From assembly GCF_032062105.1 (NCBI RefSeq), contig NW_026933569.1, positions 1-58,805 of the forward strand: a DNA stretch of 58,805 bases, read 5' to 3'. Positions 1 through 58,805 of the stretch are shown piece by piece; position 1 is the stretch's first letter, and every line of letters begins with the position of its first letter. Made by a program: the position numbers and the translations under genes. The notes beneath the pieces are model-generated. The model did not search any database. It was not told the DNA's origin and worked only from the letters and a program-made list of their open reading frames with translations. The stretch comes from Saccostrea cucullata. Its lineage: Eukaryota.

Positions 1-1
1 C

Positions 2-160
2 ACCGTATCTGGAGAGACTTTGGCAGTTTTAGTATCCATTACATGTGGGATAGTACTGTTATTTACTCTTTTTATAACAGCTAGGCCATGGAATATTTTT
101 CATACCATATTCATGGTTGGAAAGAGAACTACAGAGAAAAACTGCCAAACTTCGAACTAG
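2..160 (+). CDS. 3' end (last exon, partial) of a probable membrane protein
   Basis: Frame open from the window edge: TVSGETLAVLVSITCGIVLLFTLFITARPWNIFHTIFMVGKRTTEKNCQTSN*. A ~20-aa hydrophobic segment and short tail end at TAG 158-160, followed by AT-rich UTR-like sequence. Confidence 0.45.
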   Translation, partial: TVSGETLAVLVSITCGIVLLFTLFITARPWNIFHTIFMVGKRTTEKNCQTSN

Positions 161-470
161 TCTATGGAGAAAATCAAGATTTAATTTCTATATACTTCTG
201 TTACATACATCTTTCACAATGTGACAAAATATCACGCTGATTGATAAATGTATTCTAGCTTTAAAACTTTAATTTAATAAAAATATTATTTAATTCAATA
301 ACAAAAATATATATACATGTATATATATATATATATATTTTAAAAGTGGTTCAGTGTTTCTTGTTTTTATATGATTATTTGAAATTATGAGAATTATAAG
401 AATACTTTATTAATTATGGATTACATATCCACTGAGAAAGTGAATGTGAAACCAAATCTAGGTGATGATT

Positions 471-1377
471 TAAGGAATCACTGTCTAGTTAGGAGGGTAT
501 GTCAGGGCATCAACAATAGTGGGAAACATTTTGCATAATGGGCGAAGCCCGTTATGCTTAAATTATCCCATGTTTCCCACTGTTGTTGATGTCCCTGACA
601 TACCCTCCTAACTAGACAGTGATTCCTTATATTTCCATTTCATTGTGAAATAAAATTGTAGATTTAGACTTTAAAAATGTAGATAAATAGATTTAAATCA
701 CATGATGACTTCCATGATGTTTTCAATAGTCCTCGCCAACCGACGTCAAACAAAAGGCATGCAGCCGCACGAGATTTACATGCATATTTGGCCTCCTTAG
801 CGTCAGACACAGAGACAGATGCACACGAGAATTGCATGCGTATTAGGCCTCCTTAGCTCCCGACCTATCGACCTGCCTAATTTACATTCCGGCAGAATTA
901 TCAAGAAATAAACTACCCCTAACTTTCAAAGAGTTATCGCAGAGAGAAAAATTAGAACATATATTTCCATTTCTAATTTTTCTCTCTGCGATAACTCTTT
1001 GAAAGTTAGCAGAGTTAATTTCTTGATAATTTTACCGGAACGTAAATTAGGCAGGTCAATAGGTCAGGAGCTGAGGAGGCCTAATATGCATGCAAATCTC
1101 GTGCGCATCTGTCTCTGAATCTGATGCTAAGGAGGCCAAATATGCATGAAAATTTTGTGCAGCTGCCGTTGTGTTTGAAGTCTGTGGGCGAGGACTATTG
1201 AAATTGGGATGGGAATCCTCGAGTAATTTAAATCTATGTCTGCATTTTTTAAAGTCTAAATCTACAATTTTATTTTACAATGAAATGGAAATATAAGCAA
1301 TCACTGTCTAGTTAGTATAGTATGCCAGGGACATCAACAATAGTGGGAATACTATACTAACTAGACAGTGATTCCTT
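471..1377. mobile_element. Compound palindromic non-autonomous DNA element (hairpin + ~380-bp inverted arms + hairpin)
   Basis: Hairpin 471-629 (TAAGGAATCACTGTCTAGTTAG...CTAACTAGACAGTGATTCCTTA, centre GGGCGAAGCCC). Inverted arms ~575-957 and ~971-1349. A shortened copy of the hairpin lies at 1294-1377. No ORF. Confidence 0.75.
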
Positions 1378-3249
1378 CAATATATGTATAATGATTATAT
1401 GAATTTATATCTCAAGAATTATGGATTAATTTACAAGCTTGACTGTTTAATGTAGATCAGATAAGTACATTTCATGTATATATTTAAGGCAACAATTAAG
1501 ATTATTTACAATGGGAAAGCCTGGGTCATTTAAAATTCAATGGGCAGCTTTAATATTGAAAGTTCAAGGCTAATTCACAAAAATAAAAAACAAATTTACA
1601 GGACTGTGTAAACTGTGACCTGGATTCTTGAGTGGTCAACAGTGGTCTAAAGCAGCAACTCTCTCAGAGTGGGGTAATATTGTTCTACAAATTTGGCCCA
1701 ATTTACTCAAATGAATTGTTATATGAGAAATGGTATCATTGCCTCACTGTGCATATGAAAGGGCATATCAATCCAATAATAAACACCTTGCTATCATTAC
1801 ACATAAAAAACTGTTACACGGCAGTGTTTTTCCTTTCTTTCACAGTAAAAGGTTAGAGATCAGTTGTAACAGGCTTTGAACAAAATCTCTGTGGACCTAA
1901 CAACAATTAATTTTTTTTTTACTTTTTTTGTTTTGAAGCGGCATTTTTGTCAGTTGAAGTGGTCAATTTGGCCAGTAGCCGGTTCTTAGGGAAAATACTG
2001 CATGGTATCATTATTTTAGAGTAAAAGATATACATTTTGAAAAAAATTCTTATTATATTATAATCATGGAAATCAATAATTATATACACTAACAGTACTG
2101 TAATAGTTAATTTTTTTTCCTTTTCGTAAAACCTGGGCTATAATTATGCATCATATGTTCTAGCTGTTACATGCAAGCTTGGGATTCTATAGGATTGATA
2201 CTTATGTAGTGAAATATTATTATATTAAGTATGAATTATGATTTCATAATTATATTTTCCTACATCAATATCAATACTATGGATTCCATAGCTTTTGATT
2301 TTATTACATGTACTATTGTACTTGTCTGATGTTTTAACCAGGGCATATAAGTGAATTGTAATCTTTCAAGTCCATTTATGGAGCAAACATTAAATTCAGC
2401 TGCAATAAACCATTCTCTTTTATACAAGCATTACCTATGTGGCAAACAATTTTGTTTTCTCGCTCATTCAAATTACCTTGCAATGTGGTTCATTAAAAAA
2501 ATTAGATTTATATGTCTTTCTAAAAAGTTAAGCTTTTATCGTTTTTATGTTTTTAGTTGAAATTTGTGTTTACATTAATTAACATTTACTAGAAATAAAT
2601 AGGGCAAAGTGTCACTGTATTTTGGAAAAACAATAATTATCATTGTCTATTTTGACTTTTGGTATACCTTATTTATGAGGTCATTTGTTTACCTTAACAT
2701 ATAAATGAATTCTAAAGTAATGTACGTGTGTTTCCCAAACATTTGAACTCAACATCAAGATATTGTAATAGCATTATATTTGCCAAAATACAATCAAAAT
2801 ACATGTGTATATACAAGTGCAATACATGTAGTTTTTTTTTAAAAAATATATTTTTTAAAATATATTTTCTTTATTTTTCATTAAACATGTTAACAGGTTA
2901 AAAATCATTGATTATTACCAAATTTGCACTTTGGGTAATTATCAATGATTTTTGCTTTTAGCACTTAAAAAATGCTTAGCATTTGAAAATTAAAGCACCT
3001 AAATAACCAAGACAACCATGATTACCAGCATTTCATAAATAACAAATTGACAGATGTACAAAATAGAAGCAGATGCTACTAGAATGTTGAAGGTGGGGGT
3101 GGTTATATCAAATAAAATTTTAAGAAAATTAATAATCCATAAATAAGTGTAAATTTTAAACTGTAAATTTAGTGAAAAAAGACCCCCCCCCAAAAAAAAA
3201 TTAATAAATAAATGAGAGAATAAAGTAACTCCAGTTCCTTTTATGTCAC

Positions 3250-3335
3250 ATCTTCCCTAGCCAGTGGTTTCTGATATATGTTACTCTCCTTAGTAAGAGA
3301 GCAGCATATCAGAAAGTCCCTTGGCTAGCAATGAT
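3250..3335. repeat. Short imperfect palindrome (MITE-like relic)
   Basis: CTAGCCA...TTTCTGATAT...CTCTC pairs with GAGAG...ATATCAGAAA...TGGCTAG. Confidence 0.45.
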
Positions 3336-3401
3336 ATTTATGCGAAAGAAAAAGGATGAAGACAGTTAAAGTATGTGCAGTAATATGTATATCGTTAGGC
3401 G

Positions 3402-4053
3402 TATAATCCCTATTAACCGCCCCTACCCCTATAAGCACCCCCCTGAGGTCTTTTTCAATTGTCAGGAAATACCTGTATGGGCCCCCTGTAAGCAACTAAA
3501 ATCAACTAGAATCGTATCAAAAAATGAAGAAAGTGAAAATGAAATTTGTCTATCATCCAATTTCTCGGTGGAAAATGAACAATTTAGCATAATTTGGGTG
3601 GATTATCTTCACTTTAAGTAAAGTTAGACATTATCTTAGTTGTTTCTTGTATTTATTTTTATTTTCAAATGATTTTTTGAAGCTAAAATATGACATTAAA
3701 TATCATAAAGAGAACACCAAAATATTATAGTTTGCAGCTAACTGTAAAGTTTCACATTACGTCACGATCTTACTAGTTGACAGCTGCGCTCAAGGTAAAC
3801 TGTACACGCCTCCTAACTGCAAGCTATACGACTGGAACTTTCTTCTTATCCCTGATTGGTTGCTCATGCAACAGACTATTTCCGTGTCAATGTTGATGAT
3901 CTGAGTTGACCAATCACGTGAATTGTTTACGCTGGATGCATCTGACGAAAAAGATTGTGACGTAACGTGAAACTTTACAGATAGCAGCAAACTATAATAA
4001 CCGCCCCCTTTTTGCAATTTTCTAGACGCCCGAGGCGGTTATTAGGGATTATA
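3402..4053. mobile_element. MITE with ~20-bp TIRs and an internal inverted repeat
   Basis: TATAATCCCTATTAACCGCC (3402-3421) vs GGCGGTTATTAGGGATTATA (4034-4053), 19/20 match. Internal inverted repeat ~3727-3770 / ~3952-3996. Confidence 0.7.
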
Positions 4054-4716
4054 AACTATTATAGGTAGGTTGGCATTCAATACCCTCTCGACCCCCCTTC
4101 CAAAAAAAGATCTAGTTATTATAAGAATCCTTTCTCATCAGGGAGGGGCACTGAAGATGAAGAACAATCAATCATTATCATGACTAAAATAAACAGGGGC
4201 AATAACTCTAAGTCAATGCATTTACAACAAACAATCCAGAGAGTTCTGAACGTCAACATGGCATGTAAATTTAAAGCGAGAAAAAATATTGAAAAAATGA
4301 TTTTTTCTTTATATTAATTGAATTACTTTTTAGAATAAGAGCCCATATACAATCTCAAAAGGGATTGTATTGAATTATTTGGTACTTTTTTTTCCAGTGC
4401 AACCCCTTTTATATTCTTAAAAATCATTTTGGAGCGGATCAGCTCTGATTTGCTACACTGCAACTATATGGGAAGTATTCTAACTGTGGTGAGGGCTTGT
4501 CCGGCAACACTCTACCACTGCCTATTAAATGATGTTTGACACATGATAAAATATCACTTATATTTTTTCACTAAAAATAGTGGAAATTTCTTGTAGTTTA
4601 ATTTGAGTAAATCAATTAGTACTACATGAAAAATGTACTTTTAATATGTTTAAAATGTCTAACACGTCAAAATCTTAATAGTGATATGCAATTATAGCGA
4701 GCGCAGTGAGCGTCGA

Positions 4717-4944
4717 TCGTCACTGCGATCTCTTAAAGCAACGCCTGTGCGAAGAGAAAATCGGACTACTGCAAATTCATTCGATAGAATTTTTTGACGC
4801 AGTAATTTGGACCCACAATGCATCACTTGTTCGTCACTGCGATCTCTTAAAGCAATGCCTGTGCGAAGAGAAAATCGGACTACTGCACATTCATCCGATA
4901 GAATTTTTTGACGCAGTAATTTGGACTCACAATGCATCACTTGT
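4717..4944. repeat. Tandem duplication, 2 x 114 bp
   Basis: TCGTCACTGCGATCTCTTAAAGCA... starts at 4717 and 4831 with few mismatches. It explains the repeated ORFs 4692-4940 and 4706-4969. Confidence 0.9.
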
Positions 4945-6199
4945 TAAAGCTACGTTCTTGCGAGAATAGCAGCAAAAGTTCAACTTAAAGTAAACATGCC
5001 CTGGTTTAATGGATAAATATTGAAGGTAAATAGTAAATGAAACGTTCTTCATTTACTTTCAGCAATGTTCAGACTTCTTTTTGGAAATGTAACTTACATA
5101 CAGTGTCATGTGACGTCAGAGTTTAGACACACCAAATGTCACAGGCAGTTTGACAAGCCCGATCTAAATTATAACAAAATAAATAGAGCTATCTGCGCTC
5201 GCCATAACGGTCGCATCGTCAACATATTATTGAAGACATGTTTAGTTAGACAATGAAAAGTATCATATGGGAGGTTCTGTACATCATGTACATGTAATTT
5301 ACATAACTTTCACATCTTTCAGAAGGGAAGACTTTGGTTGTACACAAGTCTGAATGGTTTTGAAAAGTGTACAGATTAAATCTCATCAGTTGTTCATCTA
5401 AGAACATATTGAATGTCTAAGGCGACTGGTTATACATCTAAATCATATGTCTGACATTTGAACTTATTCATCAATTTGGGTCAAATATAGCCTAGTAGAA
5501 TTTGGTCCGCATGATTTAAGATTAAAAATAAAATGTGATAATTTTTAATGTCTTGTAACAAACCTGGTTTCGTCATAACAATCAGGATGTTTATCCATTA
5601 TTTTGGCATTCCAGCAATTTCACAAATAATTTTCTACATGTTAATTAATCAAAACATGTCATCAACAAGATCTAAATCAGGTTACTGGAGTAAAAGGGTC
5701 CTATCGCTGCAAATGTAAATAGTGTAATAGATACAGCGCATGCGCATTTTTTGGCATGATAGTAGATTGTACGTATAAGAATTCGATATGACGAAGGCTT
5801 ATTCTATATTCTTGTAAACATTCTACATTGTCTGATTTAAAAAAAATATTCAAGAAAAGCAGTTTTTTATTAGGGAAGATAACAGAAATATTTTTCCACC
5901 ATCAGTTCAAATGAGAAAGAAAACATTTAAAGGATCCAGAAAAAATCTATTTATAGCATTTGGGTTTTCCTGCTTTGGTGTGTGGAATGGAAAAGATTTT
6001 ACAGCTTTAGGTTAGTTGAAAACAGTGCCATAACGGTTGTATGCATGTGTAAGTGTTAGTCAGAAATTACGGCGTATAAAGTTGAATCAGAATGGCAGTT
6101 TTGGTTTGATCAGTGCGTTAGTCGATGCTTAAATAAAATACAATTATATACATGTTTACAACATTGTTGCATATTTGTTGCAGGAGCTGAGGCAAAAGA

Positions 6200-7898
6200 A
6201 TGAGTGGAAATATTGTATTCACAACAGCTGATTATGAAGACAGTGGTATACTTTAAATGCCTCTATTTCCTAAATTCAATACAATAATGGTTTTCTCAAA
6301 TGTTTGCATGTGATGTAACTTTCAGTTTCAGCTATTATCGATAAATCAGTGTTTAAGGATTGGTTCATTGGTGTTTGAATTAAAGGCGAAAGAGAATAAG
6401 TTTTTGGATATTAAACCTAAATTCTAATGCAATTGTTTTGTAAAACACGTTTTAATTGGTTAATGCACTGATGTTCAGAAATGAAGCAGTAAAACGAACA
6501 TTAACGAGAGTGAAAGCTTTTCGTTGTGACGTCATAATAGAGCGACATAAAAACGCAATGCTCTATGACGTAGTTCATATTAATCCAAGATTCCAAAAAT
6601 TCAAATATTATAAGTTGAAACTTTAACCCCCGCTTTTATATTGTGACTTGTGCAGGGGAGATCTCCCCAGCACAAGTCACAATATACAAGCAGGGATTAG
6701 AGTCAGAGAAATCTCGGATTAATTTCATTTAAGGAAACTCAATAAAATTAGACGTAAACAACTAACTAAATGCATGGATTGCATTAGAATGGGAATAACT
6801 AATCTTCCAGTTTGGTATTTGCGACCGTTAATGCTGATTTAACGAATCGCAAACATACCGCGTTCGCCGGAAAAAATAAAATAAAACTGTTTGTTGCAAG
6901 TTTGCGACCGTTAAATCAGCATTAATGGTCGCAAATACCAAGTTAGAAGTTATTCCCTAAATCATGAACAAAATAACATATGAAAATGGCGTAATTAAAT
7001 AGTTGTTATATACTTATAGTTTGGGCTTTGTCAAAAAATATCAGAGTAGCAGAGTTGATAGTGATGCAGCCCTTGGTGGAAACCTAAGATATGAATGCCT
7101 GTTTCGATTGCCGTTTTAAGTGTTGGTGTGCCCAGCCCTAATTTCTTTCATGTCACAGATTTGGTGCCATTGCTCACCCCTTGATTTGGAAAATGTATGT
7201 GAAGTCCTACAATTTTTGTGTGCAATCCCCTCCGATTATTCCCCGCCGTGGAACTGGTGTCTTCAAAATGCAAAGACAATTTTAAGAGCAAGGAATGTAA
7301 TGGTTTTGGTTGCATGTAGGTATGAGCTATAGGTATACATGTAGCAGATCAGCAGAGTACCTGACTATAGTTATGCAAGAGTCCCGGATTAGATTTCCAG
7401 TACAATTGTACATTTCCTCAATTCCTGTTACATGTAGTCAACTTCTCATAAGGCTGGGTTCTGATAAAATTTAATATAAACAGCAAATATGTATTGTACC
7501 TTGGGCCTACAAATACGTAATTTAATATGTATAGAAGCTATAATTATATATTTTTTATATTAAATAAGACATAGACGCCTGTTATTAAATTTCTTTAATA
7601 AACTATCATAATGAATGGCACTTAATTGTACCTTTAGATGATGAGGACTTTGATGATGTGGAGGAATATGAGGACAATATGGAAACATTTTCCTCAACTC
7701 CTGCAACAACAGCAACACCAACAGGCACAGCAGCAACTCCAACAAACAGCACAGTTGTGCAACCAAATGTGGCTACCCAGTCAGCCTCTGCTTCAGGGTT
7801 TCCAGGGCAAGGACTTTTATCCCAAACTTTGCAGACATTAAGCAATGTTGTGCAACATGGTGCCCAAATGCTTCAAAGACAGCAACCACCTAATGCAC

Positions 7899-7931
<33 letters not shown>

Positions 7932-10900
7932 TCATTTTGGTAGATGAAGCAAATCCCCCCCAAACAAGACAGGGTGGGCAAGAGTTTGTTCCCCTTCATC
8001 TACCACCAGTAGAGCTTGAGAGTACCAATTATTTGAGTGAGGAACAGTTAAACTGTAAGTTTATGCCATATTAGTGTTAATTTTTTGATCATGAAATTAG
8101 TTCACACAGATTCCATCATTTAGATGTTGCTTCAGCAAGTAGTTTAGTATAAAAATTATTTTATCTTCAGTGTTACTCAAATGATCAAGACATGCTGAAG
8201 TAGTTCAAAGTGGTAAAATATTTTCATGTCACCATGTACATGGTAACTAAAGTCAAGTAGAGAAATTTTTGACTCAGTATTACTATGTATACATGTACCT
8301 ATAAATATAGTTAATATAATTTTTATATGATAAATTTTCAGTATTTTAATGGTGTTATACCGGTAGAATAATGACAAAATTTTAACAATTTTAAGATAAA
8401 AGAAATTATGCATTTATGTTCAATATTTGTACTTTTTGTTTTCAGTATGGCATGATTTTTTCAATGTTACTCCAATAAACTCGGAGGAATTCTTTGTGGA
8501 GTATGGTGCATACTACTCAGCCAGAAGAACCCTATGGAATCGAGGTTGGGTCACCATCATAGGTTTCCCTGGTGATGGAAAGAAATCCCTAGCTGAGCAT
8601 CTTCTCATAAAGTTTGTTAAGAAACCCGAGAAACTTGTTCCAAGACCAGAGATGAGACATAGAAATGAGTGGGAAAGAATAGCATTAGATGAAGAAGGCA
8701 GAGAACAATACACTGTTGTGATCGTCAACTCTTATGAAAAATGGCGACGCAAAGTTAATCCTAGCAAAAAACAGTGTGTGCTGATAGATAAGATATTTGG
8801 TCCTGCAACATACACTGTATCAAAGGTTGAAGAGTGGATAAACCATCTTGATGAAATTCTTGAAACTGCTGTCCAAAATAGACCAAATACTTTAGTTATC
8901 ATCACATTTCAAAAGCATCAACTGGAGAAAATTCACCCAAGAGTAACACTATGTCCTTTGTTTCAAACAAAACATGTGATTGATCTATCATTAGACAAGT
9001 ACAAGCCCGGGAATTATGACAGGATGAAGATTCTAGAAGGTTGCTGTGGAGGAAAGCATGGCTTATCTTACAGAGAACAGGATGAGATTGAGAAAGCTAA
9101 TAACAACTCGTACGCCTACCATAGCCGACTCTACGCAGGTGTCAAAAGTTTCCATATGGAAGGACAGCAGTATTTCAAAAACCCTGAAAAATCAGTGGAA
9201 ACTGTGCTTCAGAAAGTATATAGTTTTGATAAAATTATTTACTACACTCTGGCATGTGTGGGGTTGTTGGATGGAAAGATTGAACTGGATAAAGAGAGGT
9301 TTGAAGATTATACAGATTTTCAGCAAAATATTTTTAGACAACTTAGAACGGCTTTAAGTGTTCCAGATGATATGAGTTTGGAAAAGATGAGGTACGCATG
9401 TACTCTTCTTTCAGGAGTGTTTCTGGAACCAGTTAGTTGCATCATTGGAAATTCTGCCATGAAAGAATGTTCTACTTTGTGACTGATTCAGTATTTAGAA
9501 AAATTCCTCAAAAAATTCTGGAAATCTGTAGTTTAGATTTTTTGAATGAATGCATTAGAACATCTAGTTACTTCACAATTACCATGGAATCTAACCTGAG
9601 TGTTTGGAATAAAGACTATAGTTCACTGAGCCAAAGACTTGTTTTTGAAATTTTGAAAGGCAATGTCAGACTTATAGCATCACACCCAAGTCTGTGTGAT
9701 GTGAGATTTGGAGAAGCTTTTGTCAAATTCATGGGGGAAATGGGAAGTCTGCAACCTGTCCTTCAGCAAAGGGGAGAATATAATCGTACCTTTTTCTTTT
9801 GGGTTTGCTACTATGGACAAGACCAAACCATCAAGCATTTAATAAAACATGATGATTTTAAAGACTTCAAACAACATGAGTGGTTCAAAGAAGAGTTGGA
9901 CATCTCTCTGTTTGCAGCTTGCTATGGGAATGGCATGAATTACGGAAGACTTGTAAAAATGCTGATAGAAGAAGGAGCTTCATTGACTGCCACTGACCCA
10001 TTACCAGATGAAGATTTTCTTGTTCTATATGGACAGGAAATATTTGATTTAGTTAGGAAGCTCCGAGCCCCATTGCTTCATGTTGCAGCAGTGTATGGGT
10101 CACATGATACAATGCAATCTTTGATAGAGAAAGGTGTAATTGTGAATGAGAAGACAGAAGATGGATTTACAGTTTATCACAGAGCCGCCAGAAATCCAGA
10201 TGATGGAGCACTTAGAGCACTTTTGAAGTCTAAACCAGACATCAATTCTATTAAGAGTGCAACTGGAAGCTTGCCAATTCACGAAGCCATACGATGTGGG
10301 GGAGAAAGTGCAACACGTCAGCTCCACTGGAGCGGAAGTGACATCAAAGACAATTACAAAATGGACGATGGTAGATCAATGCTAGCTGCAGCAACTGGTG
10401 TTGGGGTAGAAGGAATTGTCAGGACTATTACGAATGCAATGACAAAGCCAAAGCCGGAAGGATGCCAAGATAACTGGCCAGCTTTACATACTGCTTGTGC
10501 CTTTGGAAATATTGAACTAGTGAAGACTTTGCTTGAAAGAGATATACCTGTTAATGCAAAAGGCCTTGGTGGATGGACTGCACTTCATTTTGCAGTACTT
10601 TTCAATCAACCGAGAATAATAAGCATGTTACTAGACAAAAATGCAGATGTGAATTGCCAAGCAGAAGACAAGAAAACCCCTCTGCACATCGCAGCAGAAA
10701 ATGGTTATTGGCATCTGGTCGATGTTCTGTTGGATAAAAAGGCCACTCCAGAAAGTACCACAAAAGAAGGCGACTTTGCAATAACATCGGCAGCTCTGAA
10801 CGGTCACATAGAAATAGTGAAAACGTTGATCGAAGAAGGGATAGAACTTGAGTTTCCAAAGGAAAGGGAGGAAGATCCACATGAAAGAGAGCGTATGATG

Positions 10901-10993
10901 CGAATGATGATGATGCATGCACGAGAGCGCGAGAGAGAGCGGGACAGGATGAAAATGCGAAACATGAAAGATTTCAAGGATATGAAAAAATAG
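6200..10993 (+). CDS. Gene A: nSTAND3-like (degenerate) P-loop NTPase + ankyrin-repeat protein, ~1003 aa if the frameshift is corrected
   Basis: Exons 6200-6245 (MSGNIVFTTADYEDS, G|gtatac), 7638-8054 (tttag|...T|gtaagt) and 8446-10993 (ttcag|), with consistent phase-1 introns. The total is 3011 nt; +1 nt gives 1004 codons. Motifs: FFVE...WVTIIGFPGDGKKSLA, CVLIDKIFG, VIITFQ, HVIDLS, then ankyrin repeats (GWTALHFAV, KKTPLHIAAENG). Confidence 0.85.
6625..6698. repeat. Near-perfect ~74-bp palindrome in intron 1 of gene A
   Basis: ATATTGTGACTTGTGCAGGGGAGATCTCCCCAGCACAAGTCACAATAT. Confidence 0.75.
6791..6957. mobile_element. Hairpin MITE-like element in intron 1 of gene A
   Basis: GGGAATAACT...TTGGTATTTGCGACCGTTAATGCTGATTTAACG pairs with CGTTAAATCAGCATTAATGGTCGCAAATACCAA...AGTTATTCCC. 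Confidence 0.65.
8446..9437 (+). CDS. Gene A exon 3, 5' part: STAND-type NTPase-like and helical domains
   Basis: ORF 8427-9482. Walker A-like GFPGDGKKS at 8562-8588; Walker B-like CVLIDKIFG at 8775-8801. Confidence 0.8.
9437..10993 (+). CDS. Gene A exon 3, 3' part: ankyrin-repeat array with Met/Arg/Glu-rich tail
   Basis: ORF 9437-10993 with multiple ankyrin consensus repeats (PLLHVAA, LPIHEAI, PALHTAC, TALHFAV, TPLHIAA). It is in the -1 frame relative to the upstream ORF. Confidence 0.9.
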   Translation: MHHWKFCHERMFYFVTDSVFRKIPQKILEICSLDFLNECIRTSSYFTITMESNLSVWNKDYSSLSQRLVFEILKGNVRLIASHPSLCDVRFGEAFVKFMGEMGSLQPVLQQRGEYNRTFFFWVCYYGQDQTIKHLIKHDDFKDFKQHEWFKEELDISLFAACYGNGMNYGRLVKMLIEEGASLTATDPLPDEDFLVLYGQEIFDLVRKLRAPLLHVAAVYGSHDTMQSLIEKGVIVNEKTEDGFTVYHRAARNPDDGALRALLKSKPDINSIKSATGSLPIHEAIRCGGESATRQLHWSGSDIKDNYKMDDGRSMLAAATGVGVEGIVRTITNAMTKPKPEGCQDNWPALHTACAFGNIELVKTLLERDIPVNAKGLGGWTALHFAVLFNQPRIISMLLDKNADVNCQAEDKKTPLHIAAENGYWHLVDVLLDKKATPESTTKEGDFAITSAALNGHIEIVKTLIEEGIELEFPKEREEDPHERERMMRMMMMHARERERERDRMKMRNMKDFKDMKK

Positions 10994-13900
10994 TGATGTC
11001 CCTAAAGAAATCTTGGTTTCTTCTTAATGAAAATTTAATTTTTGAAGACCAGTGCTGCAGAGTTGTTATGATGAGAGAGCAATGACGCAAGGCGGGAATC
11101 TATTATCAGGGGAAAAGAACAAGGGACGATAACATCGTTTGCATGGACGTTTAGACTTTGATTTGTCGGTTACATGTACGTGTCGACTGACTTGGCTTGG
11201 ACTTCCGTGAAGCAGTCTCCTCATGTATTCCTAATGCCATTAATATGGACCTGATTCTTGTAAACAGGCAGCAGTATTTTACCGATCATCGTTAAAGCTT
11301 ATAAATATTCTTAATATTCAAGGACGCTGAATTAATTTTAGTTTCATTGTATAATTTAAAAAAATTTCATTCGTTGTTATAATTTTTTAAAATTTAAATT
11401 GTTTTACACGTAGAACTGAAAATGAACTTTTAAAAAAACTCCGAAAATCCGCATTCCAAACAATTTCTCTGCACATTTCTTCAAAAAAAAATAAATTCTC
11501 CAAAAGACAAAGGAATTTTCTTAACTATTTTTGAGTATGGAATGTCTTTCCCAGAGATGTTTATTTATTTCACTATGACCTTAAGACATTTTCGTATAAT
11601 ACATACATTTTTTTTGGCAAGCTTATTAGAAAGAAAACAAACCAAACAACAATAAATTTAGAAAACACCTAAATTTTTTCAAAAAAAAGAAGAATTTTGC
11701 AGTATGGTATTGTTAACTTTTTTAAAAAACATTACTTTAGTGCATTAAAGATAGATTTCATCTCGAAGTTTCATTCTGATAGCACTTTCTGATAGTCCTA
11801 ATTAAACGTAAAAATTACTACAGGATTTTTGATTGTTTTCTGTTTGATAGTGTTAACCTTATCCAAGCTAATCCACTTATTAGACAAGTACTTTACCAAA
11901 AAAGTTTTTTTTAAAAATCATTACATGTAATTGTATTTCAACTCGCTTCGTTGTACATAACATTCCATGGAAAATTTGAGTATGAGGGTTGGCGGCCATT
12001 TCTAAATAAACAGGTATATCTGTTGATAAAAACAAAAGTAAAGGACATAAATTCATGTACAGTCACGTCTGCTGAGATTATTTCAGATAATCACATAAAA
12101 TAAAATTCTTTATTCCCAAACAAAAACCCGAAGGAAACTTAAAAATAGCGAATAAAAGAAAATCTTTAAAATAATCTTTACGTTGAAAGAGGCAGCAGCA
12201 TACATCTCAGGTGATATTTTATCAATAATGAAATTAATGTTGTCCTTGAACATTAAAAGTAAAAGATATACACCAGGCTATCATTAATTAGAAAATCTGG
12301 TGGTTTTGATTATTATGTAGGAAGAGGGCGAATAAGTTTTTTCGGTCACTTTATGTACAAGTCCGATCCTATCAGGACCAGATGTGCAGGAATCTTTGAC
12401 GTCTTTTTCTGTCAAGTCGAGTTTTTTTTCTGCTGACTTGTAGTGATGTGATGATGGTTTTCATCTCGAGAAGCTTACTTGGTTTTCATATTGCTGTTTT
12501 CCACATCCTTTGCTGATCAGCATTTTCTATTCCAGTGAGATGGTTTTGTAATGCTACATGTTTTAAGGCTTTCGATGTTGTGTAGATCTTGTTCAAGATT
12601 TAAAGAAACAAGTTGATTCCCAAGAATAAGCCCTGTTGTTTTAGTGACCAAACTGCATAAAATAACTCATATATTTACGAACAATGAAGGCCTGTTGGTA
12701 TTGCCTCTGACTGTTTTTCTCCGTTAGGGTAACATGTAATGCATGGATGCTGAATCTACCTACATTTAACTCCTGCTTCTATCAAGATGAGCTTCAGATT
12801 GTTCAAGTTTTTAGGCATGCAAGTCACTTCCCAAGTAAGTGTTTAGTTCATTTTGGAGGAATCTTGTATTTTGATCTTGCAACTAGGAATTACGCCACAT
12901 TACGAGACTTGCTTTAGGTAGATCTGGCCTATTTTAATGCAGTTGTATTAATGACAAAATTTCCAGTTGAGTTACTTGCATGCAGGTTCTATATAGATTA
13001 AAAGTGCCTTCCTATAGGTACAATTTTATAACTTTTAAGCCTTCTGATGACTAAGCATGCATGCATGGAATGATGAATCTAGGGATGCACACCTCTGGAT
13101 TTGCTTTAAATGCTGGATTTGACTATATACAATCAGGCGTGTATGGATATACCTTTTAGCAGGTAAATTCCGATGGATTTTTGGCCATACCTTGGATTCT
13201 AAACAGTTTGTCAGCGCCTCCTCTTAAACCACAGAATTTTGTCAAACTTTGGTAGGAAAAAGATAGACATAAATAAAGGCATTGAGCACTGGGGCGTAGG
13301 TTTACCCCCTCCTGTCCCCCCCCAATTGTACTTTAAAAATGAAATAAGTCTGATATCTCGCGTTTGTACGTTTGGACAATTTACTAAATTTTTTTTATTA
13401 ATTTAAAATTAATAAAAATTAATAAAAACTGGAATAAGCTTTCCACAAAAAACCCTAACAAGACAAAATGTTGGATTCAGGTAAAATTGTTAAGCTTTCC
13501 CAACATCATTTCAAAAAAAGTGACATCCTAGTTTTTATAGATCTCTCTGAAGCCATTCAAGTTTTTGATTGTAAAATAGCAGTTATTATCAAGGTGAAAA
13601 AAAAACATCATAAGGTACAAATCTCGTCTAATGGAATTTTAAGGTAAGTCACTCGTCAGTTTTTTAGAAAAGTTCACGCAGAAGCTTTTACTTCAAAACT
13701 ACTTATTAAAATTCAATTTTTAAAACATATTTAAATTCAACAATGTAAATTTTTTAACATTCAATGAAAAAACTGCTCAAAAATCTCAAAGAAAAATTTA
13801 CAACTATTGAGATTTAATGAAGTAGAAGCAAGATATTAATTAGAAATATTGATTTTCTTTTGGTGGAAGGAAAAATATTTAGCTTTAGAAAATTCTGCAA

Positions 13901-15224
13901 ATGTGCACATTTATAAAATTTAATGTAATGGAAATTTAGCCTCACATACTTTTACTCGGAGAATATTTTCCATTTTGATATTGCTAAAAATATTTAATAT
14001 AGATCTTAATTTATACTTTTTAGCACCTCTGTTTTACACATAGTTCCCTCAACAAATAAAAATTTCTAAAAAATGAAAATATATAAAATAGGAAAAAATA
14101 ACATACCTATTCCAGTGTGTTTGTGTCTGTGCTGGAAGGACACCAAAATTTACACCATTTTTTGCCTTTGTTTTAAAATCACAGGTAGTTTTGACAAATA
14201 TTTCAAAATTAACATCACTGACCCCAGTCATTTGATATATTCAATTCACATTTTAAACTACTCGATACTTGTGACTGATCAGCACTCAATTCGTAAAAAG
14301 TTTGATATAAGAAAAAAATTTGATTATTGCAGCATAGACATAAGGATTCTTTCTAGTTTCTGATAGATGAAATATTCAAAGTTATTTTTTATGCTTATAT
14401 ATTTAAAGAGATTTAAAAGACATATTTTTCTTTCCTCGTCACAATTGTACAACTTAAATAGAAATGGTAAACTTTGTTTGAAAATAGTAACATAAATGCC
14501 TATGAAACTATCTTTTTTCTGCCTCTCAAAATTATTATAGAACATTGAATTTAGTTATAATTTTTGCAATCAAAAACTACACGAAATTTTCAAATGTAAG
14601 TCAAATTATAATAAGAGACTAAAGTTTCAAAATATATCAAATAAATAAGATTTTTCACACATACTAGAATTATGTCAACTTTTAAATGCTTCAAATCTAA
14701 GTACAGATTTGCAGCCAAATATCGGTAAAAAGTGTTATTTCTCTCTTAGTAAACGATCAAAACTTTTAGTTTTTGTATCATTTTGTACCTTTATGTGACT
14801 ACTTTACTATATGTGAAAATGAGAAAAAGTTAAAAATAGGAAGCATATAAAGATAACTAATAAATCCTAAAAATTTAAGAAAAGTACAGGAAATTCGGAT
14901 TAGCAAATATCCAATGCATTTTATTTGAATTTTTATGTCAATTTGGTTATATCATCTTATATGCCCTTTATGGTTGTATCTTTTTGTGCAAAAAGAAAAA
15001 CATTCAATCTTTTGAATTACAAGTAGGGATCGCATGATTGGAAACAGTAATTCTTTATTCTTAATATCCAGGAAAAGGATAATGACCTTGACCTGACCTT
15101 GCCTCTAATATTAAACGGTCAAATTTAATGTCACTGATACCATCACTTAGTGATATTGTCCTCTTGATTCTGTGAAAATTTCATTAATTTTTGAATACAA
15201 AAAATTTGAGAAGAATCCTACCAT

Positions 15225-18200
15225 AAACACACGGGAGAAGGTATGTTATTTTTTTCTCCCATACATGAGTTGTCATTCTTTATTTATCTTTGTCATAGGT
15301 GCAAGTTTTAGTAAATTTCTATTTCCAGAAGAATATTTATTAATATACATACAAAAACTGAGTTTTTGATTGCTGATGTACTCAGTATTCAAGTCACATT
15401 CTGAATGAGTAGTGTAAGTGGTACCAATTGCTCATTTTCCTGGTTTCGTCTATACTTAACTTTAGACAAACCCAGTGGATTTTAACAGTGATTTGAGTCA
15501 TTCACTGATAAAAGTTCAGAATGTAACTTGTACATAGACTTGGATGTGATAGAATCAAGAAACAACAGTGCTTGATGTCCACTTCCAGCACAGACACAAA
15601 CACATGTACACTGGAGGAAGTAAGTTTTTTTTCTCCCATACATGTGTGATCATTCTTTATTTTATCTATGTCATAGGTGCAAGTTTTGGTAAATTTCTTT
15701 TTTTCAGAAGAATATAACGAGCATGAGTATGGAGACAAAAACTGAGGTGTTGATTGCTAATGTATTCAAGTCACATTCTGAACGAGTGGTAAGTGCAAGT
15801 GGTACTAGTTGCTAATGTCCCTGGTTTTGTGTATGCTTTACACAGACCCAGTGGAATAAAAACTGATTTGAGCCACTCAAAGACAAAAGTTCAGAATGTG
15901 ACTTGCACATACTCTCGGATGTGATAGAAGCAAGGAACAACAGTGCTTGATGTCCACTTGCAACATAAGCAATAACACACTGGAGAAGGTATGTTTTTTT
16001 TCTCCCATACATGTGTGGTCATTCTTTATTTTATCTATGTCATACACTGTAGCTGCAAGTTTTAGTAAATTTTTATTTCCAGAAGAATTGAGGAGCATTA
16101 GTATGGGGACAAAAACTGAGGTGCTCATTGCTGATGTATCGAAGTCACATTCTTAATGAGCAGTGCAAGTGGTACTAGTTGCTAATGTCCCTGGTTTCGT
16201 CTATGCACAAATCCAGTAGATTGAAAAAACTGATTTGAGCCAATCACTAAGAAAATCAAATGTGACTTGTTTTAGTCGTCGATGCGATAGAAGCAACCTA
16301 AAAAAAAAAACAGACAGTGCTTGATGTCCATAGGCAAAACACACTGGAGAAGATATGCTTTTTTTTTACTATAATGTATGTGTTGTCATTCTTTATTTTA
16401 TCTAAGTCGTATGCAAGTTATGGTAAATTTCTTTTTTCAGAAGAATATAAAAAGCATTAGTATGGAGACAAAAACTGAGGTGCTAATTACTGATGTATTC
16501 AAGTCACATTCTGAATGAGTAGTAAGTGCAAATGGTACCAGTTGGTAATGTCCCTTGTTTTGTCTATCTTTAAGACAAACCCAGTAGGTTAAAAAACTGA
16601 TTTGAGCCACTCACTAATAAAAGTTCAGAATGTGACTTGAACGTAGCCTTTGATGTGATACAAGGAACAAAAAAAAAAAAAAAAACCCAGACAGTGCTTA
16701 ATGTCCAGTTTATTGCAACAAAGGCAAAACACACTGGAAAGGTATGTTTTTTTATTCTACATAATCTATGTGTTGTCATTCTTTATTTTATACGTCATAG
16801 CTTTAAATTTTGCAAGTTTTCTATTTTCAAAAGAATATTAAAAGCATTAGTATGGAGACAAAAACTTAGATGCTAATTACTGATGTATTCAAGTCACATT
16901 CTGAATGAGTAGCAAGAATGAGTACCCGTTGCTAATGTCCCTGGTTTTGTCCAACTTTAAGACTAACCCAGTGGATTAAAAAACTGATTTGAGCCACTCA
17001 CTGATAAAATTTCAGAATGTGACTTGTACATAGTCTTGGATGTGATAGAAGCAAGAAACAACAGTGCTTGGTGTTCACTTCAAGCACACACACAAACACA
17101 CTTGAGAAGTTATGTTATTTTTTCCTCCCATACATGTGTGGTTATTCTTTATTTTATCTATGTCATACACTGTAGCTTCAAGTTTTAGTAAATTTTTAAT
17201 TCAAGAAGAATTAAGGAGCATGAGTATGGAGACAAAAACAGATGCGTTGATTGCTGATGTATTCAAGTCACATTCTTAATAAGTAGTGCAAGTGGTACCA
17301 GTTGCTAATGTCCCTGGTTTTGTCTAAGCTTTAGACAAACCCAGTGGATTCAATAACTGATTTGAGCCGCTCACTGATAAAAGTTCAGAATGTGACTTGT
17401 ATATAGTCTTCGATGTGAGAGAAGAAAACCGGGCTATAAAAAAAAAGAAAAAAACAACCAGACAGTGCTTGATGTCCACTTGCTTGCAACATAGGCAAAA
17501 CACACTGGAAAAGGTATGTTTTTTATTTTGTTCTACCATATATGTGTTGTCATTCTTTATTTTATCTATGTCATAGGTGCAAGTTTTGATAAATTTCTTT
17601 TTTTCAGAAGAAAATGAAAAGCATTAGAATGGAGTCGAAAGACTGATGTGCTCTTTGCTGATGTATCAAGTCACATTCTGAATGAGTAGTGCAAGTGGTA
17701 CCAGTTGGTAATGTCCCTGGTTTTGTCTATCTTTAAGACAAACCCAGTAGATTAAAAAACTGATTTGAGCCACTCACTGATAAAAGTTTAGAATGTGACT
17801 TGTATTTAGTCTCGGATTTGATAGAAGGAAGAAACAATAGTACTTGATGTCCACTTGCAACACAAGCAAAACTCACTGGAGAAGGTATGTTTTTTTCCGC
17901 ATACATGTGTGGTCATTTTTAATTTTATCTATGTCATACACTGTAGCTGCAAGTTTTCATTTCCAGAAGAATTGAGGAGCATTAGTATGGAGACAAAAAC
18001 TGAGGTGTTGATTGCTCATGTATTCAAGTCACATTCTGAATGAATACTGCAAGTGGTACCAGTTGCTAATGTCCCTGGTTTCGTCTATGCTTTAGACAAA
18101 CCCAGTGGATTAAAAAACTGATTTGAGCCACTCACTAAAAGTTCAGAATGTGACTTGTACAAAGTCTTCGATGTAATAGAAGCAAGAAAAAAATCAGACA

Positions 18201-18775
18201 GTGCTTGATGTCCACTTGCTTGCAACATAGGCAAAACATACTGAAGAAGGTATGTTATTTTTCTCTACCATATATGTGTTGTCATTCATTATTTTATCTA
18301 GGTCATAGGTGCAAGTTTTGGTAAATTTCTTTTTTCAGAAGAATATAAAAAGCATTAGTATGGAGACGAAGACTGATGTGCTTATTACTGATGTATTCAA
18401 GTCACATTCTGAATGAGTAGTAAGTGCAAGTGGTACCAATTGCTAATGTCCCTGAATTTGTCTATATTCAAGACAAACCCAGTAGATAATAAAACTGATT
18501 TGAGCCACTCACTGATAAAAGTTCAGAATGTGACTTGTACATGGTCTTGGATGTGATAGAAGCAAGAAACAACAGTGCTTGTTGTCTGCTTGCTTGCAGC
18601 ACAGACACAAACACACTGTAAAAGGTATATTATTATTTTCCCCCATACATGTGTTGTAATTCATTATTTTTTGTCTCTCAAAGCTGTAAGTTTTAGTAAA
18701 TTTCTCTTTTTAAAAGAATATAAGGAACATGAGTGTTGAGAAAAAGAATTGAACACACTAAAATGGTATGTTTTT
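15225..18775. repeat. Tandem satellite, ~9.5 units of ~365-405 bp
   Basis: An ACACTGGAGAAGGTATG-like anchor recurs at ~15228, 15609, 15977, 16341, 16731, 17097, 17502, 17872, 18238 and 18613. Each unit carries CAAGTCACATTCTGAA and its reverse complement TTCAGAATGTGACTTG. Confidence 0.92.
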
Positions 18776-19509
18776 CTTTTGTATTCCGTTTTTACAATGA
18801 GCGCCTCTAGGCCAGCTGTTTTTAAAAAATTCATTAGAGAAGAATGCTTTAGATATGCAAGAAACACTACGTACTGACCCTTAAATCTTAACACGCATTC
18901 TCTGTAAGCACCAAAAAATCTTGGAAACGACATGTCTCGGATTTTGATGAAATTTTCACCATAGGTGTGTCTTGGTACAAAACTAGTAAATATGTTGTCG
19001 GAAGTTCCACATGTGCACTTGGTTGCCATGGAGACGGATACATTGAATTCGGCCATTTTTGGCCCATTTTGACGAAATGAAAACGTGAAAATTGAGGAAA
19101 TGTAAATGAATATTTATCGGTATCTAATACACTCTAACAAAAATCATTGGATCATTTGATAACAGGATCTTTTAAGGTGCACAGAGCATATAATCGTTTA
19201 TTCTAGAAATATTCTTCCTGTAAGAAAAAGGTCATGCACAATGATATGGTTTCTAAAAAATTGAAAAATGGGGAAATTGGAATTTTTTAAGATCTTTGAG
19301 GCTAAATAAGAAAAATTGTCCGCGGAAATTTCTCAAATCTTATGTGTGTAATTATACTTAGGGATAAGTAGTGTCATTCCATGAAAAAACATAAGTGGGC
19401 TTTTGCTCCTATTTTTAGTAACATGTATCTATAAATAGATATATTTTAGAAAAATGTGAAATTTCAAATTTTGGCAAAGTTTTAATTGTCATTACTGTAT
19501 AATTAGAAC

Positions 19510-21380
19510 GTATGTTGTAAAATTTGAAATTTAAATGACAAGAGCTGGACACCACTAGCTGGTATGGACAACGGTTGAGGGGAATTCCCATTTCTATATT
19601 TAGTATCAGGTTGCTAAATATAGATATGTCTCTGAATATTAGGAAAAATGGTATTTTCGTTCTAATTGGAAGCTTCATATAAGAAGTTCTAACAAATATA
19701 AAGTTTTCTACTGTCTGCTGTCAATATGCACGTGTTTGTACAATAAATGCTGCAATATTGAGGATGGACTCTTGTTTCATTTTATAGCAACAATGGTCTA
19801 AAAATAGATTACTCGAATAATTGAGAAAATGTAGATTATTGCACTTTTTTAAGCACTTTAAAGATGTGATTGCTGATAACTTAGGAAGTGTATTGTAAAA
19901 TTTGAAATGTTAATGACAAGACCTTGATACCACTTGCTGGTATGGATTATTGTTAAGGGAATTCCCCTTTCTATTTTTAGTATCAGGTGGCTAAATATAG
20001 ATATGTCTCTGAATATTAGGAAAAATGGCATTTTTGTTCTAATTGGAAGCTTCATATAAGAAGTCCTAACAAATATAATGCTTTCTATAATATTTTTACA
20101 GAATGTACATGTGTTTGTTCAATAATTGCCACAATATTGAGGATGAACTCTTGTTTCATTTTATGGCAAGAATGGTCTAAAAGTAGATTACTCGAATAAT
20201 TAAGAAAATGTAGATTATTGCACCTTTTCAGGCACTTTTAGATGTAGTTGCTGCATAATGAGGAAATCTTTTGTAAAATTTTAGATGTTAATGACAAGAT
20301 CTGGATACCACTAGGCGGTATGGATAATTGTTGAAGGGAATTCCCATTTCTATTTTTAGTATCAGGAGGCTAAATATAGATATGTCTCTGATATATTAGG
20401 AAAAATGGCATTTTTGTTCTAATTGGAAGCTTCATATAAGAAGTCCTAACAAATATAAAGCTTTCTACAATATGCTTTCAGAATGTACATTTGTTTGTAC
20501 AATAATTGCCACAATATTGAGGATGGACTCTTGTTTCATTTCATATCAACAATGGTCTAAAAAAAAAAGATTATTTGAATAATTGAGAAAATATACTAAG
20601 TAGATTATTGCACCTTTTCAAGCACATTTCTGATGTAATTGCTGCATAATGAGGAAATATTTTGTAAATTTTAGATGTTAATGACAAGATCGGGACACCA
20701 CTAGCTGGCCAGGTATGAATAATGGTTGAGGGGAATTCCCATTTCTATTTTTAGTATCAGGTGGATAAATATAGATATGTCTGAATACTAGGAAAAATGA
20801 CATTTTTCTTCTAATTGGAAGCTTCATATAAAAAGTCCTAACAAATATTAAGCTTTCTACAACATGCTTTCAGAATGCACGTGTTTGTACAATAAATGCT
20901 ACAATATTGAGGATGGACTCTTGTTTCATTTTATAGCAACAATGGTTTAAACATAGATTACTCGAATAATTGAGAAAATAATGTAGATTATTGCGCCTTT
21001 TTTAGGCACTTTATAGATGCCATTGCTGCTTAATAAGAAAGTACATTGTAAAATGTGAGATGTTAATGATAATAGCTTGACACCATTAGTCGGTGTGGAC
21101 AATGGTTGAGGGGGTTTCCCAATTCTATTTTTAGTATCACATGGCAAAATATAGATTTGTCTCTAAATATTATGAAAAAATGGCTAATTGCTAATTTGAA
21201 TCTTCCTACAAAATGTCTTAAATATAAAGCTTTCTACAATATGCCTTCCAAATGAACTCTTGTTTGTACAGGAATTGCTACAATGTTTTGGACTGACCCC
21301 TTTTTTTATACCAACAATGGTCTAAAAAGATTCTTGAGAATAATGAGAAAATATCAGTTATTGTACCTTTTCAGGCAATG
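19510..21380. repeat. ~380-bp tandem repeats in the left arm of the foldback element (~5 units)
   Basis: GAAGCTTCATATAA anchor at ~19670, 20047, 20427 and 20819, degenerate at ~21200. Confidence 0.88.
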
Positions 21381-21667
21381 TTGGAAAGAAAAATCAATGT
21401 TATACCCGGTAGACGTTGTGTGACTGACAAATACTTATAAAATAATTTAGTGAAATGCACACTATCTGAAGAGGGGCTCTCTTTTCTAATTATAGCACAT
21501 CCACTTATATGTAGCAACTTCTCAGCAAAAGAAGAAAAAATAACAAAGGATTGAAGGAGCTTCATTGATAACATATTTACGAAATATACTGCTGTATTCA
21601 ATATGTCATGAGTATAATTAAGTTTTCCTAGTAAAATAATCATGTGACTGATAAGTATAAAATATAT

Positions 21668-22925
21668 CCCATACCGAAAATATTGCCTACCTGCAAATAT
21701 TTGCTGCATGTCTCCAGCAAACATTGCTGCATGCTTGCAGCAGACATTGCTGCAAGCTTGCGGCAATGTAGCCAAAGAAAGCATGACAGTCTATACAAAG
21801 CCTTGGTATTTTCAGCAAGTTAGCGGCAAGTCTGCAGCAAGCTTGCTGCAAACTTTTACCATGCAAATGAGTTTTGCTGCAACTCCGCAGCAAACATTGG
21901 ATTTTCATAATACCTTTAACTATGCTGCAAGCTTGCGGCAAACATTGCTGCAAGCCTGCCGCAAACATTGCTGCTAACTTGCAGCAAACAATTTCCTTAT
22001 GGTTTTGGCACATTCCTTTGTACAAGCAGCAAGTTCACAGAAAGCCTTTGTCCTGACCTAAATCTGTTAAGTCTAGAGAAAATCCACCACATGTTTCTGA
22101 AAAGATGCAGTTTTATGAAGTTATGATGGGAACTCTATACGTTCCTAGACAAAGTTTTCATACCTTTTTAAAATGAAAGTGCATGATAACTTTTTATATG
22201 AACAGAACTTTAAGAACTTTACATATAATTTTTAATAAATATTTTTGTGATTACACATTTACTAATTAATTTGATAACATTTAACTGATTTGGGTCCATT
22301 AATACTTTTAAGAAGTATACATATGTGATATCAAAAAGAGGACTGAAATTCATAAGAAACAGATTTAGATTTGACCTAGCATTTACACCAGTTACTCAAA
22401 CGTGCACAAGAAATATTCTTTCAAATATCATGTTTAAATTAAAATCATTTCTTACCAATTAGATATCATTTATAGAATGAACGCCTACATCCAGAGTTTG
22501 GCACTTTTAATCATTCAAATCGATGTAAATTCCTACCAAAATACTGAAACATGTACAACTTCAATTCCAACATGTCAAAATGGCCAGTTTTGTGTTGACC
22601 CAGTACAATCTGTGTTTCATTGGCTGATTTGACTTATTTACTGTTCTTGCGAACTTCCTGCAAACATTTGAATTGTGAAAAGTTTCCTGGGAATTTTGAA
22701 CATTAAATTGGCGTGTATGTTTCTTGCAATGTTCCTGCAAACATGTTGGGTTCCTGCGAATTTGCTGCAAGCTTGCAGCAATTGCTGCAATGTTTGCCGC
22801 AAGATCGCAGCTAGCGGCAATCATCTGCGAACAAGAAAATTTTCTTCCTGCGACCAATTTTGTTTGCTGCAAGCTTGCAGCAGACTTGCTGCAGCCCTGC
22901 AGCAAACATATCAGTTTGGTAAGGG
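21668..22925. mobile_element. Non-autonomous EnSpm/CACTA(CMC)-like element nested in the centre of the foldback element
   Basis: AT|CCCATACCGAAAAT ... ATCAGTTTGGTAAGGG|AT: imperfect TIR with CCC/GGG termini and a 2-bp AT duplication. Both ends carry many subterminal (G)CTGCAAGCTTGC(AG) motifs in both orientations. Confidence 0.7.
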
Positions 22926-24029
22926 ATGTCATATCGGTAGTTAACGTAATCTAATAAGCATAAAAACAATAATGATATTCAGTTCTAATTATATTTGAAA
23001 TATGTAAAATCAATGAGGACTTCCATTTCTATTTATAGAAACAAAGAACAAGGTACAGTTTCAATACAAAATATTTAAAGCCCTATATTTTTCTAAAATA
23101 TGAAAGTGATATAGGAAATAAAAATTCACTCTTTCTGAATCATAAGAATTCCCTCCAGTAAAAATACACAAGTCGTTTTTTCTGATATGACCTCCTAAAT
23201 GCTAATTGTGACGTCATTAACTTGTGTATTTTCCCGTATTTTCTTTAAAAGTTGCAGAATACATCAATTTGCAGTGGAATTTTTTCTTTCAGAAGACATA
23301 CTCTGCCACTCTCGCCTGGAGAGATTTTGAGATAAACGACATGTGATTTTTCATAGCAGTTTACATAATATATCCAAAAATTAAAGAGGGCGACGGTGGA
23401 TAAAGGAAAATCAGCACAGAAATGAGTCGTTTTGAGGCTTTTCTGCATTAAACTTAAAAGTGTACCAAATTAATTACGTCATATATCCTGAACGACCCCC
23501 TTTCATGTCATATTCTTTAAAGATCTATCATATTCATCTACTCAATGATTGTAAAATCCAATTTCACAACTTTTTAAGAACATTAAATTTTTAGGGCACA
23601 ATAAAGCTTAAACCGCACCTTCTTATAAAAGAGACCAGAGGGCATCAACAGTGATGAGAGTAACCCTGTAACAGATCAGTGAAATGGCATTTTAACAAGG
23701 TCTTGTTATTAGAGATTAGATTCCCTAGTATCTCCTCTTGTTTCAAGAGAAAATCCCTATGTTTTGTACATGTATTAACAAAAATCCTTAGATACTCTAT
23801 GACAATTTTGACAAAAATGACAAAAGGTTCTTGAAATATATTGACTATCAAAAAAAATGCAGACCACAGAAACTGCCATATAGAATACACTCTTTGAATC
23901 TTCGTCTAAAAATATTAAAAGTCTTTGGACAAAAAAAACTTGCAGATAAAAATATAGGTACATTGTCAAAGACTAGAATTAGGACAATCAGGAGTTATTT
24001 TACAGAACAATTGAAAAGATTCTTTAAGT

Positions 24030-27000
24030 TTTCCTATAAATGGCGTAAATATATTTCGCCACGTGATACTAAAAATAGTAATAGGACCCCCCCCTCAACT
24101 TTTGTCGACACTTGCTAGTTGTGGCCAGCTACTGTCATTAAAACCTCAAATTTTACAATATACTTCGTAATTATGCAGCATGACATCTAAAAAGTGCCAG
24201 AAAAAGTGCAATAATCTACATTTTCTCGATTATTCCAGGAATCAATTTTCGACGACCATTGTTGCTTTAAAAAGACATTTTGTACGAAGATTCAAATTAG
24301 CATAAAACTTCAATTTTCCCTAATATTTAGAGTACTTCACATCAATATTACGCCATGTGATACTAAAAATAGATATGGGAAACCCCCTCAACCATTGTCC
24401 ACACCTGCTTAAGGTGTCAAGCTATTGTCATTAACATCTCAAAATTTACAATATACTTCCTAAGTAATCAGCAATCACATCTTTAAAGTGCTTTAAAAGG
24501 TGCAGTAATCTACATTTTCTCCATTATACGAGTAATCTATTTTGAGACCATTGTTGATATGAAATGAAACAAGAGTCCATCCTCAATATTGAGACAATTA
24601 TTGTACAAACACATGTACATTCTGAAAGCATATTGTAGAAAGCTTCATATTTGTTAGGACTTTTAATTGCCATTCTCTGTAACCACTTAAACTTCGTTGC
24701 CACGCATGGTCACCGATTTTGATGAAACTTCACCCATGCTTAGTACTTGACACCAGAAACAAATATCAAAAAAAATTTCGTTGCTAAGTGTCTCGGTTGC
24801 TATGGCAACAGCCGGAAAAGTTTGAAAAATCGAGATTTTCAGCCACTTTAAATCCTGACTGTGGCCTAATAAAAACTAGAAAAAGCAAACAAACCATTCT
24901 AACAAAAACATGACACCTTGATGTCACTTATACTGTAAAGAAACTGTTTAGAATATATCTCTAAGTAAGTGGTAACTAAGGGTACATTTGGAATACATTA
25001 AAAAATGCTGAAATATGCTGAAAAACACTCCATATTCACTAATGGTAGGTGTTACATGCTAAAACTCAATCATCGACTTAAGAAAAACCATGAAAATGTT
25101 TCATCTTAAGTATACAAGTATAAGCAATATTATTCTATAAATAAATTTTATGGTTGCCATGGTAACACAGTGTAACTATGCAAAACCAGTAACTAAGATT
25201 GGGTTAATGCTACTGTCTTGAGGAAAAACATGAAAATTCAAGACTGGCAAATATGCATCCTTAGGACCTTGCAACACCAAAACCATAAGAAAAATTGGGT
25301 AAAATTGCTACTTTGCAGTGTTACCATGGAAACAAAGTACCAGTGCTTAAAAGTGAATTATTTTTCACTGCATTAAGAATTAAACTGCCATATAATCAAG
25401 AAACAAATTAAAGGATTCAGCTTGAATAGTACTTATCTGTTAGAACTGAAGTTGAATATCATATGTTGATAAAAGTTGATGAAGAAAACAACGCTGTTGC
25501 TATGGTAACCAAGAAGGGAAAATGTTCAATTTTGTGAACTTTATATCAATATTAAACCCTGTGTGCCAACTTCTTGCATCCAATTAGAGATTGGATGATA
25601 GTCAAAATTAAAAGTCAGGTTAGCTGTTAATAAATATCAATCATAAAAGTTTTGGGAATCTACATATAAGGGTACGTATCCAAGGAAAGAAAATATTTTT
25701 CAGGTTTTTAAGCATATATTTTCTGCTTATCTCCATAGCAACGCTCTATTTAAAGAATCTAATCTGAATTTTTTCAAATGGGAAAACTAGGACACACCAA
25801 CATCTTTAAAAATTGATCATTAGTTATGAGGAAATGTGCTTTTTTAAAAGATAGGTTCAGATTTAAACAAACAGAGTGTTACTTTGAAGGCTCTCTGTGG
25901 TATAAAAACCTTGGCAACCATTGCCAACCAAAATGAAATATCATATTTTGTTCTTGGTATATGTTTCAAGGCTCTTTTTTCTATTATTTGGTCACATTTC
26001 ATCCTATAATTGTTTTTTATTTTTACGTGTATGACTTTATATAATTCAATGAATATTTTTTTTTACTTTTGAATACTTTGTTACCATAGTAACGTATGTA
26101 ATAGTTGATTTACCAAACATGTTTATCATGCATTTGAGACATCTGACCTTCAACTTTTGGAAACAGTCATTGCCAATTGTTTGCTTTGCCGCAAATGTTA
26201 ACTATGGGGTTCTAAACATGTTAAAAAATGCCATTTTTCGAACTTTAAGACATGTTGCCATGGTAACTATAAAACATAGCAACCAATTTTTGCCTGATTT
26301 CAGTTCAGGGTATCAATGACTTTTATCATAGAGAGTTTGGAGAAATTCTGAGACTATGCGTGCCACAGCTCCTATATAAAATTCCAAATCATTACAGAGA
26401 ATGGCTCTTAATATGAAGCTTCCAACTAGAACAAAAATGCCATTTTTCCTAATATTCAGAGACATATCTATATTTAGCCACCTGATACTAAAAATAGAAA
26501 GGGGAATTCTCATCAACAATTATCCATACCGCCTAGTGGTATCCAGATCTTGTCATTAACATCTAAAATTTTACAAAAGATTTCCTCATTATGCAGCAAC
26601 TACATCTAAAAATGCATGAAAAGGTGCAATAATCTACATTTTCTTAATTATTCGAGTAATCTACTTTTAGACCATTCTTGCCATAAAATGAAACAAGAGT
26701 TCATCCTCAATATTGTGGCAATTTTTGAACAAACACATGTACATTCTGAAAGCATATGGTAGAAAGCTTTATATTTGTTAGGTTTTTTATATGAAGCTTC
26801 CAATTAGAACAAAAATGCCATTTTCCCTAATATTCAGAGACATATCTATATTTAGCCACCTGATACTTAAAATAGAAATGGGAATTCCCATCAACAATTA
26901 TCCATACCGCCTAGTTGTATCCAGATCTTGTCATTAACATCTAAAATTTTACAAAAGATTTCCTCATTATGCAGCAACTACATCTAAAAATGCATGAAAA

Positions 27001-27720
27001 GGTGCAATAATCTACATTTTCTTAATTATTCGAGTAATCTACTTTTAGACCATTCTTGCCATTAAATGAAACAAGAGTTCATCCTCAATATTGTGGCAAT
27101 TATTGTACAAACACATGTACATTCTGTAAAAATATTATAGAAAGCATTATATTTGTTAGGACTCTTTATATGAAGCTTCCAATTAGAACAAAAATGCCAT
27201 TTTCCCTAATATTCAGAGACATATCTATATATTTAGCCACCTGATACTAAAAATAGAAAGGGGAATTCCCTTAACAATTATCCATACCAGCAAGTGGTAT
27301 CAAGGTCTTGTCATTAACATTTCAAATTTTACAATATACTTCCTAAGTAATCAGCAATCACATCTTTAAAGTGCTTTAAAAGGTGCAATAATCTACATTT
27401 TCTCAATTATTCGAGTAATCTATTTTTAGACCATTGGTGCCCTAAAATGAAACAAGAGTCCATCCTCAAAATTGTAGTAATTTTTGAACAAACACATGTA
27501 CATTCTCAAAGCATATTGTAGAAAGCTTTATATTTGTTAGGACTTCTTATATGAAGCTTCCAATTAGAACAAAAATGCCATTTTTCCTAATATTCAGAGA
27601 CATATCTATATTTAGCAACCTGATACTAAAAATAGAAATGGGAATTCCCCTCAACCGTTGTCAATACCAGCTAGTGGTGTCCAGCTCTTGTCATTTAAAT
27701 TTCAAATTTTACAACATACG
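24030..27720. repeat. ~380-bp tandem repeats in the right arm of the foldback element (~6 units, interrupted by an insertion)
   Basis: ATATGAAGCTTCC anchor at ~26411, 26790, 27168 and 27550; degenerate units at 24030-24660. Confidence 0.85.
24667..26407. mobile_element. 1.74-kb non-autonomous TTAA-targeting element (Sola3-like CTC-3' end) nested in the right arm
   Basis: TTAA(24663-24666)|TTGCCATTCTCTGTAA ... TTACAGAGAATGGCTC|TTAA(26408-26411). Removing it restores the host unit GTTAGGACTT-TTAA-TATGAAGCTTCC. Confidence 0.85.
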
Positions 27721-28774
27721 TTCTAATTATGCAGTAATGACAATTAAAACTTTGCCAAAATTTGAAATTTCACATTTTTCTAAAATATATCTATATATAG
27801 ATACATGTTGCTAAAAATAGGAGCAAAAGCCCACTTATGTTTTTTCATGAAATGACACTACTTATTCCCAAGTATAATTACACACATAAGATTTGGGAAA
27901 TTTCCGCGGACAATTTTTCTTATTTAGCCTCAAAGATCTCAAAAAATTCCAATTTCCCCATTTTTCAAATTTTTAGAAACCATGTCATTTTGCATGACCT
28001 TTTTCTTACAGGAAGAATATTTCTAGAATAAACGATTATATGCTCTGTGTACCTTAAAAGGTCATGTTATCAAATGATCCAATAATTTTTGTTAGAGTGT
28101 ATTAGATACCGATAAATATTCATTTACATTTCCTCAATTTTCATGTTTTCATTTAGTCAAAATGGGCCAAAAATTGCCGAATTCAATGGATCTGTCTCCA
28201 TGGCAACCAAGTGCACGTGTGGAACTTCCGACACCATATTTACTAGTTTTGTGCCAAGACACACCTATGGTGAAAATTTCATCAAAATCCGAGACATGTC
28301 GTTTCCAAGCCCTATAGTAAATTCGTTGGTGCTTACAGAGAATGCGTGTTAATGCCTTATTTCTTTATTCCAGAAAGCCCGAATCTGGATCTGAGTGGAT
28401 CATCATGATTAAAAGCTGCCAAGGAGACAGTTCTGATTTCAATAAAATATTTTCTATATAATATTAGAATAGTAAATAGAAAATGCTCAAACCTACAGCT
28501 TAATTTATTTGAACCAGTCGTCAGTCATAGGATTTCTCCAGGAAGTTTTTGCAATGAAATGTTTATTATTACTTACTGTGGTCCTGCCCACCCTTCCAAA
28601 AGTTTCCCACTTCGAACTCTCCAGGATACATGAATGCAATTCTTTTTCCTTAAGCAGGGGAAACCGATTCTCTGAATTTGCTTGCATTTATGAACGTGTA
28701 TTGATAAAACCTTAAATAAGAATTGGACAATATTTAAATTTTCAGATTCTGTGAAATCGGATATTATCCAAATA

Positions 28775-28964
28775 CTGTATACAGGGAAATTTTCGCCCCT
28801 TTCGCCCTACCCTCAATTGGGCGAATTTAAAACGGGGTGAAATGAAATAATACAGTATAATTTTTTAAATAAAACTATGATTGGGCGAATTTAAATCGGG
28901 GCAAAATTGTTTGCAAGTGTGAAAGGGCGAAAATTAAACGGGGCGAAAATAATCCTGTATACAG
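28775..28964. mobile_element. Tc1/mariner-type MITE (TA target duplication)
   Basis: TA|CTGTATACAGGGAAATTTTCGCCCC ... GGGGCGAAAATAATCCTGTATACAG|TA, with internal GGGCGAA repeats. Confidence 0.85.
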
Positions 28965-29046
28965 TATATTATTTGTAACAAACTTGGAATATATGTTGAT
29001 CTTTACGTACATGTAAAAGATCTCGCGGCATTATCGTTGAATCATT

Positions 29047-30181
29047 AACTAAACACTGATGCCCCTTATGGCAGCTAATAGCAAAGGTTTAAATTTCTCA
29101 ATGAAAGTCAAACCTTCAGGTCAAGGTCAAGAGATGAAAAATGCTACCCGTGGTATATGAAAACCCAAACACCAACCGTTATAAAGAGTTATTGCTTAAG
29201 GGAGCCGACTGGGGTATTGTGAGAACTACGATAGAAAAACTATTTATTTTCATACCATATATAACTTACATTGACTTCAGAGTACATGTCTTGTTTCCAG
29301 AGGGGGCATCTCAAAATGTCAAAAATTAACGAATTTTCCTGTTTTTATTCTACTATTCGACGGATACAGAGGATTTTAACAAAAAAGTAATAAAAATGGT
29401 GGAGAGATTCTCAAGTTTCTATGTTTTAAATTTCAAGAGCATATGTTCATAACTGTTATTTTATAACATTTTTATTACCCCTTCTTTAAAGAGCTTCACG
29501 TTATCATGACGTCAAAAACACTACAGTGACGTCAATCTAACCCATCAATTGAAAAATAGTTTTAAAAATCAGTTATATAAAATTCTAATTAAATTTTTTT
29601 ATCCTTTGATTTCTTGATTTTTTAAATTTTTTTAATCAAGTGAAAAAAATTGCGTTATAGTAAATGCGCTTTGTTTTACTATGATGCGCGAAGTATTGCG
29701 CAGCGGAAACCCCAGTCAGCCCCCTTAAGTTTAAATTTTTAAGCGTTAATCGGATTTCAAGGTCAAAATTTATAATTCCGATGTTAATAATGGTGAAAGT
29801 ATTTCTTTAAAAAGTAGATCAAATGATCAAATTGTTGTTTTCCAAAGGAAGGCCACTGCACAAGGAATACATCTGTGAAATATGAAAGTCCTACTCTAAA
29901 TATTCAAGTGCTATAACCAAGGTTAAGGTTTGGTAATTTTTTGGAAAAGTGGGTCTAGCTTCAAGGTCAATTAGTTAAATATATCTGTACCCAAAGAAAG
30001 GTCCAGGAAGGAATAAAAATGTAAAATATAAAAAATAATAGCTACAACTAATCAAAAAGTATATAGACAAGGATTATTTTTTGGGGGGATAAACAGACAA
30101 AGGGATAGGGGAAAAATGCATTTATATAAAAAAGGCGAAAATACATGTATATTACCGCGAATAATTGATAACAGAGTCATA
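29047..30181. mobile_element. Degenerate Helitron/Helentron-associated (HINE-like) repeat with CAAGGTCA subrepeats
   Basis: Recurrent (T)CAAGGTCAA motifs (~29118-29130, 29757, 29961) with ...TGAAATATGAAAG-type spacers. The family call is from recalled resemblance to oyster Helitron-N repeats and the boundaries are approximate. Confidence 0.45.
29200..29724. mobile_element. Kolobok-like MITE (TTAA duplication, GG termini)
   Basis: TTAA|GGGAGCCGACTGGGGT ... ACCCCAGTCAGCCCCC|TTAA, a 14/16 TIR match. It is inserted in the HINE-like repeat. Confidence 0.8.
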
Positions 30182-31035
30182 AGTTCATAACCCCCAGGGA
30201 ACCATATTACTTCAAAGCTCGGGTCTGGATACTGTTATTGGGTGACAATGAATATAAACGCTCCTATAAAAATATATATTAGATTACAGAAAAAGGATTT
30301 CATTTTTTGCGGAACTCAAAGTCTTTCGTTAAATTAAGATCTTGTTCTTTTATCTCGAAACCCTCATGCAAAATCTAACACTCGAAGAAAACTTGATAAA
30401 AGTGTAAGTTAGAATGGAAGGTTAACACAGATGTCAAAATTATTTCTTTATTCTTTTGTCCCATCGTATATTAACAAGTATACAATTCTGAATTACCTTT
30501 CTTTTTTGCCATTCTTTACTCGACGAACGAAAATATGGCTCTGAATACAGATGTATAGGACTTTTAATGCATGTGTATAGATTTAAATTAATTTTAAAGA
30601 CATTTTGGGATAACAATCGATTCAGAAATTTGATTCACGATTTCACGAGACAAAAATCGGAATGGCAGGTATTAAAATACAAGCATCCAGCTCCTGTTAT
30701 CAAAATCACTTTCATTGTCGTTGAATGCAATAATTATTCATTGATTAAAATACCTTTATCGTCAAACACAATATTCACAATGCCATTTTTGCTCGCCACA
30801 GACAATCAACCCAACGATAGATTCGTTTAAATGCTTGGGTTGTAAAATATCAATGTGATATGCGCAAGCACGGAACGTTGCCTTCTTTAGAATTTAATGG
30901 AAATGGCTAAATCTTCCTAAATTTCTTTTCCTCGGATATTTAAATTTACCTACATACATTGTTTTATCGCAATAATGGAAAATCCATGACTTAATACTTT
31001 AGTATGAATTTTTAATGTCTTTTTTATTTTGCGAC

Positions 31036-34000
31036 ATGCCAGAGTTTTCCTTACTTGTGATTTTTCACCTTGGAAATATCCTTATAATCGCAGGTAGGTA
31101 AAAAATAATTGTGTTATCTTTTTAAGTTCTTAAAATTATTTTGTAAATATTATATAGGAATCTGAGGCTCTTATTTTCAATTTTCTTTATTTTCAAGAGC
31201 ATGTTTATCTAAAAATAATTCTAAAAGAAAAAAGTACAATTTGCAAAGTTTTCGTCCTGAACACAAATAATTCTAAAAGAAAAAAGAATACTATTTTCAA
31301 ATTTGTCGTCCTTAATACATATCAGCATGACTTTTAGTGAAGATGTGTCAAATTCATTTTTTCACCTAAAACGAGGACCATTGAAGTTTATTGAATAGAT
31401 GGAATGTAATTTGATGTAAACACTTATTTTTTCCCACCTTGGTGGGCAAATGATTTTATTGTACAATATGCCTCATTGAAAACAAAAATTGAAATCCGTA
31501 AAGAAATATTTCTTAAGCTTATGAAAAAGGCGTCAATGGATCATTATAGGTATGCATATCTTGATGCATCATTAGACATATCGTCTAAACCTATTTGTTT
31601 CGTTAGTAGGTCTGTAATGTCCCCAAGTAAGCTTTTCGTCGTAAAAAAATGTGCCAAGGTTTTTCTGATTCATTGAAAAGGAAGGTTCTGATATTTTGAA
31701 AACGTCCGTTCATCTTTGTGATAAAGAAAAATGTTTCAATCACTAACAATGTGTATGTGTGTCTTTAGCAACCCACAGATCAAAATAACACCACCATCTT
31801 AACAATTTATTAGACATGTTTTAGTTATGTTAGTGAATATCATTTGTACCTAAAACAATAAAGAGTTGCATATAGTTTTTTCTTTAAATATTACCGAAAA
31901 AATGAATTAGCAAATGTGAATAAGGAACGATGAATTAAAGACGTTTGAGAAATTAAGATGTCCAATACCAACTAGTATGTAAAGAAATTTCATTTGTAGA
32001 CGTTCTTATTATTTCAGAAAGCTTGTGTACTCTACCAGATGAATTAGATGGCGTATGGTACAGTGCTCAGAAAGGACCACTGACGATTAACTCCACACAC
32101 ATTCAAGGCTACCCTATCCACATGTCTGCCAGCGTTAGCTCCCTAGATTACGAATGTATTGAACAGCGGGACAGAATATATATGTTCAGGTAAGTTTTTT
32201 TTTTCTTTTTACTACAAAACATTCTTTTTAAAATTTGTATTTTGTGCTTGAATTTTAATCGGCAATACATGTATATCATCACTACTGAAACCTTATTTTA
32301 CCGTTAACATAATCAATTTATTTTAATCATGTATGATTCTCTTGTTAATAGATCTACTGAGACTGTCCTTATATTCGGGGGACTGGTAAACGGCTTTATT
32401 TGTTTAGAATTCTGGAGGGTTTCTGCCACAAAGTATTACTACTTTCACAAAACAGGTATGTGTTTTCAATACAATTTATAACGGTAATCGATTCGATTCT
32501 ATAGGAATGTGTAATAAATCTCGTCTGCTTTTTGAATATGTCAATGATGTAGTTAATTTTTAAAAATTAATTTAAAAGGCAAAATACTGATGTAAATGTT
32601 CGATTTCTTTACTCGCTCTTCGGCTCATATGACTTATCGTGATGCTTTTGTCATTTATGCATCGGTGTAAAAATGGACCATTAAATATGTAATGATCGCC
32701 ATTCAAATATGCATTACTAAAATTGTTAGTTACGTGAACTGAAAGAAATCGCAGATTTTTCTACCTCCGTTTCATGTTCGGATGTTTTTACTTAAAATGA
32801 TAAGGACCAAATAACATGGTCTTTACTTATCCCAATCATTCAATATACAAAAATAGGCTCCAAGTACGATCAATTTTTAAACTGAGGCAGTCTACTGACT
32901 GTAAGCTGATGTTACAGATTTAGAGTCAGAATTTCGAAAATTCAGTATAATGGCAATGTTATCAAATATTATCTATAAAGTTCAGCTTTCATTCCTTGAA
33001 TTTAACACTCCTCTGACAACACTGAGCTTGTTTTTTTTTGACAGATAACACAATACATGTTTCTTCTAAAAAATGCCATTTATTATAAAATGACCACATA
33101 TAATATAATACATAAAACTGAATAAAAAAGACTGCATGGAGACAATGTATTTTTAAAAAAACAATTCATGGGGAAAAAATTCAACAATTATGCAAGAACA
33201 AATTGGCCTCCCAGTATGTGACTATTACATATCGCATAATATTTATAAATTTGCAAAATATGTGGCTTAAAAAATGTGGCCAAAATTTATCTATCACATG
33301 GCCGTATAAAACTGACTTGTTTCATACTAATTGATAAGTCTGTTCTTATTGTGTCATTGACAACGGAAGGCTCTGTCTACCTGTTCCAGGGATCCATATT
33401 CTTGTAGATTTCATAGATTTTTAAAGATTCATCACTATTCATTATGTTCACCTTTTTCATTATAGATAGACATTTCAGGGACTTTGACTTTGAGTTTCAT
33501 TCTGAGGACATAAGTATTTATTTCAGAAAGTACAGCTAGTTTCCATTTGATTTTTTGTAGCCATCAGTCGGACCAATAATGATCATATCAGAGGAGGATT
33601 TAGCGGGCAAAGTCCAACCTTCGATGTGACATGCAGCGAGTCATATGACACGACATACTTTGTTACTTTAATAAAAGATGGTATATATTATATACAATAC
33701 TTTTATTTAAATAAATGACGTTAATTTCCAAATTAAAAAATAATTTTGATGATTATAATAATAATAGATCGTGAAAAACAAACAATCCCACCAATAAACA
33801 AACAACTGTAATGCATGAAATGTTAATTTCAGACCAAATTTCATAGCGTAGTGTACTTTTTATTGAATTTAAAGATGGCGTGATACTAGTTTATAGCATT
33901 ATAGTTTATAGTTTAATTTAATATTGAATTCGAATAATTAAATATTACTTAAATTTACACATATACACACACTCTCAAATTTTATCAAAAGTAAAAAATA

Positions 34001-35632
34001 GAATAATATGAAATAAAAATAAGTTAGAGGATAGAACCCTCTAAAAGTAAATCGCAAGAATATCGCCCGGGGCGGTTCATTTGGATCATCCATTCAAATA
34101 CCATTTCAAATCTTTAATTATTATTAAAGATCCATCTAAAAAGCCGGGGATTGTACAAAACTCAAAAGAGAGCGCGTAACTAATACAATTATGATTTCAT
34201 TATAGGTTCAGTAGAGAATGGATCATCGGAAGCTACTTGTGCTACAGACCTTTTGAATAAATTCTCATTGGTTACTATCACCGAACATAATGAAGCTTCC
34301 AGTTGTGAAAATAATACAATGGATGGATGTTCTGATAAAACCAAAATGTCTTTTACTTACCATTCTTCATGTCAATCTCAGCACAAATTCTCTGGTACGT
34401 ACTGGTTTACATTTCCTCATCATTATCAACTTTCAACCATATGGATATACTTTACTTATTTCAATGGCTTCTGATCCCATTTGATGTTTTTGACGAGGTC
34501 TGTATTTGCTATTTTTCCAATATGTATGTTATAAATGAACGTTTGAACATGATTACAGTTTGTCGTATTCATGTTTCATTGTATAAATTGTTACATGCTT
34601 CTTACAGCGGGAGGATTTTGGACATGCCTAAGAAGCATAACTAGTAATGGTTATACCTATGTCTCGCTCTGGAACAATGACACTACTGTGACTTCTACGT
34701 ACACCAGATCCTATGAATTGGTCAGAGAACAAACATATAAATTTGCCTGCCTCGTAAGTCTTTTTTGTGAATAAAACAAATAAAAGGAATATTTATATCC
34801 CAGCATAGACATAAAATCTTTTCAATTAATTTTACAAATAATGGTCCTTTTCATTTTGATCTGTTTGCAGGTTGTGAAAGGAACATCTGCTACATTATTT
34901 CCAAAAATTTGTTCCGATTCTACCCAAACACCGAATTCTGTTGCCTCTCCGGGACTGAAACTTACGTTTTCTGGTGCTGATTCGACCTGTCGTAAGTGAT
35001 TTTATTAGTTTCAATATACAGGTATAAGGCCTGTAGTTTTACAACATTTGCACTTGTGCTTGAGAACAGATGAAATTTTCCAATAAAATCACAAGGGCTA
35101 TCAAATCATAATACATGTAAAAGTTAGTTAATTATATAACAAAGATAAAGTTTTAAATTTTTATTTATTTTCAATATAAATTATTTATGATTATATATAT
35201 TGAAAACCCTATTTGAAGCATATTGTGCTAAAATATAGACAAAGCATCATACTCCAAACTAAAGAAACGTTGTTGTTCTTAAATATACGTTCTGATTTAG
35301 CAATGTGTACATTTGATGATATACATGTGATCTATTTATATTTCTTTTTGTTCACAGACATCACGACGGAGGACGAATCTGATATTCTGTACTACGTCAT
35401 TATTATACTTGGATCTTTATTCATCATATCTTTCATCATTTTGTTAATTATATTACGCAAGAAAGGAAAGAAGTGTAAAAGAAAGCTGGCTAAGTCACGT
35501 GCCATTGGATCACATGAAATTATCATGTCTCAACCACCAATAAAAATAGAACCTTTGTATTTAGACGATACTCCTGGAATTCTTCGAGAAAAGACTGATG
35601 TATTAAGTATTTTTGAATTCAACACGAAATAG
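31036..35632 (+). CDS. Gene B: Cys-rich type I single-pass membrane protein, 394 aa (uncharacterised family; ectodomain starts CxLPxxLxGxW)
   Basis: Exons 31036-31093 (signal peptide MPEFSLLVIFHLGNILIIA), 32018-32189, 32352-32455, 33561-33680, 34206-34394, 34608-34753, 34871-34991 and 35358-35632 (TM ILYYVIIILGSLFIISFIILLIIL + RKKGKK). All introns are GT-AG and in phase; 1185 nt open. Exon-by-exon homology to gene C. Confidence 0.9.
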
Positions 35633-37327
35633 CGTTTCTGATACTTCAAAACGGTGGTTCATACCGTTGTGCTTCCATGCTTGAAGAACAGATTAACAGA
35701 ACTATATACAAAAAAAGTGCCATGTGTAAGTTGCCCACCGATAATTGCGCCAAGAGCAGTTCTAATTTTCTTTGTTCATAAATATGTTATTAACAATATG
35801 CAAGCACGTTATGTGATAATCAGTATTTAACAGTTTTTAAGATGCCCACATGTTGGGTATAAGTTCATGGATCTTGATCATACTGCCATTAATTTACCCT
35901 TTTTTTCATAATTATGTGAAAATAAAATTGGTCTAGTCCGTCCTTTGTTATTAGTAGCTTCAACCATGTTGATGACTTTTGGAGTAAAACAAACTTGATC
36001 CGCCACAGTTAATAAAGAAGTGCATTCTCAAGTCTAAACTGTTAAAATGCAATTTAATTGGCAATTTGTTACATTTAGTTAAGTTTATAAGCTTTTCTGG
36101 ATGTTGGTTGAACACACAAATTGACATGTCACTAGGGTTATTTCAATGATACAGCAAGCATTACTCAATACATGCAAAACTCATGTATTTTCAGCTCTGA
36201 AGTCTGTGAGTAGTCTGAGGTTCAAAAGAGTTTAAAACATTTTTTTTGTTAAAGTACCTGTATTATTATATATATTTATTTTAACTATATCGGTCATTCA
36301 GAATATACAATTACAAACATTTATTAAAACACATTTGTTAAAAATATTATCTATGGTATTTTGGACCATGTTTATTCAAATGCAAGTTTTTCAACAGCAA
36401 ATGAAGGAAAACGAAATAATTATAGAGTATTTTGTAAAATTTTTACCAAACAAATTTATAATATACCAACAGAAACACAAATCATTCCTTTATGAATATG
36501 TAACATTTAGTCATTATTTTACTTGTTCTGTTGCAACAAACTGTAAACCCTTATATTTTATTTTGATCATTCGTACAATGGTATAAAGGTATTGAATATT
36601 TGCTTAAATATTCTCTTCATTCATGAACATGTATCATCCAATTTGAATCGTATTTGATCCTTGAATAGTCTTGTATCTTGATATAATGGTTTAAAATTTG
36701 GTCAGTTTTGAATAGCTGGTTCATATAATTAGTTAAGACATTATAGTGAATTCATCGAAATTAAAAATCCAGCTTTTTGTAAGGATATGGAGATAACGAA
36801 CAGTATTCAATATCGAAGTCCATAAAACAATACAAAATGGGAGCAGAGCAAACACGGACCTCCGAAACATCAGAGTAATCATCCTTAATTTCTATCATCA
36901 TTATTATGTTTTGGAGGTTCCCTGTTCAACTCGAATAGAGAATCTATAATGTACTGTTTTTACTTGTTTGGTTCTTGAATGAGGTAAATTTTAGATAAAA
37001 ATACTTAGAATCTTTCAAAAGACCATGGCCAACAGGATGCAGTTACTCACATTCTGCAAAAATCTTCATACAGTGTTCTCTGAAATTGCAAAGGGGGATG
37101 TGTAGATGATTTTTACAATTATGGCCACTTTTTGAAGCAGTTAGAGTGGAGTTACAAATGGGTTCGAACTTTTATTTAAAAATATTTTAAATAAAATGAT
37201 TGCGTACAATACAACGGGATAATTTTTAATAAATACGAATGTACAGCAAGATAATGATATTCATGTAGTCCTTATTATAAGCTTTATTTTAATTTGAAGT
37301 AATATGAGGATATAGCATTACGTGTCA

Positions 37328-37330
<3 letters not shown>

Positions 37331-37402
<72 letters not shown>
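37331..37402. repeat. (AG)36 microsatellite
   Basis: Direct observation. Confidence 0.98.
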
Positions 37403-37404
<2 letters not shown>

Positions 37405-39849
37405 GGTCATATGAATGTTCTTTTATCATTATAACATTCACATTCAAAAGAAACTTTTATACTTTCTTTACTTTTCACGATAGATTTTGGTCTCAGATAT
37501 CAAAAAACATTTATGCAAACACTTAATCCACATTTACTAATTTTCATGACACATGATGGGTAAACGTTCAGACATGATTAGATGTACTCGTAATATATAC
37601 GACGAGTTCGTTAAATGTCTTTGTGCTGAATCGATTTATTTCCCTTCAAGAGTATTGTCCTTTTAACAAAATGAACAATCCTTAGAAAGACCTTCCCTTT
37701 CAATTCTGCTTTGTAAAGACTTTAATTAAAAAATGATATCAACAAATTCATCAAAGTTTGTCTATTCTGAATAATTTAGATAAAAGTTTTAGATAAAAAC
37801 AAATTGATATTTTAACATAGGATTTTTTATTCAGGAAATACTATCGAGTTTCTGGGGAAAAAAAAGTTTAAACTTTACAGCAACACATTATGAAAACTTG
37901 ATGACTTAAAACACGGTAACGTCCTTCATTTATGTAACAATATTCTATTATTACAGAGTGTATCTGCATTACAAGGGCATATAAAATTTCTAAAGGAGGC
38001 AAGCTCATGACAAATAAGTTAATGATACGGAGAAATTTACTGTCTCGTTTTAAGTCAACATTTCACAAAATTGTAGGTCAATACAAATATCTTGTCAGCA
38101 AATGCAATTTTTCATGAAATCGAATGTTAGATCATGTTTTCATAACATTGTCAAGTCATTATTTTCACATCAAGATTTCTACTGATTTTCTCTTTTACTC
38201 AAGTTCAATGTCTGAAAATTGTTATCTTTCAGTAAGTTTTTGGGTTTTGATATACTACTGCAGTTCGAAATGTAAAAAAAATCATGTTATATTTATATCC
38301 TACAGATTTAAAATAAACAGCATAATTTTTCATGGTCAAATGATAAATGATATCAATAACTGTATCTTATGCTATATATAATACTTGGCATGACCCAGCA
38401 CACATTTGATCATATTTATTCAAGCTTAACATTAAGAAAATTTAGAAATGAATGGTTTTATGTTCCAACGTTCTGGATGGACAAGAGCATTGTGAATTTT
38501 GTTTGTTTATTTTTTTAAAAAGAAAAATATGTTCTACCATAATAAATATAAAAAAACACGACAACTCTAATATATCATTACTGCTAGGTGAATTTGAATT
38601 TTAACGACGTCCACTAGGTAGATCTATGATATGAATAAGATAAAAGAAACGAATCCTACCACGATTAACTGCAAATATTTATATCTCCACGAAGAAAAAC
38701 TCGATCCAGTCAATGAAAAATTATAAAACGTTACACAGATAACAAAAAAATATGGCCATTGAAGTGCGCGTTTTACATGAACACAATAGCCCTTTTTATA
38801 AGACACTTTTATTTTTTGAACATTGCAAATTGGAGTCTACATACTATTATTTATTTTTTTTAAAAAAAGAATATAATATTGATATCTATTTATTATTTTT
38901 TTTTATCAATATTTAAATCTGAAATTGTATACGATAAAACGTGAATTTCGCTGGATGAGAGCTTAATTATCCCAGGTTTTCAAATCTTCATAGTCCTATT
39001 GTACAAGCTGGATGTAATTTGACTCGTTATTTACCAGTTCTGTAATATTTTTGTCTGTAATGAAACCACAAAAATATAATATATTAGAATTTTTTTTGAA
39101 ATCTGGATAAAAATTTACATTACATTGTAATTTATGTGAAATCATTCCTAATTTATTTCTATATGAAATCGTTACTAATTACGTAATAAATTATGTTGAA
39201 ATCGTTCATTTCCAAGGAGAAAGTTTTAACTACCAGATCGTCATTAGGAGCTATCTCCATTTACAAACAATGAGGTAATCGGAGAAATATATGATTGTCA
39301 AGCGATTTTAAGGGATTTAAACTCTCCAACACCTAGTTCGTATCTACGGCGGAGGCAAGCAACAACGTGAGTGCCTGGAATTGGAAAATTAATAATAATG
39401 CAGTTTTTTAAATCGATACATGATTTAAACCCGTCGCCTGAAAGAAGTCCGAAGGCTGGCTTTATCCTAAGATTAACTCATTGTTAGTTTCACCCAGGTT
39501 AATATATTTTATATATGTGTATTAATATTAGCAGATTATAGATCAATACACGTTGTGACATATACGGACATATTTGTTTCAATGTTCGCATGGATTTAGA
39601 TACGTAAGCCTTCTTTAGCTGTTTATGGAATTAAGAAGGAAAACTTTTTATAGATGTCATCTAATTAATGTGTAGAAAAACATTGAACTGGTGAAGTACA
39701 AAAATGGCTTGACTCATTAAAAAGTGCCGAGGAGTAGTTCTTAATAACTTGCTTTATTTTAGTTCGTGATTATTTTTTTTTTCCGTTACTTTCGTTCCTT
39801 TCATTTGTGGATTTGTAAACCATAAGCAGTTCGGAGGTGAAAGAGGAAA

Positions 39850-42800
39850 ATGTTATCTAGCTTTTCCTGGACATCACTTGCAATTTGTCTCATCTTCGTA
39901 AGATTATCAGGTACGTTTAACAATTTAAAATCAAATTCAAAATTTTATTTTTAACTTCCTCATGTGATGCTTTATCAAAATATATTTTATGTGCTGGAAA
40001 GAGGACTAAAACCGTTTTTGACAAAATATTTATTCATGAAGTAAGTCGCATGATAAAACTCACTCAGCATATGTTTAGCACAAAGATGATTGGGATTTCT
40101 TTTCAAGCATTTGCATTGGAATTACAAAGCACTCAGAAAAAAATTAAGAAAGATCATACAAGTAGTAAACATCGATTTAGGGAGGAATATCATTCTCTCT
40201 CTTTCTCTGATGGGACACATATCTCTAAATATCTAACATAAAATCTTAACATCTTTTTATTTGTTAAGTGATATTAATCTCAAAAATTTATTAATCTTTA
40301 ATCTAAACAAATGTGAATTATGCTCTTAACAAAACAACATGAGTAAAAAAAGCTTCAATATTATGTATAATTTATAGTATAACAGGGCTTAGGCGAACAA
40401 AGATTAAGACTCTGACAAAATCTTCTATTCAACCATTTTCCATTTAAAATTCGAAAACCCATGGTTGGGAAAAAGTCGCACATAAAAAACATGAAAAGAC
40501 AAGATCAAAATGACAAGGCATGAAATGCATTGTCAATTACTCTATTATTTATTTAAATATGCCAGTGAAAATAAATTTCAAAATGAAAACCAAATTGTCA
40601 CTAGAAATATGATTTTATAAAAGACGAAAAACAAGAAAGAAATAGTGTTTTCCTTCTATGAAATATGGAGTAAAGGGAATAGATTATTTGTCATTGTCTT
40701 TTATGTATTTTTATTAAAAGACAGAAATCAAACGTATTACAGCATTATTTATATATTGAATAACTTGCTTGAAACCTTAGCCCTCATTTTCAATTAAAGT
40801 TCTAAAGGATATACAGACAAAAAGATAACATGGTTCTTGGAATTTCATATGCTAATATCAGAAATCGATTCAGCATACCGATTGAGTATAAAACAATTAA
40901 ATTCTGATCTCTGTCCACTCAAAGTCAATCTGAGTAATGCACAAGTTTATTTAACCATTGATTCAATTTAATGAACAAACATAATGAACCCAAGTAACAA
41001 AATGGGGATTGTTCAATTTGTAAAGCGTTAACTTAACATTGATGAAATTCTCGTGTTTTCAAGCAACTATAGAAAATCTACATCCTATTTGCTGCAAATA
41101 TAAAAACGATCAACCCATGGTGCCTGGGATATTTAATTCCAACGTGTACAAAAAGCGTACATTGATTTTCCCTCAGCTTTATCTTTTATTGAAATTTTCT
41201 CTTGATTTTTCAATTGGAAGAGACACGCTTCATTATAGATTGACAAGATGTTCTGTTTTAAGGCAAGTATGTGACTTGCATGATGACGATGCTAAAATTA
41301 AGATATGTTTACCACGAAACTGGCATACTGACATGTCAAATGAAAAGTTTAATAGATTTGTTAAGTGTAATAATTAAGCGTTTGCAAATACTCACATTAT
41401 GCTAAAGTGCTCTTTAGCTTTGCTGAATTTTAAAAAATGCACTGTTTCTATATATTTTTAAAATATATATAATAATGTAAGCTTTTGTCTTCGGTAAGTA
41501 GACGGGATTAGGATGTAATGCTATTTATGTGAAAATAAGACAAAATCTCAAAAGCTTCAGACTCATTATGTTGAAACTTGACACTTTTTATGCTATGTTT
41601 TATTAAAACGTAATTCTGCGTCGTAAAATACATAAAGTGCACATTTTCTCTTTTCAATTGTTTGTATTCATACTTTACAACTTAACAAAGAACTCCAGGG
41701 TTGCATGTTTAAGAAGCATACATTTTATCAAAGCTTTTCATTGTGCAATTTCTAAATCCATTTGTCATTTTATAATCATTATGCATTATGCACCTTAGTG
41801 GATTTTGAAAGTAGACTATTAAACAATGTGATTAAATGGACAAGGCAAACACACGCACAGTTCTTATGTACGATATAAGATTTTAAATCCCATACGAAAC
41901 CGTCATGATGTCATTGAAAAATGAAAACAAAATGCAATCAAAAATGCACCTGGCCCCAGGATCATGAAACAGACTTAGACATGTTAAACCTAAGTCACAT
42001 TTTCAATCACCTGTAAAATGTTTCTTAATTATTGATCTTAAATTTGCAAATAACAGCACTTTCATGAATCAAAATTGAAACACATTTCAATTTTGATCTG
42101 TTTGCCTTCTATAAAATTTAAAAAAAGCGTGAGAATTTTGACTTAAGCATAAGATGTTTCATGATCCCGGGGTCAGGACTATAATAATCAGAACTCTATT
42201 CTCTGTCATGAGAGGTAATTTTAAACCATTTTGTCTGAGGACAAAGTTAACTTAGCTAGCATTTTAAAACTTTGGTCTTTAAGAGTTGATCTTAAGACTG
42301 AATATTAATGTTTTACACACAATTGCAGAAAAGAGTTCTCTATCGAAAATAAGTAGAATCACTTATTTGAAGACTGTAATTTATTTTTCATTGAATTTTG
42401 ATCTGCTCGTGAACTCTGAGTTAAATGACCAAGGACTTCTGACAAAATTGGCCATATTTTGTACACCAAATATTCATACATATAAATCAATTATATGTAT
42501 ATTAAAAGTTAAAAAACTTGCTTATTGCCTTATTTTGTATGCATGCCTTGAAGTATAAATTTTGGGCCATTTCTTGCGAAAGTAATGAAAATTGCATGGT
42601 TTTCTGGCAACTTATACAAGAATTCTGCTGTTATGAAATTTAAACTGAGAACCCCAGTTTTCCCTCCCCGATGATGAAAACAGTATACATGTATGAGTAA
42701 TGCAAAAGATGAAGAAAACGAACAGTGATAAATATATAAAACACATTAAAAGAATACAAACATATCAAGAGGGCATAAAACACGAGTCCCTGCAAATTGC

Positions 42801-45800
42801 AGAGGTAGGATCAGGTGCCATGAGTTTTGTTGATTGAATAGAGTTCTTAATGTCCATAAGGAGGTTACATAATTATTATTGCCTTGTATTCAGTAGGTAG
42901 ACGTTTCAAATCATTTTCTCTAAAAAAAAAAAACACCAAAAAACTTTTGATTAATTTCGATTTATCTAGTGACATTTGCAACATGACAACTGAAAAGACC
43001 AAACAGTTATATTCTAAAATATATGTATTGTAAGAAATTTTTTAAATCAAGAGATGCAGTTAACAATATGGAATTTAGAAAGAAAATAATCTGTGAAAAT
43101 GTATTTCATTGTTTTCGAAGTGAATATGAAATTTTTAAAGAAAAGAAAATTTAAGCCATACGGCTATTATTGCTTTTGTAGCAGATTTTATAATTATGGC
43201 ATGCAGTAATACTTCAGATGTAGTTTACACAAATTGACCCATTAAACTTTGGAGGTGGTCAGGTGAAGGGATTTAATTACCCTATATAATTTGCAATAAA
43301 GTTTAAATAGTACCACCCCGGCGATTTTAAAGATTCATAACAAAATAAAAAGGAAATGATGTGACACTCCTGCATTTTTAAAAGAACAATGTAAATTGAA
43401 ATAGATTTGTTCCAAAAGTAAAGCAATTGACATTTTGGGTACATTGTGTTCTTGCAAATTCTAACTGCATTAAAGAATTCTTTTGAGAATGACAACATAT
43501 TAAATAACCTCTGAAGTTAATAAGAGCTAACTAAAAATAATTTTTAACATTTACTGAAATTCACAATGCCTCTCATCTTCATGTTTTAGATAAAATATTC
43601 CAGTGGATTATTTTAATATAACACTAGGATGCAGCATTCCATAAAATCGTTTAGCTGATAGTATTTGATTGCAGAAAAACTCAAATTTTGTGGCAAGTAA
43701 TTTAGACCTACAAAGGTCATTATAGATATATAATAAATATAAAAAAAATAAAGATACCTCTCTGCAAAGGCTGAAATAAATTTTTTTTTTAAAAAAGTGC
43801 TAAAGAGAGATTGAAAAAATTCCCTAATTGGGTTATTTTTAGTTTAATCATGAAATATGGAAATTACAGACGGTATTCAAGCTCACAAATTCATTCAAGC
43901 AATGCCAATAAAGAGCTGAGTAAAGTCTGACCTCTAAATCAGCAGGGATTGGATCAGGTGCCATGGAGGAGTAATTAAGTAAACCAAGCCGACTGGTCAC
44001 AATATCCGTGTGCTCCTTGTCAGGAACAGGGGAAAATTCCGTAGACTTAATTAATATATACATGTAGATTGTATTTACTTACAAATCATTGTCGACCAAA
44101 GGATTTGCGAAATGATGACTGCTGATATTCTTGTTTCATCAAATTGATAGTCAAAAGCTTACCTTGTTCATGAAATTGTTCGTACTTAGAGTCATGCTCT
44201 TGCGCATCTTGTCAATTGAGAAAATATACTAGTACCCTATTTGAGGCGATCAGTGTATACTACCACATACATGTAAGTGAGGGAGGTTGACAAGTGAAAA
44301 AATGAAGTCATTACGTTTATCACGAAGTGTTATAGTTAGGTGACCATTTACGTTTTTTGTAGTAAAAAATCCAAATATGATGATTTGAAATAACTTTCTT
44401 GATTTCTTTTTTTTCAGAAAGCGCCTGCACATTTCCATCAGAGATAACGGGCGATTGGTACAGCGCTTATAAAGGAAAACTGTCATTCAATTCTACCCAT
44501 TTAACGGGATATCCCATTTACATGTCAGCCGCCGTGCAATCATTAGATTTTGAGTGCTACATAAACAGTGATAGAAAATATCTGTTAAGGTATTTGTGAA
44601 AAATAGGTTTGCATTTTTATAAAGGAAGATTTAAATTATGTTTTACTATGAATCAAAAAATGAAAGATCACATAAAGAAAACACATTTAATGATTCCGAC
44701 GATATTGGAATTTTTCAAGATCAAGTGCGCCATGATTACATAATGTTACTGCGAGCTAATATATGCAATATCATTGTATGATTAGGTTGGTGATAGCACA
44801 TAATAATTAAAATGTGGATTTTGTGGGGTAGTTAAAATTGAATTTCTTAACTCCAACGCCAGTCGAAAAAAGACCATGAAATATTTTATATTCAACAAAA
44901 TCCATGGTATTAATATTTCAAATTATACAATCCAATACTAAACACATTTAGCAAAACTTTGCACATTATTTATTACTATGGTTAAATTCACATCCTATAG
45001 TTTAATAGGTTTAATAATTTGACATGAAAATAAATGGGATTAAAAATAATCGATAATTAGTTGTCCAGTGTAGTATGAAGCATCAATTGTAAAAGATTTG
45101 TGAATTTTCAAGAATTTAAAAAAAAAAATGAATAATTGCAGATAAGGTTATCTTATCTCATTTTTAAAATCCTTATTTTAGAGCAACAGAGACAGCCCTT
45201 GTGTTTGGTCAATACATTCGTGGTTATTTATGTGTAGAACTATGGAGAGTTTCCAGTACAAAGTATTACTATTACCACGGAACAAGTAAGTAAAACAAAC
45301 TCAGTATCATATACGGTTCATGAATGAGCATGATTATATTTCAGCTGGTATCAAAAAATCAAGGTAATAGTTTCTATGACTTTTTTTGTTGAGTTTACAA
45401 TAAAACATGACTTGGCAACGTAAGTCATAGACTTGAAATTCAATTTCCTTTTATCTTAAGTTTATAATCACAATTTAACTAATCAATATTTTCTAAAAAG
45501 CCATCAGTTTGACCAATAATGACAATATATTTGGTCGTGTGGATGCCGTGACGGTAGACCTTACAAGCGCTTGTAATGAAGTTGAGCCCTACAGTACTGG
45601 AAAATTTATTACATTAGTCAAGGACGGTATGGAACTCCTTGCCTTACACCTGAAACTAATTTTATCTCGCAACTACACCGTTTGATAAATAATGTCCCGT
45701 TTCTTAAATGCAGAGTTTGTTTATGACACTAAACAATGATTACCACGTATTAAAAGGATACTGAAATGTTTTTACTAATGTTCATACACTTTGAATCATC

Positions 45801-48619
45801 TTGTATGTCATATGAGTTTTTAATCAGCGATATCAATTTCACTCACACCTACATTATATAAGTGATAAAAAGATAAATACCGAGCATTTCTTCATTGCTA
45901 TGTTTCAAAGAAAATTTTGAGTCCTTAATTGGTATTCCAAGACGTGATTTTCCAGAACTTAACGTCGATCGAAACTTTAGAAGAAGAATACTGAGAGGTT
46001 ACTTTCAGGCATCAAAACGCTTTTAAATGGGTCTAACGAACTTAGAAAAAAAAAACTTTGTAGGAGAATACTAAAACATGTTTTTCAGGCGCAATAAATC
46101 TTTAAAGGTTTAATGATTTTTATTGTCATTTAGCAATATCTCCTACCAACAACGACCACGTTAAAGGAGTTATTGATATTCTTAAAAATGGAACGTTAGC
46201 GGAGACTTGTGATATAGCAGAACCGTACAACACGACATCATTTGTAATGCTTGTCAAAGATGGTAAACATCGGCAAATATACATAGTTTTTGCGTATTAT
46301 TTTGTGTTGTGAAGAATTTGTTTTCTCTATACAAAATATCTATTGTTGTCCCCTTATAATCTGCTGTTATCTGGCAATTTTTACCTCTTTTCCTACCTTT
46401 AGCTCAATTTGATTATTTTGAATCTCCAAACACGTTTTTGGTATAGTTGAAAAATTGCACGTGGGCATTTGAGCACTTTATACACTGCATTTGTCATATT
46501 ATTTTCATGTATGTGATACCTTTTTTGATAAAGCCTGCACAATGTGATTTTTGCATCATTTTCTTCTTGTTTTGTTCACGGCTCTTGATTTTGTTTTTAT
46601 GTGCTAGATATTTGTCAGCATTCACTTTGAGCGAAAAGCACATGCACAATTAATCAAATGCAGATCCAAAGGTGAGAGAATGTTATTTGAATATTCCATT
46701 ATATGTTTAAAGAAATTATCAATTTACTCCTCAAAATTGAATTAAATATGTAACTTTTATCATGCAAGTGCAATAAAGAATAGAATTTAGATTTACTGCG
46801 GTAAATAAAAAAATAATAAATCTGCGTCTGTCACAGTAATAATAAATTTAATGCATGAATTAATTGAACAAACAGTCATAACTTGTGATAACGATAAAAG
46901 CAAAAATCCAAAAAGTGTTTTTGGTCGAATTATAATATTACTTGTCAGAAGCATTATCCAGCAAATAACTTATGAATACTAATTGGCATTAAAATAAGAT
47001 TTATGTTAAAACTTCAGTGTACCTTTCTTACATTAGGTACAATTACGACGGGAGCCTCAGAGGCTACGTGTGCGACTGATCTGTTGGCTTCATATAGCTC
47101 TGTTTCAATAACCGACTCTACCGGAAGTACGTCATGTTCCAGTAACACAATGGATGGCTGTACCGACAGGACAGAGATGAGGTTCACGTATGACGGTGGA
47201 TGTGGAAACACACATAAATTTTCAAGTAAAATCAATTTTACATCTTTTAAGGTCTATATTATTAGATTTATTTCGAATATGTCCTGAGAGACAATATTTT
47301 ACTACTTACGTCATACAAATTACTCTATACATATTAAAATGGAGAAAAATATATTATACTACAATATTAACCAAAATTTTTCAGTTTAATATATTCAAAA
47401 ACAAAATTTTCTTTCTTTTATCTGTGTGTTGGGTCGATTCATTGAACCTGGTAGTATTAGAAATGGATGTTAAAGGATCTTTTTTATTTGAATTATTATT
47501 GAAGAAGTAAATTATTGTCATATTGTAGCTGGTGGTTTCTGGACCTGCATGCATAGTATAAGTAGCGGAGGAAGCACCTACCTCTCGCTCTGGAACAATG
47601 ATAGTACAGTTGTTGGGACCACGTCCTACGCATACACGTCTGGAGTAAACTACCAGTTTGCCTGTTTAGTAAGTATCACGAGTCATATAATTACAACCAA
47701 AACAAAAAGTTAGTCTAATTTCAATTTCTTTATTCGTCTGTTGATACATAGGTTTACCGTTTTGATAGTCTTATTTAAAGCAAGTTAGTCCTTTCCTGTT
47801 CTGATATGCATGGGTATATTGTTTTGCAGGTTATCAGTGGTGTGTCCGCCTCCATGTTCCCAAACTATTGCTCAGACAGTACACAGACAGCATCCACAGT
47901 GTCATCTCCAGGTCTGACAATGTCATTTACAGGAGCTACTCAGACTTGTTGTAAGTAATTTACATTACCTTTGCATGCTGTTACTCTTAAAATAGTTCCT
48001 CTTTGTATCATACGTGTATAATAATACTAAGCAACATATATTGGCGCTGCTTTTATTATTTATAAGAATGCATTAAGATAATAAACCATAGTAATGTAAG
48101 TGATTTTTATTTCAAGAAACAAAGAACATCTCCAGCAGGAGAATGTCTATAATGCTTTAGATCTTACTTTCAGATGATGAAGTAGAAGGTGGATCAAGTG
48201 CTGTGTACTACATCACAATAGTATTAGGTGCCTTATTTATCATAGCCTTAATTATATTGATTATTATTCTGAAAAAGAAAGGCTATTGTTCTCTTGACAA
48301 ATGCAAAAAGCAGCGACCCAGTTCACCAGAAAGCAGTGTGGAGCAGGGAGAACACGTGACTAACACAGTGTTCAGAATGAACAAATTAGATCCAATCCCA
48401 GGATTCAAAGCAAAGAGGCCACTTCGAATTGGGCCAATTGTGGAGCCTAATCTCGACATCCTTCCAAAGGTGGAGCCCCTGTATGCGTTGTCAGACAAGA
48501 AGGACACCAGTAAACCTGCAAGACGAGGTTCGCTATCCAGTCTATTCACTTGTGATGTTTCTGCATTTTTAATTGATAGACATATTCCTCCACCTGAAAC
48601 TGTTAAACGTAAAACATAA
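39850..48619 (+). CDS. Gene C: paralogous Cys-rich type I membrane protein, ~452-453 aa, with duplicated exon 4
   Basis: Exons 39850-39910 (MLSSFSWTSLAICLIFVRLS), 44418-44589, 45182-45285, 4a 45501-45626, 4b 46134-46262, 47037-47225, 47529-47668, 47830-47950 and 48174-48619. Exon lengths 172/104/189/121 are identical to gene B. TM YYITIVLGALFIIALIILIIIL-KKKG. Confidence 0.9.
41949..42177. mobile_element. MITE with ~23-bp TIRs in intron 1 of gene C
   Basis: CCTGGCCCCAGGATCATGAAACA vs TGTTTCATGATCCCGGGGTCAGG (21/23). Confidence 0.75.
42705..42822 (-). repeat. Dispersed repeat, probably the 3' tail of a non-LTR retroelement; related copies at ~36783-36875, ~43848-44020 and ~56630-56790
   Basis: Shared pattern GATGAAGA(T)AACGAACAGTGAT...AATACAAA...AACACG...AGAGGT(A/G)GGATCAGGTGCC...GGAGGAGTAA, seen wholly or partly in four places. 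The strand is inferred from the tail orientation. Confidence 0.55.
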
Positions 48620-49971
48620 AGTCTTATCTGTTGTTCACTTTACATACGTTGAATATTTTTAAAATGTTAAAGAATAACTATATTTGGAGCTTATTGCATT
48701 AATTATATATAATACTAATTTTGTGGATACTGTGTTTTTACTGTGCCATGCCTATCACTGTACTAACTTTTTTCTAACATGTGTGAATATGTAGTGTTAT
48801 AGAGGATCAATCATCAACTGTCTTTCTATGTATAATATACAATACTAGACATCAACTGATTGCCTAAATGTATGTATTCCATTTTCCATTTTAATCATCT
48901 CATTCACAGTACGTAACAATGCAATAACTACATTTTTATTTATGAATTATTTAATGAATAAGATAAATATGCAATAGTGAGTATTCATGTGAGAGAGAGA
49001 GAAGGAAAAAGAGAAAGAAAGAGTACTATATAATTTTAATATATTCTTTTAATTTATTATTATTGAGTTACACCTCTTTGTCCTATTTCAAAAGCATTTC
49101 CTTGATTTGGATATTTAGTATGTGTATTCCTTTAAACACATTGTCCTTTAAGTTTCCAATAATTTTCAACGAGGAAAGTCATGCCGATTCCTTCCAAACC
49201 ATTCTACCTTCTTCGACCCAAAGATGCCACACTATAGCTCAAATGATCCATTCCTATCTAATGTAATACAAATTAATAAAATACGTCTCAAACTTTGGTA
49301 TTGTAGGACTAAGGGAAATCCATCGTTCAGAAGACCGCTTTCTTTACCATTCATACGATCAGTTATATCGTTCATTTGAGAAACTATACAGTTCAGCGGA
49401 GTCTGTCTATTATAACGGAGTCGTCTGTGAAAGTCCTAATTACGCAAACTGTGCTTCCGCGATAAGAGAGAGTCCCATTAACGAAGAATCGAAATAAATG
49501 AGCTGTACAAATTCAAGCTGAAATTGACTTTAATTTAAACGACCATATCTGTCAAATCATTTTGTGTATATATAACACGTTTTGTTTCTATTTATTTGTT
49601 TAAATATGTTTTTATTCGTTGTTTTCGTTGTTGTAGAGTATATAGCTATTATACACTCTCTTAGTGGGTATATGCTTTCCCCGGACTGACTGTGTTGAGT
49701 TTGACAATTTAGAATACATTTAGTTATGAGCTGTGTGGTGTGTCAAGGAGTTTCGTTTTATGCTTTGATCAAATGATTCACGGGTCATTTAATTAAGCTA
49801 ATTAACTGTGATATAAAGAATTGTGATAAAAAATGTGATACATGTTTTAAACTATGTTGTGATAAATGCAATAAAGTTTGTTCTCAAAAACTAACACGAT
49901 TGTTTGTGTCGATGATTAACACCACATGCTTACAGCTTATTTAGTTTCACGTCACTTGATTAGAACTGTAG

Positions 49972-50513
49972 AAGTCAGAATCTTCTGACCACGCTGTCAT
50001 AGCAATAGTTCACAGCACACATAGTAACTGGAGCACCTCTCTGCACGGTGAGTTAAATTCTGATCTTCTTTTAACTAATCAATGTCATCAACAACAATTC
50101 GCGCATGCGCAATGAATTAAAAGATTTATTTTCCATTTGCAGACGATGATACAATATCTGTGGACAGCGTAGATGAGGACAATCCATTTAATTTCTACAA
50201 TATCGCTAAGTTCGTGCTTCTTCCCAAAATTGTCTCCAAGAAGAGTTTTGATGTTGGAGCTCTTGCAGATCCGAAACGAAACACACTTCACGATATCTTA
50301 GAGATAAAGAAATCAAAACTTAAAAGAGAAAGCAAGGCTTCCGAGGAGCAGGAGAAAAAAGAGGACAAAAAGGAGGAAAAAGACAAAGAGAAGGACAAGG
50401 AAAAGGACAAGGAAAAGGAGAAAGACAAGAAAAAGACAACAGGAAAACCAAAGCTTGAAAAACAAAGTTCGAAAGAACCTGGGAATAAAAATCGTAAAAT
50501 GTCTAAAAAGTGA
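49972..50513 (+). CDS. Gene D: small protein with Lys/Glu/Asp-rich tail (5' end uncertain)
   Basis: Exons 49972-50047 (KSESSDHAVIAIVHSTHSNWSTSLH, G|gtgagt) and 50143-50513 (ttgcag|; DDDTISVDSVDEDNPFNF...KEKDKEKDK...). A possible first exon is 49726-49749 (MSCVVCQG, weak donor). Similar to gene E across the same phase-1 junction. Confidence 0.7.
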
Positions 50514-51975
50514 ACAAATGTTCATATGCATAGTATGAATTAGATGTATAAATGGCAAAATGTGTAATCCAAGACATTGTTTTGGTTTTTGAATGAATGA
50601 CTACTTGAGATGTTAAATATGGTTAATTTGTTAATGTTTTAGGGGAATGTTGTTATTTTATTATTTTTAACTTTAATAAGACACATTGGTGCAATTGTAT
50701 ATATAATATTAATTATGCTGAAGGATATATCACACGGTATCAACTTCAGTTTCCCTTTGCGAATCATCTGATATATGAATCATCTGTACAAAATTTCAAT
50801 TCCAATTCACTTTGTGTTCGTCTTTTCTTTTTTTGTATTTTTATTGCTTGTAATATATACATGAGTTCAGATTTACAATGTATTTACGATTTGGATGGTT
50901 TAAGTTTTACAATTTTGCCTAAAATAGATACCTTATTCCAAAGGGGAGAGGGGTCTGGGAATATTCAATGCTTATGTGTGTACTCAATATTTCAGGACAT
51001 GTGGGAGTAACATATACAATCGCATTGAACAATTTTTTGTCCGTTTTAAAAGGGTCAGATTAAAACAAATAGGCGAAATGGTCTCTAGATGGCTTCAATG
51101 AGACCTTCAGTATTTCCTTTTTTTATCTTTCGAACTTATGATCTTATATGTCACCAACACAAAAAAAAAACATATTTGCCAGAATTTGGAATTATATATG
51201 GATGATTTTTTGGCAAACGTTCACGTTCTCTCTGATGTAATCCAAGTAATGCAACTAAAGTTTTCTTTTCTGGTTGATGGTACTATGTACGATTATCAAG
51301 GCCAATCCCCTTTGTCAAACTACATGGAACCTCAAGGTTAAAAGATTCTAAATTTGGAATTTTAATAAACTTATTTTGATACACTGTTAAAGTCAGGGAC
51401 TGTCAAAATCGTCTGGTCAAAATACAAATTGTAACTTGAAAGGTATTTTGAACGCAAATCTATATGTTCTTTAAGAAATAAGAAAAGGTGTTCCGATAAA
51501 GTGTAATATATTTTGGAGACTTCGAAAGAATTCTCTCAGAACGTCTATCTATTTATTTGTACTCATAAAAGGATGGCTTATTTTTCGTCTATGTGAAGAA
51601 GTTTCTGACAAGAATTTTCAGATGGACCCTTTTTGCTCTTCATGGAGCCGATTGTTTGTTACATTGTTGTTTTTATGAAGCTAATTTACCTTTCATATGA
51701 AATGAATGAATATAATAAAGTTGGCGACTTCATTTTTTTGTTATATATATATTTTTAATTTAAACAATATTTTATTATGAATAAACATAATTGGATTGGA
51801 CAGCAGGCACTGCCTATATAAGTCCTTTCCACGATACAAGATCAAGTCATACATGTAGAAGTAAATATTATTAATATAACATTGAAAAATATAAATATAT
51901 ACATGCATATATTCAGTAGAAATGCGTATGACAAGGCAAATTAAGGAGAATAAAAAAAGAGAAATATATGAGCTG

Positions 51976-52162
51976 ATGATATAATTTAGATTTATTATAT
52001 TTTGACCAAGGAACATTTCAAGCAGAAAGCATTTGTAAGATATTTAGTAAAGTAAATATCATATACAATAATGATATAATTTAAATTTGTTATATTTTGA
52101 CCAAGGAACATTTCAAGCAGAAAGCATTTGTAAGATATTTAGTAAGGTAAATACCATATACA
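51976..52162. repeat. Tandem duplication, 2 x ~95 bp
   Basis: TGATATAATTT...ATATTTTGACCAAGGAACATTTCAAGCAGAAAGC at ~51977 and ~52072. Confidence 0.9.
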
Positions 52163-52334
52163 AAGAAGAAAATGCTTCTTTCTTCTCCTTCAACAATTTA
52201 TTTTAAAAAGTTTCATATTATACTCAATGTTGCACTGTTCTAAATACTAGAAGCGGTGTAATTAAGTCACCTTTGGAGTACGTTATATGTTGTTCAAGTA
52301 AGCTGCCCTGGGGAGCTGTTAAAAAGTCTGCTTT

Positions 52335-52626
52335 TATATTTTGCTGATTGTATCACGACCCTTTCGAGAATTTTTAATTTGAGCCACAACTACATGCTGG
52401 TAGAGTGCTGCAAATTTATTGGCATCCAGATACATTGAGTATTGATGGATCTTTTTCGTGTTCGCGCGTACTGCATCAGGTTATATCTCTTTCTAGGTTT
52501 CTAGGACAATTAATCGTCCGAAGGACTACACTCCATTTTCCGATATAGGATTCGAACCTGAGACGTAAGGACTCCTTACACCAAGACTCTTGACCAAACG
52601 CTCTAACCACAGCGCCAAGCGGGCGA
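52335..52626 (-). mobile_element. Degenerate tRNA-derived SINE
   Basis: The minus strand has an A-box-like TGGCGCTGTGGTTAGAGCG and a B-box GGTTCGAATCC without a clean cloverleaf, followed by a ~200-bp body. The 3' boundary is approximate. Confidence 0.6.
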
Positions 52627-53670
52627 TTACGTCTGCTCTTAAATATTCAAACTGAATGAGTAAATTCTTTAAATTCATGCATTCTAAAAATACTTTACAG
52701 ATTAAATGTAAGCAATGAGATCTGATTCAAGTAAACAAATTTAAATAATAGAAAAATATGTTTAAAATTGTAAGCTGAATACATAATAAACATATGGAAA
52801 ATAACCTACATAACCAAGTTAAACTTATTTAAAAATAATCTACATGCCATTATATAATGTTCGTGGCTATTAATTGATTTCATTAAAGCGGAGTCTACGT
52901 TCATTTTTAAGTTACAAAAAAAATTGAAAACATCTCTCTTTTTCAATTGTTTCATCATTGATTCACATTTTTAGTTTATATATTCAAAAGCAATACCAGG
53001 GATGACATAATGCTAGTCATCTTTAGACTGCAAATGGTACGACACTATCAAACGGAAAAGAATCATTATTTATACTGACAATTTTTATTATAAAGGAGAA
53101 ATCAAAATGTCTGAAATGTAAAAACATGTAAATATTTGTAGGTAGAAATATCAACAAACAAGTTATACAAGTAAACATCTTTTTTGCACTGTACAGATAT
53201 ATCTACCCTATTTTTTTTTCAACCTTGTAAGAAACAAAATTTTGACATTTTGAATATTGAATCGTATTCGATCAACTTAAAACATGCCTTAATACACAGT
53301 GTAGTTTACTTAATTCTGGTTATCTTAATCCGCTCAATTATTGCTAGAGACTGTGTTTACCTTTAAAAGATTAAATTCCTTTAACGTAACAATTAAGCAC
53401 ACTAAAACATTCATCATGCCAAAATAATGGTAAGTTTTCTTAGTTTCCTTAGATCTCAGAACGATTCGTCTTTTGATTGATTGTCTGCTTTTCATAATTT
53501 AATGTATTATATTCCAGTATGATGGATAGAACTTTCAATAAATGTATTTGAATTACTTCCAGGGGGATTAAATAGTTTCTGCAGTGCATTAATTGCACAG
53601 ATCAGTATTCTTCCTTAAACTGGGAAATGTTGTTGGATGTAGCTCGGGAAAGGTTGGCATCAGAGAGACC

Positions 53671-54996
53671 ATGGGCAACTCACAAACAAGACTTCCGAAT
53701 TCCGGAATAATTCAGTCTACTCGATCAACAGCATACTCAAGCTCCATAGGTAAGTCAGAAAAATTAAAAAAAATCGATTTACTAAAAGTTGGATGACATT
53801 TTTCGTCTTTTACTGATACAAAGACCTGAAAAATATACCATTCTGTATAGTAGAACTTATTGACTTATTGATACTTTGTAAGAAAGAAGTTTCTTTTCTG
53901 CACTGAATGTGTTTTCCATGAAACGGAACATCATCTTCATTGTACGATGTACCAAAAGGCAATGCATTCAAAATTGACAAGGGTGTTATATTGCATCTAG
54001 ATTTTCCGTTAAACGGAACATCATCTTCATTGTACGATGTACCAAAAGGCAATGCATTCAAAATTGACGAGGGTGTTATATTGCATCTAGATTTACCTCT
54101 AATATTCCAAATAATTAACATTTGGGGTGCAAAATTGTATTCAAAATCAATATTAAATATTGTCAAGGGAAAAGTAATTATTTGATCTATCTGATGATTT
54201 AATTTATTTTGTTCAAACAAAAAATAGTGAGAGAGACAGAAAAAAACTTTACATTGTTGACTGAAGTGGTGGACATTTCATTCAAATGATGAAAAATTAA
54301 ATTTGCAGTAAGCTTAAATTTTACAATTCACTTCAATTGTTCCACCTGACATGTAGCCTACAATGTAAGATTTCCATTTTATTTATTAGCATTATTCAGA
54401 TCTGAATTGCCTATTATGTTAGAAAAATCTGTCCGTTAGACGCAAAAAACTGACAGATCCATTATTTTATTTTTAAATGAATAAATCAGATATCGAATTG
54501 AAAATGTGTTTCAATAGCTTTTTTTCTGTCGCGCGTTTGAAAATAAATGAACATTTTTTCCAGCAACTTTTACAGTTTGTTCTCAGTGGATCTAGGAAAA
54601 CTGTATATATTTTGTAAACATTATTCCATTGCAGATTATGACACGGTTTCTCTAGATAGTGACAGTGACACAGATTTGCCTTTCCGGTTCAGTTTCACTC
54701 GATTGTCCAATCTCCCACCTTTACCCGGTGTTCATCCTCTAGACTATAAAGCCTACTTACAAGCACCAAGTACATCTACGGTCAGCACAAAGCAATCTCA
54801 ACGCACCATCAAATATGGACGACAGACAACTTTTCATTTGCCATTAATTTCAAACCATGTTTCTGGTTATCAGCAAATGCATCCCGGAGGTATTGTTACA
54901 GTGAAGGAAAAACCTAAGGAAAAGAAAAATTCTAAGAATGGAAGGAAAAAGAAGAAAGGAACCAAGAAGAAACGGAAAGGTTTTCAAAAACGTTAG
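53671..54996 (+). CDS. Gene E: 146-aa protein with myristoylation-type N-terminus and polybasic C-terminus
   Basis: Exons 53671-53749 (ACC-ATG-G context; MGNSQTRLPNSGIIQSTRSTAYSSSI, G|gtaagt) and 54635-54996 (ttgcag|; DYDTVSLDSDSDTDLPFRF...KKKKGTKKKRKGFQKR*). 441 nt in frame; AATAAA at ~55028. Confidence 0.8.
53921..54093. repeat. Tandem duplication, 2 x 90 bp (intron of gene E)
   Basis: AAACGGAACATCATCTTCATTGTACGATG at 53921 and 54011. Confidence 0.92.
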
Positions 54997-55418
54997 AAGT
55001 CTGTACGTTGGATTTTTCAATTTGATAAATAAATGTAATATCGACTCAATGCTTTGAATTTGAATTTATTTCAGTGGTATTTTTAAAAATAATATCTACA
55101 TGTATGCAGTAGATACTGAAAGACCAACAAAAGTTCATTCTAACTAAAGAAACGTGTATAAGGACCAATCGTCTATTTTATAGACATTTGATGTATGAAA
55201 AGTACAACTTGATATACATAATAATATAATCATATAAATAAGTAAATAGTTACTGTTGTTTCTGTAGGTGCAAAAGTTATCAAAATTGAATTAATTAACG
55301 ATGAAATCAACTGTAAAATGGCATGTTCAAATATTTTTTAAAATCAAAATTACCTTATAGTTTGCAACATATTATAACTTTCAAATTCAAAGTGATTAAA
55401 ATGAAATCGAAATTTATA

Positions 55419-58362
55419 CTAATATTTTTGTGTTTCTAAAGTATCCGTAGAATTAGCTGCAATGTCGGAGAAAGTAGCTTTCTCGGTTTGTTGAGGAGGC
55501 TTCTTTGTGAAGAAATCCCACATTTGTTTTCGAAAGAATTTGATGATGATAACAATAAAACCGATGATTATGATGATGCAGACAACAATGGCAAAATAGA
55601 TGGCCCAATTTGTGGAACTCTTTATCTTTTTGGGGGAGTTTGCATGTCCCGTTCCCCTATTAGGTGGAGGGGCTGCAAAACAAAATTATTTATATCTATT
55701 AGTAAATATATTAGATAAGCCAATCTGTATCTACAATGTACTTATAATAAAATAATTATACATATAAGATCGAATTTTAATTCTTTTTTTTAGAATTTCA
55801 ACTAGGTCTTTAGTTTGACGTGGTATTTTGACAAATGATAATTTTAAAATGACCGCTTCTATGCAACCCTCCATTTGACACAAGAAATGACGGAGAAAAA
55901 AATTTATTTTGTAAGGTATATTTACCTGGTGTGGTTGGTCGACAAATTTCTGAAAAAGACGTAGAATTAAAAGTAATTCATCAATAATAAAAAATACTTT
56001 TATATAAATTTCTATTGATACAACATAACATTTATTCAAAATAAAATTGATCTTCACCATGAATTTCTTTTGACTTCAGGGTGAGAAATTCTGTATTCTT
56101 TGAGGCATCTGTGCATGTATCATTAAATAACCGAAAAGTTGCAGAGGATTCGTTATGGGTGATTTCCTATAATGAAAACTAACTCATTAAATTAAAATAT
56201 TTTAATCTAATTAATTTCAGACAAATCGGCTGCATTTATTTTGTTAGACTTAAAACATTATTTTGAGATGGAATTTAAAGTAAAAAATATATACTAGTAT
56301 ACAAAAAAACGTGCATCTATACGTTATTTTACTTATTTTTGAGTTTGGTAATCACAACCAAAAACTTCTGATTTATAATTAATCTTGAAAACAAATTATT
56401 TATATTTCATACTCACAATACAAATAAATCCATGGTCTCTTTTTGATATAGAGGCAGTATCAGCTGTCCACGTATACAAATATGTGACGTCATTTTCCGT
56501 TTCATGAAACAGACAATTCACAGAAAGGTTATCTGAAAATGTTTAACAAAAACAACAAAATATTAGTAGCCGGTAATATTAATTATCATTACTGGGATTG
56601 GTACCATATAATTAGATTTAAAAAAATGTGTATAAAGAAGATGAAGTTAACAAACATCATTGATCTAAAAAAAAATAAATCTATGAATAATATTTGTACA
56701 TAAACACACCCCTCCCCCTGAAAATTAATAGGTGGGATCATGTGCCAAGGAGGAGTAAGCATCGATCTCCGTTTACCGACTATACTCGCAGTAAGCCCTA
56801 TGTTTCGAGCAAGTTGACGAAACCTTCCAAAGTCAAATTTGGTGTAAAAAAGGCCTATTACTTGAAATTAGCATGAATCGGTTCAGGTGTCAAGAAAAGA
56901 GATATTTCATGCAAAAATATTTTGAAGTATGTCCTCTGTACCTGGTATATGGATACTGGAATGGCAAGATGGACTTGTGATAGTGAGCTGCGTGTTCTTC
57001 AGACAACCGTTGACACTACCATTTACACAAACGTTTTCCATACCATTTTCTTCGGAGTTAAGGTTTACGAAGGATTTCCGCAAAAAGTTGGGACATTCGA
57101 TACTTACTATATCTGCAGTTGAAACTATTAAAAGAAAACAATTGTATTTTTTTGTCTTAAAATTTATAAAATATTTTAATGCTATTAATATTTTTGTTAC
57201 ATTAATGTCGAACCCTGTAATGTGCAATTTTTGTGACAGGGTCTATTTCAGTACTTCGTGGCTAAAGTACTTTCTAGATTTTTAAAAAATAATTTTCTTT
57301 TATTTTACATTTTGTTAAATCGTATCTTAAAACTATAATGGCGGTGAAATATTCTTCAATATTAAGTAACTTAAAAACAAAGTTAACATTTCTTACCATT
57401 TTTAATTAAGCTATACATGTTGTCGGTTGTCTTGGGAAGACTGCACACAACATCCATAGATACGTTTACAGGATTTGAATAAGCATACACATTCTCCTTA
57501 ACTGTGGAGTCTAGGGGTGTCTCAACATAATAAATATAATTGTCAGATCTCACTCGTTCAAAACTAAGGCAAACAAACACGCTGACTTCCATAGAAAACA
57601 CGTTGATATCTCTCGAAGATCTATAGCAAGAAAAAAAATCATATCATGTTTTTAAAACAGATAGTAATCGTTGCTGCTGTAGATGTCAAAAGAATATCAA
57701 AAATCATATAAAAATTCGAATAACAACTTATATGTAGTACTGAAAACCTTGCATAAGCATTTGATTAATTTGATTTACATGAATATATTTACAGATATCT
57801 CATAGGTCACAACATTATTCCATGAAAATAAAGAAAGATATGAAAAGGGAAAAATATAATTACTTGAGAAGATAGTATGTTCCATTATTTTCTGAACAGA
57901 GGAAGTCAACTGACGTCACTCCTGGTAAAATGACGGGGTAATCATAAATAACAGACTCGCCGAATCTGAGGAATCCCTTGTCAGAACTGATCCACGCTCC
58001 TCGTTAATATCCGCCGGGAACTGACATGACGATGCAGAAATCGCTAGAAAAATAATTCATTGGAACATTTTACGGCACTGTGAGTGATTGATTTTGCAGA
58101 CTCTTTAAACAAACAACATTGATTCCGATTTGTGTCAATATCAATTATCCTTTACAATGCTCCACAACTGGTTTCATTGTAATATAAGGAATGTTTAAAT
58201 ATATTCTAATAGCCATACACATGGACACCAATATTTACAATTCCACTATTTTAAATAGAAATTAAAATTAAACGTACTTTTCAAAATCGATAAACCTGAA
58301 GGTTTTTCTCACAAAATACATGTAGTTCTAGCAGAAACTTAAAATAATTTTTTGTGGAGTTC

Positions 58363-58405
<43 letters not shown>

Positions 58406-58462
58406 ACCTGTAATATTTACGAAAGCAAGCAAGAAAATAAACCACTTCATTCTATTCTGCAT
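55419..58462 (-). CDS. Gene F: third, divergent paralog of genes B/C (~380 aa) with a frameshift in exon 2 (pseudogene or assembly error)
   Basis: Minus-strand exons 58462-58408 (MQNRMKWFIFLLAFVNIT), 58043-57864 (CQFPADI//GAWISSDKG...DFLCSENNGTYYLLK), 57620-57397, 57124-56942, 56532-56417, 56166-56058, 55949-55926 and 55672-55419 (TM WAIYFAIVVCIIIIIGFIVIII-KFFRK). All introns are GT-AG; the model is in phase only if 2 nt are removed near 58000-58008. Confidence 0.85.
58365..58403. repeat. (GA)n microsatellite abutting the exon-1 donor of gene F
   Basis: Direct observation. Confidence 0.97.
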
Positions 58463-58805
58463 TTTCTTTCAGTGATCCTGGGATAAGGAGTATTGATTTC
58501 CCTGGTTTATTACATTATGCATGAATTGGGCGACCTTTAAAATGAAAAAAGTCTATGAATTCATACTCTTTTAAGATAACAGAAACCTATACCTGATTGG
58601 TAAGGCAACTCAAGGCACAATTAACAATAGGTAGCGAATATAACTACTAAAATATCTAGAAAAAAATTACTCATTATATTAACCGAAGTAATCTCGATAA
58701 ACACACTTTCCTTTGTTCAACAATGTGTTGTGACATAAACCAATATTAAAAGAATATTTACCTTCATAAATTCTGAAAATATGCATCACAAATCCATGGT
58801 TTAGT

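What the first reader, a model, noticed from the sequence alone, without database searches (positions are those of the whole stretch)
45501..46262. Tandemly duplicated, diverged exon 4a/4b in a surface-protein gene: candidate mutually exclusive splicing
Seen: exon 4a (45501-45626, 126 nt: TISLTNNDNIFGRVDAVTVDLTSACNEVEPYSTGKFITLVKD) and exon 4b (46134-46262, 129 nt: TISPTNNDHVKGVIDILKNGTLAETCDIAEPYNTTSFVMLVKD). Both are open, phase 1-1 and bounded by AG/GT. Each is homologous to the single exon 4 of gene B (AISRTNNDHIRGG...TC...YDTTYFVTLIKD). The ends and the Cys are conserved while the middle is highly divergent. Each encodes only part of a domain, so including both would likely break the fold. 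Inference: two ectodomain isoforms with swapped variable loops, a small-scale analogue of Dscam/FGFR-type specificity switching in an uncharacterised receptor family. Neither exon appears in the ORF track.
Basis: partly seen in the sequence, partly recalled or inferred. Interest (0 to 1): 0.75.

Follow-up and report, generated by a model that had tools for sequence, protein, structure and literature searches.

The report
Either-or exon pair in oyster receptor
An oyster gene for an unstudied cell-surface protein carries two copies of one exon, and related oysters splice in either the old-type copy or the fast-changing copy, which is predicted to swap part of the protein's outer barrel, though use of the old-type copy in this species is likely rather than shown.

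Summary
In detail: 4a (45501-45626) and 4b (46134-46262) are open, AG/GT-bounded, phase 1-1 homologous exons (45% identical) in an oyster type-I membrane protein gene related to DUF7042/7043/7044 proteins. Mutually exclusive use is shown in relatives: RefSeq lists 4a-only and 4b-only isoforms for Crassostrea virginica, C. angulata and Magallana gigas, and Logan-assembled proteins gave 10 4a-only, 13 4b-only and 0 double forms. 4a is the conserved, ancestral-like copy (80-83% across genera); 4b diverges faster (64-69%) and usually adds N-glycosylation sequons. AlphaFold puts exon 4 at the end of a lipocalin-like barrel, carrying the family's only invariant cysteine. Against: in 8 RNA runs laid on the window (a related, coded organism) 3>4b was seen in 7, but 3>4a, 4a>5 and 4a>4b in none; the introns around 4a were often retained instead. 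RefSeq for S. echinata and O. edulis lists a skip-both form, not a 4a form. No docking/selector pairing, frame barrier or classical steric branch point was found; a conserved element of about 40 nt after the 4a donor is the best regulatory candidate. Ligand or specificity switching is untested. Verdict: a real new member of a known kind, of moderate interest.

The parts
39850..39910 (+). Gene A exon 1, coding part (ATG, signal peptide)
   Evidence: translation matches the N-terminus of P0013; joint 39910>44418 in X21, X22, X2
44418..44589 (+). Exon 2 (start of barrel 1, GxW motif)
45182..45285 (+). Exon 3; strong donor CAA|GTAAGT, phase 1
45286..45500 (+). Intron 3; CTAAT branch motif at -19, purine-rich acceptor end; retained in some RNA contigs
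45501..45626 (+). Exon 4a, conserved ancestral-like alternative exon (126 nt)
45627..45666 (+). Element of about 40 nt at the 5' end of intron 4a, conserved across genera as judged from read-through translations; holds CTAAT at +33; candidate splicing regulator (role inferred)
45627..46133 (+). Intron 4a-4b (507 nt, 24 AG dinucleotides, TTAAT at -21); single-copy apart from the second haplotype; often retained; read-through stop at 45683-45685
46134..46262 (+). Exon 4b, derived, faster-evolving alternative exon (129 nt) with two N-glycosylation sequons; the only form seen spliced in the laid runs
47037..47225 (+). Exon 5 (start of barrel 2)
47529..47668 (+). Exon 6
47830..47950 (+). Exon 7 (end of barrel 2)
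48174..48619 (+). Exon 8: transmembrane helix and cytoplasmic part; internal donor after 48527, or read-through to the stop at 48617-48619
50143..50513 (+). Alternative last exon (K/E-rich cytoplasmic tail of P0013/P0005)
33561..33680 (+). Single exon 4 of the upstream paralogue, gene B (about 32018-35632)

Best explanation
Exons 4a and 4b are a tandem exon duplication, older than the split of the sampled oyster genera, that is spliced mutually exclusively in Crassostrea and Magallana and likely also in this species, giving two membrane isoforms predicted to differ in the last third of the first lipocalin-like barrel. How it works: (shown in relatives) mRNAs carry exon 3 > 4a > 5 or 3 > 4b > 5; (predicted) either exon supplies the same strand, short helix, invariant cysteine and closing strand, so one copy, and only one, completes the barrel; (shown) 4a keeps the sequence type of the single exon of ark-shell and scallop homologues, while 4b has diverged and mostly carries N-glycosylation sequons; (inferred) 4b is the default choice because the 4a acceptor lacks a good pyrimidine tract and the 4a donor is used inefficiently, which leaves many transcripts stalled with the flanking introns unspliced; (inferred) the conserved element just after the 4a donor binds a tissue- or stage-specific splicing factor that switches on 4a>5 and blocks 4a>4b; (inferred, untested) the swap changes what the outer barrel binds or how far it is shielded by glycans.
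For: RefSeq/nr isoforms: C. virginica X1 = 4b, X2 = 4a at both annotated loci (P0007/P0017 vs P0019/P0020); M. gigas and C. angulata likewise (P0058/P0055 vs P0028/P0071/P0072). Logan-assembled proteins spanning exons 3-5: 10 4a-only, 13 4b-only, 0 with both, 0 with neither, of 23 (two clusters were listed only in part, 15 of 37 and 15 of 26 members). Cross-genus identity of 4a 34/41 and 33/41, of 4b 29/42 and 27/42, of constitutive exons 72-91%. Second haplotype: 4a 1 change in 126 nt, synonymous, vs 108/2268 in six introns (p=0.043); 4b 6 in 129, three of them non-synonymous. Exon tree (18 rows, 42 columns): all 4b copies form one clade, 99/98, apart from 4a and the outgroup exons. Models: same elements from 4b (E123-126, H134-137, E150-154; block pLDDT 95-97) and from 4a (E123-126, H133-136, E149-153; 94-95); Cys138 is the only invariant column in 115 family members. 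No 4a>4b joint in 8 of 8 laid runs. Read-through translation after the 4a donor is 9/12, 8/12 and 5/12 identical in three other lineages, against at most 6/12 in 200,000 random window positions apart from the site itself.
Against: In the 8 runs laid on the window (coded organism A or unlabelled; most reads 90-95% alike, so probably not the same species) 3>4b was listed in 7 and 4b>5 in 4, but 3>4a and 4a>5 in 0; raw-read depth was very low and contigs drop rare forms. Contigs instead ran unspliced through the 4a donor in X1, X2, X4 and X5. The RefSeq model of the second haplotype (P0013) has 4b only, and S. echinata and O. edulis are annotated with 4b and skip-both forms (P0004, P0006) but no 4a form among the members listed. 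The newer C. virginica record P0016 is 4b and carries no isoform label. Three M. gigas UniRef gene models include both exons (P0085-P0087), though one of them also fuses two genes. The 4a vs 4b polymorphism difference is not significant (p=0.12). No cis mechanism was demonstrated. Fold matches are middling (best Z 8.0) and show no function.
Confidence: 0.72

Rival explanations
1. In this genus 4a no longer yields a membrane isoform; it acts only as an alternative acceptor whose donor is not used, so 4a-containing transcripts keep the intron, hit a stop 19 codons later and are held in the nucleus or decayed, which tunes the level of the 4b protein.
For: 0 of 8 laid runs list 4a>5. X4 contig 9 starts exactly at 45501 and runs unspliced to 46135 with no cover of intron 3; X1 and X5 contigs run unspliced from exon 3 to 4b, while introns 2 and 5 have zero depth in 4 of 4 runs. 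Read-through stop at 45683-45685. No 4a isoform among the listed S. cucullata, S. echinata or O. edulis records.
Against: 4a amino acids are 80-83% conserved across genera, and the two observed changes within close relatives are both synonymous, which a purely regulatory exon would not need. The same retained forms occur in Magallana-type contigs (P0037, P0255-P0257), where 4a>5 is also used, so retention does not exclude use.
Confidence: 0.17
2. 4a and 4b are two independent cassette exons (either, both or neither), not a strict either-or pair.
For: Skip-both RefSeq isoforms in S. echinata and O. edulis (P0004, P0006); double-inclusion gene models P0085-P0087; double inclusion stays in frame.
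Against: 0 of 23 Logan proteins spanning exons 3-5 have both or neither; no 3>5 or 4a>4b joint in 8 of 8 laid runs; skipping removes two predicted strands and the invariant cysteine, so skip forms are more likely unproductive by-products.
Confidence: 0.05
3. 4a is a dual-use exon: read-through of its donor into the conserved intron start makes a short secreted one-barrel protein that acts as a soluble decoy beside the membrane form.
For: 3>4a read-through proteins exist in Logan contigs (P0037, P0255); P0037 folds as a complete barrel, mean pLDDT 87.9; the first 12 read-through residues are similar across genera; retained-path contigs have depth of the same order as the 3>4b contigs (13.8 vs 14.3, 72.8 vs 87.9, 17.4 vs 20.9; contig depth is a poor measure of level).
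Against: Tail length and end differ even between Magallana-type alleles (179 aa vs 215 aa records) and the substitutions are not conservative, which fits constraint on the RNA rather than the peptide. The contigs continue into 4b and on, so the stop is premature and would normally trigger decay (own knowledge of the exon-junction rule). No poly(A) end in the intron was seen.
Confidence: 0.06

Closest known systems
Tandem-duplicated mutually exclusive exon pairs (human catalogue, PMC5740500 section 7 and passages read; PMC8373072 abstract read; FGFR2 IIIb/IIIc recalled)
   Same: Two homologous in-frame exons of similar length, embedded in a folded domain, one used at a time; conserved over long times; like many clusters in PMC5740500 it is not explained by frame shift, U12 sites or steric branch points. 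As in FGFR2 (recalled), the swap changes the second part of an extracellular domain.
   Different: Uncharacterised mollusc family with lipocalin-like barrels, not Ig domains; no ligand known; tissue regulation not shown; strong asymmetry of rate between the copies.
Crassostrea virginica alternative oxidase duplicated exon 10 (PMC5589949, abstract read); coq-2 exons 6a/6e (PMC7434440, listing and 3 passages read)
   Same: Mollusc genes with a duplicated exon spliced alternatively; in AOX one copy is conserved across taxa and the other carries novel changes, as here.
   Different: AOX uses alternative last exons and both genes are mitochondrial enzymes with measured regulation or function; here the exons are internal, in a surface protein, with no functional data.
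Arthropod Dscam1 exon clusters (recalled)
   Same: Alternative exons encode part of an extracellular domain of a surface protein.
   Different: Two exons, not arrays of tens; no docking/selector pairing found; different fold; no evidence for self-recognition or immune use.
DUF7042/DUF7043/DUF7044 proteins (Pfam PF23069-71); APCDD1-like two-barrel architecture
   Same: Weak Pfam hits in the two barrels; ESM Atlas first hit is a mollusc DUF7042 cluster, 0.92; signal peptide, two beta-barrels and one membrane helix, with APCDD1 8e0p at Z 5.4, rmsd 3.7, 113 aligned on barrel 2.
   Different: Only paralogue P0008 passes a Pfam cut-off (27.4 vs 27 bits); the APCDD1 match is no better than unrelated barrels, so homology and Wnt or lipid binding are not shown.

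Membership tests
Tandem-duplicated mutually exclusive exons (criteria as in PMC5740500) | Neighbouring exons with sequence similarity, same frame, similar length | tested here: met
Tandem-duplicated mutually exclusive exons (criteria as in PMC5740500) | Junction from upstream exon to 4b, bridging 4a | tested here: met
   3>4b listed in 7 of 8 laid runs; 13 Logan proteins
Tandem-duplicated mutually exclusive exons (criteria as in PMC5740500) | Junction from 4a to the downstream exon, bridging 4b: orthologues in Crassostrea/Magallana | tested here: met
   10 Logan proteins and 6 named records with 3>4a>5
Tandem-duplicated mutually exclusive exons (criteria as in PMC5740500) | Junction from 4a to the downstream exon: runs laid on this window | tested here: inconclusive
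   0 of 8 runs; low raw depth, contigs drop rare forms, tissues unknown
Tandem-duplicated mutually exclusive exons (criteria as in PMC5740500) | No junction joining the two exons | tested here: met
   0 of 8 laid runs and 0 of 23 Logan proteins; 3 UniRef gene models do join them
Tandem-duplicated mutually exclusive exons (criteria as in PMC5740500) | Both exons encode the same structural elements within a folded domain | tested here: met
   predicted models only
Docking/selector MXE (Dscam type) | Competing intronic RNA duplexes above chance | tested here: not met
   18 region pairs, ungapped helices, best p=0.21 against 200 shuffles each; bulged duplexes and covariation could not be tested without other species' DNA
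Steric distant-branch-point MXE (OGDH/tropomyosin type, PMC7969005 passages) | Branch point under 50 nt from the upstream donor | tested here: inconclusive
   CTAAT motif at +33 exists; its use as a branch point is not mapped
Steric distant-branch-point MXE (OGDH/tropomyosin type, PMC7969005 passages) | Long AG-free zone from that branch point to the downstream acceptor | tested here: not met
   24 AG in the 507-nt intron, first at +86; ordinary TTAAT at -21
Frame-shift/NMD-enforced or U2/U12-incompatible MXE | Double inclusion shifts frame, or U12-type sites | tested here: not met
   126 and 129 nt; donors GTATGG and GTAAAC are not the U12 consensus (recalled consensus)
FGFR2/Dscam-type specificity switch | Isoforms bind different ligands or partners and are tissue regulated | not testable with these tools
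   no ligand known; tissues of the runs not given
DUF7042/7043/7044 proteins | Pfam gathering score | tested here: inconclusive
   P0013 22 bits vs cut-off 27 for DUF7042; paralogue P0008 27.4 passes; Atlas cluster hit 0.92
Lipocalin/calycin superfamily | Eight-stranded barrel with N-terminal GxW and a ligand pocket | tested here: inconclusive
   many lipocalin-like rows at Z 5-8, none clearly above background; Foldseek no E<=0.001 for barrel 1; pocket not examined

The most novel reading that the evidence does not exclude
Oysters keep an ancestral and a fast-evolving, glycosylated version of a ligand-binding barrel in one surface receptor and switch between them by tissue or challenge; the default 4b copy is under diversifying selection from a pathogen or a gamete partner while 4a preserves the old function, and read-through of the 4a donor adds a soluble one-barrel decoy. 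The exon pair would then mark the binding face of a large, wholly unstudied invertebrate receptor family.
Probability: 0.15. Interest if true: 0.7.

Novelty: new member of a known kind. Interest (0 to 1): 0.42.

Why it matters
Conserved either-or exon pairs are among the splice events most likely to be functional (PMC8373072, abstract), and few are described in molluscs. This one gives a natural swap experiment inside an uncharacterised family of 362 clusters at 50% identity: two ectodomains that differ only in 42-43 residues. It points to the segment to test for ligand binding and shows a case of unequal evolution after exon duplication. It is not a new splicing mechanism, and the isoforms already stand, unremarked, as X1/X2 in RefSeq for three species.

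Tried and rejected
RNA pairing: a first duplex scan timed out; the ungapped-helix scan found nothing above shuffles in 18 of 18 region pairs; inverted repeats were AT-rich and 70-87% complementary; of 5 folded splice-site windows one gave z=-1.97, a stem around the 4b acceptor (46060-67 with 46139-46), rejected because it is one of five tests and organism A has deletions at 46060 and 46062. Rfam: one chance row, E=0.75. Steric branch-point model rejected in its classical form. Idea that the whole 4a-4b intron is unusually constrained: 16/507 vs 108/2268, p=0.12, not supported. Metagenome scan for genomic DNA of other oysters gave 1 locus with a 20-residue match and no family exon hits, discarded, so no cross-species intron alignment or covariation test was possible. 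Foldseek on the whole model gave only low-TM rows. Remnants of 4a in the 4b-type paralogues on C10330 and C23601: none. A second duplicated exon 4 in other family members: none above background in the window or the fetched loci (the C4918 stretch gave no family hit). Six rows were dropped from the exon tree because the pattern did not cut them out (gene B of three species, P0107, P0110, P0114). Literature: no paper holds DUF7042, DUF7043, DUF7044, PF23069 or LOC105321884 or six further locus/protein ids; topic searches listed nothing on this gene; supplements were not searched and could list these loci. Earlier scan notes: nothing. Complex prediction was not used: no partner is known.
Full report
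Observation. 4a (45501-45626, 126 nt) and 4b (46134-46262, 129 nt) are bounded by AG and GT, are open in the phase-1 frame and translate as stated. They are 45% identical to each other and 41-48% to the single exon 4 of gene B. Among 401 AG..GT-bounded open segments of similar length in the window, only 4a (87) and gene B exon 4 (81) score against 4b above the background of 30 or less.

The gene. Gene A has a signal-peptide exon (ATG at 39850), exons 2-7 for the ectodomain, exon 8 with the membrane helix, and alternative 3' ends. Named protein records sit on contigs of the same lengths as the window's contig and its paralogous contigs and are labelled Saccostrea cucullata, so the window is oyster DNA. 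The assembly holds a second copy of the locus on C19497, about 95% identical and read here as the other haplotype, with both exons intact. Paralogues on C10330 and C23601 have one 4b-type exon and no trace of 4a. No other family member in the window or in the fetched loci has two exon-4 copies. The family is large: 362 clusters at 50% identity, with weak hits to DUF7042/7043/7044.

Evidence for mutual exclusion. RefSeq/nr lists for C. virginica an X1 with 4b and an X2 with 4a at both annotated loci, and the same for M. gigas and C. angulata. That such models rest on RNA junctions is my own knowledge of the pipeline, not a call. Independently, proteins called on Logan contigs that span exons 3 to 5 split into 10 with 4a only and 13 with 4b only, none with both and none with neither, of 23. 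Two of the clusters were listed only in part (15 of 37 and 15 of 26 members), and these counts are distinct sequences, not expression levels. The only double-inclusion forms are three UniRef gene models of M. gigas (P0085-P0087), one of which also fuses gene B to gene A.

Evidence against, or missing. Eight RNA runs were laid on the window; most reads were 90-95% alike, so they probably come from a relative. The joint 3>4b was listed in 7 of 8 and 4b>5 in 4 of 8; 3>4a, 4a>5, 4a>4b and 3>5 in none. Raw reads were few (1, 3 and 1 reads for 3>4b) and contigs drop rare forms, so this is not proof of absence. Instead, contigs ran unspliced through the 4a donor in X1, X2, X4 and X5. In X4 such a contig begins exactly at the 4a acceptor (45501) with no cover of intron 3, which fits 3>4a splicing followed by failure to use the 4a donor; in X1 and X5 intron 3 is kept as well. 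Introns 2 and 5 have zero depth in all four runs, so this is not genomic DNA. The same retained forms occur in Magallana-type contigs (P0037, P0255 for 3>4a read-through; P0256, P0257 for intron 3). RefSeq for S. echinata and O. edulis lists a form that skips both exons and no 4a form among the members shown.

Evolution. 4a is 83% and 80% identical to its C. virginica and M. gigas counterparts, in the range of the constitutive exons (72-91%); 4b is 69% and 64%, the lowest. A further unnamed lineage has a 78% identical 4a (P0003). Between the two haplotypes 4a has one change, synonymous; 4b has six, three non-synonymous (4a vs introns p=0.043, 4a vs 4b p=0.12). The one 4a difference listed for organism A is also synonymous (further rows were not shown). 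Ark-shell and scallop homologues have an exon closer to 4a (51-61%) than to 4b (36-48%); the mussel exon is about equal to both (41% vs 38%). In a tree of 18 exon-4 peptides all 4b copies, including O. edulis and the two paralogues, form one clade (99/98) apart from 4a and the outgroups; the root is only a midpoint and six intended rows were dropped. So the duplication likely predates the sampled oyster genera, with 4a ancestral-like and 4b derived. Twelve of 13 distinct 4b-type sequences carry an N-x-S/T sequon within the exon, 0 of 6 distinct spliced 4a sequences do, and the window's own exons have two and none.

Structure. AlphaFold2 on the 4b isoform P0013 gives 287 residues at pLDDT 90 or more, two all-beta domains and a membrane helix. 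Exon 4 (residues 113-155) supplies a strand, a short helix, Cys138 and the last strand of domain 1. Cys138 is the only invariant column in 115 family members. A natural 4a-containing record, P0037, folds to the same elements. Both domains resemble lipocalin/avidin-like barrels at middling scores (best Tp0751, Z 8.0, rmsd 3.5, 95 aligned; APCDD1 Z 5.4 on domain 2), which shows no function. The double and skip forms were not folded; that skipping would break the barrel is inferred from the loss of two strands and the cysteine.

Mechanism. Frame shift and U12 incompatibility are excluded by the sequence. A branch-like CTAAT lies at +33 of intron 4a, within the 50-nt steric limit described for OGDH (PMC7969005, passages), but the intron has 24 AG dinucleotides and an ordinary branch motif at -21, so the classical distant-branch-point model fails. 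No docking/selector duplex exceeds shuffled controls. What remains is an element of about 40 nt right after the 4a donor: its read-through translation is 9/12, 8/12 and 5/12 identical in three other lineages, against at most 6/12 at random, while the sequence after 4b shows no such likeness. The changes are not conservative and the tail length varies, so the constraint is more likely on the RNA. I could not obtain the other species' DNA, so this rests on translations. The most likely scheme, inferred: a purine-rich 4a acceptor and an inefficient 4a donor make 4b the default and leave stalled intermediates; a regulated factor acting at the conserved element turns on 4a>5. PMC5740500 (section 7) reports that many human clusters are likewise not explained by frame, U12 or steric rules.

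Comparison and novelty. This is a member of the tandem-duplicated mutually exclusive exon class by the criteria of PMC5740500 when the Crassostrea and Magallana orthologues are counted; for the window's own species one criterion (4a>5) is open. The nearest mollusc precedent seen is the duplicated exon 10 of C. virginica AOX, with one conserved and one novel copy (PMC5589949, abstract). The likeness to FGFR2 IIIb/IIIc and Dscam is recalled and is one of arrangement only. Searches for the domain names and eleven identifiers or names found no paper, topic searches listed none on this gene, and supplements were not searched.

Verdict. Real, conserved, likely functional; a new member of a known kind in an unstudied receptor family. 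Confidence 0.72 in the full explanation for this species (higher, about 0.9, that the pair is mutually exclusive in Crassostrea and Magallana). Interest 0.42.

Noticed in passing
window 48174-48619 and 50143-50513: Gene A has at least three cytoplasmic ends: read-through of exon 8 to a stop, splicing from an internal donor after 48527 to a K/E-rich last exon, and in relatives a third tail (P0015, P0018, P0067).
   Followed up: partly
window 45285 to about 50143: One contig of run X6 joins exon 3 directly to the last exon, skipping exons 4-8 in frame (loose end); probably a rare mis-splice.
   Followed up: no
window 32018-35632 (+), 55521-58003 (-); C19497:685056-688967: Gene A lies in a cluster of at least four family members; gene B exon 4 is also the most variable exon between haplotypes (79% vs 89-100% amino-acid identity), so this segment may be a general variability hot spot.
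   Followed up: partly
C10330:13738-25965, C23601:86434-89808, C23601:99270-100697: Two dispersed gene A copies keep only a 4b-type exon and are annotated as ending after exon 7 without a membrane helix (P0008, P0009), so they may be secreted; a third is a fragment whose exon 4 has lost the invariant cysteine.
   Followed up: partly
window 45561-45576: Perfect 16-nt palindrome inside exon 4a; no fold support above shuffles.
   Followed up: partly
window 8400-10990 (+): Two long open frames (360 and 518 codons) after an acidic/Thr-rich exon at 7589-8071; the first has a P-loop-like motif and the second ankyrin-like stretches, resembling an nSTAND-type NTPase-ankyrin gene (recalled resemblance).
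   Followed up: no
window 15225-18747, 18888-21385, 24050-24667, 26405-28352: Tandem arrays with a unit of about 370-380 nt, and a 2-kb inverted duplication (18888-20835 vs 26405-28352, 93%), probably satellite or transposon derived.
   Followed up: no
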